From a virus, in the UHGV virus genome UHGV-0076293: a stretch of DNA of 64,000 nucleotides. One strand, 5' to 3'. Numbering within the stretch: position 1 is the first letter of the stretch; every line of letters begins with the position of its first letter. Below, piece after piece: positions 1 through 64,000 of the stretch. A program made the translations under genes and the position numbers. The notes beneath the pieces are model-generated. The model did no database searches. It saw only the letters and a list, made by a program, of their open reading frames with translations, and was not told the DNA's origin.

Positions 1-2
1 CG

Positions 3-98
3 GCAGCGGCTGCGCCTACCAATAGCTTCGGTTCTTTCGGCAGCTTTGGTGCTCCTGACAATATTTCCACCACAGGCGGTGTATTCGGCGCTTTCGGC
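3..98 (+). CDS. 3' end of a gene running in from upstream (partial); C-terminus is Phe-Gly rich (...NSFGSFGSFGAPDNISTTGGVFGAFGE)
   Basis: Frame-3 open from window start to TAA at 96-98; composition matches FG-rich tail of the next gene. Confidence 0.4.
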
Positions 99-123
99 GA
101 GTAAAAATATCAAGGATTAATAA

Positions 124-1503
124 ATGAAAATTATTGAATTCTATAAATCGTTTCTTAAATCACAAGGATTCGATTTCGAGAACGATTTGCTTACCCGTGA
201 TGACGGTGAGCCAGCAGAATTTACCTACAACAAAGTGAAGCGCCGCCTGGCGCTTCCAACGTCAGCAATGATTAAGAAAGGAATGGAAGATGACGACGGA
301 CGTGAATGTCAGGCATTCCATCCTCTCTGTGAATCTGTGCTGGCCGGTGAATCGGGCACTATCCGTTTCTTGAAGAAATCCATCAATGCGAATTTGTTCA
401 TTCGTTCCTTTGCGTTGATTGATGCTATTCTGGAAACGGCTGCCAGTGGTAAAGCAATTCGTTCTGCGGCGTACAAGAAGTTCTTAACGGAACAGATTTG
501 TGAAGGGATGAAAGATCCGACGTTTGACGATCGTTTGGTAAAATCCTGGGAAGCAGTTAAACAATACGTTTATGGCTTATTGGAGCGCGATAAAAAGCAC
601 AAAGTTACCCAGCTCTTTATTGCATCTGATTTAGTTATCGACGGTGTGAAGTTTAACCGTGTGGCTAATTATCGCCATATGTTCGAAGAAGAATCCTTAG
701 ACGGTACAGCAATGTACTTCTCGGTGAAGCTTCAACGTAAACAGGATAAGGTGATTATTCATCGCCTGCTGACCACTGTGTTCGGTTGGTATCCAAGTGT
801 CACCGGTTCTAATGATTCCCGTCCGTACTTCGGGTCGTTAGCACGCGGTTGGGCACAGTACGTGGTAAACTACAATAACGTAGTGAAAGGGCTACGTGAC
901 CACACACCACTGCGTCCGTTGGACGATGAATGGATTTCACAGCTGGACAACATGGAGATTTACGATAATGTCATCCAGACCTTACCGTATAACACCGGTC
1001 CACGTTCAGACAATCCTGAGCGTGATACCAGTGCCCGTGAGTTCAGAATTGACAGATCGTCGGCAACGGAACAGATCCCGACGAAGAAGGCGTCTGATGC
1101 GGATAAGCCGAACCTGGACGATCCGGTAGAGTTCTTCCGTGCGCGTAAGCAACGGATGGCTCCAACGAACAGCTTCGGTAATCTTTCTCCAGCAATGCAG
1201 CGTTTTGTGGAAGAACACAACACAACTAACCTGGCTGGTACAGGAATGGTAGGACGGATTTCTGTAGTAGATGCTTTCGGTGGCGAGCGTAAGAACAGCG
1301 GTTTTGGTGACGTAGGTGGATTCGGACAACCGAACTCGCTGTCGAATACGTTTGGTGGTGGGCACTCTTTTGGCGGGGGTTCATCATTCGGAGGCAGTTC
1401 TTTCGGCAGCCAGCCTCAGTTTGGTTCACCTAGCGGATTTGGTAGTAGTACAAGCAACCCATTTGCCAGTGCTTCTACGAGTCCGTTTAAGAGCTCGTAC
1501 TAA
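124..1503 (+). CDS. hypothetical protein with ~70-aa Gly/Ser/Phe-rich (FG/FGG repeat) low-complexity C-terminal tail
   Basis: 459-aa ORF, ATG start; tail GFGDVGGFGQPNSLSNTFGGGHSFGGGSSFGGSSFGSQPQFGSPSGFGSS; intrinsic terminator directly downstream. Confidence 0.6.
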   Translation: MKIIEFYKSFLKSQGFDFENDLLTRDDGEPAEFTYNKVKRRLALPTSAMIKKGMEDDDGRECQAFHPLCESVLAGESGTIRFLKKSINANLFIRSFALIDAILETAASGKAIRSAAYKKFLTEQICEGMKDPTFDDRLVKSWEAVKQYVYGLLERDKKHKVTQLFIASDLVIDGVKFNRVANYRHMFEEESLDGTAMYFSVKLQRKQDKVIIHRLLTTVFGWYPSVTGSNDSRPYFGSLARGWAQYVVNYNNVVKGLRDHTPLRPLDDEWISQLDNMEIYDNVIQTLPYNTGPRSDNPERDTSAREFRIDRSSATEQIPTKKASDADKPNLDDPVEFFRARKQRMAPTNSFGNLSPAMQRFVEEHNTTNLAGTGMVGRISVVDAFGGERKNSGFGDVGGFGQPNSLSNTFGGGHSFGGGSSFGGSSFGSQPQFGSPSGFGSSTSNPFASASTSPFKSSY

Positions 1504-1513
1504 GGTAGTAAAA

Positions 1514-1541
1514 AGAAGGGACAGTGTCCCTTCTTTTTTTA
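1514..1541 (+). terminator. intrinsic terminator (agaaggga-cagtg-tcccttct + T7)
   Basis: 8-bp GC-containing stem, 5-nt loop, T-run; immediately after stop of 124-1503. Confidence 0.6.
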
Positions 1542-1862
1542 ATCGTCTACGATGGTGCTAAGAATACTGGCGACGACCCCGGCATCTGGAACTATCAGCT
1601 CTGTAATCTCAGGGGTGAAGTTCATAGGGTCTTCCAAGTTATTGAGTAGCATCATTGGGTAGATGATGTTTTCGGCATAACCTTTCAGTTTGCAATAAGC
1701 GTAGAAATTGTGAATCTCAGGATAACTGAATCGTGGGTCTACAGTTTCTACTTTAGTTTGTGGGTGTTTACGCAGAAAATCTGTGTAATCGTGCAGCACT
1801 TTCCAGGTGCTGGTATAGGGCGCAGGTATGATTTCTTTTAGGGTAATAAAATCTTCAAGCAT
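1539..1862 (-). CDS. hypothetical small protein (107 aa), convergent with upstream gene
   Basis: ORF with AGGAA RBS-like sequence 7 nt upstream of ATG on minus strand. Confidence 0.45.
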   Translation of the reverse strand: MLEDFITLKEIIPAPYTSTWKVLHDYTDFLRKHPQTKVETVDPRFSYPEIHNFYAYCKLKGYAENIIYPMMLLNNLEDPMNFTPEITELIVPDAGVVASILSTIVDD

Positions 1863-1883
1863 AGTTGTTCCTAAATTAAGTGA

Positions 1884-1896
1884 GATAGATATTATC
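1884..1896 (+). promoter_or_regulatory. AT-rich promoter-like element GATAGATATTATC (copy 1), ~30 nt upstream of RNAP beta-like gene
   Basis: Identical 13-mer recurs at 43886-43898, also ~35 nt upstream of a strong RBS/ATG. Confidence 0.3.
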
Positions 1897-1925
1897 CTAC
1901 CGAATCAACCTAAAGGAGCATTAAA

Positions 1926-4166
1926 ATGAAAACGCCAGTTGAGCTATTGAGCAGCGTCGCTGACCGTGAAGTCAATATCGCACAGGTATCAGGTGCAAGG
2001 GCATCGATGGTAGGTAACCATATGAAGTCCTCGGTCCCGATTGACCATCCTGAGCCGTCACCTCACTTTACGGGCGCAGATACCAATTACCACGATTTTC
2101 TGTTTAACGATATTGTGGAAGACAGTGGGAGCATCTGTCATTACACAACTAAGGAAGGTAGACAACGTCGCGCAACGTTTACCCGTTATGGTCGTCGTGG
2201 GGATTCCCGTGCGCTGGAACACGCGATATTCTTCCGTCGTGCAGAATGCCGTATCCCAGGCAAAACAATGATAGACGTCATCGAGATTAACTTTTATACT
2301 AATCACGATAACGTGTTCTCTTCCGAGAAATGGGAATCACCAAAACTGCGCAGTTTGTTACGTGGTGAAACCGACCAGTTAGAAAAGGATGAAATCCTGA
2401 CGACGATGCCGTGCATGGTGGATGGTGAATTCGCAGACAGTGTGGTGCTGCCGACAGTTACCATCTCACACCCAGACATTATCGAGGATTCCTACACGAT
2501 TTCCGAAGAAGCGGCACAGAAGCTTCACGGGTATGGGTTGAAGGTTATCGAGAAAACGTTGCGTGAAGACGAATTCTTACTGGATACCTACGGTTATAAC
2601 GATCCCGAGGGAAATCGTGTACCGCGCTATTTTCCAGACGTGGGTGAAGCAATTCGTGACGACGGCTTAGTTATTGCTTCTCGTCGTTTCGATGACCTGT
2701 ACGCAGCGATTGATGCAACCTTAGGAGAAACCCAACACGTTTCTCCGTTCTTCGATAACTGTGATTACGTGGATGCCGATCCGATACACTATAAAGCACG
2801 TTTGGAAAACAACCACGAACTGATGGAGCGCAGCGGAACACGCATTGTTGATATTCAGGTTTGGCGTGATGAAACGTCATGCGGTAATGGAACGAATAAC
2901 ATTAACTGTACTGAAGAGAACAAACGTGAGCTTGACAAATACGCATTGGCGTTAAAGGACTACTACAATGCGATTGTTCGCTTCTATTTCTCCGTGTCGA
3001 GAGATAAAAACGTTATCTGGTCTCCCAAAGCGTGTGTGTTGCTGGAGAAAGCTTTTGCATCCGAAACGTACGAAGTCTACGCAGAGTTTCGTGAAGAAAT
3101 TCGCGGGGTGATTGAAGACGCAATTCGTCGCGGCGAATACGGTAAAGAGAACGTAAGTCAACAGATTATCTCCAAATTGACTTCACCTGTTCAGCGTGGA
3201 TTAAGCGATCCCATCAATACGTACACAATTCGTATCGCGGTACGTTATCCGATCCCGGTGACGGTGTCTTCTAAGATTACCGACCGTTCGGGTACGAAAG
3301 GGATTGTGGGTCGTGTACTGCCAGTTGAACAGATGCCAATTAACGAGTTCGGCGAACGTGTTCACGTACTACGTTCAATGAACGCCGTAATTCGTCGTTC
3401 TACCTACGCCGCACTGTTCCACATGTATTGGTCAGCAGCATCCGAACAGCTGAAGATGCGTCTTAAACCGATGCTGGATGAAGGACGTATTGGTGAGTGT
3501 TGGGAAATCCTGATGGACTACCTTTCACGCTATAATCCAGAATGGGCGAACACGTTACAGGCTACGCATCCTACGGAGGATTTGCAGCGAGAACTCTTTA
3601 AAGAGATTTACGATTTCACCATCCGCATTTACCTACCTCACGAACTTGATGACACTCCGGTGGAAATCAGTGAACGTTTAGGTGAGTTTAAACCCCGTAA
3701 GTCGAAACTGCTTATTACCAATTACGATGGTAAACAGGAATGGACAAAAGACGAGTTTTACGTGGGTGGTGTAGAAACATTACGGCTTGATAAAACGGGA
3801 CGTGAATTCTCAAGTATTTCGTCGATGTACCTGAACTACCTGGGCACGATCGATGCGTCTAACCAAGGACGTGGTTCGTATCCGGTAAACTATAAAACGC
3901 TAAAATGGGCTGGTCCTTCGGAAGAACGACTATTAGCGGGTTATGGTCCAGGTAACTACGAAGAGGTTCACGATAGGGCAAATAACCCTGCTGTGCATCG
4001 AGAGATTTTAGTAGGGCTGTACCGATCTCAAACTCCTTCCAATCCGGGCGTACTGGTAGACCGGAATAAACTCCCATTAGGAGATTCGCAGATTGACAGA
4101 ATGATGAAAAACATTCACAGCTGTGAAGGGTTTGAATTGGTGAAAATGAAAAGGGGCGAAGAATAA
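1926..4166 (+). CDS. rpoB: multisubunit RNA polymerase beta-subunit-like protein (C-terminal catalytic module)
   Basis: SGTKGIVGRVLPVEQMPINEFGERVHVL..RSMN aligns with bacterial beta [50 protein letters not shown]; 746 aa. Confidence 0.7.
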   Translation: MKTPVELLSSVADREVNIAQVSGARASMVGNHMKSSVPIDHPEPSPHFTGADTNYHDFLFNDIVEDSGSICHYTTKEGRQRRATFTRYGRRGDSRALEHAIFFRRAECRIPGKTMIDVIEINFYTNHDNVFSSEKWESPKLRSLLRGETDQLEKDEILTTMPCMVDGEFADSVVLPTVTISHPDIIEDSYTISEEAAQKLHGYGLKVIEKTLREDEFLLDTYGYNDPEGNRVPRYFPDVGEAIRDDGLVIASRRFDDLYAAIDATLGETQHVSPFFDNCDYVDADPIHYKARLENNHELMERSGTRIVDIQVWRDETSCGNGTNNINCTEENKRELDKYALALKDYYNAIVRFYFSVSRDKNVIWSPKACVLLEKAFASETYEVYAEFREEIRGVIEDAIRRGEYGKENVSQQIISKLTSPVQRGLSDPINTYTIRIAVRYPIPVTVSSKITDRSGTKGIVGRVLPVEQMPINEFGERVHVLRSMNAVIRRSTYAALFHMYWSAASEQLKMRLKPMLDEGRIGECWEILMDYLSRYNPEWANTLQATHPTEDLQRELFKEIYDFTIRIYLPHELDDTPVEISERLGEFKPRKSKLLITNYDGKQEWTKDEFYVGGVETLRLDKTGREFSSISSMYLNYLGTIDASNQGRGSYPVNYKTLKWAGPSEERLLAGYGPGNYEEVHDRANNPAVHREILVGLYRSQTPSNPGVLVDRNKLPLGDSQIDRMMKNIHSCEGFELVKMKRGEE

Positions 4167-6265
4167 TGAAGGCGACTCCGGTTCACGTAAGAGACTTGTG
4201 CAAGTTGAATTCGGATCAGGTGTGGCTACTTCGGGGCGTTTACGACGTGTCCTTCGACGATGGGGTCACGTTGAGAATGTCTGGTCGACACATTAAGTTG
4301 AGCTGGCCGTATTGGGGATTAACCCAGTTTTATCCCCAAGTGCCAATCTCGTCGAACATGGCGTATAAGCATGGCGACACGGCAACTGACGATGCGCATC
4401 TGCGCTTTATGTCGTTGGCAGCTGTAGCAGCACGTAAGGCCGGAGTGGATCTGGCCGATACCCGTTACCTGTTATCACAACACGTTTATGCGAATGCGTT
4501 TAACCTGACGGTGAAAAACCTGTTGTCGTATTGTGTTACCATTGACTACGATACGATGATGGAGATTTATCAGCATGAAAACTTCAAGCTGATTATCGAA
4601 TGGTCTAAACTCTATCCGACGGGTTACGATGAGGAGGGTAACGATAAGGTAGAAGAAGCCTATCAACTCATTGAGAAAATCTTTAAAGATCCGAGACTCT
4701 CAAACAACCCAGTCGTCATGTCTGTGTTAGACCGCACACTGAAAATGGATCAGATTCTCCAGGCTTACATTCGTGGTAAGACTTCAGAGATTGACTCCCG
4801 TGTGTACTCTAACCAGGTATGGGAAGGTTTCTTCACTGGCTTGCATTCTGTTATCAGTCGACTGAAAGAAGCAGGTGCGACATCGCGTTCTCACCTGTAT
4901 AACACCGACAAGATTGCAGACGCAGAGTACGCATCGCGTAAGTTGCAGTTAGCGGCTAACGTGCTGATGTTCTTCGATTACGAAGACTGTGGTACACATC
5001 ACGTACACAGACACACCTTTACGAATTCGCCGTTGGAAGAAGCGAAATTCAAAGCGATGAAAGGAATGCGTTATCGCTTCGAAGGTACTGGTGGTCCGTG
5101 GTTACGATTCGAAGATGGTGAGTTTGAGAAAGTCTTGAACAAACCTATCGAGTTCCGTACCGCGATGTGTTGCAAAGGAATGTCACGACAGACTATCTGT
5201 GCAACGTGTATGGGTGACTTGATTTATAACCTGTCGCCTGGCACGTCACCGGGTCACCTTGCGTCAACCGCAATCTCGGAAAAGGGTACTCAAGGTATTC
5301 TGTCGACGAAACACCTTGACTTCCTGCGTTATCTGCTGAACTTGGTCTTGTCGCCAAGAATGCGTGATTATCTCACGGAGTATAAGCACAACTCCGTTAA
5401 AGGGATTAGTTTACTGGAGAAGCCGCAATACGGTACCTGGGATGAATACCAACTGGTAATTTCGGATGAAGTGTATTCAGAGATTAGCCAGATTGCGTAT
5501 CATGAAGACCTGGACGATATTGATGAAACGGCACTCCCGGAAATTAATGACCTTACGTTTGTTCGTTTAGATGCAGAAGGGAATATACTGGCAGAAGATC
5601 CGATTGACGTTCGAATGGGCGTGTGCGGTAACTTCTCTAAGTCGTTCCTTCGCTTCTTCTTGAAGAATCGTGATAAGCTCGTATTCCCCAGCAAGAAAAC
5701 GGTGCGTGTTCCGCTAAAAGGATGGAAACCGTCCTGGCCGATCCTAATTTATACGAATCGGTCTGAATCTATGGCGGAGTTTGTAGCAGGGTTAGAATTG
5801 ATTTTACGTTCGGTAGCATCGGACAAGTCAGATAACTTCGAACAGTTCTCGGACGAGTCAATGCGTTTGAGCAAGAAGAGTGGTAAGGTTAAACCGATTA
5901 CCCTCGTTCAGATGCGTGGTGCCACGGAAAAACAATGTACTCATGCGTTGTTCTACGTGTTCAAATATATCCAACGTAAGCTCAAAGGGATTCCGATGAC
6001 GCACATCGCGATTATGTTGGCAATCTCTCGTGTTGAGTCACCTACTAACCCATTCCCGGCAGTAGGGTTTGACAGTGAGGATGCCGATGCCGCAGAAGGA
6101 AAACGCTTCGAAGATCACAATACACTGATTGCGATGCGTTCTGCAATCCCGATGTTGTTGTTTGAGGGACAACAGAAGAACTTGGACAACGTACGTTTCT
6201 ATACGTCACGTAAACGTCCTGCTTCGTTGTACGACAATTCTGTCGCAGCAACGATTATTGAGTAA
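4166..6265 (+). CDS. rpoC: multisubunit RNA polymerase beta-prime-like protein (C-terminal module with Zn site and trigger-loop-like motif)
   Basis: CCKGMSRQTICATC (Cx6CxxC) followed ~25 aa later by AISEKGTQGILSTKH, resembling beta-prime C888/C895/C898 and GEPGTQLTMRTFH; ATG overlaps upstream stop (ATGA). Confidence 0.6.
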   Translation: MKATPVHVRDLCKLNSDQVWLLRGVYDVSFDDGVTLRMSGRHIKLSWPYWGLTQFYPQVPISSNMAYKHGDTATDDAHLRFMSLAAVAARKAGVDLADTRYLLSQHVYANAFNLTVKNLLSYCVTIDYDTMMEIYQHENFKLIIEWSKLYPTGYDEEGNDKVEEAYQLIEKIFKDPRLSNNPVVMSVLDRTLKMDQILQAYIRGKTSEIDSRVYSNQVWEGFFTGLHSVISRLKEAGATSRSHLYNTDKIADAEYASRKLQLAANVLMFFDYEDCGTHHVHRHTFTNSPLEEAKFKAMKGMRYRFEGTGGPWLRFEDGEFEKVLNKPIEFRTAMCCKGMSRQTICATCMGDLIYNLSPGTSPGHLASTAISEKGTQGILSTKHLDFLRYLLNLVLSPRMRDYLTEYKHNSVKGISLLEKPQYGTWDEYQLVISDEVYSEISQIAYHEDLDDIDETALPEINDLTFVRLDAEGNILAEDPIDVRMGVCGNFSKSFLRFFLKNRDKLVFPSKKTVRVPLKGWKPSWPILIYTNRSESMAEFVAGLELILRSVASDKSDNFEQFSDESMRLSKKSGKVKPITLVQMRGATEKQCTHALFYVFKYIQRKLKGIPMTHIAIMLAISRVESPTNPFPAVGFDSEDADAAEGKRFEDHNTLIAMRSAIPMLLFEGQQKNLDNVRFYTSRKRPASLYDNSVAATIIE

Positions 6266-6267
6266 AC

Positions 6268-6295
6268 GAGAGGGGCCTGCGCCCCTCTTTTTTTG
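6268..6295 (+). terminator. intrinsic terminator (aggggc-ctgc-gcccct + T8)
   Basis: GC stem-loop + T-run right after stop of 4166-6265. Confidence 0.65.
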
Positions 6296-6307
6296 TAAGA
6301 GGGGAGC

Positions 6308-8017
6308 ATGTACGAATTCCACATGACCTTTACCAGCATGGGGGTGAGGGTTGAAGTCCCGTGCCGACAGATAGAGTCGGCGATACTTAAGTGGGCAGAA
6401 GAACATATGCACGCTCCTAAGATGGGCAAGCAATACGGTCGTATATTCACTGAACGTGGCGATCCGTATTACGCGCATATACCTTCTCTCCGCTCGTTTA
6501 TCTTCCACAGGAACTTTTCTGAGCGTTTACGCATTATTATTAATCGTACGGCCACCGAATTTGGCATTGAGTATAAGCTTTACGAGCATTACTTAACGCA
6601 GGGAACACCTTATCGGTGTAAGTTTGAAAACTACGGCTTTAAGATGGTGGAGGACGATGAGAATTCACGTTTCTTTTACCAGAATGCTGTGGTTGAAACG
6701 GCTTGCGAACCAAATCGTTTTCAAACCATCTTTGAAATTGGTACAGGGATGGGTAAGTCGAAAACGAACATGAAAGTAATGGTACGTAAGGGTGTCAGGA
6801 CGCTACTGATTCACCGTCCGACGTACATCTCAAAATGGTTGTTTGATTTAACTGAAGACCCAACGGGTTTACGTGAGTCGAAAGATGATGTTTTGGTTAT
6901 CCAAGGCGTTCAGGCTATCTACGAAGCGTTAGAGATGGGGGAATCAGGCGAATTAGACAAACGTGGGATTAAGGTTATCATTATCTCGACGGTAACGTTG
7001 CAACGATTCCTTAAAGAGTACATTAACACTGCCGCAACTAACCCAGTGAACATTGATGATTTCTACAACACCTTAGGCGTTGGGTTCTTGTCAATGGATG
7101 AAGTGCATGAGCATTTTCATCTGGTGTACATGGCAGGAATAATGCTCAACCCACCACCGTCTGTTGAGATGTCTGCGACGTTACAGCCAGGTGAATCAAA
7201 AGCGTTTTTAGCCGAACGGTATCGAGAGCGTTTTCCACAAGAGTCACGTATATTCATTCCGATTATTCCTGCTGTACACGTTAAAGCGTTGTACTACAGC
7301 ATTGAGAATAAACGGTTTGCGTGGTGGGCGAATAAGATGACGCCGTATAACCACAAGCTATTCGAAGGTAAGTTAATAAGTGAGAACATGCACTTATCTT
7401 ACGCGGATATGGTGTGGGACGTCATCGAGCGAACGTATCTGGCGAGTTACCAGCCTGGTCAGAAAGTGCTGGTGTTGTTTGCAACCGTTGCGATGTGTGA
7501 GTTCTTTACAGAGTACGTGCGAGAGAAACTGGCACAGTCTGATAAGTTCCACGCGCTGATGGTTGCGAAATACAACGCGGGGGATTCGTATGACGACTTT
7601 ATTCAAGCGGATTTCTCGATTTCAACACCAGGGAAAGCAGGCACTGCGGTTGACAAACCGGGGTTGGTCCACATGTACATCACAACGCCTGTGGAAGACC
7701 AGCAGTTAAACCGTCAGATGGCCGGTCGCCCGCGTAAGATACTTCACAACGATTGGGGTGAACTCGATCCCGTTGTGTGGTTATTCCATTCACTCTCGAT
7801 AGGGAAACACTGTAATTACTTGAATGCGCGTCAAAAGTCGCTTAGTGATTCTGTGTTGTCGTTTAAGATAGCTTCTTCACCGTATGTTGTAAGGAAAACC
7901 AATGTTACTACCGCCGCAGCCGACCGAGCCAACAGCACCGTATGCCGGGCTGAACTTAGCAAGTTTTCTCGAAAAGGTTTTAAAGGCATACCCAGACGTC
8001 GAAAACGTCGTCGATAA
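6308..8017 (+). CDS. putative SF2 (DExH-type) helicase; frame ends in a polybasic tail (GIPRRRKRRR)
   Basis: Walker A-like GTGMGKSKT and DEVHEH (DExH) Walker B; 569-aa ORF; last ~116 nt overlap the next gene. Confidence 0.55.
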   Translation: MYEFHMTFTSMGVRVEVPCRQIESAILKWAEEHMHAPKMGKQYGRIFTERGDPYYAHIPSLRSFIFHRNFSERLRIIINRTATEFGIEYKLYEHYLTQGTPYRCKFENYGFKMVEDDENSRFFYQNAVVETACEPNRFQTIFEIGTGMGKSKTNMKVMVRKGVRTLLIHRPTYISKWLFDLTEDPTGLRESKDDVLVIQGVQAIYEALEMGESGELDKRGIKVIIISTVTLQRFLKEYINTAATNPVNIDDFYNTLGVGFLSMDEVHEHFHLVYMAGIMLNPPPSVEMSATLQPGESKAFLAERYRERFPQESRIFIPIIPAVHVKALYYSIENKRFAWWANKMTPYNHKLFEGKLISENMHLSYADMVWDVIERTYLASYQPGQKVLVLFATVAMCEFFTEYVREKLAQSDKFHALMVAKYNAGDSYDDFIQADFSISTPGKAGTAVDKPGLVHMYITTPVEDQQLNRQMAGRPRKILHNDWGELDPVVWLFHSLSIGKHCNYLNARQKSLSDSVLSFKIASSPYVVRKTNVTTAAADRANSTVCRAELSKFSRKGFKGIPRRRKRRR

Positions 8018-8285
8018 ACTGTGTACCGATCCAACATTGTCCGTAGCGTTCCACTACTATATGGTAACGGAACACTTCGCCGGTATGCAGATTTTCCAAC
8101 GTGGTAAATGTTATTACATTACGCGTAACTCCAGTATCCGCAATACCTCGGCCTACGAGCTTTACAGCTGGGTGCTGTGGTCTGAAAACCCTGCGGGCAA
8201 TATCGATGAAAACCCGAAGGTGGCTTATCGACTATACTCTGAGAAATGGCACAGTTGGGTAGCCGTTCCTCACGATAGCAATTAA
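7902..8285 (+). CDS. hypothetical protein (127 aa)
   Basis: ATG with AAGGAAAA RBS; followed by terminator. Confidence 0.45.
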   Translation: MLLPPQPTEPTAPYAGLNLASFLEKVLKAYPDVENVVDKLCTDPTLSVAFHYYMVTEHFAGMQIFQRGKCYYITRNSSIRNTSAYELYSWVLWSENPAGNIDENPKVAYRLYSEKWHSWVAVPHDSN

Positions 8286-8297
8286 AAAGTACAGAAC

Positions 8298-8332
8298 GGG
8301 TGTATATTGTGTACACCCTTTCTTTTTTTGTT
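8298..8332 (+). terminator. intrinsic terminator (gggtgta-loop-tacaccc + T-run)
   Basis: Hairpin + tttctttttttgtt. Confidence 0.6.
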
Positions 8333-8346
8333 AAAGGAATATTAAA

Positions 8347-8919
8347 ATGTCTCGTCGTAAGAAGAAACCCGCTTATAACCCACGTACTCTGGCGAAAAAA
8401 GAACTTCGCGAAAGCGTGAAATCAGTGTATAAACTACTGGTTATCTTTGAAGAACAGATGAAGATTCTGGCGGAGCGTATCGACAAAGAACGTGAAGTCT
8501 TGGAAGCTCTGGAGGAGCCAGAATACAAAGCCTTTGCTATTAAAGCGTTGGACGAAGCCAAAGCTGCGTTCGTTGGTCTGATGGCAGAAGGTAAAGAAAA
8601 ACTGGGTGCAAAACTTATTGAGATCGATAAGGTTGCGACCAATGCAAAAACCATGCTGGAAAACAACAGCTGGGCGTCTGTGAAAGACGAGTTTAGCGTG
8701 GAAAGCATGAACGTGACCACGTTAGAGACCGAAGCTGTGTGGCTGGGCAAAGATATCCAGGGCGCTGCCATTGAAATCCTGTCGCTGTATAACGGCCGAG
8801 CTGATTTTGTAAAACGCGCTATGCACCAGGGCCACACCTTTGCAGAAGCCTACGAACTGCTTCAACAAGCTGAAGCCGCAGTAAAACAACCCGACACTGA
8901 AGTCGTTACCGAGGTATAA
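8347..8919 (+). CDS. hypothetical, probably abundant small protein with polybasic N-terminus (MSRRKKKP...)
   Basis: 190-aa ORF, RBS AAAGGAA; codon choice appears strongly host-optimised by eye (ctg, cgt, gaa, aaa). Confidence 0.55.
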   Translation: MSRRKKKPAYNPRTLAKKELRESVKSVYKLLVIFEEQMKILAERIDKEREVLEALEEPEYKAFAIKALDEAKAAFVGLMAEGKEKLGAKLIEIDKVATNAKTMLENNSWASVKDEFSVESMNVTTLETEAVWLGKDIQGAAIEILSLYNGRADFVKRAMHQGHTFAEAYELLQQAEAAVKQPDTEVVTEV

Positions 8920-8921
8920 AG

Positions 8922-10880
8922 ATGTCTGATTCATTAGACCAACGTCCTGGCAATGGACGCCGTCGTCTACAGACGGAACCTGTACAGGTTCACATCCCTG
9001 AGCTCGACTACAGCACTATGTCAGCGGACGATGGGATTATGGCCATTAAACGTGCCAACCCACAACTGTCCTTTGCAGAAGCTGAAGAAGCGTACAAAGG
9101 ACTGAACGTGGTGAAAGAAGAACCTATTCTTCAACCGCCTACGTTCGAAGAAGAACCCCTTCCTGAATTTCTACAGACCGAACTGACAGGACAACCTGTC
9201 ATTGCTGAAGTTGTAGAGCGTAAAGAAGTGGTCGTTGAAGAACGTAAACCGGAACCTGTCCTGGTAGCGGAAAAAACGCGGGAAGAATATGTTCCACCGG
9301 CTCCTGAACCTCAGGCACCTGCGGCGGATCACGAACCAGAAGCGACGCCCGTAGTAAAAGAGAAAGCTTCTACCGAACGTATCAACTTTGGCGATCAACC
9401 TGTTCATGAAGAGTTCTCGGAATTGGAAGAGGATTCAGAAGCCAGTGTAATGGCAAGCTTCGGCACGCTTATCGGTCTTTGCCAGGACCCGAACCTCGTC
9501 GGAAATGATTTGAAGAAGTTCTTCTCAAGTATTCCGAAAAGCAAAGACGGGCGCATGTTGTTCAAGTCCGAAGAACAGCGCGATTTGTACGAACGTCTGT
9601 ATCGTGCCCTGAACATGTCCCCACCTCGTTTACAGAATAACCTGCAAGCGTTTGATGTGGCCCTGTCACGTGATGACACAGCTTGGGAGCAGCGAGTACA
9701 GTTGCCGGGGATGAATAAACCGGTAGGTCTGATCAGTACCCGTCTCAACCAGCAGACAGGTGCAATTGCAGCCCTGCGTCGTCGTCGTAAATCTGGTATT
9801 CCTAACTGGGTATGGTTACCTGCCACGGGTATCTTCGTCGGCTTCCGTGCACCGTTGGAGCGCGAGATTTGTGACTTCGATATTGAATTGGCGTTAGAAA
9901 CCGCGAAGATTGGGATGCAGACTTATGGTCTGATGCTCTCCGCATCTTCTGGTGTTTACTTAAGCCACATGATCGAATTCGCTTTACGGTTTGTTACCGA
10001 TTGCAGCTTAGACTGCGAAGGTAACGACATGAAGACCGTACTGATGGATACCATCGATATTGCTGACTACTGGTTACTGTTAATCGGCGTTATGCAAGCG
10101 AAGTTCCCAGGTGGTTTACCGTGGACGCTGATTTGTGGCCACGAAGGTTGCGGTCATCAGGAAGACGTTCGTCTGAACCTGGCACGCTGTATCCGTATGG
10201 GGACTTCTCTGTATACGGACATTCAGCGTAATCTGTGGGCACTTCAACGCGGTAAAGACGACGCGACGATCACCCGTGCTGACCAGCGTAAGTTCGTTGA
10301 AGAACACATTAAAGACCCATCAGCGATTTTCGAACAAGACGGTATTATCGTTAAGTTTGGTCGTTCTACCCTGGGTAAATTCTTCGACAACACCGAACGT
10401 TGGATTGAAGAAACTAACGCTGCCACGACCTCTGCGTTGGCAGAGAAGGGCACAGAACGTGAGCGTGAAGACCACTTACGCTTAACCGCTGAAGCTCGTC
10501 GTCTAACCCGTTACGCGCACATGGTTGAATCTATCACCGTTATGGAAGAAATCTACGACGGTGAAGAATCCCACGAAGAACCTATCGTAGAGAAAGATTA
10601 CGATAAGATCGTCCAGATGCTGGAAGAACTGTCGTCCGATCGTAAATACGTGGCTAACTTCGAAGGCGCTATTGCGACGTACAACGACCGTAGCCGTCTG
10701 GCGGTGTTCGGGTATATGGGTCAACGTTGCCCAGCGTGTGGTAAAGCCGATGAAGGCGAGAAAGAAGGCGTGTATCGTGGTATCGTAACGATTTCCCCGG
10801 ACCGCGTTTTTTTCGAGCTATCTCGAGTGGTGTTCGAGATTCAGCGGTTTATGAGGGATCAATTCGGCGTTACTGGCTAG
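8922..10880 (+). CDS. hypothetical protein (652 aa) with Pro/Glu-rich low-complexity N-terminal region
   Basis: Long ORF, GAGG RBS, 3-nt spacing from upstream gene. Confidence 0.55.
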   Translation: MSDSLDQRPGNGRRRLQTEPVQVHIPELDYSTMSADDGIMAIKRANPQLSFAEAEEAYKGLNVVKEEPILQPPTFEEEPLPEFLQTELTGQPVIAEVVERKEVVVEERKPEPVLVAEKTREEYVPPAPEPQAPAADHEPEATPVVKEKASTERINFGDQPVHEEFSELEEDSEASVMASFGTLIGLCQDPNLVGNDLKKFFSSIPKSKDGRMLFKSEEQRDLYERLYRALNMSPPRLQNNLQAFDVALSRDDTAWEQRVQLPGMNKPVGLISTRLNQQTGAIAALRRRRKSGIPNWVWLPATGIFVGFRAPLEREICDFDIELALETAKIGMQTYGLMLSASSGVYLSHMIEFALRFVTDCSLDCEGNDMKTVLMDTIDIADYWLLLIGVMQAKFPGGLPWTLICGHEGCGHQEDVRLNLARCIRMGTSLYTDIQRNLWALQRGKDDATITRADQRKFVEEHIKDPSAIFEQDGIIVKFGRSTLGKFFDNTERWIEETNAATTSALAEKGTEREREDHLRLTAEARRLTRYAHMVESITVMEEIYDGEESHEEPIVEKDYDKIVQMLEELSSDRKYVANFEGAIATYNDRSRLAVFGYMGQRCPACGKADEGEKEGVYRGIVTISPDRVFFELSRVVFEIQRFMRDQFGVTG

Positions 10881-10993
10881 ACCCGAGAGAGATTCCTTCA
10901 GACCACGTCATTAACACGCTTAAGTTAGACACCACCTCTTTATTCAAGCAACGCAGCACCCGCCCTATCACTTATCAAGAAGCGCATGACGAA

Positions 10994-11302
10994 TTGTTAG
11001 GTGCTTACGATTTGTCGATAGGGCTGGACACCGGTTCAAAGCACGTCGGCTTGTCAGATTTCGAAAACCCGGAATACGGGAGCTTACACGAAATCTGGAT
11101 GGAAGTTTATTTGCGTGAGCAGATAAATGAACATTATCGACTCTCATTTGACGAGTGGCTTAATCGTCCTCGTTGGGAGATTATGATGATGTTACGTGTG
11201 CTTAATCGCCGTAAAGCGTCGATTAAGAAAATCATGAGTGATGTTGCTGGCAGTGACCCAGAACTGCAAAATCTTGAGAAAGAGCTTAAGTTGAAAGGTT
11301 GA
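10994..11302 (+). CDS. hypothetical small protein; start uncertain (TTG at 10994 or internal ATG ~11098)
   Basis: ORF followed by strong terminator; no convincing RBS. Confidence 0.3.
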   Translation: MLGAYDLSIGLDTGSKHVGLSDFENPEYGSLHEIWMEVYLREQINEHYRLSFDEWLNRPRWEIMMMLRVLNRRKASIKKIMSDVAGSDPELQNLEKELKLKG

Positions 11303-11307
11303 ATTTA

Positions 11308-11350
11308 AGGGAGTCTATTAAGACTCCCTTAGCTTTTTCTTTTTTTTTTT
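11308..11350 (+). terminator. intrinsic terminator (aagggagtc-tatta-gactccctt + long T-run)
   Basis: 9-bp stem + ~18 T-rich nt. Confidence 0.65.
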
Positions 11351-11384
11351 GCTTTGGTATGAACCCCTTGTATTGGAAAAGGCT

Positions 11385-12236
11385 ATGATTGACATTTATA
11401 CAGATTACGCCGCCGTTCTTACCGTCAATCGTTCGGAGGAACGTGCTGCACCGTTTCTGGATTTAGTCACGCTTTGCATGGACTACGGATACGACGTTGC
11501 GTTAAGTGATGTATACTGGCAACCGTCTTCTGACCCGGCAGACGAAACGGTTCGATTAGAAGGCATTATCGTTAAGTGTGCGGTAGCGTTAGGTAACCGT
11601 CTAGGGATAGCGTTAAATCCCCAGGAAGTTTACCATAAACCCAAAGAAACCGTACGTATTCTGGACGGTATTACTTCCAAGTTTGAAGAGTTTGAAGACA
11701 CCGATACGCTTTATGGTATTGTGATGTCGGGCGAGACGCCGGAATACATTCTGGAAAGTATCTGTCGTTACGTTTACGGTGATGACAATATTCATTTCGA
11801 AGATTTGGTTGTTCGGGTGTCTCCTCGTGTAATGACAGTGATGAGGAACTACCTGTCTTCTGTGACCGTAGACGAACAATTAGCGGCAGGTAACGACAGA
11901 CGTTTGTCACGTATCGCTGATTACCTTCGTTTATATCCTCAAAACCCATCAGCGTTCGTATTCCTTAACTTACCAGACCTGCCTGATTTGACCGTGGTTC
12001 AGCAGTCGCTGGTCTTCGATGTTGAAGACTACACGGAAGCCGAGCTGTTGGAAATGTATGCAGTGGGCTTATCGATTATCGATAACGAGGATTACGAAGA
12101 TGCGTATAGTGCGTTATCAGAGAACTTGGAGAAGCTCAACAACGAAGGGTTAAAACCTATTCCTATCTTGCAACCTGCTCTGGAAAGCTTGAAGGAGATT
12201 TATAAGGTAGCGGAGGAAGATAATGACGAGATTTGA
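11385..12236 (+). CDS. hypothetical protein
   Basis: ORF; first ATG at 11385 (ORF track begins at TTG 11349); acidic C-terminus. Confidence 0.45.
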   Translation: MIDIYTDYAAVLTVNRSEERAAPFLDLVTLCMDYGYDVALSDVYWQPSSDPADETVRLEGIIVKCAVALGNRLGIALNPQEVYHKPKETVRILDGITSKFEEFEDTDTLYGIVMSGETPEYILESICRYVYGDDNIHFEDLVVRVSPRVMTVMRNYLSSVTVDEQLAAGNDRRLSRIADYLRLYPQNPSAFVFLNLPDLPDLTVVQQSLVFDVEDYTEAELLEMYAVGLSIIDNEDYEDAYSALSENLEKLNNEGLKPIPILQPALESLKEIYKVAEEDNDEI

Positions 12237-13524
12237 GTTTCTGGTGGCGGCTTGTAAAGCTGAAGCCTGGCGTCGTTTAGTGTGGCGTATTGCAATATTC
12301 AACATGTCAGTGTTCCCGTCGAAACGTGAAGAACCTGAAGCGTTCGATATTACGTATATTGACGGAATGCCGCACTATTACGCGGTAGAAGATGGGAAAG
12401 GTGATTGGCAGCCCATTACTGATGGCGTGAAAGACCAAGAACTGTTTATTCCCGAAGAACAGTTCGAATTGAAAGTCGATGACTACCCAGGATTAGAAGG
12501 GCCGATTCCTACCACTGTGGGACGTTATATCTTTAACTGGATTGTTATCTGGTATGCGTTTGGTACTCGCTTACCGTATATGGGCGTTTCACAAAACCCA
12601 TTAGAGTATCGTAAAGAGATGCACCGTCGTTGTTTGGATCACGAGACCGATGAACCTGAGAACGAAGGTGCTATTCGTCCGAGCATGATAGAACGCTTTG
12701 TAAGCGGCTTACACGAACTTGCACCGTTAACCGCTGGTATTGCACCAACAGGTACACTTAGAAGCCTTACGGTGCATCCTGATGCGTATAAAATACGTGA
12801 TGCGTTGCTGTTAAAGCATAAGGACGAGTTAGACGACCCAGCAGTGATTGTTAAGATAGAAAAAGCACTGGACGAACTGGATAAACAGTGGTTGTCAGGT
12901 GACCAATCTATCGAGTTCTATAACTCGCCGAAATCACGAATGCGTCGACGTAAGTTGATGTTGATGTACGGGATTGAATCATCTTTCCAGGAAGGGGGTA
13001 ACTATACGTTAATTCCTAACGCACTGGTGGAAGTTGATAAGGCGGGAATGGATAATCTGGTCGCGAAGTTTAACTCTATTCGTGAAGGCTCGTTCTCGCG
13101 TGGTGCAGAAACCGCGAAAGGTGGGGAACAGGTACGTATCATCCAGATGATTTTCCAGAACCACCGAATCGTTGCAGGTGACTGTGGGACGAAACTCACG
13201 CACCCTGTGGTTATCACAAAAGACAACGTAAAACGTTACGTTGGGATGAACGCGATGGTTAATGGGAAGTTAACCTCCCTGACGGAAGAGTTTCTGAATA
13301 GTCAGCTAGGGAAAGTTGTGCGCCTACGCCGACCCATCTTATGTCAATACGGCCACATCGACTGCTGTACTGCGTGCTCCTCCGAAGCGAAAGGTGAAGA
13401 ACCTCGCGCTATCGCGGCGGATATTTCGTCAGCGTTCTCTAACGTTATGTCCGTGGCAATGGCCGCAATGCACGGTAAAGAAACCGTCGTTCAAGAATAC
13501 GATCCGTTGATCCATATCACCTAA
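12223..13524 (+). CDS. hypothetical protein (433 aa)
   Basis: ORF overlapping upstream gene end by 14 nt (translational coupling). Confidence 0.5.
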   Translation: MTRFEFLVAACKAEAWRRLVWRIAIFNMSVFPSKREEPEAFDITYIDGMPHYYAVEDGKGDWQPITDGVKDQELFIPEEQFELKVDDYPGLEGPIPTTVGRYIFNWIVIWYAFGTRLPYMGVSQNPLEYRKEMHRRCLDHETDEPENEGAIRPSMIERFVSGLHELAPLTAGIAPTGTLRSLTVHPDAYKIRDALLLKHKDELDDPAVIVKIEKALDELDKQWLSGDQSIEFYNSPKSRMRRRKLMLMYGIESSFQEGGNYTLIPNALVEVDKAGMDNLVAKFNSIREGSFSRGAETAKGGEQVRIIQMIFQNHRIVAGDCGTKLTHPVVITKDNVKRYVGMNAMVNGKLTSLTEEFLNSQLGKVVRLRRPILCQYGHIDCCTACSSEAKGEEPRAIAADISSAFSNVMSVAMAAMHGKETVVQEYDPLIHIT

Positions 13525-13536
13525 GGATTATTAGTA

Positions 13537-14046
13537 ATGGCAACCAAAGACATTTCTACCCAAGATGCTCGCCCTGCTGCTGTTAAGCGCTCCGCAGAAG
13601 CGGCAGTAACTTATAGCCAAGATGACTCTTATCAGGTAAACCTTATTGCTGCACAGTTAGACGAAGCAGGGAATACCATCGGTACCAACAAACCGAAAAA
13701 CACGCCGGAAGCAGACGACGCTTTCCGTAAACTGCATCAGTCTTTCCGTAGCCTGTTTGAACTGCGTGGTCAGGCGTTTATCGACGCTTTTAACGTTTTC
13801 GTTGCTGCTGCGATTAAACACAAGCGTAGCATCTTCTATTACCCGAATGTGAACTACCACCTGGATTGGTTCCACGATTCTGCTGAACGTGAAACTTACG
13901 TGGTGTTTATCAACATGCTGGTACGTTTTGCTAACTCTCAAGATAAAGCAAACTTCGCACAGCGTGACAACGTTAACCGTCTGCTGCAACGCGTAGCTGA
14001 CCCAGAGCTGCAACAGCTGCTGGCATACTGCTTCAACGCGGCTTAA
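13537..14046 (+). CDS. hypothetical, probably abundant protein (169 aa)
   Basis: ATG with AAGGA RBS; codon usage appears host-optimised by eye; followed by conserved terminator element. Confidence 0.55.
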   Translation: MATKDISTQDARPAAVKRSAEAAVTYSQDDSYQVNLIAAQLDEAGNTIGTNKPKNTPEADDAFRKLHQSFRSLFELRGQAFIDAFNVFVAAAIKHKRSIFYYPNVNYHLDWFHDSAERETYVVFINMLVRFANSQDKANFAQRDNVNRLLQRVADPELQQLLAYCFNAA

Positions 14047-14049
14047 TAA

Positions 14050-14098
14050 GCTTTACCCTACTCCTCTCGGGAGTAGGGTAGCTTTTATTTTTTCTTAG
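14050..14098 (+). repeat. conserved ~45-nt terminator element, copy 1 (ccctactcc-tctcg-ggagtaggg-tagcttttattttttcttag)
   Basis: Near-identical copy at 19417-19465, differing only in loop bases; both between convergent genes. Confidence 0.7.
14056..14094 (+). terminator. intrinsic terminator within repeat copy 1
   Basis: 9-bp stem, 5-nt loop, T-rich tract. Confidence 0.65.
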
Positions 14099-15876
14099 TG
14101 AGTGGTTTTGATGTATTCAAACGGATCGGTAACGGCTTCTCCCTGACGACGTAAGAATGCTTCTAACACAACGTTCTTATCTGGCAGTAAGAAGAAGTCC
14201 GTTGCGATTTCCATTGCATTAACACGCCCTGCGGTAAGGTTAATCCCTACACGACGTCGTACTTCTTCAGGAACACCATGAATGCTCAGCAACTCGATTA
14301 ACGTTGTTTCACGAGACTGGTTCATCATGTTCGTTGCAGAAGGATACGCCTGGGTTAAGTCCGCATCTGCGGTTTGCCCACGGAATGCAGTGTAGAAATC
14401 ATCAAACTCTTTAATGATTCCTCGCAGACCGTTTTCCGCGTTCATACACGCAGTTAACGTAACAATCCAACCGTCCGTACCGATAACTTCTTCATCGAAA
14501 TCATTACGCATTGCACTGCCTACACAACCGATAACCAACCCTTGTTCATAAAGGTAATAGGTGTAAGCAATACAAATACGTTTTGGTAACGAAGGGAAGA
14601 TATCGTACATCGAATAACCCGCCAGTACGGAAATTGCCGAAGACAAGTCGTTCGTTTTTTTATCCAACAACACAATCATCAGGTTATCGAAGATGTTATA
14701 AACGCAGTATTCGAGCGGGAACTCTTTCTGTGCTTTTAAGTGCCATTCCAGTTTCTCCTCGTAAGGCAGTTCTGGCAAGTCTAACTTGTTTAAGCCCAGT
14801 TCAGTTTCCAGAATAGCGTTAAGTTTGTAAGAAGGACGTTGGCCTTCGTGAACACGCAGTGAACGAAACAGACACATTGCATCCACACAGTAGAACGATG
14901 CGGTACAATAAAGTACGTGCCACTGTTGTGAAGGTGCTTTGGTCAGTGATTTCGATTCCGTTTTCTTCGATGCTTCGTCTTTCTTGAAGTAAACACGACG
15001 GTATTGCTTCGGTACATCAGGATGACAAAAGACGTCTTCCGGTGGAATCCCTGCGGCTTCTAGCGCTTCTAACATACGTGAAATATCGAACTCGTGGTTC
15101 CATGCAACTAATAAGTCAGGTAGCCGAGGGTGAATCTCTTCAAACATGCGTTGAATACAGCAGCCAGAGTTTAAGCATTCGTAAACGAAGATTTTATATC
15201 CGGCAATAACGTCTTTGATTTCAGTATTAGGATTACCTTCTTTGTCTTTGCCACGAAAAGCAATTTTAGAAAGTAACTCCTTCGCACGTTTAATTAGTCG
15301 CGCTTCGAAGTTCTCACGACCACAACGCGTAACGTAGTCTTTCGTTGCGAAGAAATGAATTTCGTCATCCAAAACAAAACTCATAATCCAAGGGTCTCGA
15401 GATTTGTCTTCTTCTCGAGTTTCCACGTCGTATACACAAATACGGTTAGGTGAAACAGCGTTAGGCCATTTCTTTACATACCTTTCTTTAATCCAGCTGG
15501 TGATAGGTAAGTCAGCCCAGTAAACGTACGGAGAGGTACAGACTTGACGTAATGAACGTTTTTTGTCAGGAAATCTTGCCCCTAGACCCATTTGAATGGT
15601 TTGTGACATCATCACATCCGTGGTCATGTATTCCTGACACTTACTGCGTTCTTCGTATTCTTTCTTTTCTTGATGGTTACGGTGTTGTGGTAAAGTAATG
15701 TAGATAGGCCGTTTCAGATTTTCACGCATGACGATACGCGGGATGAATCTGCCATCTTTAGTATGGACGACCTCCTTTATGAGCACGAAGTCGTTTTCTT
15801 TCTGCTGATCGGTTGCGTACGAAACAAATTTGCACTCTTTGGCAATAACGTCTTCCGGTGCGTAATAGTTATTCAT
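14095..15876 (-). CDS. DnaQ-like 3'-5' exonuclease-domain protein, possibly the exonuclease part of a split family-B DNA polymerase
   Basis: Exo I-like VYDVETRE (DxE), Exo II-like AWNHEFDISRML, Exo III-like YCVYNIFD; start ambiguous (ATG at 15876 or 15975, TTG at 15990; the latter two overlap the divergent gene). Confidence 0.5.
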   Translation of the reverse strand: MNNYYAPEDVIAKECKFVSYATDQQKENDFVLIKEVVHTKDGRFIPRIVMRENLKRPIYITLPQHRNHQEKKEYEERSKCQEYMTTDVMMSQTIQMGLGARFPDKKRSLRQVCTSPYVYWADLPITSWIKERYVKKWPNAVSPNRICVYDVETREEDKSRDPWIMSFVLDDEIHFFATKDYVTRCGRENFEARLIKRAKELLSKIAFRGKDKEGNPNTEIKDVIAGYKIFVYECLNSGCCIQRMFEEIHPRLPDLLVAWNHEFDISRMLEALEAAGIPPEDVFCHPDVPKQYRRVYFKKDEASKKTESKSLTKAPSQQWHVLYCTASFYCVDAMCLFRSLRVHEGQRPSYKLNAILETELGLNKLDLPELPYEEKLEWHLKAQKEFPLEYCVYNIFDNLMIVLLDKKTNDLSSAISVLAGYSMYDIFPSLPKRICIAYTYYLYEQGLVIGCVGSAMRNDFDEEVIGTDGWIVTLTACMNAENGLRGIIKEFDDFYTAFRGQTADADLTQAYPSATNMMNQSRETTLIELLSIHGVPEEVRRRVGINLTAGRVNAMEIATDFFLLPDKNVVLEAFLRRQGEAVTDPFEYIKTTH

Positions 15877-15947
15877 GTTTTCACTCTCAAATCTAGCGGC
15901 TGCTATACTGATTTGTGGGTAATGTAATTTCTCAAAAGGAATCACAA

Positions 15948-17282
15948 ATGGGATATTGGCAAAATCACATTGCATCAGTTGCGGATGCAAAGGTTGTAGC
16001 CGCAGAATCGATTAAATTCCAAGATAAAAAGAAACTCGCAGAACTGGCAGACATTATTGCTAAATTTCGTGCAGCCGGAGACTTTAGTCCGGCCGGTTAC
16101 GAGAGTTCTGGTGTTTCTGATTGGGTATTTAAAACCAACGGTATTAGCATTAACTTTAAGAACGGTAGCGAACTCGGATTATTCGACGTTGCCTTCGCGG
16201 GTGTAGAACCGCCTAAACTGGACGCGAATAGTCCGGTAATTGCGTCAATGGCGCGTGCACTGTACGCAGGTAATAAAGACCTGGACATGTACAGTAAGTT
16301 TATTAAAGAAAACGAACTGAACAGCAGCATTGACGATTCCAGTGCGAAAATCAGCGGTGACTTGAGCAAAGTCAGTTCTCCGCTTTACCTGACTCCGGTG
16401 CTGTTGGGGAAACTGGAGCTCACCGATTTGGAGGTTGCTTCGGTAATCCTTCATGAAGTCGGTCACATTTATTATTACTTCCGTACGCTGATGCGTACCG
16501 TGGTAACGGATTTACTGGCAGACGCTGCGGCTAACCGAATCATGGAAAGCGAAGACCCAGCTGTTCGTTTACGTGTGGTTAAAGACGTTGAACGAATGCT
16601 GAACACGAAAGTGAATCAGCCAGAGACCATCTGCACTGAGTACAAGAAAGAAAACGTCTACATGCACCTGGTAACAGATTTGCTGTTAGACCGTCCGTTC
16701 ATTAGCGGTAGTCAAGGCTTTGCAAACCGTACCTGGGAACGTGCTGCTGACGACTTCGCTGCCCGCTTTGGTGCTGCCCCGTACTTAGCTTCTGCACTGT
16801 ACAAAATGGAAACCAGCCCGTTCTATCTACTGCGTAACTCGTCGTATATGAACATGGGTGTCCATTTGACGATTGAGTTGTTCCGTGTGACTGCGCTGAT
16901 TGCCCAAGCTGCCATTCCGATTCTTCCGGTTATCTCTGTTACGTTTGGGATGATTCTGAACGACCCAGATAACACCATCTACGATCCGCCGCAGGAACGT
17001 TTTGAAGCGATGCGCCGTACGCTGGTAGAAGAACTGAATACCATCAAAGACAAAAACACGAAAGCGGCTAACGAGCAACGTAAACGTATTCTGGATGGTA
17101 TCGCGGTAATTGATCGAATTCTACTCACGGTTAAAGACAAAGATAACCTGTATCAGTTTATCTGGAAGACGCTGACACCGAAAGGGCGTCGTGACCGTGC
17201 TGCGGTGGATTATCAGCGCGCTATCGGGAAGTATATGTCGAATGACCTCCGTATCGCATCTGCCATGTTTAACGTCGATTAA
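15948..17282 (+). CDS. putative zinc metallopeptidase (HExxH)
   Basis: VILHEVGHIYYYF zincin-like motif; ATG with AAGGAA RBS. Confidence 0.45.
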   Translation: MGYWQNHIASVADAKVVAAESIKFQDKKKLAELADIIAKFRAAGDFSPAGYESSGVSDWVFKTNGISINFKNGSELGLFDVAFAGVEPPKLDANSPVIASMARALYAGNKDLDMYSKFIKENELNSSIDDSSAKISGDLSKVSSPLYLTPVLLGKLELTDLEVASVILHEVGHIYYYFRTLMRTVVTDLLADAAANRIMESEDPAVRLRVVKDVERMLNTKVNQPETICTEYKKENVYMHLVTDLLLDRPFISGSQGFANRTWERAADDFAARFGAAPYLASALYKMETSPFYLLRNSSYMNMGVHLTIELFRVTALIAQAAIPILPVISVTFGMILNDPDNTIYDPPQERFEAMRRTLVEELNTIKDKNTKAANEQRKRILDGIAVIDRILLTVKDKDNLYQFIWKTLTPKGRRDRAAVDYQRAIGKYMSNDLRIASAMFNVD

Positions 17283-17296
17283 GTAAAGGTAAAACC

Positions 17297-17740
17297 ATGA
17301 CGCATAAAGTTTCTCTGAATTCGTTAGTTCTTGATTTTAAACGCGCTAACGAAGGTAAAGGTGTCCAGGCGCAGCGTGCCCTGACTGGCCTGGTTGCATT
17401 CTCGCTGGCGTATAATGCCGATATGCCAGACAACGGACCGTATGGTTCTAACGAAGTTTCACAAATCAAACTTCGTCCACTGATGAAAAACGTGGTATCC
17501 GACGTTAACGAACTTTACTGCGTTGACTTAGGCACTGTCGAAGACCTGACCGTTGCGTTGTTCTGTAATCGTTACGACAGCGCCTGGGGTGGACGTCGTG
17601 CAATTGAAAACTTCTCCGTACGTGAGATTTTCAACCAAGCCTTAGGTGATGATGTTTGGAACACTATCAACTTGTGGCTGGAACGTTTTGTCGACGCAGT
17701 GAAATTCTACATGGATGAAACGCGAGGCAAATTATCATGA
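17297..17740 (+). CDS. hypothetical protein (147 aa)
   Basis: ORF with AAAGG RBS. Confidence 0.45.
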   Translation: MTHKVSLNSLVLDFKRANEGKGVQAQRALTGLVAFSLAYNADMPDNGPYGSNEVSQIKLRPLMKNVVSDVNELYCVDLGTVEDLTVALFCNRYDSAWGGRRAIENFSVREIFNQALGDDVWNTINLWLERFVDAVKFYMDETRGKLS

Positions 17741-19410
17741 GTATGGAAATGACAGCAAACATTGCACAACCGCAATGGAAACTCGACGAACTTCCAACTA
17801 TTATCGAACAGCGAATGGAAGAACGTATCGATTCTGTCAGCCAGCTCAACCTCTACATGCAGCGTAACGAAGCCGATTTGATTTACGGTTCACGTATTAT
17901 CGCGCAGATTGAAGCGATTCTTCGTGAAGTTCGTAAAGCGGGTCTAAACCGCGACGTTGCCGTAGCGACGGAATCTTTGCGTCCGGGCACTATCCCGAAA
18001 GCGGTGCAGAGCATCCTGACGTCGAACTACAGCCGTACTCATCAGAAAGAAACCGTCATCGCGCTAGAGTCTTACGCGAACTTCGGTAAGATCAGTCTTA
18101 TCGTGATGGTAATGATGGGGATTATGAAAATCCTGAACTGGATTATCAGTAACGCTGTACCGTTTGCAGGGGCTGCTGACGTAGATGGGGACGAGTATCG
18201 TGACAAACTCTTAGAGAAGATCGATGCGGTTCCTTTCATTGAACGTCTGAAAATCACCGCGCTGAAAGAAGCGTATATGGACGCGTCGAAGGGACTGAAA
18301 GACGGTGAACTGAATAACCTGGAATTGGCTATTCTGATGGCCGATGAAGTCCTGACGAACATGAACGCAGAAGACCTGTTGAATAAGCTTAGCGCAGCTC
18401 TGGGACGTTCTCCGTTCGTAGGGATGTTTAAAGACTACACGAAACGTCGTCAGAATGAACAGCAGGTTATCCACGATATCCTCGATACGTTGCTGCGTAC
18501 TAATATCGGTTGTGCGGTATTCAGTCAGCAGGTTTGTGACGAAGTGTACAAAGCTTTACCGGCGGACGTTCGTAAAGCAGGTATCAACATTCCTAACGAA
18601 GCGTTCTACCGCCAGATGGGAAGAAACCTGGAGAGCTTCTCCGCAGGGTTAAAACGTTTAGATCAGTCGTTAAAAGACCTCAAGTCGTATTACTTCTCGG
18701 GTGACCGCACGCTGGGTACGGATCAAGAAAACCGCATTAGTGCAACGGGGATCGTTCAAGCACTGGCGTTGCTTAACGGCGAAATTGAAATAGCGTTAAC
18801 CGATTTTGCATCGTGTCGTGGTGCACCGCTACCAACGATAATGGTGAAATCCGATCGTGACTTAATCGGTTATTCGTCTCGAGAGTTCGGTAATGGATTC
18901 ATCATCGCTTCTGCAGGGGTTAACTCGTATTTCGGTTCTGCGGCTAACATGGAAATTATGCGCCAGGAACTGAGCTTTACCAGCGGTGATTCTCGTGAAT
19001 TGTTAGCGTGTCTGATTACGTTAGCTCGCAGCGGGATTACTAAAGGGCCAGCCGATACGTCTATTGACCGCTTCAAAGTGGTGGAGAAACAGATCGAGAA
19101 AGTGGTTAGCCAGTTGAAAGACATGTCACGCCAATCTCGTTCTGGTATGAACAGCAAAGCTTGGCAGATGATGGAACAAGCGTTCCGTGACGAAGCACAA
19201 CGTTCAGATCTGTACGAATTGGGCTTTGGTCGTGAATTGACGACGATGACCGTGATGGACCCAGATCGAAACGTGTGGGATTCTGTTGCGTTTACGACGG
19301 AACTGATTAAGTCCTGGACAACTGCCGCCGGTGCTCTGGCGACGATTCTGAAACGGGCTAAGAACAACCCGCTGGTAAAAGGTGGGAAGTTTAATAAACT
19401 CGTCGATTAA
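17737..19410 (+). CDS. hypothetical protein (557 aa)
   Basis: ORF; start overlaps upstream stop. Confidence 0.5.
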   Translation: MSMEMTANIAQPQWKLDELPTIIEQRMEERIDSVSQLNLYMQRNEADLIYGSRIIAQIEAILREVRKAGLNRDVAVATESLRPGTIPKAVQSILTSNYSRTHQKETVIALESYANFGKISLIVMVMMGIMKILNWIISNAVPFAGAADVDGDEYRDKLLEKIDAVPFIERLKITALKEAYMDASKGLKDGELNNLELAILMADEVLTNMNAEDLLNKLSAALGRSPFVGMFKDYTKRRQNEQQVIHDILDTLLRTNIGCAVFSQQVCDEVYKALPADVRKAGINIPNEAFYRQMGRNLESFSAGLKRLDQSLKDLKSYYFSGDRTLGTDQENRISATGIVQALALLNGEIEIALTDFASCRGAPLPTIMVKSDRDLIGYSSREFGNGFIIASAGVNSYFGSAANMEIMRQELSFTSGDSRELLACLITLARSGITKGPADTSIDRFKVVEKQIEKVVSQLKDMSRQSRSGMNSKAWQMMEQAFRDEAQRSDLYELGFGRELTTMTVMDPDRNVWDSVAFTTELIKSWTTAAGALATILKRAKNNPLVKGGKFNKLVD

Positions 19411-19416
19411 AAAAAG

Positions 19417-19465
19417 AAGTACCCTACTCCTTATCGGGAGTAGGGTAGCTTTTATTTTTTCTTAG
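19417..19465 (+). repeat. conserved ~45-nt terminator element, copy 2
   Basis: ccctactcc-ttatcg-ggagtaggg-tagcttttattttttcttag; stop codon of the convergent minus gene lies inside the repeat, as in copy 1. Confidence 0.7.
19422..19461 (+). terminator. intrinsic terminator within repeat copy 2
   Basis: Hairpin + T-tract. Confidence 0.65.
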
Positions 19466-22416
19466 TCTGCGCTGGTATCGTGACGGTTGTAAGCGATAAC
19501 AATATCGTCTTTCAGACCGATGTCACCACTGGCTTCAATATCCAGTTTCTTACCAATCGTTGCACGTGCAGCTTCGGATACTACAGTAAACAGACGCATG
19601 TCTTTGTCTGGCCCCATCGCATCCAACTCAACGCCGATAATCGACGTGTCAAGCGTTTCGCTGAGCTTATTACCAATCTCTGTTGCCGAGATAGTAAGAT
19701 GTGAACCCAAGTAGTCGTTGATAACTTGAGACGTTTTCTTACGAATCTGCGTTAACAGATCGCTGTTGCTACGGTTAGCCGCAGTCAGGTAATAACGAAC
19801 GGTAAACTGGTTTTCAGCCGGTATCGGCGTAACCACCCCGTCTTCGGTACGTGCATCGATATAACCCATCGTGGTGATAGGAACGAAATACCCTTCCGTA
19901 CGTTCTAACAACATCGGTTTTAACGTCGGTAGAACCACGGTCACGTAGTTAACGATATTCTCAATAACTGCGTTCAGATAGGATTTCGCAGACGCTGTGG
20001 TAGCGAATTTATAACGTGCGTCGAAGACCGCCATTTCACTACGGAACTTAATAGAACGAGATTTCGCAATCTTAGGATTACCGTACTCGTCTTTTACTAA
20101 GTCCCCTTCGTGGTGTAGGATAATCTGCTGGCCGGTTTCGTCAAGCTTAGGATCGCCTTTACGGTGTTCGTAAGTGATTTGTAGCGGTGGTGTACGGCCT
20201 GCGTCGTACGTGTAAACCGGAACCCCATTCTCATCACGTTTCACCACGTCAATTTCCCACGTCGCTAACACGTCTTTGTCGTAATACTCGTAGTTGATGC
20301 TGTCAGTAACAGCACGAGCTTTACGCCAATAGTACGTCATTGCTTTACCCAGTTCGATTTTGAATATCTCGTGAGTAATACCGATAGCGTCACGAGAAGG
20401 CGGTGTGATTAACGCATCCATCTCTACACGTTCGTAGTTCCCAGGGTAATAACCTGTACAACCGTAGAACAGGTTAAAATCTGTCAGCAGTGCGACAGGG
20501 GTTTCCGTTGGGTTACTTCCGTTAATACGGGTGTTGGTCAGTACCAGTTCGTCGTTACGGTCAACGTCCAGGTTAGTTTCCAGCAAGAACTCCCAAACAC
20601 GTTCGCTACCCTGCTTACCGACTAACGTACCGTTAATGTACGCCAAGGTGTTATCGGAATTACGAGGACGGAAAGACAGCTGTGCAAAGACTTGGTCATC
20701 AGCCAGTGCCTGGTAAGGTGCTTCTGACTTCGTAACCGTACGCAGCACATAACCCGCTTCCGTTTTCTCGATAGTGTAGTCAGCAGTAACGACGCTGAGC
20801 TCCGTCGAGACGTTGGTCGCAATAAAGCGTTTAGAGTTTAATACCGGTTTATCCAACTGGTAAATACGTACGTCAATCGCTTTGTTGTTAATGTCAACAA
20901 CGTAATGGAACGGTGTAAACAAATAACGGTTAGTGTTTGCTGCGTTAATCAGGTCTTCCTTACGCATGGTCTTCGCTAACACCGTCATTTCGGCATCTAC
21001 AGTTAGACTGGTATCCGTAAAGCGATAGAGTGTGTCAGGAAGAATGGTCAGGCGATTACCGTTGACTTTCACTGTCGGGAGATTAACCAGCTCGTTCCAG
21101 GAGAAATAGAACGGGGCAGTAATCGTCCCTATCGGTGAACTGACGTTAGCAATCGTCGATTCCAACATCGGTGCTGTCATGAAGTACGTACGACTGGTCA
21201 CGTAGTCGTTAGGTTTAGACAACGTGAGACCGTAATCAGAAACCGTAGCCTCAAGCTGCTTTTCTGTCACGGGCAGTTTACGTGCGCCCACGGCGTTGTT
21301 AACAACGCGAGTACGTAAATCACTGAACGAAAGCTGACTACGGCCACCCGATAGCATCTTCCCAGCTTTTGCTGCAAGCTGTTTAATAGAGAACGCTTTA
21401 ATCGGGTTGATATAGTTCGCGTCGTACTCTTCGTTTAAATCGCGTAGGCTGAAACTATACTCGTCGGACGGATACGCAGAGATGTCCAGCTCCAACGGCC
21501 CTAAGGTCGTATAGACGTCCATCCTGATAGTCCCACTGACGAGATTCTTCGCCATGTAAATAGACGGAATCGTACAACGGATATTGCCGTTACCCACCTG
21601 AATCAATGCCGTTGGTGTGTTCGGGTCGTAAACATCGCGACTGTGAGTGTGTTGAATCTCTACCCACTTGTTGCTGCCCGTTGCCTTCATCCAAACACGA
21701 ACATAGAAGAACTTGTTAGTGTAACTACGCGTCATGACAAACGTGTTGCTACCTTCGACGGTGTTACTTTCTTCTTTTACCGCATACTGCATCACTGGAA
21801 TATGGATAGCCAGCAGCTGTGAAGATGTTGTGTTAGCGGACGTTAGTTCCCATTCCAGTGCGTTCGTGGAAACTGGTGAAATCGGTGATTGTGTTTCAGT
21901 AATCCACAGTACCTGGAAAGCCGGGTTCTCGTTCGTTCCGTACGGGAGTACACGGATTTCAATCGGGTACTGGATAGCAAACGTGTAACCAGAAACCGTA
22001 AAGACCGTGTCACGTGGGATAACGACTTTACGAACCCCCGCGATTTGCAACGGATACGCTTTCGAGATTAAGCTGTCAACGTCAATTAACAGTAACAGTT
22101 CTGTAGTAGCAGGCTGCGCAAAGACGTCAACGTAATCCACGTCTGACATGTGTCGGAACAGGTCATCGTAAGTCTGTGCCATTGACGGGAACGTTTTAGG
22201 AATAGATTCCTGGAGTCCCATCAATGTAGCGTGCCCCATCATTGTTCCCATTTCTGCCAAATAAACGACAGGGTCGGTAGGGTCACGGAGATAAATCTGG
22301 CCATCGGCATCTTCAACATCTTGAAGCTGGTTTAGCAGCATTGTCTGCATCGCCGCAGGGTTGTGTGCGAACAGCAGAAGTTTCTTTGCCAAAGTATCGT
22401 AAGTTGTTGAACTCAT
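19462..22416 (-). CDS. large hypothetical protein (984 aa), likely virion/structural
   Basis: Long ORF; coupled to upstream minus gene (ATGA overlap). Confidence 0.55.
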   Translation of the reverse strand: MSSTTYDTLAKKLLLFAHNPAAMQTMLLNQLQDVEDADGQIYLRDPTDPVVYLAEMGTMMGHATLMGLQESIPKTFPSMAQTYDDLFRHMSDVDYVDVFAQPATTELLLLIDVDSLISKAYPLQIAGVRKVVIPRDTVFTVSGYTFAIQYPIEIRVLPYGTNENPAFQVLWITETQSPISPVSTNALEWELTSANTTSSQLLAIHIPVMQYAVKEESNTVEGSNTFVMTRSYTNKFFYVRVWMKATGSNKWVEIQHTHSRDVYDPNTPTALIQVGNGNIRCTIPSIYMAKNLVSGTIRMDVYTTLGPLELDISAYPSDEYSFSLRDLNEEYDANYINPIKAFSIKQLAAKAGKMLSGGRSQLSFSDLRTRVVNNAVGARKLPVTEKQLEATVSDYGLTLSKPNDYVTSRTYFMTAPMLESTIANVSSPIGTITAPFYFSWNELVNLPTVKVNGNRLTILPDTLYRFTDTSLTVDAEMTVLAKTMRKEDLINAANTNRYLFTPFHYVVDINNKAIDVRIYQLDKPVLNSKRFIATNVSTELSVVTADYTIEKTEAGYVLRTVTKSEAPYQALADDQVFAQLSFRPRNSDNTLAYINGTLVGKQGSERVWEFLLETNLDVDRNDELVLTNTRINGSNPTETPVALLTDFNLFYGCTGYYPGNYERVEMDALITPPSRDAIGITHEIFKIELGKAMTYYWRKARAVTDSINYEYYDKDVLATWEIDVVKRDENGVPVYTYDAGRTPPLQITYEHRKGDPKLDETGQQIILHHEGDLVKDEYGNPKIAKSRSIKFRSEMAVFDARYKFATTASAKSYLNAVIENIVNYVTVVLPTLKPMLLERTEGYFVPITTMGYIDARTEDGVVTPIPAENQFTVRYYLTAANRSNSDLLTQIRKKTSQVINDYLGSHLTISATEIGNKLSETLDTSIIGVELDAMGPDKDMRLFTVVSEAARATIGKKLDIEASGDIGLKDDIVIAYNRHDTSAD

Positions 22417-23720
22417 CAGTTAGTACCTGCCTCTGTAACAAGACCATTGACACTGTCAAGTAATCCTGCTTTCTTGAGAATATATTGATAGTCTGCTTGG
22501 TAGACATACCAGGTAAGCTTGCGCCGTACGGAATCGATATGTGGATAACCGTAATAGTTAAATAAAGGCAATAACTGTGGCGCGATAGGAACAAGTTGGC
22601 TGCTGGCCATCGGGATAAAATTCCCTGAAGCGACTGAGCCGGGTTGCGGGAGCATATCAGGGTTAAACATCCCAACAGTTTTATTGAACATCTCCATGTA
22701 AAGCGGATCGTTAAACCGTGCCCCGATTGCTTGCCAGTTGATGTTAATCGTCACGTCGTCGTTTAACTGCGGTTTTGAGTTATCGACGTTCGCCATTTGA
22801 CCCGCGTTATCGTTCATCGGCCAGGCTACACAAATTGTCCAGAAACGGGTAATGTTCCCTAACGCATCGTAGCGTAGACCGTAGATACGTGACTGGTAAT
22901 CAATGCGTCGTTGGATGGAGTTGCGCATCTTCGGACGGAACTTACCCATCTTAACACCCGCCATATACTCCAACCACACGCCCATCATTCTCATTAATGG
23001 GTCACCGTAGGGGTTGTTTAGGGACATTGACACAGAGAACGCGTTGTTGATTTCGTGCGTAGAATCAACCATACCCCATTGTTCACGCATCAGCCCTTCG
23101 CTGGCCATCCAGTTATCGACGGACTGATCGGGTGTTCCGCTTAAACTGATCAGCTGTGTACTGAGTATTGGTATGAACGCTTGTAGATTATCGAATCTTA
23201 CCTGCGGCATAAACGGAGTACCTAAGCGGTTTCTCCGTATCCCCGTTTTGCTCTCAACAGGAGAGTCCGAAAACCCTAGTTCGAAATCAGGGTCGAGAGC
23301 AGCAAGTATCGAATAATCTAAAGAGTCCTTCGGCTGCAATGCCATGTTTGACATTTTACGCGACTTGGCAATGTTGTCGTAGCACAGGTTGAAATCGGGC
23401 CGGGTAATAAATGTTAGACCACCGTATTCTCGGTTGATTGGCGTGGGGTTAGACGCCATCATATGGTTGAACCCCATGTAGGGGTTGGTCAAACGCTGCG
23501 CAGCAAGACCCAAACCTACAGTAAGGCGGATACGATCGTTCCATGCCGTAAGTTCGGTGTTTGCATCGTAAGGTGTTGCCGGATTGTTGTTGCTGAGTCG
23601 GTTATTAAAATACCCGGCAACAGAAGGCACCGCATCTGCGTTATTCGGATTGTGGAGAGAATCGTCGTAATCAGTATTCGGGTCATACCCCGGATCGTTC
23701 TTATCTGTCTCGTCACTCAT
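22416..23720 (-). CDS. hypothetical protein (434 aa), Asn/Pro-rich N-terminus
   Basis: ORF co-oriented and overlapping with 19462-22416. Confidence 0.5.
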   Translation of the reverse strand: MSDETDKNDPGYDPNTDYDDSLHNPNNADAVPSVAGYFNNRLSNNNPATPYDANTELTAWNDRIRLTVGLGLAAQRLTNPYMGFNHMMASNPTPINREYGGLTFITRPDFNLCYDNIAKSRKMSNMALQPKDSLDYSILAALDPDFELGFSDSPVESKTGIRRNRLGTPFMPQVRFDNLQAFIPILSTQLISLSGTPDQSVDNWMASEGLMREQWGMVDSTHEINNAFSVSMSLNNPYGDPLMRMMGVWLEYMAGVKMGKFRPKMRNSIQRRIDYQSRIYGLRYDALGNITRFWTICVAWPMNDNAGQMANVDNSKPQLNDDVTININWQAIGARFNDPLYMEMFNKTVGMFNPDMLPQPGSVASGNFIPMASSQLVPIAPQLLPLFNYYGYPHIDSVRRKLTWYVYQADYQYILKKAGLLDSVNGLVTEAGTN

Positions 23721-23746
23721 CTTTAACTCCGGAGTTCATTAGGAAA

Positions 23747-24853
23747 ATGTTAGAAAAAACGTTTGAGACAAGCGTTGTCTCTTTCCTCTCCAGACTTCCC
23801 ATGCTGTTTCGTTCGCGTGCGGAGTCGACGGAGGAATTTAACTCCGTGCTCTATAACGAGCACATTACCTTAGTCGAACAAAGCCTGCTGGGTTTAGATT
23901 ACCTTCCGGGAATTCTGGAGAAAATCCAAGTTTTGCTGGCAGGAAACCAACTTACCGCAATCTCCCTGTTAACGGGTGTGCCTGACGTTGATATTATCGG
24001 TACGCTGGATCAAGTAAGTACCCGTCGTAGCGCACTCGATAACGCAGTGCGTAGCGGCTCACGCTTAGCAGCACTGGCAGTCGGCGAATCTTCCCGCCTA
24101 GGATTACCATCATACGATAAAATCGGCATTGCTGTGGGCGAATCCACCCGCCGTGTCGCACAGGAATCCAAAGGTTCCGTTACTGGTGGTAAAGCAGACC
24201 CGATTAAACAACTGTTCGATCAGGAAGGACTGTCTAACGGGAAAATGTTCTCTGTAACGTTTGAACGTGACGGTAATAAAGTCGAACTTCCAATGCGTTT
24301 ACGTTTGGACGTTAAGTCTCTTCCGACCGACCAGATTGAAACACTGATTGCATTCAGCGACCAGACGAAAACGTTCTGGGAACGTTGGCTACGTGCGCGT
24401 GTAGGTGCACTGAGCTATGTTAAAGACATTGCGTTCTGTAACGACCTGGTAGAAGAATACCGTAAGAACCGTTATCGCGATAAGTCAGGTTACTATCGTA
24501 AGATGATGGAGAAGAAAAACGGCAACTGGCTGTCTGGCTTGCTGACGCTGGCACCGTCTATTAATAACGCTTCTTCTGTTATGGTGGTTTCTCAAGACAC
24601 TATCGACGGCCTGACTGCCCAGCTAGGCGGTGAGTTTGACGATTTCAATATTCGTCAGCGTGTCTTTAAAGACACCTTAACCGTCTATTACGTGGTAGTG
24701 GACACTGCGTGGAACCGCGTTACTATTTATACTCGTGGTCAGAACGGTTCTCAGGAACTTGATAAATCCGATTTCAGCAAAGCGAAGTCCGGTAGCGCCG
24801 ATGTGAACAAAATCATTGAAGCGTATCGCTCTGGCGCACAGCCAGTTCTTTAA
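23747..24853 (+). CDS. hypothetical protein (368 aa)
   Basis: ORF, AGGAAAA RBS; divergent from 23720 with only 26 nt between start codons. Confidence 0.5.
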   Translation: MLEKTFETSVVSFLSRLPMLFRSRAESTEEFNSVLYNEHITLVEQSLLGLDYLPGILEKIQVLLAGNQLTAISLLTGVPDVDIIGTLDQVSTRRSALDNAVRSGSRLAALAVGESSRLGLPSYDKIGIAVGESTRRVAQESKGSVTGGKADPIKQLFDQEGLSNGKMFSVTFERDGNKVELPMRLRLDVKSLPTDQIETLIAFSDQTKTFWERWLRARVGALSYVKDIAFCNDLVEEYRKNRYRDKSGYYRKMMEKKNGNWLSGLLTLAPSINNASSVMVVSQDTIDGLTAQLGGEFDDFNIRQRVFKDTLTVYYVVVDTAWNRVTIYTRGQNGSQELDKSDFSKAKSGSADVNKIIEAYRSGAQPVL

Positions 24854-24863
24854 GGGGTAAGGC

Positions 24864-25799
24864 ATGGCATTCCCGAATATGCTCGCTATGTTGTTGCCGA
24901 GCTTTGAAGCAACAAACTTGAAAAATCAGCTTTCGTCCAACTGTGATGCAATTGGCGAACAACTTTTACCACGTTTCCAGTCTTTACAAGAACTGGTAGC
25001 GTCGAAAGAAGGCAAACCGTTTAAATCGAAAACGGTACAAGAAATATCCGATGAAGTGGTTAACTACCTGCGGACTTCCGGTCTGGAAGCCAAAGGTCTC
25101 CGCAATCCATCGATGTTAGAGTACATCGTTTCCTCGATGGAAAACGTGTTGCAGTTGCGTTCTTTCTTAGACCAATGTATTGCGCGTGACATTGGTAAAT
25201 CGTTAGTCACGTCTTCAATGACGTTTAATAAATTAACGGTGCTCAGACTGCTTGACCTGATTGATTTCTTCACAGGTTACAGCGCTACGTTACTTAACTA
25301 CGTTACCGCAGAAGAGATTGCCGCTGTCGAAGGCTCGAATATTGAAGTGAAGGGCATCGGTCCGAATGACCTTCAATACCTCAATACTCGTTCGGTCTCT
25401 TACTGCATCGCCATCCGTGTTTTGGCAACGCCGGTAAATAAACTGAAAGCGGATTATGCCGAAATCCCAGAAGCGATTTTCAATGACGAAACTTACGGTG
25501 AGTTGGTTCAGCAGTTCGGTTCGGGCTCGACTGACCCGCTGGGAATGAGCAGTGTACCGTTCCCAATCTCACTGGTACTTCGCGTTCGTTTGAATATTGC
25601 TGAAAGGCAGATGGATAAATACGACGAGTGCGTAGAAGCAGCGAAAGCTGCGGAGTTGCGTATCCTGCTTTACAAAAAGCAATTAGCGGAAGGTAAGGGA
25701 GATGCGCACATCGAAAAACTCATCGAGCTAAGTGAAAAGCATCTGTTGGAACTCAAGCATAAGCGTGAGCGTCTTGAGAAGAAATACGGTTTAGTGTAA
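24864..25799 (+). CDS. hypothetical protein (311 aa)
   Basis: ORF with AAGGGG RBS. Confidence 0.5.
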   Translation: MAFPNMLAMLLPSFEATNLKNQLSSNCDAIGEQLLPRFQSLQELVASKEGKPFKSKTVQEISDEVVNYLRTSGLEAKGLRNPSMLEYIVSSMENVLQLRSFLDQCIARDIGKSLVTSSMTFNKLTVLRLLDLIDFFTGYSATLLNYVTAEEIAAVEGSNIEVKGIGPNDLQYLNTRSVSYCIAIRVLATPVNKLKADYAEIPEAIFNDETYGELVQQFGSGSTDPLGMSSVPFPISLVLRVRLNIAERQMDKYDECVEAAKAAELRILLYKKQLAEGKGDAHIEKLIELSEKHLLELKHKRERLEKKYGLV

Positions 25800-25816
25800 A
25801 CCGTTAGGAGAGCCTC

Positions 25817-26377
25817 ATGTTTGAGCACGATAGTCCCGATTTTAATGTGGCCGTAGAGCGCATTAAAACCTATATGTCGATTTTATCAAAAAACCCAATC
25901 GACACACACGATGACGAGCTTATTCACAAAACGCTGGAAGCGTGTGCGGTTGTATTACCGTACTTTCGTCTGTTAGCTGCTGACTCTGTGCAGCAGGTAT
26001 TATATGACGAATATCCGCAGGTCGGATTTACCTTTAATACGTTTTATAACGAAAGCGTAGCCTTCCTGCTTGATGGTAAACGACGCACCGTGACGTTAGG
26101 ACAGTGGTCCGTATTGCTGTCGTCGTACATGAATGATGTTCGCAATACGAAGAACGTTGAACAGACGGGCTCATTGGGTGCACGTCTTCTTGCTGCTGCG
26201 TTTGGTCGCCGGGGTACTGTACGTAATATGGGTTCCGCTCACCAGTCTGTTGAGTGTAGCAAACGTCTTTTATCTTATGCAGACCATGAACTGCTGGCAC
26301 GCTGGATGACACGCCCGAACGGGTTGTCCGACATGATCTCGTCGTTAGCAGTGTTTTTGAAAATCGCACGTCCCTAA
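25817..26377 (+). CDS. hypothetical protein (186 aa)
   Basis: ORF with AGGAGAG RBS. Confidence 0.5.
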   Translation: MFEHDSPDFNVAVERIKTYMSILSKNPIDTHDDELIHKTLEACAVVLPYFRLLAADSVQQVLYDEYPQVGFTFNTFYNESVAFLLDGKRRTVTLGQWSVLLSSYMNDVRNTKNVEQTGSLGARLLAAAFGRRGTVRNMGSAHQSVECSKRLLSYADHELLARWMTRPNGLSDMISSLAVFLKIARP

Positions 26378-26381
26378 GGGG

Positions 26382-26420
26382 GCCCCTCATTCTAGGGGCG
26401 TGTAATTGGGTTATATAACC
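26382..26420 (+). promoter_or_regulatory. GC stem-loop without U-tract (gcccct-cattct-aggggc) followed by 12-bp perfect palindrome GGTTATATAACC, upstream of abundant paralog 1
   Basis: Inverted repeats read directly; ~17 nt before ATG 26437. Confidence 0.3.
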
Positions 26421-26436
26421 AAAGGAAATAAACGAA

Positions 26437-27708
26437 ATGGCAAATTTCGCAAAAACTCGCGCCGCTCGTGAATCGATGGAAGCGGCCGATGAAGTAATCG
26501 ACGGTATCAGCAACGTTGAACCGGCAGAAGAGAACCTGGACGTCCAGCTTGCAGACGTAGCCTCTATCGACGGTCAGCTCGAACAGCTGGAAACCGACGG
26601 TGAAACCCTGGCTGCCGATACCGAGCGTACTGAAGACGCTATCGAGCAGGCGGAAGAAGCCGTTGCTAACGGTGAAGAAATGCCGGAAGAAGCGGTTGCC
26701 CTGCACGAAGTGGCACAGGAATCCATCGCACGTCGTTGGAACCTGGAACGTACCAAACTGGCTCGTGAATCCTATCGCCGTGGCCGTGGCATGACTGCTG
26801 CTGCGCAGGAAGGCTGGAAAGAAACCCTGAAAGGTCTTTACGAGCGTTTCATTCAGTTCTGTAAAGAAGTAATTGCGAAAATCAAAGACCTGAAGCTGAA
26901 ATATTTCAACGTCGGTAAGACCGCACAGAAACGTGCGAAGAAATATCAGGAAATGATCCGCAAGCTGGGCAAACAAGATAAAGACAACATTTCTGGCGGC
27001 TTTATCACCAAATTGTCCATCGAAGGTAAATTCGATGCTGCTGGCTCTATTGCCATCGCTAAAGAAGTGACCGCAGGTAAAGCGAAAGGTGCTATCAGTG
27101 CACTGGAAAAACAAGCTGGTGAAGCTGTGACTGCTGTTACCAAAGGTGACGATGACGCATTCAAAGCGATGCGTGGCGATCAGCCGGTTGAACTGTTTGG
27201 TAAAGCAGCGTCTAAACTGCATTCTCTGCCGAACTTTGAAAACGGCGACGCGTCTAAACTGCTGGCACTGCCGGGCAACGCTTACGTTCAGGCTGGTACT
27301 AAAGAACTGGCTGGCGGCCACAAGTTCACCGCAATTGCATTCATGAGCACCGGTGACGCTTCTGACGATAAAGAAGTGGCTACTCCGTCTGTTTCAGAAA
27401 TGGCTGGCGCGGCATCTGCTCTGGAAGCGATCGGTAAAGGCTTCGAAGCCGTACTGAAAGATTTCCGTGCTTACGATTCTGAAATCGTGAAACTGCAACA
27501 GGCTGCTGAAAAAGCGTCCAACGCGCTGAACAACGAAAAAGACGAAAGTAAGTGGGAAGGACTGCGTAATGCACGTCAGGCCGCTGATCAGTCTGTGAAG
27601 AACTACCAGACCCTGAACCGTGCCGTTAGCTACGTAGCTAACACCGTTATTAGCGGTCTGAACGGTTACCTGGGTGCTGGTATCGGCGCGTACAAAAAGT
27701 CTAAATAA
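26437..27708 (+). CDS. abundant hypothetical protein, paralog 1 (acidic N-terminal region; possibly a processed virion/inner-body-type protein)
   Basis: 423 aa; first 47 nt identical to paralog 2; C-terminus GLNGYLGAGIGAYKKSK; codon usage appears host-optimised by eye. Confidence 0.6.
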   Translation: MANFAKTRAARESMEAADEVIDGISNVEPAEENLDVQLADVASIDGQLEQLETDGETLAADTERTEDAIEQAEEAVANGEEMPEEAVALHEVAQESIARRWNLERTKLARESYRRGRGMTAAAQEGWKETLKGLYERFIQFCKEVIAKIKDLKLKYFNVGKTAQKRAKKYQEMIRKLGKQDKDNISGGFITKLSIEGKFDAAGSIAIAKEVTAGKAKGAISALEKQAGEAVTAVTKGDDDAFKAMRGDQPVELFGKAASKLHSLPNFENGDASKLLALPGNAYVQAGTKELAGGHKFTAIAFMSTGDASDDKEVATPSVSEMAGAASALEAIGKGFEAVLKDFRAYDSEIVKLQQAAEKASNALNNEKDESKWEGLRNARQAADQSVKNYQTLNRAVSYVANTVISGLNGYLGAGIGAYKKSK

Positions 27709-27746
27709 TTAGACTTACGCTCGTACAGTTCTTGAAATAAATCAAT

Positions 27747-27768
27747 AGGGGAACACGTCGTTCCCCTT
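27747..27768 (+). promoter_or_regulatory. GC stem-loop without U-tract (aggggaac-acgtc-gttcccct) upstream of paralog 2
   Basis: Hairpin read directly; analogous position to stem-loop before paralog 1. Confidence 0.3.
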
Positions 27769-27784
27769 AGAGGAAAAGCTTAAA

Positions 27785-29047
27785 ATGGCAAATTTCGCAA
27801 AAACTCGCGCCGCTCGTGAATCGATGGAAGCTACTGCTACTGTAGTTCCAGACGGCATCGAACTGCCAGCAGAATCTGTTGAAGGTACTCTGGCCGATAT
27901 CGAACATGATACCAAACCGATCGAAGCCCTGGACGCTGACGCTGAACTGCTGGCCGAAGACGGTGACGAAACTGATGCTCAACTGGATGTCCTGGATGAA
28001 GCTCAGGCCGCTGCTGACGGTGAAGGTGCAGGTGAAGACGGCGAAGACCCGATGGATGCCGAAGAAGATATGCCGGACGACGCAGCGACTGCGCTGGACG
28101 TTGCTCAGGAATCTATCCGTTCTCGTTGGAACTTCGAACACCGTTCTTCCGTTGCACACGAATCCTACGGTTCTCGTAACCGTCGCCAGGTTGCTCGTGA
28201 ATCCCTGTGGGAAGACATTAAAGCATTCCTGAAACGTATCTGGGAATGGCTGAAAGAACAAGGCCGTAAGATCAAAGATCGTTGGCTGAAATTCTCCAAC
28301 CAGGGTAAATCCATTCAGGCTCGTTCTAAGAAATACGACGAAGCTATTCGTAAACTGGGCAAACAGAAGAAAGATGAAATCTCTGGTGGCTTCATCAAGT
28401 CTCTGTCTGTCGACGGTAAATTCGTTGGTGACGATCTGCCGCGCCTGAAGAATATCCTGAACCACGTCTCCACCTACTACAGTGGTAACGTTCAGAGCTT
28501 CCTGAACAACGGTACGGATATGGTTGGTAACGTCGTTAAAGGCGATGGCGCTAAAGTTGAGAAACTGAAAGCAGATTTCGCTGCTCTGGCCAAAGAAGAC
28601 GTTAGCAAGTTCAAACTTGGTAACATGGCACTGAAGATGGAATACGACGAAGAAGGCGGATTTAGCTCCAGCTATGTGGAAGCTGAAAACCGTGCTGAAA
28701 CCAACGTGAAAACTCCGTCTGTTAGCGATCTGGCTAAGACCAATGCCTTCTTCAACGAAGTGGGTAAACAGATCGAGAAGAACGTTCTGGAATATCGTAA
28801 GACTGAACAGGCTCGCGAGAAATTCAGCCAGCAGATTGAGAAGCTGCTGAAAGAAATCGACAGCGTGAAGATCGACGAAAAACCGGAACTGACCGAATCT
28901 GTACGTACCGCACGTCGTTACATCAACAGCATTAACCAGGCAGTGTCTCTGGGCGAGAAAGTTATTTCCTCTACTCAGAAACATCTGGCTGGCGGTCTGA
29001 ACGGCTATATCTCCGCAGGTATCGCTGCTTACGAAAAATCTAAATAA
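27785..29047 (+). CDS. abundant hypothetical protein, paralog 2
   Basis: 420 aa; N-terminus MANFAKTRAARESMEA and C-terminus GLNGYISAGIAAYEKSK shared with paralog 1. Confidence 0.6.
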   Translation: MANFAKTRAARESMEATATVVPDGIELPAESVEGTLADIEHDTKPIEALDADAELLAEDGDETDAQLDVLDEAQAAADGEGAGEDGEDPMDAEEDMPDDAATALDVAQESIRSRWNFEHRSSVAHESYGSRNRRQVARESLWEDIKAFLKRIWEWLKEQGRKIKDRWLKFSNQGKSIQARSKKYDEAIRKLGKQKKDEISGGFIKSLSVDGKFVGDDLPRLKNILNHVSTYYSGNVQSFLNNGTDMVGNVVKGDGAKVEKLKADFAALAKEDVSKFKLGNMALKMEYDEEGGFSSSYVEAENRAETNVKTPSVSDLAKTNAFFNEVGKQIEKNVLEYRKTEQAREKFSQQIEKLLKEIDSVKIDEKPELTESVRTARRYINSINQAVSLGEKVISSTQKHLAGGLNGYISAGIAAYEKSK

Positions 29048-29065
29048 TCTCTGATTGTTTAGTAA

Positions 29066-29112
29066 GAGAACCACCCTGTAATGGGGTGGTTCTCCCTTTT
29101 CTTTTTTTTTTC
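29066..29112 (+). terminator. strong intrinsic terminator (gagaaccaccc-loop-gggtggttctc + T-run)
   Basis: 11-bp stem + >12 T. Confidence 0.75.
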
Positions 29113-29125
29113 GATTAAAAATAAA

Positions 29126-29166
29126 CTCAGATATATATTACCTTAGTGAGATTACGCTGTAATCTT
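29126..29166 (+). promoter_or_regulatory. conserved promoter-like element TCAGATATATATTACCTTAGTGAG (copy 1) followed by inverted repeat GATTAC-gctg-GTAATC
   Basis: Near-identical element at 37380-37404; contains TATATTAC; ~50 nt upstream of ATG 29202. Confidence 0.45.
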
Positions 29167-29201
29167 TTAACGACCTGTTTATTACGTTTAGGAGAATTAT
29201 C

Positions 29202-29843
29202 ATGACACGTTACAATTTAGCTGACTTCTGCGATTGTGCCTTTTCTGTTGAAGGTGACAAACTTGTAATGGCTGCGCCAAACGCAAGAGTCTTATCGTTG
29301 TATCAAGCCGAAGTTATTGCAATTTCGATTTGGTTAGCAAGGGCTATAGACGGCGGCTGTAAGGACCTTGATAAAGAAGTGTTGAAAGTCGGTCGTCGTG
29401 AATTTGTGTATAAAGCAGAAATCCAGAACCGTTTACCACAGACCTTTTTAAGCAGCTTGCTTAAAGATGTCAACACCCCAGTTGTCAGCCGAACATTTGA
29501 CGGGGTGAAATATTACTCTTTTGAAGATTCGCACGTTGCTATCTGTGAAGGCGAGAATAAGTTTTTTACGACCGTTATCTACTTTCGTATTGTTGAACCT
29601 ACGAAAGAAGAACTGGTTTGCAACACTGCGAACGATGTGGCCGGGATGCGTATGGACGATATCACCGGTTCACTATCTGGATTAAATGACATACCGCGTA
29701 TTGTGGAGCGAGTCTTGGAAGGAGACGATTACTTTAAGCTGCTTCCGCTGGTAGCAAGCGAAGAAACAGAACAGGAAAGCGCTTTCATTCAGGTTAACCT
29801 TACCGCTGCGCAGGCGGTAGATCGTTTCTTCGAAGCTTTATAA
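29202..29843 (+). CDS. hypothetical protein (213 aa)
   Basis: ORF with TAGGAGAA RBS. Confidence 0.55.
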   Translation: MTRYNLADFCDCAFSVEGDKLVMAAPNARVLSLYQAEVIAISIWLARAIDGGCKDLDKEVLKVGRREFVYKAEIQNRLPQTFLSSLLKDVNTPVVSRTFDGVKYYSFEDSHVAICEGENKFFTTVIYFRIVEPTKEELVCNTANDVAGMRMDDITGSLSGLNDIPRIVERVLEGDDYFKLLPLVASEETEQESAFIQVNLTAAQAVDRFFEAL

Positions 29844-29847
29844 TCAG

Positions 29848-29877
29848 AAAGCCCTCTACGGAGGGCTTTATTTTTTC
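29848..29877 (+). terminator. intrinsic terminator (aaagccctc-tacg-gagggcttt + T-run)
   Basis: Hairpin + T6. Confidence 0.65.
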
Positions 29878-29895
29878 GACCTTTAGGAGATAGAA

Positions 29896-30447
29896 ATGAA
29901 CAAATTTAATATCTTAGACGCTAAAGTCGTATCCGAGTCTTCTATTCAGCAAGAAATCTTTCGTGTTCAGTTCGGTGAGAAAGTTCTGAATATTCCGCGC
30001 CCAGTTATGATTGGCTTAGCGATATTCGTTAACAACAGCCATTGCAATGGTTCGGCGTTGTCAGTTCTTGAGTACGGTGGCTACCAGTTCTATATTCCAG
30101 AGCATCTCGAGTATAACCGTTTTATTGAACTTAAACCGTTCTATAAATTCATGCTTGATGCAGGGTATTCGATTCTAACCAAAACGTATATTCGTGACTA
30201 CTCGAAGTTAGAATCTTTCTATCGTGCCCGTGGTCTTCGTGTCCCGCAACCGTTTGACGGATACCAGACCCGCGTTGTGTTAACTGCGCCGTTAACGAAA
30301 GAACTGGCTTCCTATAAACTGGATATCGAGCAGAAACTACTGCGTGACGACTTACTGAAAATCTATAACCAGTTGTCCGTGGTACCTTCTTCAACTGTCT
30401 CGAACATTGAACCAGAGTACGGAATAAGACAATACAAGGAAGGTTAA
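29896..30447 (+). CDS. hypothetical protein (183 aa)
   Basis: ORF with TAGGAGA RBS. Confidence 0.5.
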   Translation: MNKFNILDAKVVSESSIQQEIFRVQFGEKVLNIPRPVMIGLAIFVNNSHCNGSALSVLEYGGYQFYIPEHLEYNRFIELKPFYKFMLDAGYSILTKTYIRDYSKLESFYRARGLRVPQPFDGYQTRVVLTAPLTKELASYKLDIEQKLLRDDLLKIYNQLSVVPSSTVSNIEPEYGIRQYKEG

Positions 30448-30448
30448 G

Positions 30449-30754
30449 ATGAAACCGAGAGCCGACCGAGTAGACGTAATACATTTTGAAGAGTGTGAAA
30501 CCGAGTATCAGGTTAAACGCACTGATTTACGTTTAGTTATTCCTAAGCTAAACGAACCTGAGTGGAACGGCGAGCTGATGGTACCGCTTGCCGAACCAAT
30601 TAAAACGGGGACAGGCGAGATTAATTATCTCCATTTAGAAGCCGCCGGACGCAAAGTAACCGTTTGGCATCTTGCTGACGGTTACAAAACCAGTCAGCTT
30701 ACACGTAAAGCATTTATTCGGAAATTAAGAAAGTCGATGGGAGTTGTGAAATGA
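30449..30754 (+). CDS. hypothetical protein (101 aa)
   Basis: ORF tightly packed between neighbours. Confidence 0.45.
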   Translation: MKPRADRVDVIHFEECETEYQVKRTDLRLVIPKLNEPEWNGELMVPLAEPIKTGTGEINYLHLEAAGRKVTVWHLADGYKTSQLTRKAFIRKLRKSMGVVK

Positions 30755-31287
30755 CAGTTACTGTATCTTTGATTGCAGCAGCGGGACTTAATAATGAAAT
30801 AGGGAAAGACAATAAACTCCCTTGGCATATTCCCGATGACTTGAAGAACTTCAAAGCACTTACGTCAGGTAAGGTTATCGTGATGGGACGTAAGACGTGG
30901 GAGTCGTTGGGATATAAACCCTTACCGAACCGTCACCATGTTATCTTAACACGAAAACAAGGCGGTGTTCCTGACATCGACGGTGTGTTGAACCTTAAAG
31001 GTGGCATGGGGTCGGTTATCGAGTTTCTCAAGAAAGAAGTCGTGGAGAAAGATTACCCGAAAGAAATCTTTATTATTGGCGGCGCAGAGATTTACCACCA
31101 AGCGATGCCTTATGCAGATAAGATTTACTTGTCTCGTGTTGAGGTTAAGGTAGAGGGCGCGGATGCGTTCTTCCCTGAAATCGATCGCGATGTCTTCAGA
31201 CTGAATTACAACCTGACACACTATTCGAAACCAGAAAGTGGTATTCCGCGTTGGCATTATCAGATTTGGAAAAGAGATGGGCGCTGA
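30751..31287 (+). CDS. folA: dihydrofolate reductase
   Basis: VSLIAAAGLNNEIGKDNKLPWHIPDDLKNFKALTSGKVIVMGRKTWESLG and IIGGAEIY match DHFR signature regions; 178 aa. Confidence 0.85.
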   Translation: MTVTVSLIAAAGLNNEIGKDNKLPWHIPDDLKNFKALTSGKVIVMGRKTWESLGYKPLPNRHHVILTRKQGGVPDIDGVLNLKGGMGSVIEFLKKEVVEKDYPKEIFIIGGAEIYHQAMPYADKIYLSRVEVKVEGADAFFPEIDRDVFRLNYNLTHYSKPESGIPRWHYQIWKRDGR

Positions 31288-31573
31288 GTTTGTAACCTTA
31301 GAAAAACTCTTTTTAGGCAGCGTCGCTAAAGGGAAGATAGCCCGTTTCACCTGGAACCGTACTCCCGTAAAATACGCGTTTCTACGTCGTTTACACTACG
31401 AGAAAAGCATCAAGCTGGTCTTGGTCGTGTTGTTCGAAAACAAACGCGGATTGTTGATTAATAATCGTCGTTTTGCGGCGGAGATCTGGGCGACCACATC
31501 TGGCGGCGAGGAAGCATCTGTTGGCTTTGCTAACGATGAGGTTATCTTTGAGGGTATACCTTATCTGTTATAG
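31275..31573 (+). CDS. hypothetical small protein
   Basis: ORF overlapping DHFR 3' end; ATG at 31275 (track begins 31238); terminator downstream. Confidence 0.35.
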
Positions 31574-31586
31574 CACAGATAAACAT

Positions 31587-31621
31587 AAAAGGGGACTTCG
31601 GTTCCCTTTTATTTTTTTTTC
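31587..31621 (+). terminator. intrinsic terminator (aaaagggga-cttcgg-ttccctttt + T-run)
   Basis: Imperfect hairpin + T9. Confidence 0.55.
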
Positions 31622-31662
31622 ATTTCGCGCCTGTGATATGACTATAACGAAGGAACAAGCCA

Positions 31663-33171
31663 ATGCAACAGTATTTTGAAATTCCGTCGTTAGACGCGAC
31701 CATTCGCAAACCGATAATCGATGGCGTTATACAACGTGTACTTAATGAATCAGGTATTGATAAAGCAGCGGTTGTTTTCCTTGATGAATTCAATAGCGCA
31801 CATCAACCCGATTCCACGTTAGGCGACGGTACAGAAGTTGAGTACAGCTCGCCTGAAAAGGTGTATGTTGAAGTAGAAGAAGAACGTGATGAGTGGGCCA
31901 GAATCAATCGTCAGGTTGGTCAGCAAGCCGAACCGTACTTCTTTGAAAACTCCGTCGATCAGGTACGCGCCTGGCCCGTTAGAACGATGTATAACGTAAC
32001 GGTGACGTTACGACGTACCAGTGCTTCTCGCGATGAGTTATTGCGCTGGACAAACCGTTTAGACTCGTTAGTGGACATGGGTCGGTATTCGACAATGACC
32101 GAGTCAGAAGCGTTTTATTATATTCCGAAACCGGCACTGAAGTTGCTGAATGCCTGTTATGTCGCCGCAGGGACTCGTGTACCGACGTTTGATGATTTTA
32201 AAGCCTATCTCAAAGCGTACTTTACACCCGACGTGTTTCGCGCTGCTAACGTTGCCGGTGGACAGGAATCTATTGCGGTTCGCTATGCACCTACTCGCTT
32301 AGAGACTGTATACGACGTTCAGACACCTGCCTGGGATAAAGACGAGAACCACTGGGAAGCTACATTCGTCGTGCGTTTCTCTTATCAACGTCCTGAAGAG
32401 ATTGTGGTTTCGTATCCGTATATCATCAACCAGACACCGCTTCCTGATGAATATTGGCCAGAGATAGATCCACCGTGGGTGTCTAACGAAGAACTGGTGT
32501 ATCGTCATCCGCAACAAAAGAATCTCGATTCAACGTGGTGGATTAACGAAACCCGTCAGTATATTCGTTTACCGTATCTACTGTCACCGACAGAACAGTT
32601 CCACCGTACACATTCCCCGTTAAAAGATAAACTCTTACACGTTTTCGGAACAGACGTTGTATTTGATGAAGACAATATGAGCTCACCGAAAGTGTTATCT
32701 GTGGAGGATTTACCGTACGAGTGGAATCCAGATTTGTTGCCGTATATCGAACACTGTCGTGCAATAGACCCTACCGGACAGACAGGTGTCTTCCGTGTGG
32801 AGCTGTTCGAAGAAGGACAAATCATCGAACCGCGTTTCTATCATTGGGAAGACAATACCTTCTTTTTGAAAGGACGTGATTTAAAAGTTAACAAGAGTTA
32901 CTACCTAACCGAATCGGTGATGTTCGACTGGCGAGGGATGAACCTGTGGCCACTCCAGCTCTATCCTAAAGCTGCGAAAGTGTTGATAGAATGGTTATTT
33001 CCGAAATGGGATGTACCGGACTGGTGGTGGGATAAACCCGTATTACCGCCTAGTGTTGTCGACGACATTAATAAACTGATTCCTAACGTAGAAGCCCGCG
33101 TCTTGCTGACGGTGCTGAACTCGACTGTGATTACCATGCGAGGGACAGAGAATGCTCAAAGCGAAGCGTGA
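31663..33171 (+). CDS. hypothetical protein (502 aa)
   Basis: ORF with AAGGAA RBS. Confidence 0.55.
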   Translation: MQQYFEIPSLDATIRKPIIDGVIQRVLNESGIDKAAVVFLDEFNSAHQPDSTLGDGTEVEYSSPEKVYVEVEEERDEWARINRQVGQQAEPYFFENSVDQVRAWPVRTMYNVTVTLRRTSASRDELLRWTNRLDSLVDMGRYSTMTESEAFYYIPKPALKLLNACYVAAGTRVPTFDDFKAYLKAYFTPDVFRAANVAGGQESIAVRYAPTRLETVYDVQTPAWDKDENHWEATFVVRFSYQRPEEIVVSYPYIINQTPLPDEYWPEIDPPWVSNEELVYRHPQQKNLDSTWWINETRQYIRLPYLLSPTEQFHRTHSPLKDKLLHVFGTDVVFDEDNMSSPKVLSVEDLPYEWNPDLLPYIEHCRAIDPTGQTGVFRVELFEEGQIIEPRFYHWEDNTFFLKGRDLKVNKSYYLTESVMFDWRGMNLWPLQLYPKAAKVLIEWLFPKWDVPDWWWDKPVLPPSVVDDINKLIPNVEARVLLTVLNSTVITMRGTENAQSEA

Positions 33172-34522
33172 TAAGCCGTCAACATTTGAACCCGTAGACC
33201 GGCCTATCCCCGAATTAAATAAACCACAGGACGGTGTAAAAGAAACCACCAATATCGTTACGCAACCCACACGTACAACTGTTACTGATTTAGACCGTAT
33301 TCCAAAGCAATACCTAATGAAGTATCTGGAAGGGTCAGCGTGGACGGTGGACTTCTTTAACTTCCTGAAAGGAAGAAACGACGCCAAGAAGTTTTTCGAT
33401 TCGAAAGTGCTTACACCTGACCAACAGGTGGAGAAAATCATCGGGTTGGAGCTGCGTGTAACGACACCGCTCGACCGTAGCCAAGACACCACGAACAAAA
33501 CGTTCAGCATGTCAGGCGCTGCAACAATTGCAAACTCGATTATCCCTAACGAGGGTTGCTTTTTCATCGCCCCTATCGGTGACGGTCGTTTCGCGTTGTT
33601 TAACGTTACCAACGTTGTGCGTATGTCGAATAACAAAGTCGCGACGTACAACATTGAATACACGTTACTTTTCGAAGTTGACCCAGAAACCGCAGAAACG
33701 ATTCGTCGTTGTACCGTACGTGAATACTACTACGTTGCAGAGCGTGCCTGGACAGGTGGTGATACACTTCTCACACCGAAAGAGTACCGTGCGTTCCTGG
33801 AAGTCGTTGACGCGATTGAAGACATTGAACAGACGTATGTAAAACGTTTCTACGACGGTGAAACGGCCACGTTGTTGTTCCCACACGATCGTCACAGCGA
33901 CGGTTTGCGTAGCCGTGCTTACTACGACGTGTTCTTAGCGCTGTTTGTGCGCGCGGTGGGGTTACGTACCGTAGGTAAGGATATTCAGATTTATCCGCAC
34001 CCACCGATGAACGTGGAAGACATTGAAACGGTGTGGACAGCGCTGCTGCAACAGTCGCCAACGTTCTTAGCAGATTACAAACGTGACAGCACGGTGTGGC
34101 AAACGAAAACTTTCCGTACGATGCAACATCGTAACTCGGTAACGTGGTCGTTGATCTCTGATACCCGGTTCTTTACGGAAGAGTTAAAGCCAGGTTACGG
34201 GATGGCGCAACGTTTCCCCGGTCAGTGGCCAGAATGGAAACCGTTTGAGCCGGTTGAAGTTGAAAACTATCGTGGGAACGAAGGGGAGTCTATTCCGGCC
34301 TTCCTACCGCTGTCCTTTAAACCGTATTTGCTGAGCGAGACGTTCTACGACGGTTCTTACAGTTCGTTGTTGGAATACGGCTTGTACTTGTACCTGCATA
34401 AACGTTCGCTACCGTCGGTAATTGCGTTAAAACTGTTTGAGGAAGTTTATAAGCTCCCGAAAGACGCACAGTTCTATTACATTCCGATGGTGTATCTGCT
34501 TTTAAGATATTCGAGGGATTAA
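33152..34522 (+). CDS. hypothetical protein (456 aa)
   Basis: ORF overlapping upstream gene end. Confidence 0.5.
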   Translation: MLKAKRDKPSTFEPVDRPIPELNKPQDGVKETTNIVTQPTRTTVTDLDRIPKQYLMKYLEGSAWTVDFFNFLKGRNDAKKFFDSKVLTPDQQVEKIIGLELRVTTPLDRSQDTTNKTFSMSGAATIANSIIPNEGCFFIAPIGDGRFALFNVTNVVRMSNNKVATYNIEYTLLFEVDPETAETIRRCTVREYYYVAERAWTGGDTLLTPKEYRAFLEVVDAIEDIEQTYVKRFYDGETATLLFPHDRHSDGLRSRAYYDVFLALFVRAVGLRTVGKDIQIYPHPPMNVEDIETVWTALLQQSPTFLADYKRDSTVWQTKTFRTMQHRNSVTWSLISDTRFFTEELKPGYGMAQRFPGQWPEWKPFEPVEVENYRGNEGESIPAFLPLSFKPYLLSETFYDGSYSSLLEYGLYLYLHKRSLPSVIALKLFEEVYKLPKDAQFYYIPMVYLLLRYSRD

Positions 34523-34523
34523 T

Positions 34524-35063
34524 GTGTCAGTGAAACGTAGTGCAGCATTTATGCTGTTCCATAAGTGGGTAGCATGGCGGGTTCCTGAATGGACAACCAT
34601 CACCCAGTATATGTCGCAAGAACACGGATTGTTCTTGCCGGATGACGAAAAGAAAGCACGAGCGATTTTGTTGAATAAGAAAACGGTCTATATGCGGCCA
34701 TTTGAAGTGGCGGTGTATGCAGAGACCGGTGCTGCGTTAGATGTTCACGATCCGAATGACGGTATTATCGTTTACGGATATATCATGGAACACCTAGCAG
34801 ATTGGTTACATTACATGCAAGAGCCTCATCTGACGACGCGTAAAGTGCCGATAGAAGGACTCCGTCAGTTCAACGCCTTAGCATGTAAACTCTTTCCCGT
34901 TGCTAACCGATACGGTTATTTTAAGAAACCGGAAGTGACGATGGCGACGTCGGTACAAGCGTTATTTGGAGAGGTGCGTTTAGAAACGCAGCAACACCGT
35001 TTTAACGATACGATAATGCGACGTATAGAAGCGATTTATCGTAAAAGGGGAGGTATACTGTAA
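34524..35063 (+). CDS. hypothetical protein (179 aa), GTG start
   Basis: GAGGGA RBS 5 nt upstream of GTG. Confidence 0.45.
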   Translation: MSVKRSAAFMLFHKWVAWRVPEWTTITQYMSQEHGLFLPDDEKKARAILLNKKTVYMRPFEVAVYAETGAALDVHDPNDGIIVYGYIMEHLADWLHYMQEPHLTTRKVPIEGLRQFNALACKLFPVANRYGYFKKPEVTMATSVQALFGEVRLETQQHRFNDTIMRRIEAIYRKRGGIL

Positions 35064-36382
35064 TGTCGTTTGGTCGGTTACAGAACATAGCAAACGTGCA
35101 CATTGCACAAGCGGCGGGATTACCGGCCATCGAATACGTACCTATCATTACGGTACGTGGCACAGTTATCAGCGTATTTAAAACGTTGTCGATAATCCAT
35201 GCCAGTAACTTCGCACAGGACTTAACGACTATCACCCATCTTACCGTGATGATACCGTTAAGCCAACAGCGTGTGTTAACGTCTTCCGCAGACGGGGATT
35301 TGTCCGTGAAAATTCTAATGCGGACAATGAACAAGAAAACCGTTGCGAAACTCGACTATCGGGGTATCGTCGTGAACAACCACGATCCCGATATGGAATC
35401 GCCCACGATGTTCTTAGGTGAGTCTGACCAGAAAGCGTTAGCGGTCGTCACCCTGGAGTTGATGGACGAGTCGATGTGGTTCTTACGTTGCCGTCAAGTC
35501 GGTGGGATTTATCACGAGACAGATGGTCTTAGTGTTGTTCGTGCACTGCTGGCAGATACGTTACCTACTGGTGATGCGCCAGAAGGCCAGTTGGTGGGTG
35601 TGGAGTACGAGGAAGAGGAGCAACAGCCCTATCGGGATATTTTGATTCCTGACTCGGAAAGTTTCCTGTCCGTGTTCGATTACCTTCAGAATCGTTACGG
35701 GGTTTATAGTCAAGGTCTGGGGGTGTTCCTCTACAAACACCGTTGGTATATTTTCCAACCTTGGGATTCTAAGAAGTTTTCATCAGCGAAGAATAAGCTG
35801 GTGATTATAAACCTGCCGAAAGAGAAAGCAGCGTATCTGAATAAGACCTGCCACATTGACGGTGACGTGATTTACCTGATATGTGGTGGCGATGTCCACA
35901 CCTTCGAAGATAAAGACTCCTTAGCACTAAACCAAGGTACCGGTTATCGTGTGGGGTCTATCCGTGCGTTGGATGGCCGTGCGTCTTCTTTCTCGTCAGG
36001 CGATGTTTCTGCTACAACGTCAGATTCGTTCGTGTCAGCGGCTGATCCGACGCAATATCCAGGTGGGGTGGTTAACGCACCAATAGACCCGAACCAACAC
36101 TTCTCGGACACAGATAAACCGCAACGGTCTAAGTTGGCGGCGGCGAAAGGGACGCTAACAGCAACAACCTGGAACGCATCAACGTACGGCTTACTCCGTC
36201 CGGGGATGGCAGTAAAATATATTTATGCGAATAACTATGGTGTATACACGCGTTACGGAACATTAGTTGCAGAAGTTTTCCAAGGTGCAATTGATGGTGG
36301 TTCAGCGGCTTCACCACGGTTTAATACCATTAGCCAGTTGACGTTGTGGCTGACTAATGAAAATTTTACATCCACAACGTAA
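35063..36382 (+). CDS. hypothetical protein (439 aa)
   Basis: ORF with GGGGAGG RBS; start overlaps upstream stop. Confidence 0.5.
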   Translation: MSFGRLQNIANVHIAQAAGLPAIEYVPIITVRGTVISVFKTLSIIHASNFAQDLTTITHLTVMIPLSQQRVLTSSADGDLSVKILMRTMNKKTVAKLDYRGIVVNNHDPDMESPTMFLGESDQKALAVVTLELMDESMWFLRCRQVGGIYHETDGLSVVRALLADTLPTGDAPEGQLVGVEYEEEEQQPYRDILIPDSESFLSVFDYLQNRYGVYSQGLGVFLYKHRWYIFQPWDSKKFSSAKNKLVIINLPKEKAAYLNKTCHIDGDVIYLICGGDVHTFEDKDSLALNQGTGYRVGSIRALDGRASSFSSGDVSATTSDSFVSAADPTQYPGGVVNAPIDPNQHFSDTDKPQRSKLAAAKGTLTATTWNASTYGLLRPGMAVKYIYANNYGVYTRYGTLVAEVFQGAIDGGSAASPRFNTISQLTLWLTNENFTSTT

Positions 36383-36414
36383 GTTATGTCGACAGCAACC
36401 TAAAGGATTTGTTA

Positions 36415-37215
36415 ATGAGCAATTTACTTACTTTCCGCATGTCTGGTCAAACGTTAATGCAGATTGACGAGTACGAAAAAGAACATTTCGCTAAACCGTC
36501 TAAACTGTTAGAACGTTGCTTAAAGGTTATTCCAGGCGGCGAGCATTGTCAGCTAGATTTCGTCATGGCGTCTTCTGCTGACAAAACGGTCTCTGTTATC
36601 TACACGGTTGACGGAGTACAGGGCCATCGCTTATTACCGATTGAAGAAAAAGGTTCTTTGGGTAATTTGTTGTTCTTGCACGCAATCACGACTGCGGTAG
36701 TGACGGGAGCACTGGAAGCGCAGTACGGTTTCGCGTATTGTTATTTCTACGCACAGAAGTTGGCGAATGCGGTAGTTCCAGGAGAACCAGAAACGTATCC
36801 GAAGTATATCGAACGTTTGCTTCCGACGCATTTTGCTGAGTCTGACGACTATGAGTTCAATGCTTTCCGTTTCACGATGGTTGGCGAAGCACGCGATCCT
36901 GAAAACACCATTGCGTTACGTGCTGTTGTTCGTTACGCAGTAATTTCGTCTGACAGCGGAATGGCAAGCAACTTCAACGAAGTGTTCCCGGTTATGCAAC
37001 TAGGTCCGTATATCACGTTTAATGCGTACGTACCGTTTACTTGTCAGTTAATCGGCCCGCAGGATAACGATTCTATCCTCCCGATTACTGAAGAGAAAGG
37101 TCTGCATATTCGTGACGCTGTAGAAGTCATCAATGATAAACGTTTTACGATCTCATCAAAAAGCGGTATTGCTGATGAAGAACTTGCGGTCGTGAACAAA
37201 ATGCAAGTGATGTAA
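36415..37215 (+). CDS. hypothetical protein
   Basis: ATG at 36415 with AAAGGA RBS (track begins at TTG 36409). Confidence 0.5.
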   Translation: MSNLLTFRMSGQTLMQIDEYEKEHFAKPSKLLERCLKVIPGGEHCQLDFVMASSADKTVSVIYTVDGVQGHRLLPIEEKGSLGNLLFLHAITTAVVTGALEAQYGFAYCYFYAQKLANAVVPGEPETYPKYIERLLPTHFAESDDYEFNAFRFTMVGEARDPENTIALRAVVRYAVISSDSGMASNFNEVFPVMQLGPYITFNAYVPFTCQLIGPQDNDSILPITEEKGLHIRDAVEVINDKRFTISSKSGIADEELAVVNKMQVM

Positions 37216-37220
37216 AATTA

Positions 37221-37258
37221 TCCCGTTACCTTTGTGGGTAACGGGATGTCCTTTTATT
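37221..37258 (+). terminator. intrinsic terminator (tcccgttacc-loop-ggtaacggga + T-rich)
   Basis: 10-bp stem + ttttattt. Confidence 0.65.
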
Positions 37259-37379
37259 TACTCGTAAATGCGTCTTAGACGCTGTTTTACACCTTAAGAC
37301 GATTAATGGTGTTTAAAAAATAAAAGGTCGTCAGAATGCGATACAGCGCGTTTTAGAGGGTGTTTTAATTAAAAATATT

Positions 37380-37415
37380 TTCAGATATATATTACTTAGG
37401 TGAGAGAATTACGTA
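37380..37415 (+). promoter_or_regulatory. conserved promoter-like element TCAGATATATATTACTTAGGTGAG (copy 2) followed by palindrome ATTACGTAAT
   Basis: Matches 29126-29150 at 23/24 positions; sits in the longest intergenic gap (37216-37452), ~50 nt before ATG 37453. Confidence 0.45.
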
Positions 37416-37452
37416 ATACTCATTTATCGAATACCTAATTAGGAGCTATATC

Positions 37453-37596
37453 ATGATTTCTGTAAAACACAAAAAAGCTATCTTCGCTGTTGTTATCGCT
37501 GTTGTTCTGGGTTGCCTGTACCTGGATATCGATAAAGGCTACGACACTTGCATCGACAACGGTAATTCCGTTGCGCAGTGCACTGGTCGTGGTTAA
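37453..37596 (+). CDS. small hydrophobic protein (47 aa), possible lipoprotein/membrane peptide
   Basis: Not in ORF track (<60 aa); AGGAG RBS; sequence MISVKHKKAIFAVVIAVVLGCLYLD... with lipobox-like VLGC; own terminator. Confidence 0.45.
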   Translation: MISVKHKKAIFAVVIAVVLGCLYLDIDKGYDTCIDNGNSVAQCTGRG

Positions 37597-37603
37597 TGTA
37601 TAA

Positions 37604-37632
37604 GGCACCTTCGGGTGCCCTTAATTTTTTTA
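37604..37632 (+). terminator. intrinsic terminator (ggcacc-ttcg-ggtgcc + T-run)
   Basis: Tetraloop hairpin + ttaattttttta. Confidence 0.6.
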
Positions 37633-37650
37633 TTAATTGGAGCATAAACG

Positions 37651-38466
37651 ATGATTACTATTAAAGATTATTTTCCGCGTGGGTTGAGCAATGAAAACTT
37701 CGTTCCAACTGAAGACATTGCCATCGTTGCAGAGTCCAGCGATAAGTCTTTTAAACTCTACTTGAGTACGGCAGCAGGAAAATCCACTCTTATCCTTCGT
37801 GAACCTGAAGTGATAAGCATCTGCTCGTTTGGGGGTGGTGTAGAAGGAACGATTAACTGGTTGAAATCCAGAATGCATCGTTTGCTTATCGTGAATACCG
37901 ATCCTGTGATTCGTTTACAGCAATTGAAATCGTTGAATGAAATTATCGTCGGATTATTGGAACATGAAACGTTTGGTAATGCTGAGATTGCGGAAGCGAT
38001 TAAATCTGTAGAACTAATCGAGTGGAGCGATATCGAATACGAACGTGCTGGGTTATTCGCAATGTACGGTGATGATAATCCCGTTGCGTTTGCACAAACG
38101 TTGGATAATGTTACCGTAACAGCGCGCGTATTGTTTGGTTTACAACGTGTTGAGTTTGAACTGAAACACGTCTACGTGAGCAATAAACCGGAGATGGTGG
38201 AGACATTGATTCGTGCTTTCGCATACCCGTTAGACGGTGAATGGGAACAGCAGATTAATGAAGCGTTAGAAGCCATGCATTTCCTGGCTGAAACGTTAAG
38301 GAAGGATGAGAAATTGAAAGGTCGTGTTTATCCAGAACACGATTTTGTTTGTGAAGAATGTGGAGCACAGTATCAAATCCGTGTTCCTTTAACCGGCCTA
38401 ACATTCCCGCAAGCCAACGTGCAATGTAAGGAATGTGGTCATGTTCAATACGTAGCGATTAAATAA
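37651..38466 (+). CDS. hypothetical protein with C-terminal zinc-ribbon (CEECG...CKECG)
   Basis: 271-aa ORF, GGAG RBS; two CxxC pairs 24 aa apart near C-terminus. Confidence 0.5.
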   Translation: MITIKDYFPRGLSNENFVPTEDIAIVAESSDKSFKLYLSTAAGKSTLILREPEVISICSFGGGVEGTINWLKSRMHRLLIVNTDPVIRLQQLKSLNEIIVGLLEHETFGNAEIAEAIKSVELIEWSDIEYERAGLFAMYGDDNPVAFAQTLDNVTVTARVLFGLQRVEFELKHVYVSNKPEMVETLIRAFAYPLDGEWEQQINEALEAMHFLAETLRKDEKLKGRVYPEHDFVCEECGAQYQIRVPLTGLTFPQANVQCKECGHVQYVAIK

Positions 38467-38472
38467 AAGCAA

Positions 38473-38516
38473 CCCCTAATCCCGAAAAGGATTAGGGGTA
38501 CACTTTATTTATTTTC
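38473..38516 (+). terminator. intrinsic terminator (cccctaatcc-cgaaaa-ggattagggg + T-rich)
   Basis: 10-bp stem + tttatttatttt. Confidence 0.65.
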
Positions 38517-38538
38517 GCTCTTAAAAGGAAATTGTGTC

Positions 38539-38694
38539 ATGAGAAATGTTAATGCAATGCTTAACCAGGCATTTGTTAACCAACAGCGTTTTCAGGAACG
38601 CTTAGCACAACTTAAAACACAACACAGACCACCACAACAAAGAGTGGTTAAGAGCAAGTTCGGCGAAATGGTTTTCGAAAGAAAATCTTTCTAA
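38539..38694 (+). CDS. small basic protein, member A of a 3-gene paralog array (51 aa)
   Basis: Not in ORF track; AAAAGGAA RBS; C-terminal half RVVKSKFGEMVFERKSF resembles the two downstream small ORFs. Confidence 0.45.
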   Translation: MRNVNAMLNQAFVNQQRFQERLAQLKTQHRPPQQRVVKSKFGEMVFERKSF

Positions 38695-38702
38695 TAACCG
38701 TT

Positions 38703-38727
38703 AGGGGTGTGACAGCACCCCTTTTTA
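38703..38727 (+). terminator. intrinsic terminator (aggggtg-tgacag-cacccct + T5)
   Basis: Hairpin + T-run. Confidence 0.55.
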
Positions 38728-38844
38728 CGCTTTAACTTTTCCAAAGAGAAGTTAAAGCAGTAAGGACTGTTGGCGCAGTCCTTACTTGTCATCGCTATTA
38801 CAGAAACGTGATAGCACAATTCTAATTTTTAGAGGCGATCAGAA

Positions 38845-39012
38845 ATGTTCGACAGTATTACACAAATTTTTAACACTACCGTAAACAATCACGCTCAGCA
38901 AGCGAAGTTTAATGAACGATTAAGGGAAGTTCAACAATTAGGATTAAATAAAAGATTAAAATCTTCCAATAATCCTCGAGTACAGATCTTCACCGAAAGG
39001 AGAAGTAACTGA
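38845..39012 (+). CDS. small basic protein, member B of paralog array (55 aa)
   Basis: Not in ORF track; ...QQLGLNKRLKSSNNPRVQIFTERRSN closely parallels member C. Confidence 0.45.
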   Translation: MFDSITQIFNTTVNNHAQQAKFNERLREVQQLGLNKRLKSSNNPRVQIFTERRSN

Positions 39013-39020
39013 TAAAAACA

Positions 39021-39050
39021 AGGTGAGCTGTTGGAGCAGCTCACCTTTTA
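39021..39050 (+). terminator. intrinsic terminator (aggtgagctg-ttggag-cagctcacct + tttt)
   Basis: 10-bp stem. Confidence 0.55.
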
Positions 39051-39108
39051 CAACGCCATTACGTTTCCGTAATGGATTTCTTTAATCACCCTACAAAGAG
39101 GGCTTACC

Positions 39109-39282
39109 ATGAACAATGGTTACTACTTTACTGACAAAATGCTTGCAGAACAATATGCAGCAAAAACCAATTTACAGCAACGTATCTACGAGTATAGTCA
39201 ACTCGGTGCGAATAAACGATTAAAACCATCAACCAACCGTTTCACACAGATAATCACTGAAAAAAGGAGTGAACGCTACTAA
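39109..39282 (+). CDS. small basic protein, member C of paralog array (57 aa)
   Basis: Not in ORF track; AAGAGGG RBS; ...SQLGANKRLKPSTNRFTQIITEKRSERY. Confidence 0.45.
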   Translation: MNNGYYFTDKMLAEQYAAKTNLQQRIYEYSQLGANKRLKPSTNRFTQIITEKRSERY

Positions 39283-39417
39283 CTAATAAAAGGGGGTGTG
39301 CTACCACCCCCTACTTAGTTCAGCAGTTGTCTTTCGTTCATAAATATTAGATGTCTTGTTTTTTTTTGCTTTTCGGGACGCATAAGGGGTCGTAGGGGGA
39401 GCCGAAGCTCCCCAGAC

Positions 39418-40980
39418 TCAAAAGAGTTCGTCACCCATACCGCCTGTAAAGACGTTAATCGACGATGCAGTCACTGTTTCTTCTTTATCGCAATCCCAAG
39501 GCAGAATGCCAACTTCACGGAAAGGTATTACTGTATAATGGTAAGCTTCTTTAGTATCGATAATTGTACGGTGTTTACCACGTTGTACTTCTAAGTAACT
39601 ATGCCCATTGACAACACGTTTGTTAAAATACATCTCACCGTCAGCTTCGTTATCCAAGCTGGAGCAGTTATCGTAAAGACCGCGACCTGGTAAGTTCTTA
39701 CAGAAACTTGCTGGGTCTAACGCTTTTAATTTTTTGCCTTCCGGTGAGATTTGGTGTGGCGCTAACAAGAAACCACGGTTACGTACTACCTGGATGTTTC
39801 GAGCGATACGATAAATTTCTTTAATGTCGCTACCGGCAATCCCGTTACCGTGACCTGCTTTACTGATAGTCCCGAAATAGTCTCCGCGAATCCCAGCTAC
39901 ATGATAACCTCGACGCTTTAAGTCCAGTATTAAGTCGTTTAAGTAATGTATTTTAAAATCTGAGTTTGTGTGTTTCTGAAAGATGTACTCCCAACCGTTA
40001 GCCCGCATTTTACTACAGAGGTAGTCCGACATTTTTGTGTTGTGTAAAGCTTTCTCTTCGTCGGTAGCGTTTTCAGAAGCAACCATAACCGGTGCTTCAC
40101 CTTCAAAATGACCGTAGAGCGCTTGGTACGCATACGCCAAGTTAACGTCCAGTTCGTTCTCTAAACTTAAATCGAGAATAACCGGCTGCAAATCACCTTT
40201 AACGTTTTCCATTACTTTTTCAGGCGTATTGAATACCGGAATACTGATAGACAACAACAGACTAAAAAGCGATTTACAGTTAAAGGGCAATGCAGGCATT
40301 AGCCAAAGTTCTTCGGTAATCCCTTTGTTACAACCCAGCATCTGGTTAATGGCTTTCCATCCGGTACGTAAACCATTACCCGCTGCTTTCTTACTGATTG
40401 AGTCGAACACATGTACGAACGGTGCACGGTTATCCGTAATAAGCTCACCAACTAGTGAGGGAATCTTATTATGAGAGCGTTCACTGAACGTAGAGAGACT
40501 ATCTCTGAGGTCGTTGAGCGCCGTTTGTAAATCAACGCGCGTTTCGGTTCCGTTCAGTGCGCCTAACGTACGACCTAATTTTTGTTTCAGTTGTACGCCT
40601 TGAATAGCTTGACGTAATTGGAAGTAGTATTGTGCTACTTGACGGTTAAGATGCTCGATGCGTGCTTCTGGTTCTTCTGGAATATCATCTTCCAGGAATT
40701 TGGTAATCGTATCGTATAGAGGACGTATTTGCGTAGTGGCCAGTTTCAAACGTTTCATGACGTTTGTGTGGTCGTAAGGCATACCGCCGTCTATGATGGA
40801 TGTGATGATATCCTTGATTTCGACGAGGGCGGCACGTTCGTCACCTTCCTCTACGTAATCAGGAAGCTTAGCCTCTAACAGCACTTTTCTTATGACCTCG
40901 TGATCCTTCTCAGGGTCGGTCAGCAGACTTTCAGTGTATAGTGTGGCTAATGCGGTTATCAACATCATTTTGTTATTCAT
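39418..40980 (-). CDS. hypothetical protein (520 aa)
   Basis: Long minus-strand ORF; start codon only 13 nt from divergent + gene. Confidence 0.5.
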   Translation of the reverse strand: MNNKMMLITALATLYTESLLTDPEKDHEVIRKVLLEAKLPDYVEEGDERAALVEIKDIITSIIDGGMPYDHTNVMKRLKLATTQIRPLYDTITKFLEDDIPEEPEARIEHLNRQVAQYYFQLRQAIQGVQLKQKLGRTLGALNGTETRVDLQTALNDLRDSLSTFSERSHNKIPSLVGELITDNRAPFVHVFDSISKKAAGNGLRTGWKAINQMLGCNKGITEELWLMPALPFNCKSLFSLLLSISIPVFNTPEKVMENVKGDLQPVILDLSLENELDVNLAYAYQALYGHFEGEAPVMVASENATDEEKALHNTKMSDYLCSKMRANGWEYIFQKHTNSDFKIHYLNDLILDLKRRGYHVAGIRGDYFGTISKAGHGNGIAGSDIKEIYRIARNIQVVRNRGFLLAPHQISPEGKKLKALDPASFCKNLPGRGLYDNCSSLDNEADGEMYFNKRVVNGHSYLEVQRGKHRTIIDTKEAYHYTVIPFREVGILPWDCDKEETVTASSINVFTGGMGDELF

Positions 40981-40993
40981 GGAGCATCCTTAA

Positions 40994-41518
40994 ATGCAAA
41001 TTCGTTTTAGTCCACCGTGGGAAGTTCAGCCTAACATAGATAAAGGCGCTGCCGTTAAAAGTGTAGAATTGCTCCAGGCAGGGTTCTTTAACTGGTTATA
41101 TGACTGTCCGAATGGTTTCAGTTCTATCATCTTACCTGAAGTAAGTCGTTCTGCTATTTATAAAGCGTTAATGGCTCCGCCTGTACTTCCAGGTAAATAT
41201 TATGATCAGGTGTTACGTCTGGTCGAATCAGGCGAAAAGGTTTCCCTTGACGATTTATATGGGGAAACAATTCCTTGTCGCTTACGCTGGGTCTTTACCC
41301 AACGTGGTGATACGATTGTGGCGTCATTTGCAGAAGCGAAGTCCGGTTCGGGTTTTTCTTCGGGTGAAGACCACGCTGCGAAAAAGATGTTCTGCGCAGA
41401 ACTTTTTAAATATATGCGTACCAAGACTCGCGTCGTGGATGACTGCTTCAGTACCTCAACGCAGTTTGCCGCTAACGAAGTGCTGACGCAATTATACGCA
41501 TGTCATTTATCTCATTAA
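40994..41518 (+). CDS. hypothetical protein (174 aa)
   Basis: ORF immediately upstream of putative capsid gene. Confidence 0.45.
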   Translation: MQIRFSPPWEVQPNIDKGAAVKSVELLQAGFFNWLYDCPNGFSSIILPEVSRSAIYKALMAPPVLPGKYYDQVLRLVESGEKVSLDDLYGETIPCRLRWVFTQRGDTIVASFAEAKSGSGFSSGEDHAAKKMFCAELFKYMRTKTRVVDDCFSTSTQFAANEVLTQLYACHLSH

Positions 41519-41530
41519 GGTATTAAACAA

Positions 41531-43816
41531 ATGAAAGATACCCGAATCTCTAATTTAGAGAAACTCGTAGAAGCCGGTACTAGTCTGGCCCAAAACGTCA
41601 TCGGCAACAACACCGCCAGCGAAATGTGGAAGACGATTGTTGCAGGCGAGTCCGTACGTAGCAACGCAAAAGTATTTGGCGCTCTGCGTGACGAAGCATC
41701 ACAGCACTATGCCAACGCTTTTGGCGGCAAGAAAATGTCTCATGCTGCGACCGTCGCTTCCGCAATGATTCTGGGCGTAGCTAACCACGGTAAAGACCTG
41801 CAAGAACGTGTTGCCCAGGAATACGCTAAGCCGGAATTCCACACCAAGTATAACCTGGATATTGGTATCCCTGGTGCGCAAGGTGGTGATTGGGGTCGTG
41901 AGCGTATGGTTGTTGCTCAGGAATACTACAGCAACAAAGACTACGACAAAAACCTGGGCCTGACCTGGACCCTGAACGTACGTGCTCTGGAAACTCAGTC
42001 CAAGTTTGCTGAAACACTGTTCCCGACCATTACCGTTGACACCAACGATGTTGGTATTACCGTACGTACTAAAGTGACTACCGTTTCTCGCGGTATCATG
42101 AACGCGCTGCTGAGCAAAGACGTCGTTGAAGATCATCGTCGTCCGCTGCACAACGCTCTGACTGACCACACCGTTCTCCAGGACGAAGCGATCAACATCG
42201 TTCCTTACGTAATGGAAACCGGTGAAAACCAGGAATACTTCGTAAGCGAAGATCTGGTTCCGAACGAAACCGTTCGCCTGGGCCGTGTACCTCCGTATCC
42301 GACTAACTACCTGAGCTTTGCAAACGACACACTGAACCTGTTCCAGCTGTCTGCGCATCCGGGTATTGTTCAGGAAGGTTACGATGAAACTGATGAAATC
42401 GCACCGGGTTGTGCTCTGGGCAGCCTGCTGATTTCTGTACGTAAACCGGCCGAAGAAGCGAAAGCGGGTAAATTCATCAAACTGCACGTTCGTGACATGC
42501 AGTTCGCAACCTTCCAGCGTCCTGCTGAAGGTGACGGCCGTGAACTGGTTCTGCAATTCCGTCGTACCGCGTTCTCTCTGAATGCGAAAACCACTGACTG
42601 GAAAGGCGACGCTATTCCGGCACTGCAAGCACTGGGCCAGAACTCCTACACCCTGCGCTACGTTATCACCATCACCATGTCCCTGTTCACCAGCGGCCAG
42701 TTCGGTGGTAAAGTAGACATTTCCGGCCACAAACTGGAAATCGAAGGTCTGTACGATGCAACTGGTAACAAAGTTGATACCAAGTCTGGTACCGGTAAAG
42801 TTATCCTGGACGGCCTGAAACTCGAGCTGATGGGCTGGCGCTTCGATGGTACTCGTACCAACGAAAACCGTCGTACCCAGGGTCTGCTGCTTGACCCAAT
42901 TTGGGAACAGGAAAACTACAAACTGCAATACGGTTCTCCGATTCTGACCAAGTCTCCGGTTGGTGTTGAATACGACGACACTGAACGTCTGGATGACCTG
43001 ATCTCTGCGGTGAACATCCGTAACGAACAGCTGGCTATTACTCAGACGCTGTCTTACACTGAAGCAGTACGTAACGCAGCCGCTGCGATGATCACTCCGT
43101 GGGACAAACCGGCTATCCGTGGTCTGGGCCGTCACTGGGTTGCTCCGTGGTTCAAAGAGTCTGACTACAAAGTCGATGAAGTTGTTCAGTCTCTGGATAC
43201 CAAAGAAGCGCTGATCAACGCTCGTCAGGGTCTGTTGCAGCGTATCGGTAGCCAGGTAACTCAGGCTATCCAGGATTCTCGTTTCATTCCTGCACTGCGC
43301 CTGCTGACTGCTGATCCGGACATTCTGCCGAAAGTTATCATCGCAACTGACGAACCGACTGCATCCATGCTGCTGCTGGTTCAGGGCGACCAACGTCTGC
43401 TGGGCGACCGTTATGAATACGAAGTCGTTACCACCAACGATGACCGCTGGCGTATCTACAACGCAGCTGACGATTCCTGGACTCGTCGTCTGCAATGGTT
43501 CCTGAAAGTTCCGACTGCGGACGATGGTTCCTACTGCGTACTGAACTGGGGTAACCACTTCTGGTCTCCGATCATGGTTACCAACATCAACATCCAGCGT
43601 AACGGTTCTACTTCTAAAGAACTGGCTGTACAGCCGCGTAACGCGCATATCTGCCACTGCCCGATCACTGGTCTGATTTGGGTTAAAGGCATCACCAAAC
43701 TGGTTGAAGAAAAACTGGCTTACAACGTTTCTGTAGAACAGAACGGCCAGAAACAAACCGAAGGTGGTGTAGCAGGTAATGTTGCTGGCGACGGTAAAGA
43801 CAAAGCTGGTAAATAA
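41531..43816 (+). CDS. abundant structural protein, putative jumbo-phage major capsid protein (761 aa; tail sheath not excluded)
   Basis: Size matches the ~750-aa capsid proteins of phiKZ-like phages; codon usage appears strongly optimised by eye; own strong terminator; no homology search possible. Confidence 0.45.
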   Translation: MKDTRISNLEKLVEAGTSLAQNVIGNNTASEMWKTIVAGESVRSNAKVFGALRDEASQHYANAFGGKKMSHAATVASAMILGVANHGKDLQERVAQEYAKPEFHTKYNLDIGIPGAQGGDWGRERMVVAQEYYSNKDYDKNLGLTWTLNVRALETQSKFAETLFPTITVDTNDVGITVRTKVTTVSRGIMNALLSKDVVEDHRRPLHNALTDHTVLQDEAINIVPYVMETGENQEYFVSEDLVPNETVRLGRVPPYPTNYLSFANDTLNLFQLSAHPGIVQEGYDETDEIAPGCALGSLLISVRKPAEEAKAGKFIKLHVRDMQFATFQRPAEGDGRELVLQFRRTAFSLNAKTTDWKGDAIPALQALGQNSYTLRYVITITMSLFTSGQFGGKVDISGHKLEIEGLYDATGNKVDTKSGTGKVILDGLKLELMGWRFDGTRTNENRRTQGLLLDPIWEQENYKLQYGSPILTKSPVGVEYDDTERLDDLISAVNIRNEQLAITQTLSYTEAVRNAAAAMITPWDKPAIRGLGRHWVAPWFKESDYKVDEVVQSLDTKEALINARQGLLQRIGSQVTQAIQDSRFIPALRLLTADPDILPKVIIATDEPTASMLLLVQGDQRLLGDRYEYEVVTTNDDRWRIYNAADDSWTRRLQWFLKVPTADDGSYCVLNWGNHFWSPIMVTNINIQRNGSTSKELAVQPRNAHICHCPITGLIWVKGITKLVEEKLAYNVSVEQNGQKQTEGGVAGNVAGDGKDKAGK

Positions 43817-43831
43817 TAACGAATAAAAAGT

Positions 43832-43870
43832 GTCTAAGCCCTTCGGGGCTTAGACCTTTTATTTTTTTCT
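43832..43870 (+). terminator. strong intrinsic terminator (gtctaagccc-ttcg-gggcttagac + long T-run)
   Basis: 10-bp stem, tetraloop, ~14 T-rich nt. Confidence 0.75.
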
Positions 43871-43885
43871 TTCTATTATTTTTTG

Positions 43886-43898
43886 GATAGATATTATC
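43886..43898 (+). promoter_or_regulatory. AT-rich promoter-like element GATAGATATTATC (copy 2)
   Basis: Identical to 1884-1896; ~35 nt upstream of strong RBS (AAAGGAGA) and ATG 43934. Confidence 0.3.
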
Positions 43899-43996
43899 AA
43901 AGGGAGACTGTCAGTTGGTTTAAAGGAGACTTTATGGAAAAAATACAGTTAAGACTAAAGATATGTACCATTATTAAAACTTAATCTGGCCCTTAC

Positions 43997-45007
43997 ATGA
44001 ACCGTCTTGATATTGATGTGGTACCCAGTATTACTGACCGCTCGTTGTATCAAAAGTCAGGACTACAAAAACTCATCACTTTTGAGAATAATACTGGTGT
44101 GCCAATTTACGTCACTGAAACCAGTGGCGGTAGCTTTATTTTAACTCCGTCCAAAAGCCCGGCTGATGAGCATGGGGTTGTTGTTTATGTAACGTATCAA
44201 TCATTCGGAAATCTGGCTAACCTGAACGGGTTTGCAGAAGTCTTACCAGAAAAACAATTCACTAAATTTTGTGCAGATTTAAAGGAGAAAGGAGAGGTCA
44301 CACTCCGATACGTGGTTGACGATATCGGTGCTTTATTACGTGGGGACTTGGTTGTATTGAAGCAGCTAGGATTCGCATTTTCAATTACACCAGTTCGATT
44401 AGAAAGTACGCCACCGAGCGTAAGACCAGGAGGTGAGAGAACTGAATTTACATTAGGTGTTATTGTTGTGCAGCGTTACGACGATCCCGAACTATATCGT
44501 TGGATTAGATTCTACGGAACGCGCATGGAAGTACAACCGGTACTATCACGGTATTACGAACCGGGTGTGTACATGGTAATAGGAGGAGGAGACAAAGTAG
44601 AAGGGAGCAGGATGATTCACTTTGAGTTCGATGACTTATTGTCACCGTTCCGTGTTTTTAAAGATAAAGAAACAGCCACTGCGTTTCGATGGCAAGAAAC
44701 GTTACCGGATATTCACGAGATAAAGGAAAAGCTGGAAAGTCAATACAGAGAAAAATTAGAAAGTTTGGATTCGGCAAAAGACAAACTGGAATTAGAACAC
44801 AAAAAACAACTACAGAATTTGGCTTTAGAAAAGGAGCGTTTGACTCTAGCGTATAAACAACAAGAACTAGAAGCAAAGTCTCGGGCAGAGGCACGAAAAG
44901 AATTCTACGAGACTCGTTCTTACATTCGTAAAGATGGGTCAGACCTATTTAAATCAGTCCCTGCGTATCTGGCGGCGGGTGTCGCATTTATAGGGATGCT
45001 AAAGTAA
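43997..45007 (+). CDS. hypothetical protein with C-terminal coiled-coil and terminal hydrophobic segment (336 aa)
   Basis: ORF; no RBS at its ATG; in frame with a 16-codon ORF (43934-43984) that has a strong RBS. Confidence 0.45.
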   Translation: MNRLDIDVVPSITDRSLYQKSGLQKLITFENNTGVPIYVTETSGGSFILTPSKSPADEHGVVVYVTYQSFGNLANLNGFAEVLPEKQFTKFCADLKEKGEVTLRYVVDDIGALLRGDLVVLKQLGFAFSITPVRLESTPPSVRPGGERTEFTLGVIVVQRYDDPELYRWIRFYGTRMEVQPVLSRYYEPGVYMVIGGGDKVEGSRMIHFEFDDLLSPFRVFKDKETATAFRWQETLPDIHEIKEKLESQYREKLESLDSAKDKLELEHKKQLQNLALEKERLTLAYKQQELEAKSRAEARKEFYETRSYIRKDGSDLFKSVPAYLAAGVAFIGMLK

Positions 45008-45017
45008 GGAGCGTGGC

Positions 45018-46793
45018 GTGTTTAAAGATGCAATCAGAAAGCTTAAAGAGGATGGCAAAATAGTACCCTTTAACCGAGCGATTGCGGAAGGTGTCGGTTA
45101 TACCCAGGCCAAAGATGGTATACACGAACGTGTTCAGATTATCTTGAAACGTGAGCTGGATTATCATCCTGTTGATAATCCGCGTGTTCCTGAAGGGCTG
45201 GCTGTATTAGGTGTACGGTTAATGTCGCCGTTTGAAACGTTCATCTATAAGCTGTCTCGTTCTGAGAGCAGCAGAATGGATAGACGCCGTGGTGTGATGT
45301 CCATTGCGAACACCGATGCGTATATGGTCATGTCAACATTCCGTATTCCAGGAGATTCTCGACCGATCTCAAGACCGATTAACTTACCCTTTATCCGTCG
45401 TGGTGGTTTAATGAACTATTACGGTACGACGTATCACGTTGCGCCGGTTATTCACCAGCCAGGTATCTGTCGCGAACACGGTGGGGTATTTGTTAACTTT
45501 GACTTTAAACGTAAAGCCTCGTTGAAATTCTGTAAGCAACCTGTCCGTGTGTTAGTCAACGGTAAAAAAGAGGAGCTATTCTTACCAGGAACCAAAAACC
45601 TGTTCAAAGCGAAGAACGCAACACATCCCGATACTGACGAGAAACCGTTAATGTATTGGTTGTTCGGACGTTACGGATTTAAAGAAGCGATTAAACGCTA
45701 TACTGGTGTTGACGTAGAAATTTATCCATCGTTTAAGATCCCAGAACTCGATCTCAACGAGAAAGTTGTAATCAGTTCCGGTGAATCGAAATATAACCGT
45801 TCGATAATGTACGCGGTTGTCGTACCCGCAGAAGCATTGCCGAACGTGGATAAAGTCGGTTGGGATCAAAACGAGCATTTATTGCTGGCTGCAATTGCTG
45901 CGTTCTTCAAAGCTGCTCACTACTATTGCAGTAAACAATCTATTAAGAACGGTAACGTCACACCGCTGCCGCCGCTGTTTACCGCAATTAACGAGTTAGC
46001 GATGGAAGACGATATTGCTAATCTGAACTCTGCTCCGATTTGGCGTGAGATTCTGGGAAGAAGTATCGTAGGACTGAAACCTTCCGATATTGAGTTAGCG
46101 CACAGTATGGCGAAACACTATACTGAATGTGATCGCTATGTTAACTCAACGTTCCGTGCAGAACTGAAGATGACCGATCCCGACATTCCAGACGATATGG
46201 ATATGTTTGATTTCTTCTGGTATGCAACGAAACTGATGGTACGTACCCGTTTGACCAAACAGGGCGACATTCCGTCGATGTACGGAAAACGTTTAACCGT
46301 AACTGACTACTTACTGTTAGGTGACCGTGGGTTTACACCAACGGTAGCGGCTATTCGTTTCCAGCTGGGACAAACGGAGAACCGTTCGCCGGAATCCTGC
46401 GCGAATATGATTCGTAGCGCACTCAATAAAGAAATTGTCACGAGTCTGGTACTGCGTAATATCACCGGTAATGGCGGTGTAAGTTATTTTAACGCATCAA
46501 CAGAATCCATGGTGTTAGGAGTATCCACACACGCGATCAGTCAAACTGAAACGGAATCTAAACGCAACAGCAAGGGCGGTAAAACGGTTAACCTTAACGA
46601 CCGTACGAAACACGCTTCTGCATCGCATCTGGAGTGCGGTAACGTTTATTATATTCCGAAATCGTCCCCGTTCAAATGGGGTGTCCTTAACCCGTATATG
46701 AAAACTAACCGTCAGTTAGTGATGGTTCGTAATCCAAAACTTGACGAGTTAATCCAAGCAACTGAAGAAGACATTGCGAAGATTGGCCGTTAA
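45018..46793 (+). CDS. hypothetical protein (591 aa), GTG start
   Basis: TAAGGAG RBS 7 nt upstream of GTG. Confidence 0.5.
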   Translation: MFKDAIRKLKEDGKIVPFNRAIAEGVGYTQAKDGIHERVQIILKRELDYHPVDNPRVPEGLAVLGVRLMSPFETFIYKLSRSESSRMDRRRGVMSIANTDAYMVMSTFRIPGDSRPISRPINLPFIRRGGLMNYYGTTYHVAPVIHQPGICREHGGVFVNFDFKRKASLKFCKQPVRVLVNGKKEELFLPGTKNLFKAKNATHPDTDEKPLMYWLFGRYGFKEAIKRYTGVDVEIYPSFKIPELDLNEKVVISSGESKYNRSIMYAVVVPAEALPNVDKVGWDQNEHLLLAAIAAFFKAAHYYCSKQSIKNGNVTPLPPLFTAINELAMEDDIANLNSAPIWREILGRSIVGLKPSDIELAHSMAKHYTECDRYVNSTFRAELKMTDPDIPDDMDMFDFFWYATKLMVRTRLTKQGDIPSMYGKRLTVTDYLLLGDRGFTPTVAAIRFQLGQTENRSPESCANMIRSALNKEIVTSLVLRNITGNGGVSYFNASTESMVLGVSTHAISQTETESKRNSKGGKTVNLNDRTKHASASHLECGNVYYIPKSSPFKWGVLNPYMKTNRQLVMVRNPKLDELIQATEEDIAKIGR

Positions 46794-46832
46794 CCACGAA
46801 AGACGTATTAAGACCTATTAGGAGAATTAAGA

Positions 46833-48443
46833 ATGGCAAGCTACAGCGAAACTCGTGAATTTATCTTGAAAGTTGTAATGGCTAAACAGGATCAGCTGTT
46901 GAACTATCTCGTCGATGCGATGAATGCGAAAGGGATAAAAGAAGATCCGTTTGTTAATGCAGCGTGCATTGTAGGTAACTGGTATCTGCAAAACCGTCGT
47001 CCTAACGACCAGACTAACGTTGCGGTTATCGAAACCTTTAAGGCAACGCTGTATAGCCGTCTGTTAGGTTTAGGCCTGACGCCGTTGCAGCCGGACATTC
47101 ATAGCGCGTTAGAGAAAGCGTTTGTGCTGGCGAATCAACTTGCAGAAGAAGCTCGTCGTGCCGGGCAGGGTGGATTCGGTGTACGTACTGAACCAGTTAA
47201 CTTCGGTATTCAGAATTCACAGAATGCGCAACCAACCGCACCGATTCAGGGTTCTTCTGTACCAATGGCCAGCTATACTCCGGCAGGTGTAACAGTGCAA
47301 CCTGTACAACCCGCTCCGGTATTCGGCGGTACTCCGCAACCTCAACCTCAGCCGCAATCGCAGCCTGCTATTATTCAGCCGGCTGTTCCGCAGGAAGTGA
47401 TGAACAAAAGCAAGCCTGTGGATATGAATAAGGAAACGATGGATGATATCATTCAACGTGCTAACCGTCCTCACCATGACATTTTGCGGGTAGAAATTGT
47501 GGAAGACTATTTAGATCACGAGCTGAAAGAAAAGATTCAGCAAAACGTTGTTTCGCCGAAAGAAGCTAACACACGCGTCAAGAATTCTGTGTATGCAGAA
47601 CATCGTGACTGGGGTGATAAGGTTAGTGAACTGGTTGAAGATAACGACAAACAATATTGCTCGTATGACGATGCGGGTATCATGGTGAAAGTCGAAAGCG
47701 AATATCGTCTGTATCCGATGGCACAGACTGAAACTTCTGCGGTGTATCTCCAGGAGTTTTATAGTTCGGTTCGCCAGATTATCGACGATCTCGATACCGT
47801 ACGTGATATTGACGATATTGAAAAGCTGATGGAGCGTGTTTCTAATGACGTCTTCAGACTGCGTGACCTTGCACAACGTTTGTTAATGTACTTCCTCACC
47901 AAATCTGATGAGAATGAAACGTATCGTAGCGAATGTTCAATGTTTACTCGTCGTTTCATTGCAACATTAACTGTGCTGGTTCACAACGCCATCTCCGTGG
48001 CATCTGCTTACGGTAAAGACGTTCCGGGTACGAAATTCGTACAGTTGGAATGCTGCCTGGATGACATGACCTACTTTAAAGAGACAGTGTATGGTCGTAC
48101 CATCGGTGAAAATGGTGTGAGCAAGTCTGCGGATTATTTCCGTGAAATGTTCCTGCTGATCGCGCGTTCTCTGCGTAAGCTGCACATTCGTCTGACCTGC
48201 GATAATAAAGCCATTGAACTGTCTCAGGTAACGTACACGATTTCTCTGCAAGCAGATTATCAATCCGCTAACGATCGACATATCGTGGAAATCTCTTCGT
48301 TCGGTAACAGCTTCGAACCGATTGTTTCAATCTACGAAGTCATTAACCAGAAAGCACCAGAAGCGTTCATTAAACTTAAGACTCCGTCTCATGTTTACTC
48401 GCTGCTGAGCACAGGTGACGTTACTGCACCAGTTCGTTATTAA
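46833..48443 (+). CDS. hypothetical protein (536 aa) with Pro/Gln-rich linker (PQPQPQPQSQP)
   Basis: ORF with TAGGAGAA RBS. Confidence 0.5.
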   Translation: MASYSETREFILKVVMAKQDQLLNYLVDAMNAKGIKEDPFVNAACIVGNWYLQNRRPNDQTNVAVIETFKATLYSRLLGLGLTPLQPDIHSALEKAFVLANQLAEEARRAGQGGFGVRTEPVNFGIQNSQNAQPTAPIQGSSVPMASYTPAGVTVQPVQPAPVFGGTPQPQPQPQSQPAIIQPAVPQEVMNKSKPVDMNKETMDDIIQRANRPHHDILRVEIVEDYLDHELKEKIQQNVVSPKEANTRVKNSVYAEHRDWGDKVSELVEDNDKQYCSYDDAGIMVKVESEYRLYPMAQTETSAVYLQEFYSSVRQIIDDLDTVRDIDDIEKLMERVSNDVFRLRDLAQRLLMYFLTKSDENETYRSECSMFTRRFIATLTVLVHNAISVASAYGKDVPGTKFVQLECCLDDMTYFKETVYGRTIGENGVSKSADYFREMFLLIARSLRKLHIRLTCDNKAIELSQVTYTISLQADYQSANDRHIVEISSFGNSFEPIVSIYEVINQKAPEAFIKLKTPSHVYSLLSTGDVTAPVRY

Positions 48444-48486
48444 GTTTGGATTGGGGGTGGAAACATCCCCATTTTAAGGAGTGCGT

Positions 48487-48735
48487 ATGGCCGCTTATGT
48501 TGATTACAGTAAAGCCAAGATAGAGCTAAACGTAATTGATACCGTAGAGCGTTTAAAGCAACAACTTTCTTTGGAGTTATATCAACTTCGCGTCCGTATT
48601 CACGAGCGTGAACAACTTATTGAGAAACATCCATTATTTATCGACGAGAAGCAGGTAAAACTTATCACTGCGGAGTTAGAAGTTATGGCCGCAGAGAAAC
48701 TGTTACTCGAAGAACGTATCGCTGCTATTGGTTAA
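48487..48735 (+). CDS. small coiled-coil protein (83 aa)
   Basis: ATG with TAAGGAG RBS (track begins at GTG 48481); terminator downstream. Confidence 0.45.
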   Translation: MAAYVDYSKAKIELNVIDTVERLKQQLSLELYQLRVRIHEREQLIEKHPLFIDEKQVKLITAELEVMAAEKLLLEERIAAIG

Positions 48736-48744
48736 TCACCACGC

Positions 48745-48778
48745 AAGGAGAGCTTCGGCTCTCCTCCTTTATTTTTAT
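48745..48778 (+). terminator. intrinsic terminator (ggagagc-ttcg-gctctcc + T-rich)
   Basis: Tetraloop hairpin + tttatttttatt. Confidence 0.6.
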
Positions 48779-48823
48779 TCCCCAATTTATTATAGCTGCC
48801 CACTATAGTGAGGGAATGAGGAA

Positions 48824-49129
48824 ATGATTAAATATGTTGTTATTAATGTAAACTACGAACGTAGTCCACGTTTTCGCTTCGAATTACCTGAAACCGAAGC
48901 AACCATGGAGTTTAATCGCTACTTTTTACAGCATTCAAACACCAAAGTCAATCGCGGTAGATACTGGCTTATCTACTATAATGCACGTAATGAGTTATTG
49001 GAAGCCGTTAAGAAATCAGGTCAGTCAGAACTGTTAGCGAAACTGATGGCGTTTGATAACGATCCTTTAGCGATAGGAATTATGTTAGACCTTGTTATTA
49101 ATAAAGACCATATAGCATGGTCCGATTAA
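48824..49129 (+). CDS. hypothetical protein (101 aa)
   Basis: ORF with GAGGAA RBS. Confidence 0.45.
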   Translation: MIKYVVINVNYERSPRFRFELPETEATMEFNRYFLQHSNTKVNRGRYWLIYYNARNELLEAVKKSGQSELLAKLMAFDNDPLAIGIMLDLVINKDHIAWSD

Positions 49130-49139
49130 AGAAAAGCTA

Positions 49140-49186
49140 CTCCGACCCCAGAAGGGTCGGAGTAAGCTCGAATTAATTTTTTTTTT
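49140..49186. terminator. possibly bidirectional terminator between convergent genes (ctccgaccc-cagaa-gggtcggag, T-run on + side)
   Basis: 9-bp stem; T10 13 nt downstream on +; T-rich on the minus side as well. Confidence 0.45.
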
Positions 49187-49191
49187 GCTAT

Positions 49192-51909
49192 TTAGAGAGT
49201 TTCATCGGTGTTGTCATCTGCACCGGTATCCGTCTCGTCTGTGCCTTCAGTTGAAACGTCTTCTTCCGTTGTCGTATCGGTTTCCGTCGTTTCGTCATCA
49301 GTCATGTCCAAGTCTTCATCACCGCCCAGATCGTCACCACCTAAGTCCTCATCGCCTCCTAAGCCGCCGTCGTCTTCAGAGCCGCCACCGAAGTCGCTAC
49401 CCCCGCCGAAGTTATTGGCGTCCTCAGGATTCAGATCAGCTGCTTTTGCCAATGTTTCGACTTTCCCTGTTACACGTTTTGCTAACTGAATCAATGTCTT
49501 AGACGCAGAAGCAATTTCGTCAGAGATCATCTTCACATTTTCACCGCGTTTCTCTTCATCGTAAATCAGGTCGAACATATCGTTCTCAATGCCCTGATTA
49601 CGTAGCCAGTGGCGCGCGTAGAAGGTCTTAACCATCGTCTTGAGGTCATCAGGCGACATTTCAATACCTTCGTTCTGAAGCATATTAGCAATGTCATCCG
49701 TGACCACCAGATCTGCAAGTTTCTCGATAAATTCATAGCGTTTATCGAAGAGATCAGCTTGAGATGCTGTTGCAGAAGTATCAGGCGGTGGCAAGGTGAC
49801 CTTCATACCGTTGATAAACTTCGCCATATACTCTGACGTTTGTTTTGTCATCTCTTCGCTAGATACATTCGGATTCTGCTCACGGATATACTCAACGATA
49901 ATACGGATGAGTTCTGCTTGCAGTTTCGGTGAAGCTTGCAGACTGTTTGTAACGTAGCGCGTAAGCGGGGTTGAGAGGATTTCCTGTTTCTTCACAATCT
50001 GTTGAGTAACCAACAGCGATTTAGAATAAATCTGAGAAGCAAACTCCAGGTTCTCCGGGGTAAGTACAAGGTCAGGATCAACACACGCGATGTGACACGT
50101 ACGGCGTAACAGGTTCTCGTCAATTTGTTGATCAGGAACTTTATACTCCGGCGTGGTATCAGACACAGACACTTTGTGGCTGGCGTAGTAATCGTTACCC
50201 GTTACGTTAAAGGCAATCCCCGCGTTAGCTCCCATTGCCCAAGCATCGTTAATATCCCCCCACATCGGTAAACGACGGTTGTAGGAGTTAAGGATATCCG
50301 ATTTGGTTTGGTCGACAGTTTTTTGACCGTTTGCATCATCTGGTGATAGCTCAATGTCGTACTGCATGTGACGTGCCGAGTTCAGTACAGATGAGTTCAT
50401 TGTCGCAAACAACAGCGCCATCCTGACGGTGGAGATGATAAAGGAGCGTTCAGTGATAGAAACCCCGATACCGTCTTCGTTAAAATCCGTTGCAAAATAG
50501 CATAGGTTATTAACCGGAATGTAAACCACCTGAGTATGACGTTTTGCGAGATGACGCGCTAACAGAATACGACCGAATGTTTCGGTAATATTCATGCTGA
50601 TTTCTGCGCCACCTAGTGCCTGACTTAATGCGCGGGCAAATTCGTTTTCAGCGATTTCACCGCAACGTGTACTTAAACGGTTGGCGATTTCCGGGGTAAT
50701 GCGAGAAGTGTTCCCTAGGCCCAGATTAGAACGGTTAATGATGCTGTCCGTCATCCCGTCGTTATTCAGGTAGTTCATAAAGTTCGCATCGCCGTACAGC
50801 GAGGAGCGAGCATTGATGAAGTTACCCATGTCATCTACGATGGTCAGATAACCGATAGGGTTACGAACGTCATCGCCAATTACCAGTGGCAGCGTTGACT
50901 CTGCGGGCAGTAAACGTTCGATGTATTCGATTTTGTTATTCTCATCCATTGAGATAATAGGAATATCACCGTACGTTTGTGTTTTCGGTGTTGACTTATA
51001 CGCCTCGTTTAAATCACCCAAGTTAATGAACCCTTTTTCAGCGGCGTCACGCTGACGGTCATCGAAAGATTGGTTAGGGTCGAACGGACTGCCACCGTTT
51101 GGTGTAGACGGCTTTTCATATGCGGCTTGCTCTAATTGCCCGTACAATCCCGTACGTGCGTTCTCATGCGCAATACGACGATACAAATCTGGCAGCATGG
51201 TAATGCGCGGGTTATCGGTAATCGTGATTTCCATCTGGAATTTATCCGAGAACATCGAATCGTGCTTACCGAAATCGATTTTCAACGTCTGAGGACCAGT
51301 AACGGCTCCGTGTAAACGGTTGAGAATTGATTCCACACCAACTCGCTGCCCTTCTTTCGGCGCATTAATAGGCCCGAGAATACCAAGCTGTTGTTCGAAG
51401 AACGCCGTTTGGGAACGACGAACAGATTCAGTAGCGACCTTTGTATTCAGACCGAATAATTGGTCGAAGCCGGTATCCGAGATTATCATCACTGGACTTG
51501 CGCCTTTGGTTTTTAACGCATCGTAAATCCACTGATATAATTTCTTAGGTAGCTGACGAATGTTATCGTGATAATCACGGGTCGGTGTCAGTAGTGCGTT
51601 ACGCAGATCGATGGGGATGTCCGCGATGTTGTCGTAAATCAACGTCGTGTTGATTAAGTCTTTTGTTGATAGCAGGCTCGAAGTTGCAATAGTAACGATT
51701 GTTTCGAGTTCAGGTAACGCATCAAAGATACGTTCCGCATTTTTGATAGTACGAATACGTGAACTCGCAATTGCCGTGAGTTCTTGACGTGTTGGCGTAG
51801 AACCACCCTCGCTACGCGTACCGCGTTGTTGCTGAGGTGCTGGGCCCGTAGTTTTACGAAGAATTGCAGCTACGGCGGGGTCGCCCGTTAATTTACTAAT
51901 ATCGTCCAT
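49192..51909 (-). CDS. large hypothetical protein (905 aa) with Asp/Glu/Gly-rich repetitive C-terminal tail; possibly portal or other virion protein
   Basis: Long ORF, GGAGA RBS; C-terminus GGGSEDDGGLGGDEDLGGDDLGGDEDL...TDETDTGADDNTDETL. Confidence 0.5.
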   Translation of the reverse strand: MDDISKLTGDPAVAAILRKTTGPAPQQQRGTRSEGGSTPTRQELTAIASSRIRTIKNAERIFDALPELETIVTIATSSLLSTKDLINTTLIYDNIADIPIDLRNALLTPTRDYHDNIRQLPKKLYQWIYDALKTKGASPVMIISDTGFDQLFGLNTKVATESVRRSQTAFFEQQLGILGPINAPKEGQRVGVESILNRLHGAVTGPQTLKIDFGKHDSMFSDKFQMEITITDNPRITMLPDLYRRIAHENARTGLYGQLEQAAYEKPSTPNGGSPFDPNQSFDDRQRDAAEKGFINLGDLNEAYKSTPKTQTYGDIPIISMDENNKIEYIERLLPAESTLPLVIGDDVRNPIGYLTIVDDMGNFINARSSLYGDANFMNYLNNDGMTDSIINRSNLGLGNTSRITPEIANRLSTRCGEIAENEFARALSQALGGAEISMNITETFGRILLARHLAKRHTQVVYIPVNNLCYFATDFNEDGIGVSITERSFIISTVRMALLFATMNSSVLNSARHMQYDIELSPDDANGQKTVDQTKSDILNSYNRRLPMWGDINDAWAMGANAGIAFNVTGNDYYASHKVSVSDTTPEYKVPDQQIDENLLRRTCHIACVDPDLVLTPENLEFASQIYSKSLLVTQQIVKKQEILSTPLTRYVTNSLQASPKLQAELIRIIVEYIREQNPNVSSEEMTKQTSEYMAKFINGMKVTLPPPDTSATASQADLFDKRYEFIEKLADLVVTDDIANMLQNEGIEMSPDDLKTMVKTFYARHWLRNQGIENDMFDLIYDEEKRGENVKMISDEIASASKTLIQLAKRVTGKVETLAKAADLNPEDANNFGGGSDFGGGSEDDGGLGGDEDLGGDDLGGDEDLDMTDDETTETDTTTEEDVSTEGTDETDTGADDNTDETL

Positions 51910-51920
51910 TGGGGTCTCCG

Positions 51921-54104
51921 ATGCAGAGATTTAACATATTTCGTGAACAGAACATCGCGTTGGCGAAATCACTGATTATTAAATCAGAATCAATCGCACA
52001 ACAGATGAATCTGGCAATAACCGAGAACGGCGGTTTCGTTTCCGATAACCGAAGTACGTGGCGATACTACCTGCATTTAGCAGGACAACGTCACGAATGG
52101 GATAAGCCCATTTACATAACGTCGCTCGACACGCAAGAGCAGATAGAATTAACGACAGCCAACCTGTCCCGTCATAAAAAGACCTCAAACGTATTTCGTT
52201 CGAACGGCGAGTACATTGAGGAGCTGATCAGAACGTATCCTGACTACGCGATTTATATCCGAGGTGTGTTTAATCCGGTGGATATAAACTACGCCATCCG
52301 TGTGGCTGATTGTTCTATTCTCTATTACGACAGTTCATTAGTGGAGTCGCAAGAGACGTCACTGATGTCGAGATTGGAAGACAGAATAAGGGCAGCTCAC
52401 GTTCGCTATATGTCAGAAGGGTGGAAAGTTCACAACGATGCGTTCGTGTTAGCATTCTACTGTATTCTGTATCCGCAGCTACCCGGCATTATCGGCTATA
52501 TCCGTTCTTCTTTACAGCATACCACGGAAACACACTCGTTTTACGTGACAGAGTTCTTAGCATCGCACCAAGAACTTCACGAGTTTATGCCGTATCTGAC
52601 CCAGAAACAGAAATTCATTCTTTATCGGAACATTCGTTACTGGGAACGTAACTCAGGGAAAGAGGAGATTTTCGACTGGCAGATTGATGCTTTGCTGACA
52701 GGTTGGGGGATGCCTGCGGTTGGGTATAATGTTGCACAACAGATACACGAACCGAAGGATGATGACGACTCCACGTTAACACCGTTACCGATTGGTTATC
52801 AGCAATCGCTTAACTATACGGAAAAGGATTCTGGTCGAGACCTTGACATTGTAACGACGACGGACATTATCCAGAAGGAAGTCGCGTTAGCGTACAATAA
52901 CCCGGCGTACGAACCGGAGTATCAGGAAGACTTAGATACCCGTTTAAGTTTAACGCAATACCCTAACCTGAAAACCAAACTCATTGAAGTTACAGCAGTC
53001 GACCCAGAAGCGATTGAGCGCTTCGAGTATCTGCATAACCTCTTTAACGAATGGGTACATCTCGTCGCGAAAGGGAAATACAACATTTACCACGAGATTC
53101 TTAACCCAACAAACGGGGATACCCTAAAGCTTAGCTCAAAAGAGTTACTGGCGCTGTTCTTGTACGCGGCGTATAAAGGGTATTCTGACGTTGCGTTAGA
53201 AGAGATTCCTGTGTTCAACGTGTTCGGGGTGTTAATCAAACGCTGGGTTTCGTTCGATGAAATGGAACAACATTTAATTCCGAGTTGGGAAAACCGTTTC
53301 GATGCGTTGATTAACTATTATACCGATACACACACAGAAGTCGTCGGAACGATTCTTAGTGCTGATGAACTTTACGACACGGTTAATGAAATCATTACCC
53401 AGAAACGTCGTCGTTGGCGTTATAGTCAAAACCGACGTAAGATTCCTGACCGTGCAGCGGGCTTGATGCTGTTTAACTACCATTACCGTGATTATCGTTG
53501 CGATTTAAAACTGAACTATCGTAATTACGATGAGTTCTTTAAAACGTTTGGGTTAGATTATACGTTGGTTTCGGCGGAGACGTGGCAAGATATTGCTATT
53601 GACGCATTTAACACCGCAACTAACCTGGAAACCCGCGCAACGATTTCACAGTCTGAGATTCAGCGTGCGATGGTACGTCTGATGACGAAGTTGTCATCCT
53701 ACACCGTACATTTTGCTGCACGAATGGGGTCAGATTCTTACGACGTTATGGACCCGCTCTGTCCTATCTTAGGGGATATCCCTATGAGTGGGGAGGGGTC
53801 GGTTACCATTATTGAACCCCTCTTAGGCGTACAGCAAGTTACGCGTCACCAGTATATATCCACCGACACTGTGTTACCGGCAGCGCCTGTTATTAAAGAA
53901 CTGTCGATGCCGCAGCACATCAAACTCAGGATGAACATTTACATGGGCATCCGAGTGAAAGTAACACAGCAGGTTGTGGTGGATATTAACGAGCCGACTA
54001 CCGGGGTTGTTAAAGTGAAATCTTCGCTTGACGATTGGACGTTAAACGAACAGGTGAAAATTAACGATCTTGACGGCTTCACGCTTGACCAGCTACCTAA
54101 GTGA
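51921..54104 (+). CDS. hypothetical protein (~727 aa)
   Basis: ATG at 51921 (track begins at TTG 51909); divergent from 49192-51909 with ~11 nt between start codons. Confidence 0.5.
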   Translation: MQRFNIFREQNIALAKSLIIKSESIAQQMNLAITENGGFVSDNRSTWRYYLHLAGQRHEWDKPIYITSLDTQEQIELTTANLSRHKKTSNVFRSNGEYIEELIRTYPDYAIYIRGVFNPVDINYAIRVADCSILYYDSSLVESQETSLMSRLEDRIRAAHVRYMSEGWKVHNDAFVLAFYCILYPQLPGIIGYIRSSLQHTTETHSFYVTEFLASHQELHEFMPYLTQKQKFILYRNIRYWERNSGKEEIFDWQIDALLTGWGMPAVGYNVAQQIHEPKDDDDSTLTPLPIGYQQSLNYTEKDSGRDLDIVTTTDIIQKEVALAYNNPAYEPEYQEDLDTRLSLTQYPNLKTKLIEVTAVDPEAIERFEYLHNLFNEWVHLVAKGKYNIYHEILNPTNGDTLKLSSKELLALFLYAAYKGYSDVALEEIPVFNVFGVLIKRWVSFDEMEQHLIPSWENRFDALINYYTDTHTEVVGTILSADELYDTVNEIITQKRRRWRYSQNRRKIPDRAAGLMLFNYHYRDYRCDLKLNYRNYDEFFKTFGLDYTLVSAETWQDIAIDAFNTATNLETRATISQSEIQRAMVRLMTKLSSYTVHFAARMGSDSYDVMDPLCPILGDIPMSGEGSVTIIEPLLGVQQVTRHQYISTDTVLPAAPVIKELSMPQHIKLRMNIYMGIRVKVTQQVVVDINEPTTGVVKVKSSLDDWTLNEQVKINDLDGFTLDQLPK

Positions 54105-54111
54105 GAAAACC

Positions 54112-54639
54112 ATGGCATATCGCGTCGACTTAACGAAAACTCCGAAACAAATTCTGGTAGATCGTATTAACTACGTTTTCGGGGTATCCTATACCACTGA
54201 CAACATCGATTTTAACGATAAAGGTGTGCAACCACTGACAAAAGATGAAGCCCGTCGTTACGGACTGGAATCGAAAGTGGCTGCTGACTTTAAAAACGGT
54301 GTTGCAGGGAACCAGGAATTTATCTTAACCCGTGTTGACCTGGCAACGTTCTTAGCTGACGAACCGGTTACGGTACCGAAAGGCGAAGTAACCAGCAGCC
54401 AAGAACTGGCAGACTATATCGTTGCTCAGACCGGTATTGATTTGACTGAAGACGACATTATGATCGAGCCTATCAGTGAGGAACTCGATTCTTATGATGT
54501 TCGCTTAGTCCCGAATCACTTATCTTTTAAAGGAACGATTCCGGTCGTATTTACTGACCCCACACCACGTACGTTGGCGTCTCTCGTGACGAAACTTGCG
54601 CTGGACGGGTTCCGCCCTGGAGAATTAATCAATGTCTAA
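54112..54639 (+). CDS. hypothetical protein
   Basis: ATG at 54112 (track begins at TTG 54070). Confidence 0.45.
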   Translation: MAYRVDLTKTPKQILVDRINYVFGVSYTTDNIDFNDKGVQPLTKDEARRYGLESKVAADFKNGVAGNQEFILTRVDLATFLADEPVTVPKGEVTSSQELADYIVAQTGIDLTEDDIMIEPISEELDSYDVRLVPNHLSFKGTIPVVFTDPTPRTLASLVTKLALDGFRPGELINV

Positions 54640-55519
54640 TGTCAAAGTTTACGACGGTAAACTCTCGACGGTAACACTTAATGCGATGCGTCTGGCTACC
54701 GCATTAATTACCGGTGCCGATGTGCAATACCCACAGAAGTCCACACTGAATGAGTTTTATAAGCTCATGCAAACTCCAGTGCCGGACGGTAAAGCACGTC
54801 CCCATTTGCAGTACATGGCGATTGGTAACCGTGGCCACATGGTCGACACATCAGATGTTGTTGCTGATGTTGTTCCTGTAGCTAAAGAACCTATCGCGTC
54901 CGGGATGTTTTCACGCGTTCCGTTTGTCCTGCGTACTAAAGACAACGATTTGTCTGATGAACAGCGTAAGAACTACGCTTTCCGTACTCTGGAAACCATC
55001 AACAAACGTGAGTATTGGGCGTACTATTTAAAACGCATTGACATGCGTGCAGTAAAAACTACCGACTACGACATTAAGCGTGAGAACGGTGTTGAAACTG
55101 TAGAAGACTTTGTTTATACGGATACTGAACTGAACCCGGTACCGAAAGTGTTGCCGGACTACGATTACGACGATGACGGTACCGTTGCAATTCCTGATGG
55201 CCGTTATGTGGAATCAGGCGCAGACCTGGTTATTCCGTGGACGGACTTTGACGTTCAGGAGTACATGAACGTGACCAGCATTATGCGCGGTAGCCCTCGT
55301 AGTTCGATTATCTCTGAACTGGCACTGTGCTCTGGTTTAGACCAGGTAACGTCCGGTGACTCTGCCACAGGTTCGAAGTTCAGCTACACTGAAGCTATCG
55401 GTGTACAAGCCCTGTATTACATTTCGATGTTTACTAACCTGGCGCAGACGAACGATAAGCTGTCACTGACAATCCGTATCGGTCAACCTGCACCGTTCTT
55501 CTTAGGGACAGCGAATTAA
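54632..55519 (+). CDS. hypothetical protein (295 aa)
   Basis: ORF overlapping upstream stop. Confidence 0.5.
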   Translation: MSNVKVYDGKLSTVTLNAMRLATALITGADVQYPQKSTLNEFYKLMQTPVPDGKARPHLQYMAIGNRGHMVDTSDVVADVVPVAKEPIASGMFSRVPFVLRTKDNDLSDEQRKNYAFRTLETINKREYWAYYLKRIDMRAVKTTDYDIKRENGVETVEDFVYTDTELNPVPKVLPDYDYDDDGTVAIPDGRYVESGADLVIPWTDFDVQEYMNVTSIMRGSPRSSIISELALCSGLDQVTSGDSATGSKFSYTEAIGVQALYYISMFTNLAQTNDKLSLTIRIGQPAPFFLGTAN

Positions 55520-56163
55520 TGTTGATTCCTGAGCCGAGACTTCCCGATAAGATGGTCAGGATCGCGGCGATAGACCCCGGTACGAGCCATCTCGGGATGG
55601 CGGTGCTGGATTGGGAATATGGCAGCGACCAAGCCGAAGTGGTGTGGGCTGATACCATGCACGTATTAGACCCAACACATCCAAGTGCGTTTGCAGAGTG
55701 TGTCGGTAAACGCGACGATCGCTTAGTAAAACTCGAAGCGTGCTACCGTGAGTTTCTTCGGATTGCGCGTCCGACGTTTGTTGCAACAGAAACGCCGTTT
55801 ATGCGGCGGGCAAAACTCTCCGCGTACGAATCTGGCGTAGAGTTACAGCTGATGTTAAGACGAGCGTTATGGGACGTGTTTCCAGAGAAGGTGCTACACG
55901 GGTTCAATCCGATTATTGTAAAATCATTCGTTGGTGTGGAAGCGAAAGGAACGGACAAAACAGATATGTTTCGTGCCGTAACGAAGTTGTATCGCGACCA
56001 CGCGTTGTTTGACATTACAACGTTGGATGAGCACAGTATCGATGCCGTGGCGGTGGGGAATATCTTTGTCAGGGTAAACCTGTTAAACTTGAATAGTCTC
56101 CTACCGCCAAAACAAAAGTCTGCTAAGACAGCAAAACGGCGGAGAAGACGTCGGAGGAAATAG
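55519..56163 (+). CDS. ruvC: RuvC-like Holliday junction resolvase with poly-Arg C-terminal tail (KTAKRRRRRRRK)
   Basis: IAAIDPGTSHLGMAV vs RuvC ILGIDPGSRVTGYGV; ETPFM vs EQVFM; DEHSIDAVAVG vs ADAADALAIA. Confidence 0.6.
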   Translation: MLIPEPRLPDKMVRIAAIDPGTSHLGMAVLDWEYGSDQAEVVWADTMHVLDPTHPSAFAECVGKRDDRLVKLEACYREFLRIARPTFVATETPFMRRAKLSAYESGVELQLMLRRALWDVFPEKVLHGFNPIIVKSFVGVEAKGTDKTDMFRAVTKLYRDHALFDITTLDEHSIDAVAVGNIFVRVNLLNLNSLLPPKQKSAKTAKRRRRRRRK

Positions 56164-56165
56164 CG

Positions 56166-56744
56166 ATGTCGCAACCAACACAAGACGTGTCAGCAGCAAT
56201 TCTTGACATTCTTATCCAAGCAGGGAACAGAAAGTTAAGTAAAGAGCAGTCCGAAGAACTGTCTAAGATTCTCAAAGACAACTTCGGTGACGAAGTCTCT
56301 GTAGACGTAACACGGTCGGGTACAAAGATTCTGTCGGAGTTACGTCCAACGCTTCTTGAGAACCTTGGAAAGATGGCGGAAAACTTTCAGCAGCAAGCCA
56401 CAAATGCTGTAGAGAGTTTAGGTGACGAAGTAAGCAAAGAAACGATGTTGACACTGTGGCCGAAACTTGCTGGCGCACAGAAGTTCATTATTGTTCTGCT
56501 TGCATTCGCCACTGTTGTCGTGACAGGCTTCTTAGCGTACGACACTCATCAGAACTTTCCAAAAGACAGCATGGAAGTGTTGTTTGTATCCTTACTTCCG
56601 CTGTTCGGATTGGTAGTGTTCGCAACGTGGCCAATTAAAACATTGGCTTACAAGTCGTTGGAGATTGCTACCAAAGTTGTCGAGAAGAAACTTGAGAAAT
56701 CAGGTCAGGTCATCGCGAAGACAGAAACAAAGACAACGAAATAA
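56166..56744 (+). CDS. membrane protein with two predicted TM helices (192 aa)
   Basis: Hydrophobic stretches FIIVLLAFATVVVTGFLAY and VLFVSLLPLFGLVVFATWPI; followed by terminator. Confidence 0.5.
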   Translation: MSQPTQDVSAAILDILIQAGNRKLSKEQSEELSKILKDNFGDEVSVDVTRSGTKILSELRPTLLENLGKMAENFQQQATNAVESLGDEVSKETMLTLWPKLAGAQKFIIVLLAFATVVVTGFLAYDTHQNFPKDSMEVLFVSLLPLFGLVVFATWPIKTLAYKSLEIATKVVEKKLEKSGQVIAKTETKTTK

Positions 56745-56748
56745 AACC

Positions 56749-56786
56749 AACCTCTACCTTCGGGTAGAGGTTTTCTTCTTTTTATT
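56749..56786 (+). terminator. intrinsic terminator (cctctacc-ttcg-ggtagagg + T-run)
   Basis: Tetraloop hairpin + ttttcttctttttatttt. Confidence 0.7.
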
Positions 56787-56832
56787 TTACAATTTTTGAT
56801 CATACTGTGAGACTTCTAGCGAGGAGATTTAG

Positions 56833-57519
56833 ATGAAGGAATTGCAATTAAGAAAGCGTACTACTCTTATCCCCCTTAAGGAACTAAAACAGTGTCCCGT
56901 TTTCTACTCACCGAAAGATCACCTAGATTTATCTAAAGAGAAAAAGATTATTATTTCTGCCTTCCGAGAAGTAATCAATCTTCGTTATTTCGCGGCACCA
57001 ATGGATTGTGCTATCGAACATGCTATGTTGGATGGAAGAACGTCGCTTACAGTTTACGATTTGTTAGAAGAAAAGAATATCGGTATTGAAACTGGTATAC
57101 TGAGAGTAAACAAAAATGAGTTATTAGAAAGTCAAAAACAACTAATGACAGGTGTTCAATTACTCTTAGAGCAATATGGCTTCTATTCGGAAAAACCAAC
57201 TTCTGCGGTATCTACGCAACCCATCATCTGTGACCATGGGTTTGAGGTAGAATGGAAAACAATTCGAGGGCAAGATTTTATTTTAATACATTGGTTCGTT
57301 CCCTATCTTTGGAAAGAGCGTACCACAGTTTATGCTTTACTTGAATTCGCTGTCTACTGGAGCATTTATAAAAAAGAACGTGCTACTGCAATGAAAACGG
57401 TAATGACCACGCCGTTAAATCAACTTTTTACCTCTGGGTTAGAAACAGATTTTAACGAACTATGTACAACTATTTTCAAGATGGAGTATGGCTATGCACC
57501 AGTTGGATATAACCGCTGA
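56833..57519 (+). CDS. hypothetical protein (228 aa)
   Basis: ORF with GAGGAG RBS. Confidence 0.5.
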   Translation: MKELQLRKRTTLIPLKELKQCPVFYSPKDHLDLSKEKKIIISAFREVINLRYFAAPMDCAIEHAMLDGRTSLTVYDLLEEKNIGIETGILRVNKNELLESQKQLMTGVQLLLEQYGFYSEKPTSAVSTQPIICDHGFEVEWKTIRGQDFILIHWFVPYLWKERTTVYALLEFAVYWSIYKKERATAMKTVMTTPLNQLFTSGLETDFNELCTTIFKMEYGYAPVGYNR

Positions 57520-57970
57520 TAAAATCTCCGCTAAATTTCCACAATTACGTGAATACATCAACGACTTAAATTCAATTCGGGAAACACCGGTTAGAATTAC
57601 GTTAGCAGTTGAAGATGATATTACTCACGGTATTGCGATCTGGGAGCCGGGTAATCTTATTTATCTGGTGGTGGCGGAAGGTTCTCGACGTTTCGGTGTT
57701 GGTTCGTTTTTATTGCAATACGTTCAATTGAATTCCGATCGTCAAATGGTGACGTGCCGTGTCCACCCTTCGAACATTGACGGCCTGTGTTTCTTTTCGA
57801 AAAAGGGCTACCAGATTGACCGTTGGTATATCGCCAGCGACTCTCGTCGGTATTTTCGTATGACGAACGGTAACGTTGTTTCGTCATACGCCCCGCCGGA
57901 AGAAGGATATTTGGTGGATTTTATCGAAAACACGCCCATCTTTCTCTCTGTTGCGGATAAAATTTATTAA
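57488..57970 (+). CDS. GNAT-family N-acetyltransferase (putative)
   Basis: LVVAEGSRRFGVGSFLLQYV fits the GNAT acetyl-CoA binding motif A (R-x-x-G-x-G/A); 160 aa. Confidence 0.45.
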   Translation: MAMHQLDITADKISAKFPQLREYINDLNSIRETPVRITLAVEDDITHGIAIWEPGNLIYLVVAEGSRRFGVGSFLLQYVQLNSDRQMVTCRVHPSNIDGLCFFSKKGYQIDRWYIASDSRRYFRMTNGNVVSSYAPPEEGYLVDFIENTPIFLSVADKIY

Positions 57971-57986
57971 CCGTTGAGAGTCTAAA

Positions 57987-58463
57987 ATGATACGTGTCGA
58001 ATATGAGACGCGGTGCTTAGAAGACAATCGAGCAAAAGCATTACGTTGTGTTGAAATCGTCCCCGCACACGAACTGGATATTCAAGCTGGTAAGGTTCGG
58101 GGCGTTCCGGTTAAGATCGTACAACACAGCCATTGTTCGCAATATAAAGAGAAAGCTGTCCCAGTAGTACGTTCCAGTAAACGAGAAGACTTTTCAGAAC
58201 TCCGTAAGTGTTTTCAACGACACTACCGCCGGAGTAAATGGAAGGTGTTGGTATTAATGTTAGTCGACGATTTCATTAAAGACCTGGTTTGGGAAGAAGT
58301 GCTTAAAGAGCGTGGTTTTCAACCCAAACCGTTCTCGTATCACTGGGAACGTTTCAAAAAGAAATACCACGAGTCATTGCGTTGGTCTCCGAACACACGG
58401 AATATGATGCCACGTTTGGAATCAATGCCTTGGCTTCGTGTTTATCTCGATGAGGTAAACTGA
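57987..58463 (+). CDS. hypothetical protein (158 aa)
   Basis: ORF. Confidence 0.45.
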   Translation: MIRVEYETRCLEDNRAKALRCVEIVPAHELDIQAGKVRGVPVKIVQHSHCSQYKEKAVPVVRSSKREDFSELRKCFQRHYRRSKWKVLVLMLVDDFIKDLVWEEVLKERGFQPKPFSYHWERFKKKYHESLRWSPNTRNMMPRLESMPWLRVYLDEVN

Positions 58464-58852
58464 TGAAACGTTTTATTACTCCCTTTCTAATGTTACTTTC
58501 GTTTTCCGTATTAGCGGATTTTAAACCTTACGATATCAGTCGTTACGAACCCGCTGTTCCTGGCGATAAACCGGTTGTGTTTAAAGCAGGTGACCAACCC
58601 GTCACTGTGGTTCAAAACGATGAGTTTGCAGTGGTGAACTACGGCAAAACGGAGTTATGCCCTGCGGGTGGATTTTATCTGGTGAACATCAAACGTCGGA
58701 CTTACCAGTTTGTTGATCCGGGTAGCTGCTCTGCAACGGTTAAGGTAACGTTAGAAACCGTACCTTACACGAATAAAAACATTAATATACAACGTTTAAC
58801 CTTTTATGCGGGTGATGAAATCACAGCACGTTATCCGTTATACGGGTATTAG
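58463..58852 (+). CDS. secreted/periplasmic small protein (N-terminal signal peptide)
   Basis: MKRFITPFLMLLSFSVLADF: basic n-region, hydrophobic core, cleavage-like LA-D; GAGG RBS. Confidence 0.5.
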   Translation: MKRFITPFLMLLSFSVLADFKPYDISRYEPAVPGDKPVVFKAGDQPVTVVQNDEFAVVNYGKTELCPAGGFYLVNIKRRTYQFVDPGSCSATVKVTLETVPYTNKNINIQRLTFYAGDEITARYPLYGY

Positions 58853-58875
58853 TGATTAGCCCCCACGGAGTTCGT

Positions 58876-59514
58876 ATGTCTTTTGTAATTGATTTCGACG
58901 TTGGCCACAGACAGAACTTACTTAATCTCGTTAGTTATTGTAACAGCGACAGTGTACGGAAAAAGCTTTCGGCTGAAAAGGTAGACGTTACGCTCGTCGG
59001 TGCCCCAACACCTGAAGGGCGCTATAAGGTAAAGTTAACGAACCGTAACGACATAAACGATGCGGTACTGATTACCTACACAAAGCTTCAACTGAACGAC
59101 TTCCTTGAGATTCCCGCCAAGTATCTGGATTGGTTTGATTTCGAAAACGGTCAACCTAAGAACTACGATACGTGGGCAGCTTCCGCTAAAGTCGCTGTAG
59201 AGAAAATGTGCCAAGACCGAGGTATGGTGTTATCGCGCGCTTGGGACACCGGTTCACAGTGTCATGTTGAGTTTGACGAGTCTATCGAACGGTATGTGGT
59301 TGTTTACGAGTGCGACTCTTTTATTTATAGTGCGAGAAACCGATTCATCTTACCTCTACACTTAGGGCAGGTGATTAACGACACGACATTAGACGGTCTT
59401 AATTACAATAACGAACTGAACAAGAAACCATTGGCGGATTTGGACGGTGAGTTAGAAGTGTGGATGGGTCAGGCGTTGGCTGAGACAGTAGTCTTAAGCG
59501 GCCTGGAAGTGTAA
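58876..59514 (+). CDS. hypothetical protein
   Basis: ATG at 58876 with ACGGAG RBS (track begins 58852). Confidence 0.45.
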   Translation: MSFVIDFDVGHRQNLLNLVSYCNSDSVRKKLSAEKVDVTLVGAPTPEGRYKVKLTNRNDINDAVLITYTKLQLNDFLEIPAKYLDWFDFENGQPKNYDTWAASAKVAVEKMCQDRGMVLSRAWDTGSQCHVEFDESIERYVVVYECDSFIYSARNRFILPLHLGQVINDTTLDGLNYNNELNKKPLADLDGELEVWMGQALAETVVLSGLEV

Positions 59515-59526
59515 TAGTAACGGTGT

Positions 59527-59569
59527 GTAGAGAGAGCTTTCGGGCTCTCTCTACTTTTCTTTTTTTTTT
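59527..59569 (+). terminator. strong intrinsic terminator (gtagagagagc-tttcg-ggctctctctac + T-run)
   Basis: 11-bp stem + T13. Confidence 0.75.
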
Positions 59570-59598
59570 CATTATCGACGGTCTTTATGGAGGTGACT

Positions 59599-60153
59599 AT
59601 GAAAGAATATAGAATTGCGATCATCGGGTCTCGAGAAACACCGGAAGACGTTATGCAGGAAATGTTAGAAACGTTACGGGAAGGGTTTCGAATCTTACGA
59701 AAGAAAGGCTACACGATTACCACCCGTTCTGGAGGGTGTTATAAAGGCCCAGACCAACTTCAGTTTATGATAGCACGTACCGAGGACGTTAAGAGCGTTT
59801 GTTATCTGCCGGATGAAAAGAAAATGTGGTTAGGGAAAATACACCCTAAGGTAGAGTTTCGTTATATCCCACAAGACGTTCAGTATCGTGCAGTTGTTGC
59901 TTCACTCCACCCAAACCCAGATAAGCTCTCACCGATTGCCTGGGCGTTACACGGTCGTAATCTGAACATCATCGCAGGTGACCGCTTAGACGAACCGGTA
60001 GACGCAGTATATTACTTTAGCGACCACGACAAACACGGAAACGCAAAGGGTGGTACTGCGATGGGTGTAAAATACGCGAAGTCAATCGACGTTCCTTGTT
60101 ACTATCATACCGCCGATCGAGATAAGTGGTTGGAAAGTCTTCGTTTATTATGA
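59599..60153 (+). CDS. DprA/Smf-like (SLOG-type Rossmann) protein, putative
   Basis: IAIIGSRETP...TRSGGCYKGPD...GGT resembles DprA/SLOG GSR, SGxAxGxD and GGT motifs; ATG 59599 with GGAGGTGA RBS (track begins 59587). Confidence 0.35.
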   Translation: MKEYRIAIIGSRETPEDVMQEMLETLREGFRILRKKGYTITTRSGGCYKGPDQLQFMIARTEDVKSVCYLPDEKKMWLGKIHPKVEFRYIPQDVQYRAVVASLHPNPDKLSPIAWALHGRNLNIIAGDRLDEPVDAVYYFSDHDKHGNAKGGTAMGVKYAKSIDVPCYYHTADRDKWLESLRLL

Positions 60154-60276
60154 ACTTGACTTTAACCGCGTAGTTGAGTTCAGCGATTCACCGTGTGATG
60201 GGAACAGAAGTTACTGCGTATCCGTTAGCAGGGTGAACTGGGTAAAAGTAAGATCAAAGCAAACGAGTAAATTATC

Positions 60277-61410
60277 ATGTCAACGTTAGATAGCGACTTA
60301 GAAGTGCTTTGTGACGATTACGACCGACTCGTAGCGTTAGAATCCATTGGAGTAAAAGACAATTATCCGGCTATCGTTGCTATCCGTAAACGTTGGCTTT
60401 TGGATGATGTGGTTGTTGCGTCAGAGTCTGCGGCCATGATGCATCGTGCGCAGTTTTTGTCAGACACGGAACCTGATAAAGGGATTGGCAAAGCGGCGGC
60501 GCGACTCACCGGTCGTGCGGTTCGTGGCGTAAGTCGGGTAGCAGGACGTGCTGCCAGTGCAGGTGCAAAAGCATCAGCGAACTTTGCAGGTAAACATTCC
60601 AAACAACTTGCTTTACGTTTTGTGGATTTTGCTGAGGCTGCCGGTAAAGAAGTCATTAAGGAATTAAAAGAAGCGACGTCTAAAACGACGACCTTAGAAC
60701 GCAAACTGCAAAAGTTAACCGCACGTCTAAGTTTAATCGGTGACAAAGACACTTTAAAACCGGTTGACTGCGACACGGGAAGTTGGACGACCAAAGTCTG
60801 TTTAGAAGACAAACCTAACGTAAAAGCATGTATTGAGTTCAGTAAGAACCTGAACGCAATGGATGCGATGGTCAACGAGTATACCGTTAAAACACGCACC
60901 ATTATCGGTAAGAGCAAGAAAGTTACCGAGAGTGGTTTGGAGAAAGTAGGCCGGTCAACGAACTGGGCGATTAAACGTAGCGCAGGATTGTTCGGTATTA
61001 TTGATCCGTTTAAAACGGTGAAAGCATATCCGTGGCCAGGTAACGTGGTGGTCGTTGAACACGACAGCGGTAAGATTGAGTGGGCGATTGCCCGTGATGG
61101 TGATTTTGGCCACACAATCAAATCGCTGAACTTACACGAAATCGGTTCAGCACTCGATGCCGTTAGAAACATTATCCGTGCTTTACGTCAGCGTGGTACG
61201 AAACGACGTAGCGTTGGTTATACCGGTATTTACGATGAAATTCAGCGAATGAAAAAAGAACTGAAATCGTTAGACGGTCGTGAGTTACGTGACGCTACCG
61301 TTCGGTATAAGAACGCACTGCGTTTAGAAGATGCGTTTACTACCTCGTTAGTGCGTGTTGCGGAAGGCTTACTGGAATGGTGCAGGTTGTCGCTGATTGA
61401 GGTTAAATAA
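60277..61410 (+). CDS. hypothetical protein (377 aa)
   Basis: ORF; Ala/Arg-rich region ARLTGRAVRGVSRVAGRAASAGAKASA. Confidence 0.5.
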   Translation: MSTLDSDLEVLCDDYDRLVALESIGVKDNYPAIVAIRKRWLLDDVVVASESAAMMHRAQFLSDTEPDKGIGKAAARLTGRAVRGVSRVAGRAASAGAKASANFAGKHSKQLALRFVDFAEAAGKEVIKELKEATSKTTTLERKLQKLTARLSLIGDKDTLKPVDCDTGSWTTKVCLEDKPNVKACIEFSKNLNAMDAMVNEYTVKTRTIIGKSKKVTESGLEKVGRSTNWAIKRSAGLFGIIDPFKTVKAYPWPGNVVVVEHDSGKIEWAIARDGDFGHTIKSLNLHEIGSALDAVRNIIRALRQRGTKRRSVGYTGIYDEIQRMKKELKSLDGRELRDATVRYKNALRLEDAFTTSLVRVAEGLLEWCRLSLIEVK

Positions 61411-61877
61411 TGCGTATCACTATTATTCTCAAACCCGACAGTAAATACGGAAAGTTATACGGCGACCAGGTACTCAAACTGCACAACATGCTGTTCGCAG
61501 AAGAGAAAGTGCGTATTAGTCAGTTAACCGGCCGTGACACGTTCAACCCCATCGAACGTTTAGAAGAGATTTGGCCTCAAGATTATCTCTGTGCGTGTGC
61601 GGTAGGTGACAACGAACAGCTTCTGGGATTTATGACGTTCTCATTGGGTTCTTGCTCAAAAGACACGTTTGTTTACATCGGGAATTACTATGTGATTCCT
61701 GAAGCACGTTCTCAAGGGGTAGGGCGTGCGCTTATGGACAAAGTCCGTGAATACGGAAAGTCCAAAGGTTGTGGTTGGATGAGTCTGGATGTGTTAGACA
61801 ACAACGTTAAAGCTATCTCCTTGTATGAGAAAATGGGATTCCGTACCGAATGCAGGGAAATGATAAAGGAAATCTAA
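61410..61877 (+). CDS. GNAT-family N-acetyltransferase
   Basis: YVIPEARSQGVGRALMDKVREYGKSKGCGWMSLDVLDNNVKAISLYEKMGF: canonical GNAT motif A/B; 155 aa. Confidence 0.65.
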   Translation: MRITIILKPDSKYGKLYGDQVLKLHNMLFAEEKVRISQLTGRDTFNPIERLEEIWPQDYLCACAVGDNEQLLGFMTFSLGSCSKDTFVYIGNYYVIPEARSQGVGRALMDKVREYGKSKGCGWMSLDVLDNNVKAISLYEKMGFRTECREMIKEI

Positions 61878-61878
61878 A

Positions 61879-62511
61879 ATGGCTGCAAGATTCGTACCGT
61901 TTCACGACGGGTCTAGATATACTTTTGGTGTAGAGCGTTACGCTGTGGGTTTTCGTCCTGGTTGGAGAGTGGTACGAATCGATAAAACGTGTTGGTGTTT
62001 ACCGACCAGCATTTTTGATTACTTTACACCTGAAGCTTTAACGCGGTTTGTTTCTCTGGGTTCACCCACGCAACGTGCTGCGTGGGAAAAGAATATTCGT
62101 TGCCGTTATTTGGGTAAAACACGAAACGCGACGGTACGTGGTGTTTATCATGTAGGGAGTCGTTGGTTACACGTTGAGCCAACACATCCCCGTTGTGCCG
62201 TCACGCCCTTTAACGGTGAATATCATGGTCAGGTGTATACGGGGTTACATTTTGCGTTCCCGGATAACCCTGACCTTAATTATTTTCTGGCTACCCCGAA
62301 AGACGTTACATTAGCCACGTTCTATAAATACCTTTTGTTCTATCCTGCCTACGTCGTTGCAGAATACGAACACAAAGCATTTCCTCTGCCTTACGGTAGA
62401 GACAGGAGATTAGCAGGATGTTCTATCGAGAACTTCAGCAATACACCGACGCTCTCCGAAAAGCGACCATTGATGCTCACAACAACCTCAGAGATGTCGT
62501 TAGCGTTATAG
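61879..62511 (+). CDS. hypothetical protein; 3' end overlaps the next gene by ~94 nt
   Basis: ORF; low-complexity C-terminal extension in the overlap. Confidence 0.45.
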   Translation: MAARFVPFHDGSRYTFGVERYAVGFRPGWRVVRIDKTCWCLPTSIFDYFTPEALTRFVSLGSPTQRAAWEKNIRCRYLGKTRNATVRGVYHVGSRWLHVEPTHPRCAVTPFNGEYHGQVYTGLHFAFPDNPDLNYFLATPKDVTLATFYKYLLFYPAYVVAEYEHKAFPLPYGRDRRLAGCSIENFSNTPTLSEKRPLMLTTTSEMSLAL

Positions 62512-62789
62512 AACAGTGTTCGGATGTATTGTATGCGGAAACGATTGAAACGCCAACCCACGACGGTGTGAAATCGCTCCAGCTACACGTTTGTAGTAAA
62601 CACGGCAGTCTGTCGTTAAACTTCCGTGTAGGTTTAGATTATTACATGGTTCGTAAGAGCTATTTAAGTTGTGACGGTGACCTCTATCCGGTTGTCTGGA
62701 ACAACGATTATTCTAAGTTTGTTTATCCACTTGAAGAACACCGACGCACGGTTTATGAATTTGTGAAAGCTGTTCTCGAGGGGTTCTAA
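62418..62789 (+). CDS. hypothetical protein (123 aa)
   Basis: ATG with GGAGA RBS. Confidence 0.45.
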   Translation: MFYRELQQYTDALRKATIDAHNNLRDVVSVIEQCSDVLYAETIETPTHDGVKSLQLHVCSKHGSLSLNFRVGLDYYMVRKSYLSCDGDLYPVVWNNDYSKFVYPLEEHRRTVYEFVKAVLEGF

Positions 62790-62802
62790 AGAGGGTATTG
62801 TG

Positions 62803-63408
62803 ATGTCAGAGATGATTCTCGACTCATTACTGCTGATTACGGTGGCGTATATCAACAAAACCGGTAAGCTACCAAAGCGTGGGGTGACGATTGAACGGGA
62901 GGGGTTTAAGCACCGCTACCCGTTAACGAAAGTTCTCGATTTGGCAGCGCGGTTAGCGAAGATGCGTAGACCGACGTCAGACGCAGCACCGAAGTACGTA
63001 TTAGTGGTACTTCAACGTGCGATTTCTGAAGTTCGTCGTGCGCGTCGTCGTGCCTCGTTTCGCTTTTATCCAAACTCTACGCAACAGGTTGTGGGGGTCT
63101 ATAACGAAATGGTTGTTGATTTACGTACCGAACACTGTAACGTTACGGGACTTGCGTATAACCGCCTCAAACGCATTCTGGACAACTCAGACGCGTTTAC
63201 CACACCGCAAGAAGGCCAAGCGGCTTTAGCGCTTCTACGTGGCGCTGAGCTCGTTATTGTGGACACCGCAGTACAGGCCGCAAGAATGCAGCACTATCTT
63301 GCTAAGCAAGGGTTAGTTATACTGTGTGTACCGTCTGCACAGGCTGCTAATCTTACCGCACCGGAAACGTCAGAAGTGTGGAGTGGTCCGATTGTTGACC
63401 ATCAATAA
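62803..63408 (+). CDS. hypothetical protein
   Basis: ATG at 62803 with AGAGGG RBS (track begins at GTG 62800). Confidence 0.5.
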   Translation: MSEMILDSLLLITVAYINKTGKLPKRGVTIEREGFKHRYPLTKVLDLAARLAKMRRPTSDAAPKYVLVVLQRAISEVRRARRRASFRFYPNSTQQVVGVYNEMVVDLRTEHCNVTGLAYNRLKRILDNSDAFTTPQEGQAALALLRGAELVIVDTAVQAARMQHYLAKQGLVILCVPSAQAANLTAPETSEVWSGPIVDHQ

Positions 63409-63415
63409 AACCTTA

Positions 63416-63449
63416 CCCCTACCGTTAGGTAGGGGCGGGTTTCTTTTTT
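63416..63449 (+). terminator. intrinsic terminator (cccctacc-gtta-ggtagggg + T-run)
   Basis: 8-bp stem + tttcttttttat. Confidence 0.65.
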
Positions 63450-63546
63450 ATCCTAAAATTTATTACAACCAATAGCTATTATGTGAACGCCGGTATGGAA
63501 TAAAGAAGTATCGGTTTAAATTTTTGTGCGTAAAGGTAAAACAATA

Positions 63547-64000
63547 ATGCTTAAGACAGTGTCTATTGATGGCCCTGACTTTTCTGGGAAATCGACGTTG
63601 TGCAAAATAGTAAAAGGTATGCTGGAATCTGCGGGGTTAAAGGTCTGCATCCGTAATCACCCTACGACGGAGACCGAAGCGGGTATCCGCGCACGCAGTT
63701 TAGTCGTTCAGTCCGCAGCAAAAGCAAAAATTGCTGAAGCGATGTGCGACGATTTCCTCCACACGCTAGACCATGTTGTTGACGATTACGATGTTGTTAT
63801 TTTCGACAGGTTCTGTCCCTCTACAATCGTTTACCAGGGCGTCGACGGTAAAGACGAAGTTTTCCGACGCAAGCTAACGCGTCATTTCCACGCGCCAGAT
63901 TTATACGTTTGGACAGATGTGGATTACGACGGCGCAGTAGCACGCTTTAAGAAACGAGTAGAAGAACAAGGTAAGAATTGGGACGATGAAGTTCTTACCG
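63547..64000 (+). CDS. tmk: thymidylate (dTMP) kinase, 3' end beyond window
   Basis: P-loop GPDFSGKST and VIFDRFCPSTIVYQG matching Tmk P-loop and DR(Y/F)..S..AYQG region; ORF runs to window end. Confidence 0.7.
   Translation, partial: MLKTVSIDGPDFSGKSTLCKIVKGMLESAGLKVCIRNHPTTETEAGIRARSLVVQSAAKAKIAEAMCDDFLHTLDHVVDDYDVVIFDRFCPSTIVYQGVDGKDEVFRRKLTRHFHAPDLYVWTDVDYDGAVARFKKRVEEQGKNWDDEVLT

What the first reader, a model, noticed from the sequence alone, without database searches (positions are those of the whole stretch)
29126..37415. Conserved TATATTAC-containing promoter-like element followed by an ATTAC/GTAAT palindrome, at two operon starts
TCAGATATATATTAC(C)TTAG(G)TGAG occurs at 29126 and 37380, each just after a strong terminator and ~50 nt upstream of the first ATG of a gene block (the DHFR-containing block and the small-gene array). 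Each is followed by an inverted repeat (GATTACgctgGTAATC; ATTACGTAAT). As I recall, phiKZ early promoters have an AT-rich consensus containing TATATTAC; these look like equivalent virion-RNAP promoters, with the palindrome as possible operator or 5' RNA stem.
Basis: partly seen in the sequence, partly recalled or inferred. Interest (0 to 1): 0.5.

Follow-up and report, generated by a model that had tools for sequence, protein, structure and literature searches.

The report
Jumbo-phage early promoters with 5' hairpin
The two repeated elements are very probably early promoters read by the RNA polymerase that an SPN3US-like giant phage carries in its virion, which is a known kind of signal; across this phage clade such promoters are followed by a hairpin that starts at the predicted first base of the transcript.

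Summary
TCAGATATATATTAC occurs at 29127 and 37381 (+), inside a 43-nt gap-free repeat that is 81% identical. Each copy lies downstream of a strong terminator and 51-54 nt upstream of a start codon, counted from the predicted start site.

The window comes from an SPN3US-like jumbo phage and encodes a homologue of the virion RNA polymerase subunit gp42. The motif matches published early-promoter consensuses of phiKZ-related phages: TATATTA(C/T), six bases, then G as +1. That rule puts the starts at G29148 and G37402.

In the whole SPN3US genome the motif model hits 22 places. Twenty-one are on the + strand, and 20 of those are intergenic and just upstream of genes. The window also holds two weaker GATAGATATTAT-type sites (43883, 1881).

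The palindromes belong to a family-wide feature. In about 50 promoters of this type a hairpin begins at predicted +1. Stem sequences differ between sites but stay complementary, which fits an RNA stem and not a protein operator. It is stable at site 1 and marginal at site 2. SPN3US GATATTAT-type sites and phiKZ mostly lack it.

Its function, probably 5'-end protection of early mRNA, is inferred. There is no transcript evidence for this clade.

The parts
29066..29111 (+). Intrinsic terminator that closes the upstream internal-head-protein gene (27785-29047). Stem-loop 29066-29094, then a T-rich run.
   Evidence: 13 pairs, 7 of them GC, followed by a T-run. Sequence read.
29109..29151 (+). Promoter block 1 (class I). 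An A/T element GATTAAAAATAAAC at 29113-29126 (about -35 to -22). The core TCAGATATATATTAC at 29127-29141. Six bases CTTAGT, then G29148 as the predicted +1.
   Evidence: (60 bits). The TSS rule comes from PMC5312081 and is applied here by inference.
29148..29166 (+). Hairpin at the predicted 5' end of the transcript: GAGAUUAC-gcu-GUAAUCUU, 8 pairs including a terminal G-U.
   Evidence: -5.5 kcal/mol, z -3.3, 1 of 200 shuffles folds as well. Orthologous sites keep the hairpin with altered stems.
29190..29843 (+). Shine-Dalgarno AGGAG (29190-29194) and the first gene, 29202-29843 (213 aa, no known family). The 5' UTR is 54 nt.
   Evidence: No SPN3US homologue. Replaced by about 140 nt in the close relative L007.
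29848..29869 (+). Terminator directly after the first gene. The genes beyond it run to DHFR (30751-31287) and a further terminator at 31585-31612.
37219..37248 (+). Terminator that closes the structural-gene block ending at 37215.
   Evidence: 13 pairs, followed by a T-run.
37363..37405 (+). Promoter block 2 (class I). An A/T element AATTAAAAATATTT at 37367-37380. The core at 37381-37395. Six bases TTAGGT, then G37402 as the predicted +1.
   Evidence: (63 bits).
37404..37421 (+). Weak 5' hairpin that contains the palindrome ATTACGTAAT (37408-37417). It has 3+3 pairs around an A-A mismatch and a 4-nt loop.
   Evidence: only -1.5 kcal/mol, z +0.4, so it is not significant alone. The SPN3US ortholog at 65411 has a stable hairpin with a different sequence.
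37441..37619 (+). Shine-Dalgarno (37441-37445), a 47-aa hydrophobic first gene (37453-37596, related to SPN3US gp66) and a terminator-like hairpin (37604-37619). The 5' UTR is 51 nt.
43883..43904 (+). Class II promoter-like site TTGGATAGATATTAT, six bases, then G43904. It follows the terminator of the major capsid gene and precedes a 16-aa ORF (43934-43984) and ORF 43997-45007.
   Evidence: 14.4 bits against a shuffle maximum of -2.7. The SPN3US ortholog is at 72484.
1881..1902 (+). Class II promoter-like site TGAGATAGATATTAT, six bases, then G1902. It lies 24 nt upstream of the RNA polymerase beta-like gene 1926-4166.
   Evidence: The same core is conserved upstream of SPN3US gp34 at 28971. 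The matrix score alone is not significant (-5.5).

Best explanation
Both elements are early promoters of the phiKZ-related (Chimalliviridae) type. They would be used by the multisubunit RNA polymerase that the phage packages in its virion and injects with its DNA.

Proposed steps, all inferred from sequence and from related phages:
1. The polymerase recognises an extended A/T-rich signal: ATTAAAAATA at about -34 to -25, TTTCAGA at about -23 to -17, and ATATATTAC at -15 to -7.
2. It starts at the G six bases downstream, G29148 and G37402.
3. This gives short early transcription units that begin just after a terminator and carry 51-54-nt leaders with a strong Shine-Dalgarno sequence.

The inverted repeat downstream is not an operator. 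It is the DNA image of a stem-loop that begins at or within 2 nt of the first transcribed base. In this clade the conserved start GAGA(G/T) forms the 5' arm, and each promoter carries its own matching 3' arm.

The most likely role of a base-paired 5' triphosphate end in an enterobacterial host is protection. It would shield early mRNAs from 5'-end-dependent decay by RppH and RNase E while no phage protein has yet been made.

What is shown: the motif, its family-wide conservation, its strand and intergenic bias, the register of the hairpin and its covariation. What is inferred: the polymerase, the start site and above all the function of the hairpin.
For: Identity of the phage:
- The window is syntenic with SPN3US.
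- It encodes RNA polymerase beta/beta'-like genes.
- It encodes a 72%-identical homologue of SPN3US gp42, a virion polymerase subunit detected in virions by mass spectrometry (PMC5694885).

Motif:
- It matches the published early-promoter consensuses (PMC7058600, PMC7598289, PMC11512511).
- It fits the rule consensus, 6N, G+1 (PMC5312081).
- The exact 15-mer recurs two to three times per contig in many 220-247-kb IMG/VR jumbo contigs, in the same extended context.
- In SPN3US the matrix hits 22 places, 21 on the + strand. Twenty of those 21 are intergenic and 26-135 nt upstream of a + strand gene. The shuffle maximum is 0.3.
- The degenerate pattern hits 16:0 (+:-) in SPN3US and 4:0 in the window, against 0.01 expected.

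Hairpin:
- For 49 promoter-context sites the 40 nt downstream have mean MFE -8.8 kcal/mol and z -2.7. For 67 other occurrences of the same 15-mer the values are -3.9 and z -0.2 (p about 1e-12).
- When the RNA is started at predicted +1, 37 of 50 sites have no unpaired 5' nucleotide, against 15 of 66 controls. Stability collapses when the start is moved 3 nt downstream.
- In a mate-swap permutation on 36 non-redundant sites, 0 of 10,000 permutations reach the observed pairing.
- A same-geometry subset is 97.5% paired. Three of 8 pairs have changes on both sides. Controls with the partner slid by 1-3 columns pair at 40-58%.
- Non-Watson-Crick positions in the stems are G-T 8 against A-C 2.
- All 7 SPN3US class I promoters have the hairpin.
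Against: - No transcript, TSS or polymerase data exist for this phage or, as far as I could find, for any SPN3US-like phage. The start site is transferred from phiKZ, AR9 and phiR1-37.
- The hairpin at site 2 of the window is marginal (-1.5 kcal/mol, z +0.4). Site 1 is modest in absolute energy (-5.5 kcal/mol).
- The hairpin is largely missing at SPN3US class II sites and at phiKZ TATATTAC promoters (about 2-3 of 8). It therefore cannot be required for the polymerase in general.
- The G-T versus A-C asymmetry rests on 10 positions.
- Many of the roughly 50 sites are orthologues or paralogues. Clustering leaves 36, and these are still not fully independent.
- The protective function is an analogy to E. 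coli 5' stem-loops recalled from my own knowledge. It was not tested.
Confidence: 0.75

Rival explanations
1. The elements are strong promoters for the host sigma-70 RNA polymerase. TATATT would serve as the -10 box and the A-rich stretch as an UP element.
For: TATATT differs from TATAAT at one position, and the upstream region is A/T-rich.
Against: - The sigma-70 scan reports neither site.
- The hexamers 17 bp upstream are TCGATT and TTAATT, each 3 of 6. There is no TG extension.
- Conservation extends over 40 nt or more, including TCAGA, the final C and GTGAG. A sigma-70 promoter does not need these.
- The same signal is the mapped early promoter of rifampicin-insensitive relatives (PMC5312081; PMC13282480).
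Confidence: 0.06
2. The palindrome is an operator. A dimeric phage or host repressor binds it and shuts early promoters off later in infection.
For: The inverted repeats overlap the start of transcription, which is a classic operator position. SPN3US has a 'putative transcriptional regulator' (gp101) behind one such promoter.
Against: - Across sites the distal stem, the loop (3-12 nt) and the arm spacing all vary.
- Only complementarity is kept. A rigid dimer could not read that.
- G-T oppositions outnumber A-C, which favours a single-strand structure.
Confidence: 0.05
3. The inverted repeat acts in DNA. A hairpin or cruciform just downstream of +1 helps the sigma-less virion polymerase melt or recognise the promoter. 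This would be loosely comparable to the hairpin promoters of the phage N4 virion polymerase.
For: How jumbo-phage virion polymerases recognise promoters is unknown (PMC5312081; PMC7598289). Stem sizes of 6-9 bp with short loops resemble N4 promoter hairpins. In some sites the pairing extends a few bases upstream of predicted +1 (offsets 0-2).
Against: - The N4 hairpins lie upstream of +1, whereas these lie downstream.
- Class II sites and phiKZ promoters work, or are predicted to work, without the repeat.
- G-U pairs in the sense strand would be A-C mismatches in the other arm of a cruciform.
Confidence: 0.1
4. The hairpin is a promoter-proximal regulatory RNA. It could be an attenuator or pause site, or a nut/put-like element that lets the polymerase read through the terminators inside these short operons.
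For: Terminators sit right after the first gene of both units (29848-29869, 37604-37619). TCTTTT after the stem is enriched, 15 of 50 sites against 0 of 66.
Against: - The stems are A/U-rich and short.
- The T content of the 6-nt tail does not differ from controls, 1.96 against 1.74.
- Loops are not conserved, unlike lambda boxB.
- There is no Rfam match.
Confidence: 0.08

Closest known systems
Early (virion RNA polymerase) promoters of phiKZ-related jumbo phages: phiKZ TATATTAC, 201phi2-1, AR9 AAATATATATTAT-(6N)-G+1
   Same: - The core is TATATTA(C/T), followed by six bases and a G.
- Further conserved A/T blocks lie near -20 and -30.
- The sites sit after terminators at the head of short early units.
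- They share one strand with the genes.
- The phage encodes virion polymerase subunits.
   Different: - In this clade the conserved block is longer: an exact 15-mer plus YTWRGTGAGAG.
- The transcript is predicted to begin with a stem-loop. phiKZ promoters mostly lack one.
- No start sites have been mapped for SPN3US-like phages.
Predicted promoters of OBP and N1M2 (TTTCARRYAKATATTATYWAAGTG; PMC7058600)
   Same: The window's weaker sites at 43883 and 1881, and 13 SPN3US sites, carry GATAGATATTATC. This is the OBP/N1M2 form of the core. Some of these sites precede RNA polymerase genes, as reported for N1M2.
   Different: Here this form coexists in one genome with the TATATTAC form. It mostly lacks the +1 hairpin and has shorter leaders. 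Whether it marks a different timing class is unknown.
5'-terminal stabilising stem-loops of E. coli mRNAs (ompA-type; work of Belasco and colleagues, cited from my own knowledge)
   Same: A hairpin lies within 0-2 nt of the 5' end. That is the geometry which blocks RppH and the 5' sensor of RNase E.
   Different: This is analogy only. Half-lives are untested, the stems are shorter and A/U-rich, and the 5' end is only predicted.
Hairpin promoters of the phage N4 virion RNA polymerase
   Same: A virion-delivered polymerase, early promoters, and a small inverted repeat as part of the signal.
   Different: In N4 the hairpin forms in DNA upstream of +1 and is read by a single-subunit enzyme. Here the repeat lies downstream of +1 and the enzyme has several subunits.
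T4-type PeSL cassettes (a stem-loop plus early promoter flanking variable early genes; cited from my own knowledge)
   Same: A terminator hairpin is followed by a conserved early promoter at the border of a variable gene. The first gene behind site 1 is replaced in a 92-97% identical relative.
   Different: PeSL promoters are host sigma-70 promoters. A role of the present cassettes in recombination has not been shown.

Membership tests
phiKZ-related early (virion RNA polymerase) promoter | A highly conserved A/T-rich element of about 10 nt containing TATATTA(C/T) | tested here: met
   ATATATATTAC at 29131-29141 and 37385-37395. The consensuses are in PMC7058600 and PMC5312081.
phiKZ-related early (virion RNA polymerase) promoter | Transcription starts at a conserved G six bases downstream of the element | not testable with these tools
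   A G is present at that position at all four window sites and in 16 of 16 SPN3US pattern hits. No 5'-end data are available.
phiKZ-related early (virion RNA polymerase) promoter | Many copies per genome, co-oriented with the genes, in intergenic DNA at operon starts | tested here: met
   In SPN3US 21 of 22 matrix hits are on the + strand, and 20 of those 21 are intergenic and 26-135 nt before a gene. In the window 4 of 4 are on the + strand. There are several copies per IMG/VR jumbo contig.
phiKZ-related early (virion RNA polymerase) promoter | Further conserved blocks near -20 and -30 | tested here: met
   The information profile of 47 sites shows ATTAAAAA at about -34 to -27 and TTTCAGA at about -23 to -17. 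PMC11512511 describes conservation at -10, -20 and -30.
phiKZ-related early (virion RNA polymerase) promoter | The phage encodes a virion-packaged multisubunit RNA polymerase | tested here: met
   Window 12223-13524 is 72% identical to SPN3US gp42, a virion polymerase subunit (PMC5694885). Only one of the five subunits lies inside the window.
phiKZ-related early (virion RNA polymerase) promoter | Early expression that does not depend on host RNA polymerase or on new protein synthesis | not testable with these tools
   This needs infection experiments with rifampicin and chloramphenicol.
Sigma-70 promoter | A -35 and a -10 hexamer with 16-18 bp spacing, at least 9 of 12 matches | tested here: not met
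   Neither site is reported by the scan. The -35 candidates match 3 of 6.
5'-terminal protective stem-loop | A hairpin beginning within about 2 nt of the RNA 5' end | tested here: met
   With the predicted +1, 43 of 50 family sites have at most 2 unpaired 5' nucleotides. Window site 1 has 0 and site 2 has 2, though the site 2 stem is weak. This depends on the inferred start site.
5'-terminal protective stem-loop | The stem lengthens mRNA half-life in a way that depends on RppH or RNase E | not testable with these tools
   This needs half-life measurements with stem mutants and compensatory mutants.
Intrinsic terminator or attenuator | A G+C-rich stem followed directly by a U-tract | tested here: not met
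   The stems are A/U-rich. The T content of the tail is 1.96 against 1.74 in controls.
N4-type hairpin promoter | A DNA hairpin upstream of +1 with conserved stem and loop bases | tested here: not met
   The repeat begins at predicted +1 and runs downstream. Loops and distal stems are not conserved.
Dimeric-repressor operator | Both half-sites conserved in sequence at a fixed spacing | tested here: not met
   Arm spacing and sequence vary between sites. Only complementarity is kept.
Any curated RNA family (Rfam 15) | A match at the gathering threshold | tested here: not met
   No match anywhere in the window.

The most novel reading that the evidence does not exclude
In SPN3US-like enterobacterial jumbo phages, the TATATTAC-type early promoters are coupled to an obligatory stem-loop at the very first transcribed bases. 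This coupling is absent from the GATATTAT-type sites of the same genomes and from most phiKZ promoters, and I found no description of it in the searchable literature.

It could mark a distinct class of immediate-early mRNAs whose base-paired triphosphate end acts as a cap-like shield. It could also act as a handling signal for transcripts that must leave the early infection vesicle. That is a step with no known mechanism.
Probability: 0.4. Interest if true: 0.6.

Novelty: new member of a known kind. Interest (0 to 1): 0.4.

Why it matters
For annotation, the sites mark the start of early transcription units in an undescribed SPN3US-like phage. They point to the first genes expressed after injection: a 213-aa orphan protein, a 47-aa membrane peptide and the DHFR block. 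Such genes are candidates for host takeover.

More generally, promoter recognition by the sigma-less virion polymerase is unsolved. A clade in which about 50 near-identical promoters differ mainly in a compensating +1 stem offers a ready set of natural variants for experiments. If the stem protects or routes early mRNAs, that would explain how transcripts made before any phage protein exists survive in an enterobacterial cell.

Tried and rejected
- RNAalifold on a MAFFT alignment of 36 leaders gave no consensus structure, because loop lengths differ and the 3' arms fall out of register. I used alignment-free tests instead and a same-geometry subset.
- Rfam found nothing in the window.
- The terminator or attenuator idea was dropped. 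T content after the stem equals that of controls.
- I tested whether the hairpin is general to the family using the first 50 kb of phiKZ. Only about 2-3 of 8 TATATTAC promoters have it. The rest of the phiKZ genome was not fetched.
- Literature searches for a described +1 hairpin, for SPN3US promoters or transcriptomes, and for the motif string returned nothing relevant.
- The phiKZ transcription paper of Ceyssens et al. 2014 is not held.
- The leader element AATCGACYAT seen in SPN3US is not present as such in the window.
- The shared ATTAC/GTAAT in the two window palindromes is not a family feature. Other sites use different stems.


Full report
**1. The observation**

The 15-mer TCAGATATATATTAC is present exactly twice, at 29127-29141 and 37381-37395, both on the + strand. 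The two sites align without gaps over 43 nt at 81% identity, 29109-29151 against 37363-37405. This is the longest direct repeat in the region.

Each site follows a strong intrinsic terminator, at 29066-29094 and 37219-37248. Each precedes a Shine-Dalgarno sequence and an ATG, at 29202 and 37453.

- The coordinates are one base low.
- The optional bases are substitutions, not indels.
- The first inverted repeat is GATTAC-gct-GTAATC.

The bare 8-mer TATATTAC is not enriched, 3 found against 1.95 expected. The third copy, at 60008, lies inside a gene. The structured pattern ATAKATATTAY-6N-G gives four hits, all on the + strand, against 0.01 expected.

**2. What the window is**

The best matches in the phage collection are Erwinia phage Stratton and SPN3US-like Salmonella phages, at 72-74% nucleotide identity over parts of the query only. 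This makes it an undescribed relative. IMG/VR holds 92-98% identical fragments from contigs of about 225 kb.

Gene order follows SPN3US gp34 to about gp96:
- RNA polymerase beta/beta'-like genes at 1926-6265
- a helicase and a DNA polymerase
- DHFR at 30751-31287
- the major capsid gene at 41531-43816

ORF 12223-13524 is 72% identical to SPN3US gp42. Mass spectrometry identified gp42 as a subunit of the five-part virion RNA polymerase (PMC5694885).

**3. The motif is the early promoter of this phage family**

Published consensuses match well:
- phiKZ: TATATTAC
- 201phi2-1: TTAWTAVAA..WTTTRARR.BTATATTACDWHDGTG
- OBP/N1M2: TTTCARRYAKATATTATYWAAGTG (PMC7058600)

The window sites read ATTAAAAATA-(3-4 nt)-TCAGATATATATTAC-YTWRGTGAG. 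Reviews state that every RNA-polymerase-encoding jumbo phage has such an A/T-rich motif centred near -10 of its early start sites, and that the virion polymerase is taken to read it (PMC7598289). For AR9 the mapped consensus is AAATATATATTAT-(6N)-G+1. phiKZ and phiR1-37 also start 6 nt downstream of the element (PMC5312081). Applying that rule puts +1 at G29148 and G37402, with leaders of 54 and 51 nt. This step is an inference.

**4. Genome-wide test**

About 50 of the hits lie in jumbo contigs of 205-247 kb, often two or three per contig, in the same extended context. The remaining hits are unrelated coding occurrences.

A weight matrix built from 47 such sites scores the two window sites at 63 and 60 bits, against a shuffle maximum of -2.7.

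I fetched the complete SPN3US genome and scanned it. There are 22 hits above 0 bits against a shuffle maximum of 0.3. Twenty-one are on the + strand. Checked against the annotation tables, 20 of these 21 are intergenic and 26-135 nt upstream of a + strand gene.

The hits at 56292 and 65411 are the positional orthologues of the two window sites. One lies after the internal head protein gene. The other lies before the small-gene array gp66-72.

**5. Two forms of the promoter**

SPN3US has seven TATATTAC-type sites (class I) and about thirteen GATAGATATTATC-type sites (class II, the OBP/N1M2 form). The window has two class II sites:
- 43883, at 14.4 bits. It follows the capsid-gene terminator and is followed by a 16-aa ORF. 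The SPN3US ortholog is at 72484.
- 1881, which is weak by matrix score. Its core is conserved upstream of the orthologous polymerase gene SPN3US gp34, at 28971.

**6. The palindromes**

Alone, each palindrome is the kind of inverted repeat expected by chance in 64 kb. Across the family the picture is different.
- The 40 nt after the core fold much better at promoter-context sites (mean -8.8 kcal/mol, z -2.7, n = 49) than at other occurrences of the same 15-mer (-3.9 kcal/mol, z -0.2, n = 67; p about 1e-12).
- A simple hairpin finder gives a score of 6 or more in 88% of promoter sites against 28% of the others. The commonest start is exactly the seventh base after TAC, which is the predicted +1.
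- Folding RNAs that start at predicted +1 leaves no unpaired 5' nucleotide in 37 of 50 sites, against 15 of 66 controls. Moving the start 3 nt downstream abolishes the stability.
- The stems differ between sites: GAGATTAC/GTAATCTC, GAGATTAG/TTAATCTT, GAGAGTTA/TAACTCTT, GAGCATTGA/TCAATGCTT. In a mate-swap permutation on 36 non-redundant sites, none of 10,000 permutations reaches the observed pairing.
- A subset of ten sites with the same 20-nt geometry is 97.5% paired. Three of eight pairs have changes on both sides. The covariation score is 0.369 against 0.092 in shuffles, and slid partners pair at 40-58%. This subset was chosen for its geometry and its members are partly related.
- Non-Watson-Crick positions are mostly G-T, 8 against 2 A-C. 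This is weak evidence for a structure in the sense strand.
- All seven SPN3US class I promoters have the hairpin (mean -7.3 kcal/mol, z -2.7). Class II sites mostly do not (-4.0 kcal/mol, z -0.55).
- In the first 50 kb of phiKZ only about two or three of eight TATATTAC promoters have one.

In the window itself, site 1 has a clear hairpin at 29148-29166 (-5.5 kcal/mol, z -3.3). Site 2 has only a marginal one at 37404-37421 (-1.5 kcal/mol, z +0.4).

**7. Mechanism**

Variable stems, loops and arm spacing with preserved complementarity rule out a fixed protein operator. They favour an RNA stem-loop at the extreme 5' end of class I early transcripts.

The hairpin is not terminator-like. The stems are A/U-rich and the tail has no excess of T. 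Its loops are not conserved as in lambda boxB.

My preferred reading is protection of the triphosphate 5' end from RppH and RNase E entry during the first minutes of infection. It is an analogy to E. coli 5' stem-loops, drawn from my own knowledge and not tested here.

Two other roles remain open:
- A role in DNA melting or promoter escape by the sigma-less polymerase.
- A role in handling transcripts that must leave the early infection vesicle. That vesicle is described as exporting mRNA by an unknown route.

**8. Novelty**

The promoter is a new member of a well-known kind. I found no description of the coupling of class I promoters to a +1 stem-loop in the SPN3US-like clade. Much of the primary literature is not held, including Ceyssens et al. 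2014 and the AR9 genome paper that predicted these motifs.

**9. Verdict**

- The promoter interpretation is supported by comparative and literature evidence, but not by transcripts.
- The palindrome is best read as a 5' RNA stem. It is strong at site 1 and weak at site 2.
- Interest is moderate.

Noticed in passing
window 43829-43984: After the major capsid gene comes a terminator (43829-43857). It is followed by a GATAGATATTAT-type promoter-like site (43883-43904) and a 16-aa ORF with a good Shine-Dalgarno sequence (43934-43984), ahead of ORF 43997-45007. SPN3US has the same layout at 72484, with an unannotated small ORF.
   Followed up: partly
window 1881-1925; L121 (SPN3US) 28971: AGATAGATATTATC(C/T)TACCGA is conserved immediately upstream of the RNA polymerase beta-like gene in both phages, although their proteins are only about 70% identical. 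This is a likely promoter for the non-virion polymerase genes.
   Followed up: partly
window 29202-29843; L007 4827-4966: The first gene behind promoter 1 (213 aa) has no Pfam or PHROG hit and no SPN3US homologue. In a 92-97% identical IMG/VR relative about 140 nt take its place. The exchange is bounded by the start codon and by the last roughly 30 nt before the terminator. The cassette looks like a hot spot for gene replacement.
   Followed up: partly
window 38539-39282: Three small paralogous ORFs of 51, 55 and 57 aa share ..NKRLK..ERRS-like C-terminal halves. Each is followed by a strong hairpin. None has the early-promoter motif in front of it.
   Followed up: no
L121-L125 (SPN3US), e.g. 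65457, 94282, 114032, 167594, 223320, 224199: The leader element AATCGAC(C/T)AT occurs 11 times on the + strand and never on the - strand. It typically lies 27-29 nt before a start codon, and it also occurs in leaders without a class I promoter. It is not present in this form in the window.
   Followed up: partly
window 37453-37596: The first gene of the second unit encodes a 47-aa peptide with a hydrophobic core. It is related to SPN3US gp66 and is followed at once by a terminator-like hairpin (37604-37619).
   Followed up: no
window 27785-29047 and 60277-61410: Two paralogous internal head protein genes (PHROG 2497) lie about 31 kb apart.
   Followed up: no

Follow-up and report, generated by a model that had tools for sequence, protein, structure and literature searches.

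Question and locus layout

The locus considered here raises the question of whether three very short open reading frames (ORFs), spaced by hairpins and lying ahead of a convergent helicase gene, are genuine genes and, if so, how they are exchanged and expressed. They lie in the window (the whole 64,000-nucleotide stretch of UHGV-0076293 analyzed), which is part of an ≈222-kb jumbo phage that infects enterobacteria and is a distant relative of SPN3US and phiEaH2. Our best explanation, to which we assign a probability of about 0.6, is that the segment is one early transcription unit of an SPN3US-related jumbo phage ending in a recombining cassette array: a virion RNA polymerase (RNAP)-type promoter (core 37381–37395) would drive the gene of a 47-aa mini-protein, followed in order by an attenuating hairpin, the gene of a 271-aa zinc-ribbon protein, a bidirectional terminator, and an array of three paralogous genes.

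A probable early promoter and the first two genes

The unit begins in an ORF-free gap of 237 bp (37216–37452), as the first-pass annotation had measured it; its description there as the longest noncoding gap in the window is not clearly right, because 62512–62799 is ORF-free over 288 nt. The gap and the genes that follow it contain these features:

37219–37248, no strand: bidirectional terminator hairpin (13-bp stem and T tract, both strands) ending the upstream block (268-aa gene, phrog_8163)
37270–37367, plus strand: upstream stretch of the gap, semi-conserved and carrying GCGT(C/T)TTAGA(C/G)G-type direct repeats at 37270–37289 and 37348–37367
37365–37406, plus strand: probable virion-RNAP early promoter of ≈40 to 42 nt, ATTAAAAATA..TCAGATATATATTAC and then TTAGGTGAGAG
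37453–37596, plus strand: 47-aa mini-protein with a membrane anchor, encoded first in the unit (full-length match to phrog_8574, E 3e-23)
37604–37634, plus strand: GGCACC-TTCG-GGTGCC and then a T-rich run, a terminator or attenuator that follows the 47-aa gene
37651–38466, plus strand: acidic 271-aa protein whose C terminus carries a zinc-ribbon-like CxxC...CxxC (phrog_10180, E 3e-8)

The hairpin at 37219–37248 is kept at the equivalent place in all relatives. A megablast search returned a 42-nt match to the promoter motif in 30 SPN3US- and Erwinia-type jumbo phages, and the motif is near-identical, with an identical core TCAGATATATATTAC, at the orthologous gap in four genera; upstream of it, GCGTTTGAGAGCGTT.TAGAGGG is kept in SPN3US, ChrisDB, phiEaH2, and Asesino. 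The identical core also occurs at position 29127 of the window, and the complete 222-kb relative harbors eight sites, all on the plus strand and each 71 to 75 nt upstream of an ATG, a fixed spacing that makes a virion-RNAP early promoter the probable identity of the motif. Early-promoter motifs are known for RNAP-encoding, phiKZ-like jumbo phages, and the gap motif fits their description (PMC7598289) and agrees with the early promoters of a dRNA-seq study of phiKZ (PMC8244752): both comprise a strongly conserved, AT-rich motif (≈10 nt) that is preceded by an A/T-rich stretch and present in several copies per genome that front blocks of small nonstructural genes with a leader of fixed length. 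The candidate motif differs in being specific to the group formed by SPN3US, the Erwinia phages, and the window phage. The earlier view of an early-type region with a promoter gap is therefore well supported.

The first gene encodes a conserved membrane mini-protein with KHKK at its N terminus plus a hydrophobic helix, VLG-C21, and, toward the C terminus, Y-D-x-C-x2-NGNSVA-x-CTGRG, in which the C-x9-C block is conserved among homologs; tblastn finds matches in 60 phage records. The lipobox Cys21 is present in ChrisDB and absent from the SPN3US and phiEaH2 homologs, so that the hydrophobic ORF annotated earlier stands but “lipoprotein-like” does not describe the family. The second protein, previously called a zinc-ribbon protein, indeed ends in CEEC...CKEC, and both CxxC pairs are kept in the phiEaH2, Asesino, and SPN3US (gp70) homologs; its Pfam zinc-ribbon matches are weak (E 0.004, under cutoff), and its AF2 model is unusable (pLDDT 52.6).

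Three small ORFs are protein-coding members of a paralogous family

The small ORFs are found at the positions and with the lengths first reported; all are basic, and each is preceded by a purine-rich ribosome-binding site (RBS):

38539–38694, plus strand: cassette ORF type A (ORF1), 51 aa, pI 11.7; RBS AAGGAAA; kept in loci L021, L022, and L147
38845–39012, plus strand: cassette ORF type B (ORF2), 55 aa, pI 11.4; orthologs in 13 loci
39109–39282, plus strand: cassette ORF type C (ORF3), 57 aa, pI 9.8; nine DNA variants in relatives

These are real protein-coding genes. Their reading frames remain open in 24 loci as well as in SPN3US, with one to six stops in each alternative frame; pN/pS is 0.14 to 0.20 for types A, B, C, and E (0.15 to 0.20 for the three ORFs of the window, with 0.15 for type A), and 56 of 92 variable columns fall at third codon positions (24/12/56 by codon position). 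Type B (pS 0.505 versus pN 0.099; 6/6/19) and type C (pS 0.39 versus pN 0.058; 10/4/17) show this individually. The ORFs are short, and NCBI PGAP leaves types A and D unannotated in two complete records, as might be expected of chance frames in a hairpin-rich noncoding spacer, but the comparative data already contradict that reading, which we regard as having a negligible chance of being correct. Since the ORFs are real and conserved, the earlier caveat that their frames might not be kept in related genomes falls away.

Types B and C share 49% identity over 39 aa (E 4e-11) and are, by this comparison, clear paralogs. A direct comparison of ORF1 with ORF2 gives no significant similarity (E 1.5), and the original grouping of all three as paralogs thus stands for ORF2 and ORF3 and extends to ORF1 only via intermediates from relatives (type D) and SPN3US gp71/gp72. 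Smith–Waterman shuffles connect the types in two chains with z > 5, A-D-B-C and B-F-E, in which type A is linked to type D of relatives with z 5.4 and to SPN3US gp71 with z 5.2. When each type in turn is left out of the profile, B, C, D, and F are recovered (E 1e-6 or better) and A and E are missed; each of these two is tied to the family by a single intermediate (z 5.4 and 6.7). The family profile also matches SPN3US gp71 (E 3e-4) and gp72 (E 8e-4), which occupy the equivalent slot.

The cassette proteins are predicted to form one amphipathic helix, with the core F-x2-R-[LIVM]-x-E-[VYIL]-x2-L-G-[LA], and a basic tail ending in Q-[IL]-[FIV]-T-E-[RK][RK]-S; the AF2 model of type B consists of a helix (residues 2–35) and a disordered tail (pLDDT 69). 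Searches against Pfam and PHROG returned no Pfam and no functional PHROG match, homologs outside the phage clade were not found among 1.84 billion representatives, and none of the searches yielded functional evidence. From their size, charge, position, and turnover, an anti-defense or host-takeover role is plausible, and we infer that these are dispensable accessory proteins that would act early in infection by binding a host target or a nucleic acid.

A four-hairpin module joins the cassettes

The region harbors 14 terminator-like hairpins versus 2.8 ± 1.8 in shuffled sequences. Those of the array are as follows:

38472–38499, no strand: T0, bidirectional terminator that separates the 271-aa gene from the array (11- to 12-bp stem, both strands)
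38703–38722, plus strand: H1, terminator-like GC-rich hairpin GGGGTG-TGACAG-CACCCC and then TTTTT
38729–38758, plus strand: H2, 13-bp palindromic hairpin GCTTTAACTTTTC-CAAA-GAGAAGTTAAAGC, a sequence-conserved junction common to all cassettes
38759–38786, plus strand: H3a, 11-bp hairpin directly adjoining H2; its stem type is associated with ORF type B downstream, and it also scores as a minus-strand terminator
38794–38815, plus strand: H4a, 8-bp hairpin GCTATTAC-AGAAAC-GTGATAGC with one U·G pair, in the ORF B leader
39020–39047, plus strand: H3b, hairpin AAGGTGAGCTG-TTGGAG-CAGCTCACCTT between ORFs B and C
39056–39075, plus strand: H4b, hairpin CCATTACG-TTTC-CGTAATGG in the ORF C leader

The module of four consecutive hairpins (H1–H4) that joins the cassettes is the main structural feature of the locus and is absent from the first-pass annotation, which had given each ORF its own terminator. 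That description holds for ORF1 (GGGGTG..CACCCC and five T); the hairpin after ORF2 is followed by only four T, and that after ORF3 lacks a plus-strand T tract. A cassette unit consists of H3, H4, a leader with RBS, the ORF, and H1, with successive units joined through the 30-nt palindrome H2. H3 and H4 types track the type of the downstream ORF, H4 variants in relatives being specific to cassette type, and the junction between ORFs B and C in the window has lost H1 and H2.

Pairing is strongly maintained, with 98.3% of cells paired in H2 (one invariant U·G, two covarying pairs) and 99.2% in H3a (7 of 11 pairs covarying among 23 copies). For H2 and H3 combined, pairing extends to 98.7% of cells and drops to 40 to 55% in every slid register, and the covariation score is reached by none of 500 shuffles; nine pairs are changed on both sides, a count that pools paralogous and orthologous copies related by descent and so overstates the number of independent events. 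There are 32 G·U cells on the plus strand, including the one invariant U·G. The hairpins are under selection as plus-strand structures, most probably in RNA; this level of action is likely rather than proven because T·G pairs are also tolerated in single-stranded DNA.

That the hairpins themselves are the functional product (decoy or structured RNAs, such as CRISPR-repeat mimics), with the ORFs incidental, would suit stems kept by compensatory change while loops drift, and one variant, the H3 of locus L025, has GTATAGGCAG in common with what we take to be a type I-F repeat. We consider this very improbable: purifying selection acts on the ORFs and leaves a codon-position signature, Rfam (including its CRISPR direct-repeat families) gives no match up to E 1, and H3 loops vary freely between strains and even invert (the H3b loop is the exact reverse complement in locus L015), which makes sequence-specific recognition unlikely. 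The T0 loop is likewise inverted between strains.

A protein–hairpin partnership is somewhat better motivated. The small proteins (pI 9.8–11.7) could bind the phage's own nucleic acids, for example by recognizing the H2 palindrome as part of a regulatory device, in keeping with conservation of H2 in sequence, beyond pairing, in every cassette and with ORFs that are never separated from their modules. However, H2 occurs once in the window and is confined to the array locus in relatives, so that such a device would regulate itself alone; SPN3US gp71 and gp72 have other spacer hairpins and lack H2, and high turnover and loss in sister genera suit accessory genes better than a regulator. We judge this reading unlikely.

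Cassettes turn over between closely related genomes

Across 24 related loci, six paralog types occur in 11 arrangements, among them A-C, A-F, D-F, and D-C-F in genomes 97 to 98.7% identical to the window in the flanks. Cassettes are gained, lost, and replaced between genomes with flanks 97 to 98% identical, a strong form of the rapid diversification that had been proposed as a check, and ORFs and modules always move together. phiEaH2 and Asesino entirely lack the array, which is therefore dispensable for the phage group. The locus is a hyperplastic array of swappable small-gene cassettes, a new result. Homologous recombination in the common H1–H2 block, taking place inside one genome or between relatives that co-infect a cell, would most likely add, delete, and swap cassettes, and would account for six types in eleven arrangements among close relatives.

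The promoter-early stem-loop (PeSL) cassettes in hyperplastic regions of T4-like phages (Arbiol et al. 2010, PMC2839356; Comeau et al. 2014, PMC4122927) likewise pair small genes of unknown function with short conserved regulatory repeats carrying stem-loop terminators, and their indels and replacements between close genomes are bounded by the repeats, with homologous recombination between repeats the likely mechanism. Unlike PeSL, the module here has four hairpins rather than one and no sigma-70 or recognizable phage promoter; the array sits at a single locus rather than dispersed through the genome, and its genes are paralogs of one family rather than unrelated ORFans. Integron attC arrays also separate small, apparently promoterless ORFs by structured palindromic repeats and vary in content between close relatives, but attC repeats are imperfect and those here are perfect hairpins, the cassettes here are paralogs, and the annotation of the whole 222-kb relative includes no integrase.

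Further counterparts are SPN3US gp71 and gp72, two tandem paralogs of 48 aa that are annotated as hypothetical, probably belong to phrog_18219, and resemble the cassette proteins in size, charge, and the F-x-Q-R-[LV] core. They lie between zinc-ribbon gp70 and convergent helicase gp73 and vary in copy number among Seoulvirus genomes; downstream of each come hairpins, a GGGGTG..CACCCC terminator among them. The similarity is remote (profile E ≈1e-3), and BLASTP finds nothing.

Expression at the distal end of the unit

The array is the distal end of the operon and faces the helicase gene, not the operon start at which the small genes were first placed. Two features mark this boundary:

39291–39312, no strand: terminal hairpin AGGGGGTGTG-CT-ACCACCCCCT, called as a terminator on the minus strand only
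39418–40980, minus strand: convergent DnaB-like helicase gene (PF20307 divDNAB, E 5e-126; phrog_3213)

Because the terminator-like hairpins at 37604 and 38472 intervene, the cassettes may be poorly transcribed from the early promoter or use unrecognized promoters. They could instead lie outside the early unit, each module carrying a promoter for the non-virion RNAP (middle or late) that permits later, independent expression, with H1–H3 as insulators. Two strong T-tract hairpins between promoter and array would fit, as would the H4 hairpin in the leader of each cassette and the TAAT box that precedes each RBS by ≈25 nt, and middle and late promoters of phiKZ-like phages are described as not predictable from sequence (PMC7598289). 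Against this, the modules contain neither of the two promoter-like motifs that recur in the complete relative and no sigma-70-type site, and no module precedes the first cassette (A or D), which comes directly after T0. This alternative is possible but doubtful, and we infer early expression of the array.

Within an early unit, H1 and then the T-rich arm of H2 would stop or attenuate plus-strand transcription, H3 and then the other H2 arm would do the same for minus-strand transcription from the helicase gene, and the hairpins would cap each small mRNA with protective stem-loops; the three roles together would make each cassette an expression unit functional at any site of insertion. RNase III hairpins separate the early genes of T7, where stable stem-loops would similarly leave a protective terminal hairpin on each message; T7 RNase III sites have internal loops, unlike the short, perfect 8- to 13-bp stems of the array. 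The hairpin at 39291–39312 probably stops transcription arriving from the helicase gene, since its T tract is on the minus strand only. The synteny of the helicase gene is as in the window in SPN3US, phiEaH2, Asesino, and ChrisDB.

An array of small basic genes in a jumbo phage

Judged from its sequence, the region analyzed here is part of a jumbo phage; one of its neighbors is the gene of a divergent DnaB-like helicase (PF20307, E = 5e-126), and relatives also encode a major capsid protein of phiKZ type close by. Megablast against 50,697 phage records returned a sole match of 42 nt, shared with Salmonella phages of the SPN3US type and with jumbo phages of Erwinia, and none of these 50,697 deposited genomes is a near match to the window phage. 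Close relatives, with 83 to 98.7% identity in the flanking genes, are metagenome contigs of 220 to 228 kb. Two close relatives, E. coli 98232 and Enterobacter ludwigii entries, are deposited as near-identical 222-kb circular "plasmids" (NZ_CP173450.1 and NZ_CP134650.1), whose hosts are a clinical E. coli isolate and an E. ludwigii isolate from a gull; such deposits suggest a carrier state or pseudolysogeny, or a phage carried along with the cultured isolate. The unit that harbors the array is ordered as follows.

37216-37452, ORF-free gap (237 bp)
37219-37248, both strands, bidirectional terminator at the start of the gap (terminator scan)
37365-37406, + strand, putative promoter motif ATTAAAAATA-N4-TCAGATATATATTAC-TTAGGTGAGAG at the end of the gap
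37453-37596, 47-aa gene
37651-38466, 271-aa gene
38472-38499, T0, terminator before the array
38539-38694, + strand, ORF1 (cassette type A, 51 aa)
38845-39012, + strand, ORF2 (type B, 55 aa)
39109-39282, + strand, ORF3 (type C, 57 aa)
39418-40980, - strand, convergent helicase gene

The three small ORFs are genes, as the first-pass annotation had proposed. Their frames are open in relatives and conserved as reading frames, variable alignment columns carry a codon-position signature (24/12/56 at positions 1/2/3), every alternative frame of the cassette ORFs contains one to six stops, and synonymous differences exceed nonsynonymous ones in the four types compared below. All three encoded proteins are indeed basic, with pI values of 9.8 to 11.7. 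In the complete records L147 and L148, which have two cassette genes apiece, NCBI's PGAP annotates just one per record and misses types A and D; small cassette genes are thus under-annotated in public records.

Proportions of synonymous (pS) and nonsynonymous (pN) differences in the most divergent ortholog pair of each cassette type
Type B: pS 0.505, pN 0.099
Type C: pS 0.392, pN 0.058
Type E: pS 0.254, pN 0.035
Type A: pS 0.104, pN 0.016

Paralogy and distribution of the small proteins

The three proteins had been described as paralogs, which holds directly for ORF2 and ORF3 (49% identity over 39 residues, E = 4e-11), whereas ORF1 and ORF2 align at E = 1.5 and ORF1 joins the family through intermediates. 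Missed by a leave-one-out profile built from the other types, ORF1 (type A) connects to them by way of type D (z = 5.4, p = 0.0005) and of SPN3US gp71 (z = 5.2). Relatives harbor three further types at this locus, D (52 aa), E (61 aa), and F (53-56 aa), and Smith-Waterman scores against shuffles connect all six in a chain (A-D, z = 5.4; D-B, 5.6; B-C, 15; B-F, 12; F-E, 6.7). The six types align nearly gap-free around the motif F-x2-R-[LIVM]-x-E-[VYIL]-x2-L-G-[LA].

SPN3US gp71 and gp72 (48 aa each) fill the corresponding slot, flanked by the zinc-ribbon and helicase genes, and are matched by the family profile with E values of 3e-4 and 8e-4, respectively, and by types A and D with z of about 5. 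BLASTP of ORF1 and ORF2 against gp71 and gp72 gave no alignment, and we therefore draw this link from the profile and shuffle statistics; together with the shared slot, these extend the family to Seoulvirus, in which its copy number varies. The slot is empty in phiEaH2 and Asesino and is taken by an unrelated 104-aa gene in ChrisDB. Searches of the three proteins against Pfam and PHROGs remained at noise level (best match phrog_18219, E = 0.086). Beyond this phage clade, an exhaustive HMMER search of 1.84 billion representatives with the family profile and a word-indexed search of 5.8 billion proteins brought up nothing but an unrelated coiled-coil repeat protein, P0016. AlphaFold2 models ORF2 as one helix (residues 2-35) followed by a disordered basic tail (pLDDT 69).

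Cassette turnover between closely related genomes

Rapid diversification between related phages, which the first-pass annotation had proposed to check, is borne out by 11 arrangements of the six ORF types among 24 loci: A-B-C (window), A-C, A-F, D-F, D-C-F, D'-B-C, B-C, B-E, E-C, C-F, and E-F. The array spans about 0.7 to 1.1 kb with defined boundaries, and several two-cassette arrays retain remnants of a deleted first cassette. Assembly artefacts are an unlikely cause, since each of the common arrangements recurs in several assemblies made independently. A-C, A-F, D-F, and D-C-F are found in genomes that are 97 to 98.7% identical to the window in flanking genes; since array content differs between genomes otherwise 97 to 98% identical, selection acts on which small proteins the phage carries. 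The type F cassette carries a frameshift in the Logan assemblies L015 (802-971) and L016 and is intact in five other loci (L023-L025, L147, and L148), and the type D cassette is cut to 40 aa in the group of loci represented by L003; both are cases of cassette decay.

A fixed hairpin module between cassettes

Cassettes are separated by a module of perfect hairpins in fixed order, listed below in general form with the coordinates of the A-to-B spacer of the window, which harbors the complete set.

38703-38722, H1, GGGGTG-loop-CACCCC, then a T run
38729-38758, H2, GCTTTAACTTTTC-GAAA-GAGAAGTTAAAGC
38759-38786, H3 (copy H3a), 11 to 12 bp, ..CTG-loop-CAG.., directly abutting H2
38794-38815, H4 (copy H4a), 8-bp leader hairpin, then a TAAT box and RBS

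In the B-to-C spacer, only H3 (H3b, 39020-39047) and H4 (H4b, 39056-39075) remain, H1 and H2 having been lost. The types of H3 and H4 track the downstream ORF type, whereas H1 and H2 are common to all cassettes; the cassette is therefore H3-H4-leader-ORF-H1, with H2 as the joint. Each small ORF had been assigned its own terminator, which fits ORF1 (6-8-bp stem and T5), is less clear for ORF2 (11-bp stem, T4 only), and does not fit ORF3, whose 3' hairpin lacks a + strand T tract and is listed by the terminator scan on the - strand only. The same scan lists H3a and H3b as - strand terminators.

In 23 distinct copies of H2 and H3, 98.7% of cells are paired, a value that falls to 40 to 55% when the partner is slid by one to three columns. 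Both sides have changed in 9 of the 24 pairs, 7 of these 9 lying in H3 (11 pairs), counts that overstate independent events because the copies are related by descent; the covariation score was reached by none of 500 shuffles. These stems include 32 G.U cells on the + strand, among them an invariant U.G in H2, which would be A.C mismatches on the other strand, and selection on the structure therefore acts on the + strand, in the simplest case on what would be the mRNA.

The H2 palindrome occurs nowhere else in the window, in the IMG/VR relatives, or in the complete 222-kb genome, and we rejected H2 as a genome-wide regulatory repeat since it is confined to the array locus. No family of Rfam 15 matched 37100-39500, even with E relaxed to 1, or the whole window at gathering thresholds, and a tRNA/tmRNA scan found nothing. 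CRISPR-repeat mimicry by H1 or H3, that is, an RNA anti-CRISPR, was likewise rejected, there being no Rfam match and the loops being variable; an RNA-decoy role of the module is a less likely reading of these hairpins.

Separately, in some hairpins one genome has the exact reverse complement of the loop present in a related genome, with stems unchanged, as in the T0 loop (38484-38489) and the H3b loop (39031-39036), compared with loci L003, L015, L017, and L025 (CGAAAA versus TTTTCG, TTGGAG versus CTCCAA, CCTATA versus TATAGG, and CGGTAA versus TTACCG). Loops inverted in this way are the signature of an inversion, arising by recombination between the arms of a hairpin or by template switching between them.

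A putative early promoter and the two leading genes

The ORF-free gap is real, although it is not strictly the longest noncoding stretch, as had been stated, because ORF-free 62512-62799 measures 288 nt. The promoter core TCAGATATATATTAC lies at 37381 and again at 29127 and recurs in the orthologous gaps of jumbo phages of other genera (SPN3US, phiEaH2, Asesino, and ChrisDB), the remainder of the gap having diverged. The complete 222-kb relative has eight sites of the motif with two or fewer mismatches; each is on the + strand, 71 to 75 nt 5' of an ATG start codon. Early promoters of the virion RNA polymerase of phiKZ-like phages are marked near -10 by a conserved AT-rich motif, which bioinformatic searches can locate 5' of early operons (PMC7598289, PMC8244752). 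The gap motif matches this picture and is a putative promoter of this kind, from which we infer early timing. The second copy lies in the following feature.

29110-29160, + strand, second putative early promoter, directly 3' of a terminator

The block of small genes behind it contains dihydrofolate reductase (30751-31287), and the leader of this promoter forms the 5' hairpin AGATTAC-GCT-GTAATCT. A 5' hairpin follows the promoter in 10 of 11 leaders, but that at 37381 is weak (-2.4 kcal/mol, z = -0.15). Repeats of the type GCGT(C/T)TTAGA(C/G)G lie 5' of this promoter (37270-37367), and a related GCGTTTGAGAGCGTT.TAGAGGG block is kept at the corresponding place in four genera and is missing from the promoter at 29127; these elements may be a regulator-binding site specific to the 37381 unit. 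A second promoter-like motif, GATAGATATTATC, akin to the early motif yet distinct, surfaced from k-mer enrichment 5' of genes. It is found at 1885-1895 and 43887-43897 (+ strand) and, in the 222-kb relative, at no fewer than 11 sites, every one of them on the + strand some tens of nucleotides 5' of a gene, and it may mark another temporal class.

Sigma-70-like sites number three in the region against 6.0 expected, with none in the modules, and neither recurrent motif, early or GATAGATATTATC, occurs there. The cassettes could be served by phage promoters of unrecognisable sequence; modules that lack a recurrent motif or a sigma-70 site favor read-through from the early promoter.

The 47-aa ORF is matched along its entire length by phrog_8574 (E = 3e-23), and tblastn finds matches to it in 60 jumbo-phage records. 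Its description as lipoprotein-like is readable in the window protein, by direct reading of an N terminus MISVKHKK-AIFAVVIAVV-LG-C21 with a relaxed lipobox fit (V-L-G-C), but does not extend to the family: the lipobox Cys is absent from SPN3US gp66 (..FAVLSITV..) and phiEaH2 gp253 (..VTVGMMT..), with ChrisDB gp82 having ALA-C at this position. Conserved across genera are the membrane anchor and Y-[DN]-x-C-x2-NGNSVA-x-CTGRG, a C-terminal mini-domain (C-x9-C) that would lie on the periplasmic side; from its position and topology, one may guess at a role such as superinfection exclusion. With a pI of 4.9, the 271-aa protein is acidic; it shares 23 to 27% identity with phiEaH2 and Asesino proteins. 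Its zinc-ribbon label is backed by two C-terminal CxxC pairs, C234-C237 and C259-C262, both retained in the SPN3US, phiEaH2, and Asesino homologs, but not by Pfam, where no curated zinc ribbon scores above its gathering cutoff (best PF13717, 17.3 bits against 30.3, and PF08421, 17.7 against 31.3). AlphaFold2, given only four close sequences, places strands at 229-269 in a model too poor to use (pLDDT 52.6). For both proteins, a large protein collection returned near-identical sequences only.

Relation to PeSL cassettes and possible role of the array

The PeSL-bounded cassette of T4-like hyperplastic regions is the closest described system, both having small genes, stem-loop repeats, and indels bounded by repeats. 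The stem-loop terminator of each PeSL repeat has its counterpart here in the GC-rich stem and T run of H1 and in the - strand terminator score of H3, and the small-gene indels and replacements that PeSL repeats bound have theirs in the 11 arrangements. In contrast, the strong sigma-70-like early promoter of each PeSL repeat is absent from the array modules, and PeSLs occur in many copies over several hyperplastic regions, whereas H2 is found at a single locus. Because its repeats lack a sigma-70 promoter and are not dispersed, the array is a variant and not a member of this group. An integron cassette array lies next to a tyrosine-recombinase integrase, whereas the annotation of the complete 222-kb relative lists neither an integrase nor a recombinase, a weak negative since most genes of this relative are annotated as hypothetical.

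Gains, losses, and swaps of cassettes would result from homologous recombination in the shared H1-H2 block of about 60 nt, the mechanism proposed for PeSL repeats of T4-like phages (PMC2839356, PMC4122927). The geometry further suggests a back-to-back terminator, formed on the + strand by GC-rich H1 and then the T-rich 5' arm of H2, and on the - strand by H3 and then the T-rich complement of the 3' arm of H2. Such a terminator would shield the array from the helicase gene that converges on it and leave each small message with terminal stem-loops.

The small proteins fit accessory genes that act on the host, given their small size, strong positive charge, amphipathic helix, place in an early-type unit, and high turnover, including loss in sister genera; a putative anti-defence or host-takeover role, as first suggested, is compatible with this, and a self-regulatory RNA-binding role for these basic proteins is less likely. 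On the whole, the first-pass observations were largely correct and their interpretation is supported in part. We consider it unlikely, at roughly one chance in five, that H1-H2 is a dedicated exchange site serving a single-locus combinatorial pool of shuffled basic proteins, each directed against a different host defence or factor, with the module guaranteeing expression and bidirectional insulation, as a jumbo-phage counterpart of PeSL and integron systems. The idea that the small genes encode RiPP precursors came from two adjacent radical SAM genes outside the window, in the complete relative (locus L153, 9652-11893; NZ_CP134650.1, 209652-211893). It was rejected, since these genes (209.6-211.9 kb) are some 60 kb distant and what is conserved in the peptides is their central and C-terminal part rather than an N-terminal leader.

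Nucleus-forming and related jumbo phages harbor many small early genes without a known role, and we know of few ways to single out those that matter at the phage-host interface. This locus is a clear marker for such genes, as a compact array whose content varies between near-identical genomes. SPN3US is a genetically tractable model; the short array, its defined boundaries, and its presence in SPN3US therefore make deletion and swap experiments feasible. Termination signals of phage RNA polymerases are poorly known, and the four-hairpin module is a candidate portable unit for bidirectional termination and transcript stabilisation with these enzymes. Were the proteins ordinary dispensable genes, the locus would still be a clean case of modular shuffling outside the T4 group.

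Lastly, a noncoding block past the helicase stop codon (about 39350-39417), consisting of a T9 run, GGACGCATAA, and the hairpin GGGGAGCC-GAAG-CTCCCC, is kept in phiEaH2, Asesino, and SPN3US despite diverged surroundings.

What the first reader, a model, noticed from the sequence alone, without database searches (positions are those of the whole stretch)
55519..56163. RuvC-like resolvase carrying a poly-arginine C-terminal tail
Catalytic-motif alignment to RuvC is good, but the protein ends KQKSAKTAKRRRRRRRK. Together with the helicase tail (RRRKRRR) and the RRKKK N-terminus of the abundant 8347-8919 protein, polybasic termini recur on DNA-associated proteins. They could be DNA-binding extensions or, speculatively, sorting signals for a phage compartment.
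Basis: partly seen in the sequence, partly recalled or inferred. Interest (0 to 1): 0.45.

Follow-up and report, generated by a model that had tools for sequence, protein, structure and literature searches.

The report
Jumbo-phage RuvC resolvase with polybasic tail
This gene encodes an ordinary RuvC-type DNA-junction-cutting enzyme of a nucleus-forming jumbo phage. It carries a real, evolutionarily maintained, floppy arginine/lysine tail that most likely just helps it hold on to DNA and is probably not an address label for the phage compartment.

Summary
ORF 55519-56163 (+) encodes a 214-aa protein ending KQKSAKTAKRRRRRRRK. It has the RuvC fold and the RuvC catalytic tetrad (D19/E91/H172/D175). 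It is the ortholog of Salmonella phage SPN3US gp85, so the window comes from an SPN3US/Asesino-type chimallivirus.

The tail is not chance: P≈2e-8, and 0 of 200,000 shuffles reach it. It is predicted disordered. Its composition, not its sequence, is conserved across a monophyletic block of 73 distinct homologs. About eight isolated tail-bearing homologs sit among 177 tail-less relatives such as phiKZ and EL.

In the whole SPN3US genome only one other protein has such a C-tail: the XPB/UvsW-like SF2 helicase (window 6308-8017). Both tails are present in 17/17 clade genomes, and both are absent in 8/8 genomes with a tail-less RuvC. DNA and RNA polymerases, DnaB and SbcD lack polybasic termini, and UvsX was not identified in the scan. 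Published work says nucleus import uses folded surface patches, not terminal signals. Neither gp85 nor the helicase is listed among the proteins detected in the SPN3US virion mass-spectrometry tables searched.

Best reading: a late-expressed junction resolvase whose acidic core (net −4) is complemented by a +12 electrostatic DNA tether. The sorting-signal idea is unsupported but not excluded. The protein is already annotated elsewhere. The tail is a modest, undescribed variant.

The parts
55519..56163 (+). CDS of the RuvC-like Holliday-junction resolvase (214 aa plus TAG); ortholog of SPN3US gp85 (RefSeq ACQ60_gp181)
55552..56082 (+). RNase H-fold catalytic core, residues 12-188 (five strands and helices, last helix 171-188), pLDDT mostly above 90
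   Evidence: AF2 model m0abac3c135e4; Foldseek top hits RuvC 7w8d/4ep4/4ld0/1hjr, TM(target) 0.76-0.80
55573..55575 (+). Catalytic Asp19 (motif AIDPGT), equivalent to RuvC D7
   Evidence: invariant in A1; aligned to the IDPG motif of RuvC
55789..55791 (+). Catalytic Glu91 (motif TETPF), equivalent to E. coli RuvC E66
   Evidence: invariant; aligned to the RuvC catalytic Glu motifs EEQF (T. thermophilus) and IEQVF (E. coli)
56026..56043 (+). Motif D170-E171-H172-S-I-D175; H172 and D175 match the RuvC (D/H)-x-x-D pair
   Evidence: invariant; aligned to NNHAADALA of D. radiodurans RuvC
56083..56109 (+). Linker residues 189-197, LNLNSLLPP. Conserved in the close SPN3US/Erwinia clade, replaced by other linkers (e.g. 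GExxxSTRKK) in distant tail-bearing relatives; found nowhere else in the window or in SPN3US
56110..56160 (+). Polybasic tail, residues 198-214, KQKSAKTAKRRRRRRRK (12 of 17 K/R, no acidic residue). No predicted secondary structure, pLDDT 53-58
56153..56157 (+). GGAGG Shine-Dalgarno of the downstream gene (ATG 56166), embedded in the last tail codons (cgG AGG aaa)
   Evidence: an AGG/GGAGG-type purine element lies just upstream of the downstream start in most (not all) clade members; L004/L005 lack it
54632..55519 (+). Upstream gene, DUF7208 (SPN3US gp84, a tail protein). Its TAA stop overlaps the RuvC ATG (TAATG). This adjacency is conserved in 78 of 79 related loci
56166..56744 (+). Downstream gene (SPN3US gp86 homolog) with two hydrophobic TM-like segments; a distant counterpart hits PF11351 GTA_holin_3TM
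6308..8017 (+). SF2 DExH helicase (SPN3US gp36 homolog); fold closest to XPB and T4 UvsW. The only other protein with a polybasic C-tail
7904..8014 (+). Helicase C-terminal extension, residues 533-569 (S/T/R-rich, pLDDT below 50), ending PRRRKRRR. Conserved in the same clade, absent from distant homologs
8347..8385 (+). N-terminal motif MSRRKKKPAYNPR of the gp38-like protein (CDS 8347-8919). Highly conserved (core SRRKK/SQRKK retained, several substitutions elsewhere) in all 15 of the 17 clade genomes where the N-terminus was recovered, although the rest of the protein is only 26-45% identical

Best explanation
The gene encodes a RuvC-family (RNase H-fold, D-E-H-D) Holliday-junction resolvase of an SPN3US/Asesino-type nucleus-forming jumbo phage. 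It is embedded in, and translationally coupled to, a run of virion structural genes. I infer that it removes branched recombination and replication intermediates from the concatemeric phage DNA before or during packaging, the job done by T4 endonuclease VII and T7 endonuclease I. Its last roughly 26 residues are an intrinsically disordered appendage: a short linker followed by 12-14 Lys/Arg with almost no acidic residues. The most likely role of this appendage is a sequence-non-specific electrostatic tether to the DNA backbone. It would offset an acidic catalytic core (net -4 core, +12 tail), raise DNA affinity and residence on the dense phage DNA, and so help junction capture. The XPB/UvsW-like SF2 helicase of the same genome carries an analogous tail, so in this clade two branched-DNA enzymes share the solution. 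Shown: fold, catalytic residues, disorder prediction, conservation, recurrence, genome-wide rarity, synteny. Inferred: junction cleavage, timing, and the tethering role of the tail.
For: RuvC identity: PHROG 159 E=9e-39. PDB profile hits to T. thermophilus and D. radiodurans RuvC. AF2 pLDDT 88 and Foldseek top 12 hits all RuvC, E 2e-10 to 2e-8. Invariant D19/E91/H172/D175. Late/structural context: TAATG overlap with the DUF7208 tail gene; DUF7208 then RuvC adjacency in 78/79 loci; SPN3US gp82-84 are virion proteins. Tail under selection for charge, not sequence: the last 22 residues of 39 clade members hold a mean of 12.8 K/R (minimum 11) and 0.6 acidic residues, with many indels. A monophyletic block of 73 distinct sequences all have the tail, and about 8 isolated tail-bearing leaves sit among 177 tail-less ones (Fitch minimum 9 changes on an NJ tree). 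Distant tail-bearers use a different linker. The tail has no predicted structure. Charge complementation: core -4, tail +12; tail-bearing cores average -4.0 against -2.4 for tail-less ones. Same device on the helicase.
Against: No binding or cleavage data exist for this protein or any close homolog. Most chimallivirus RuvC homologs manage without a tail, so it is not required for catalysis in the family. The core-charge difference between tail-bearing and tail-less proteins is small and not corrected for phylogeny. The strictly conserved linker LNLNSLLPP hints at a specific partner contact that a pure DNA tether does not explain. The RuvC-helicase co-occurrence reflects essentially one evolutionary event.
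Confidence: 0.55

Rival explanations
1. The polybasic tail is a cis-acting address. It either directs import of the resolvase (and the helicase) into the phage nucleus, or retains them at the acidic chimallin shell in the PhuZ-less SPN3US/Asesino clade.
For: The phage belongs to a nucleus-forming clade (Asesino forms a ChmA nucleus, PMC11724907). A resolvase and a helicase must act on DNA inside that nucleus. The chimallin lattice is described as negatively charged (PMC13282480). The tails are clade-specific and co-occur on two DNA enzymes. The tail recurs in other lineages of the same jumbo-phage family.
Against: Only 2 of about 264 SPN3US proteins carry such a tail; polymerases, the annotated RNA polymerase subunits, DnaB-like helicase and SbcD-like nuclease do not. 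Asesino UvsX and an nvRNAP subunit enter the nucleus as N-terminal GFP fusions. Studies in phiKZ, PhiPA3 and Goslar found no terminal signal and showed recognition of folded surface patches by PicA/Imp1. Tail-less RuvC homologs in phiKZ-type phages presumably still reach the DNA.
Confidence: 0.12
2. The linker plus tail is a docking module for an acidic phage partner (for example the packaging machinery, portal or terminase, the XPB/UvsW-like helicase, or a clamp-like factor). It would recruit the resolvase to where branches must be cut, as T4 endonuclease VII binds the portal or FEN1 uses a PIP box next to a basic tail.
For: The linker LNLNSLLPP is nearly invariant in the close clade while the tail itself drifts, and it is unique in the genome. 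The gene is tightly coupled to virion genes. The helicase gained a tail in the same clade.
Against: Distant tail-bearing homologs have quite different linkers but keep the charge, so charge is the common denominator. No partner has been identified. The helicase tail shares no motif with the RuvC linker. Neither protein is detected in virions.
Confidence: 0.13
3. The tail is largely a by-product of nucleotide-level constraints. The purine-rich 3' end carries the Shine-Dalgarno of the downstream gene, and a cluster of rare Arg codons tunes translation or coupling. The encoded peptide would be incidental.
For: GGAGG for the ATG at 56166 lies inside the last tail codons, and an equivalent AGG element is present in most (not all) clade members (L004/L005 lack it). 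66% of tail Arg codons are CGG/AGA/AGG against 15% in the rest of the window's genes.
Against: An SD explains 2-3 codons, not 12-14 basic residues spread over about 20 positions. The helicase tail uses ordinary CGT/CGA codons and has no gene immediately downstream. Tails with lysine-rich compositions and different downstream contexts arose repeatedly.
Confidence: 0.05
4. The polybasic tail targets the protein for co-packaging with DNA into the capsid (an internal or ejected protein).
For: The gene sits among virion genes. SPN3US packages many proteins with its DNA (PMC10052503 abstract).
Against: SPN3US gp85 and gp36 are absent from the proteins listed in the virion and head mass-spectrometry tables that were searched, whereas the neighbours gp82, gp83 and gp84 are abundant there. 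RefSeq does not label the gene as virion-associated.
Confidence: 0.03

Closest known systems
Bacterial RuvC (E. coli 1HJR, T. thermophilus 4EP4/4LD0/6S16, D. radiodurans 7W8D)
   Same: Same RNase H-type fold (Foldseek E 2e-10 to 2e-8, TM 0.76-0.80 on the target). Same catalytic tetrad positions D/E/(D|H)/D. From background knowledge, E. coli RuvC also ends in a short, crystallographically disordered, mildly basic segment (...SRLNLARGRLR).
   Different: Only 19-22% identity. Below the Pfam and NCBIfam curated cut-offs. The core is about 25 residues larger, with an insertion around residues 50-65. The core is acidic. The C-terminal extension is much longer and more highly charged. No RuvA/RuvB partners were seen among the SPN3US annotations or window ORFs examined (not specifically searched for). 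The gene is encoded in a virion-gene cluster.
Chimallivirus RuvC-like resolvases (PHROG 159; PhiPA3 gp159, phage EL, PA1C 'holliday junction resolvase', SPLA5c 'RuvC-like Holliday junction resolvase')
   Same: Orthologous family. Same DUF7208 then RuvC gene pair in 78/79 loci. Same catalytic motifs, including LDEHSxD.
   Different: phiKZ/EL-type members end 15-25 residues after DEHSxD with 6 or fewer K/R in the last 20 residues. The SPN3US-type clade adds the linker and polybasic tail.
Phage debranching nucleases T4 endonuclease VII (gp49) and T7 endonuclease I (gp3)
   Same: Inferred biological role: late-acting resolution of branched DNA so that genomes can be packaged. From background knowledge, T7 endonuclease I has a flexible basic N-terminal peptide that contributes to junction binding, an analogous electrostatic appendage.
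   Different: Unrelated folds (HNH-like and PD-(D/E)XK-like). Their role is demonstrated experimentally; here it is only inferred.
Other viral and organellar RuvC-fold resolvases (poxvirus A22/fowlpox 6P7B, Lactococcus phage bIL67 RuvC 4KTW, MOC1, Ydc2/Cce1)
   Same: Same fold class, recovered at E 6e-5 to 3e-4.
   Different: More distant than bacterial RuvC. None of these structural hits was examined here for a comparable poly-Arg tail.
FEN1/XPG-family nucleases with a C-terminal PIP box followed by a basic tail (background knowledge)
   Same: Same architecture: nuclease core, then a short hydrophobic linear motif, then a disordered polybasic C-terminus. In FEN1 that terminus contributes to both substrate binding and nuclear localisation.
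   Different: Different fold and domain of life. No clamp or importin equivalent is known in this phage. The resemblance is recalled, not tested.
[quoted passage not shown]
   Same: This is the only described sorting route for the compartment this phage family builds.
   Different: Cargo recognition is described as surface-patch based, species-specific and not terminal. The polybasic tail matches no described cargo determinant.

Membership tests
RuvC family Holliday-junction resolvases | RNase H-like alpha/beta fold with RuvC topology | tested here: met
   AF2 pLDDT 88. Foldseek PDB ranks 1-12 are all bacterial RuvC, probability 1.00, TM(target) 0.69-0.80.
RuvC family Holliday-junction resolvases | Four acidic/His metal-binding residues at the canonical positions (E. 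coli D7, E66, D138 (His in the Thermus and Deinococcus enzymes), D141) | tested here: met
   D19, E91, H172 and D175 are invariant in 39 homologs and align to the RuvC residues.
RuvC family Holliday-junction resolvases | Scores above curated family thresholds (Pfam PF02075, NCBIfam RuvC equivalog) | tested here: not met
   No Pfam RuvC hit at E<=10. NCBIfam NF000711 scores 15.7 bits against a cut-off of 163. One homolog (P0055) has a precomputed PF02075 hit. PHROG 159 'RuvC-like' is met at E=9e-39. It is therefore a divergent RuvC-like subfamily, not a RuvC equivalog.
RuvC family Holliday-junction resolvases | Homodimer that makes symmetric nicks in four-way junctions | not testable with these tools
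   Requires biochemistry. No multimer prediction was available.
RuvC family Holliday-junction resolvases | Works with the RuvAB branch-migration motor | not tested
   No RuvA/RuvB-like product among the SPN3US annotations viewed, but this was not specifically searched for. The XPB/UvsW-like helicase is a candidate functional substitute; that is inference only.
Chimallivirus RuvC-like orthogroup (PHROG 159) | Orthologous sequence plus conserved position directly downstream of the DUF7208 tail gene in jumbo-phage genomes | tested here: met
   tblastn hits in 182 phage records. DUF7208 lies upstream on the same strand in 78/79 loci.
Phage-nucleus import cargo signal (PicA/Imp1 pathway) | A determinant shared by nuclear cargo and recognised by PicA | tested here: not met
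   Polybasic termini occur on only 2 SPN3US proteins. The annotated polymerases, RNA polymerase subunits, DnaB-like helicase and SbcD lack them. Literature reports surface patches, not terminal signals. Actual recognition by PicA is not testable here.
Virion internal/ejected proteins | Detected in purified virions or heads | tested here: not met
   SPN3US_0085 and SPN3US_0036 do not occur in the held text of the MS supplement of PMC10052503, whereas SPN3US_0082 to _0084 are present.

The most novel reading that the evidence does not exclude
In the PhuZ-less SPN3US/Asesino clade, the polybasic termini of the RuvC-like resolvase, the XPB/UvsW-like helicase and possibly the gp38-like protein could form a transferable linear address. 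It would act by engaging the acidic chimallin shell or an import factor, and would deliver or retain a small set of DNA-processing proteins at or in the phage nucleus. If so, it would be the first linear targeting signal for a phage-built compartment, contrary to the surface-patch rule established in phiKZ-type phages.
Probability: 0.08. Interest if true: 0.75.

Novelty: new variant of a known kind. Interest (0 to 1): 0.3.

Why it matters
If the tail is simply a DNA tether, the finding is a tidy example of a disordered charge appendage repeatedly bolted onto an acidic nuclease core. It would be useful for annotating the SPN3US gp85 family and for designing constructs, because C-terminal tags would mask the tail. 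It would matter more if the tail, shared with the helicase, proved sufficient to move a reporter into or onto the phage nucleus. That would give a simple portable tag for a compartment whose import rules are currently described as complex and species-specific. The test is cheap, since GFP-fusion localisation assays are already established for Asesino.

Tried and rejected
- **Family databases.** Pfam gave no RuvC hit for the window protein, and NCBIfam gave only a sub-threshold hit. Membership therefore rests on PHROG, the PDB profile search and the fold.
- **Helicase classification.** PDB sequence and profile searches for the helicase found nothing. It could only be classed by fold as XPB/UvsW-like SF2, with low TM scores because of domain orientation.
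- **Literature.** No paper mentioned gp85 of SPN3US, a resolvase localised in a phage nucleus, or basic tails on RuvC-type resolvases.
- **Co-gain test.** I tried to check whether the helicase also gained a tail in the independently tail-bearing RuvC lineages (L073, L064, P0077 and others). Their helicase loci were not among the 80 returned, and the metagenome contigs are only 2-4 kb. The question stays open.
- **Rejected: chance or low-complexity artefact**.
- **Rejected: replication-slippage repeat.** The Arg codons are mixed.
- **Rejected: virion packaging**.
- **Rejected: SD overlap as the main cause.** It explains only the last 2-3 codons.
- **Other checks with no result.** There is no tRNA gene in the window that might relate to the rare Arg codons. 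ORF 10994-11302, with a RuvX-like N-terminal motif, gave no meaningful PDB or family hit.
Full report
**Observation.**
- Ten of the last twelve residues are Lys/Arg, while the K+R fraction of 59 plausible window genes is 0.115.
- The binomial probability is 2.2e-8 per terminus, about 2.6e-6 after correcting for all termini in the window.
- None of 200,000 shuffles of the protein's own residues reaches this value.
- The seven Arg codons are mixed (CGG CGG AGA AGA CGT CGG AGG), so this is not a slippage-type DNA repeat.
- The two companion observations are also real. The 569-aa protein at 6308..8017 ends GIPRRRKRRR, and the protein at 8347..8919 begins MSRRKKKPAYNPR.

**What the protein is.**
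- PHROGs assigns it to phrog_159, 'RuvC-like Holliday junction resolvase' (E=9e-39).
- Pfam finds nothing, and NCBIfam's RuvC equivalog scores far below its cut-off. It is a divergent RuvC-like protein, not a bacterial-type RuvC.
- A profile of 39 homologs (A1) detects T. thermophilus and D. radiodurans RuvC in the PDB at E about 2e-4 to 7e-4.
- An AlphaFold2 model (pLDDT 88, pTM 0.84) has an RNase H-like core spanning residues 12-188.
- The twelve best Foldseek matches in the PDB are all bacterial RuvC (E 2e-10 to 2e-8, TM on target 0.69-0.80). They are followed by fowlpox resolvase, MOC1, phage bIL67 RuvC and Ydc2.
- D19, E91, H172 and D175 are invariant.

**Where it comes from.**
- The window is 100% identical over this gene to two IMG/VR contigs (L002, L003).
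- It is 81% identical at protein level to the product of Salmonella phage SPN3US ACQ60_gp181, annotated 'hypothetical protein'.
- Other relatives annotate the gene as RuvC-like resolvase (SPLA5c, Kwan, Wellington).
- RefSeq tags convert to the original SPN3US numbering as 266 minus the tag. I checked this against the major capsid protein gp75, portal gp81, protease gp245, sheath gp256 and tape measure gp239. The resolvase is therefore gp85, the helicase gp36, and the N-basic protein gp38.
- Asesino is the nearest nucleotide match. It was shown experimentally to build a chimallin nucleus and belongs to a clade in which all members lack PhuZ (PMC11724907).

**Gene context.**
- The resolvase ATG overlaps the TAA of the upstream DUF7208 gene (TAATG). 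Three bases after its stop, a gene for a protein with two TM-like segments begins.
- In SPN3US the upstream genes gp82 and gp84 are tail proteins and gp83 is a head protein.
- The DUF7208 then RuvC adjacency holds in 78 of 79 related viral loci, including 61 of 62 distant ones.
- The resolvase is thus a fixed member of a virion-gene module. This supports, but does not prove, late expression and a role in clearing branches before packaging.

**Anatomy and evolution of the tail.**
- After the last catalytic helix (residues 171-188) comes a linker, LNLNSLLPP (189-197).
- Then come 17 residues with 12 K/R and no acidic residue (198-214).
- AlphaFold gives this region no secondary structure and pLDDT 53-58.
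- In 39 clade members down to 39% identity, the last 22 residues contain 11 or more K/R (mean 12.8) and 0.6 acidic residues. They are 11% Pro and 8% Gly and have many indels, so composition is conserved but sequence is not.
- Among 79 IMG/VR loci, the 17 SPN3US/Erwinia-type genomes have the tail.
- Sixty of the 62 distant homologs (26-36% identity; phiKZ-, EL-, RSL2-type) stop 15-25 residues after DEHSxD with 6 or fewer K/R in the last 20. The exceptions are L073 (8 K/R) and the borderline L064 (7).
- A full HMMER scan of 1.84 billion representatives gave 1,147 relatives. Seventeen of the 147 newly returned sequences among the 150 best hits carry a polybasic tail.
- On an NJ tree of 258 distinct cores, 73 tail-bearing sequences form one block. 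This block includes deep members whose linker is quite different (...GExxxSTRKKK...).
- Eight further tail-bearers are scattered singly among 177 tail-less sequences. Fitch parsimony needs at least nine changes, with a tail-less root. The tree is unbootstrapped, so the count is approximate.
- Even so, the picture of one long-maintained tail plus repeated independent gains indicates selection on the peptide.

**How widespread polybasic termini are.**
- In the window only two of about 60 genes have a strongly basic C-terminus.
- In the complete SPN3US genome (325 greedy ORFs) only two proteins pass the threshold of at least 7 K/R in the last 12 residues or a run of at least 5. They are the helicase gp36 and the resolvase gp85. 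No N-terminus passes.
- The annotated DNA polymerases, RNA polymerase subunits, DnaB-like helicase and SbcD-like nuclease lack such termini.
- The helicase has Walker A (GRGKTK) and DEVHEH motifs. Its AlphaFold model (pLDDT 87, residues 533-569 below 50) matches best to archaeal and eukaryotic XPB, T4 UvsW and Snf2-type translocases.
- Its roughly 40-residue S/T/R-rich extension ending in RRRRRR is conserved down to about 42% identity and is missing from more distant homologs.
- On shared contigs, both tails are present in 17/17 clade genomes, and both are absent in 8/8 genomes with a tail-less RuvC. This is essentially one phylogenetic event.
- The gp38-like N-terminus is highly conserved across the clade while the rest of the protein is only 26-45% identical. 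However, SPN3US gp38 is a low-copy virion protein of unknown function, with 4 spectra, the fewest of all. It is neither 'abundant' nor known to be DNA-associated.

**A nucleotide-level wrinkle.**
- The last tail codons (cgG AGG aaa TAG cg ATG) contain the GGAGG Shine-Dalgarno of the downstream gene. An equivalent element is present in most, though not all, clade members.
- 66% of tail Arg codons across the clade are CGG/AGA/AGG, against 15% in the remaining window genes.
- This dual coding explains two or three codons. It does not explain a 12-14 residue charge cluster.
- It also does not apply to the helicase tail, which uses ordinary CGT/CGA codons and has no adjacent downstream gene.

**Testing the interpretations.**
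- Sorting signal: the genome-wide rarity of the feature argues against it. So do the tail's absence from most chimallivirus orthologs and the published conclusion that cargo is recognised through folded surface patches by PicA/Imp1. [quoted passage not shown] A special route or a shell-retention role for these two cargoes cannot be excluded, and the chimallin lattice is described as negatively charged.
- Virion co-packaging: disfavoured, because gp85 and gp36 do not appear in the SPN3US virion and head mass-spectrometry tables although their neighbours do.
- Partner-docking role for the conserved linker: possible, but distant tail-bearers have different linkers.

**Most likely mechanism.**
- The enzyme is a dimeric RuvC-type resolvase acting on branched phage DNA. 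Fold and active site are shown; activity is inferred.
- Its core is acidic (net -4). The family average is -2.4 for tail-less and -4.0 for tail-bearing members.
- The disordered +12 tail emerges from the helix that carries two catalytic residues. With about 26 flexible residues it can reach the DNA arms. It would act as a non-specific electrostatic tether that raises affinity and residence time on DNA.
- The same device on an XPB/UvsW-like translocase suggests that this clade equips its branch-processing enzymes in the same way. I put about 0.55 on this reading.

**Comparison and novelty.**
- The protein is a member of an already recognised and annotated orthogroup (PHROG 159; 'RuvC-like resolvase' in several GenBank records).
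- I found no description of the polybasic tail, its deep conservation and recurrent gain, or its pairing with the helicase tail. Basic disordered tails on nucleic-acid enzymes are nevertheless common.
- I therefore rate it as a new variant of a known kind with modest interest (0.3).
- The most novel reading still allowed is a linear address for the phage nucleus, with probability about 0.08.

Noticed in passing
window 6308-8017; homologs P0253, P0268, P0271-P0275, P0279 and others: Many orthologs of the XPB/UvsW-like helicase are about 910 aa and carry intein/homing-endonuclease Pfam hits (PF14528, PF05203, PF05204). The window's copy (569 aa) is intein-free, so the intein is polymorphic within the clade.
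   Followed up: no
window 8347-8385 (N-terminus of CDS 8347-8919): The 13-residue N-terminus MSRRKKKPAYNPR is highly conserved (core SRRKK/SQRKK retained, several substitutions elsewhere) in all 15 of the 17 clade genomes where the N-terminus was recovered, while the rest of the protein has diverged to 26-45% identity. The SPN3US homolog gp38 is the lowest-abundance virion protein, tentatively assigned to the tail. This looks like a short linear motif of unknown function.
   Followed up: partly
window 56125-56163: The resolvase tail uses rare Arg codons (66% CGG/AGA/AGG across the clade against 15% in other window genes) and embeds the GGAGG ribosome-binding site of the next gene. This could slow termination and couple translation of the downstream membrane protein. 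No tRNA gene is present in the window.
   Followed up: partly
window 56166-56744; L164 1981-2571: The gene immediately downstream of the resolvase encodes a protein with two hydrophobic TM-like segments. A distant syntenic counterpart hits PF11351 (GTA_holin_3TM), so it may be a holin-like or other membrane protein. The SPN3US homolog gp86 gave only 2 PSM (non-virion).
   Followed up: partly
window 54632-56163 and loci L002-L080: The gene pair DUF7208 (tail protein) followed by the RuvC-like resolvase is conserved in 78 of 79 loci across very divergent jumbo phages. This is unusually stable linkage between a tail gene and a DNA-repair-type nuclease.
   Followed up: partly
window 10994-11302: A 102-aa ORF (PHROG 7580, unknown function) starts with ...LSIGLDTGSKHVGL. 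This resembles the N-terminal metal-binding motif of RuvX/YqgF-type RNase H-fold nucleases. No Pfam, NCBIfam or PDB sequence hit was found.
   Followed up: partly
proteins P0056-P0060 (Salmonella phages SPFM1, 7, 8, 9, 20): The deposited gene products at the resolvase locus of several SPFM phages match the family only in many short, permuted stretches. This suggests scrambled or low-quality sequence or gene calls in those records.
   Followed up: no
proteins P0002, P0208, P0212-P0247: Near-identical resolvase and helicase proteins are deposited as 'hypothetical protein [Salmonella enterica]' or '[Escherichia coli]' on contigs of about 240 kb. Phages of this type are therefore frequently carried along in bacterial isolate assemblies.
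   Followed up: no
homolog P0067 (248 aa): The one exception at the edge of the tail-bearing block has a longer, Ser/Gly/Arg-rich C-terminus instead of the K/R tail. This could reflect a frameshift in the purine-rich tail-coding region.
   Followed up: no
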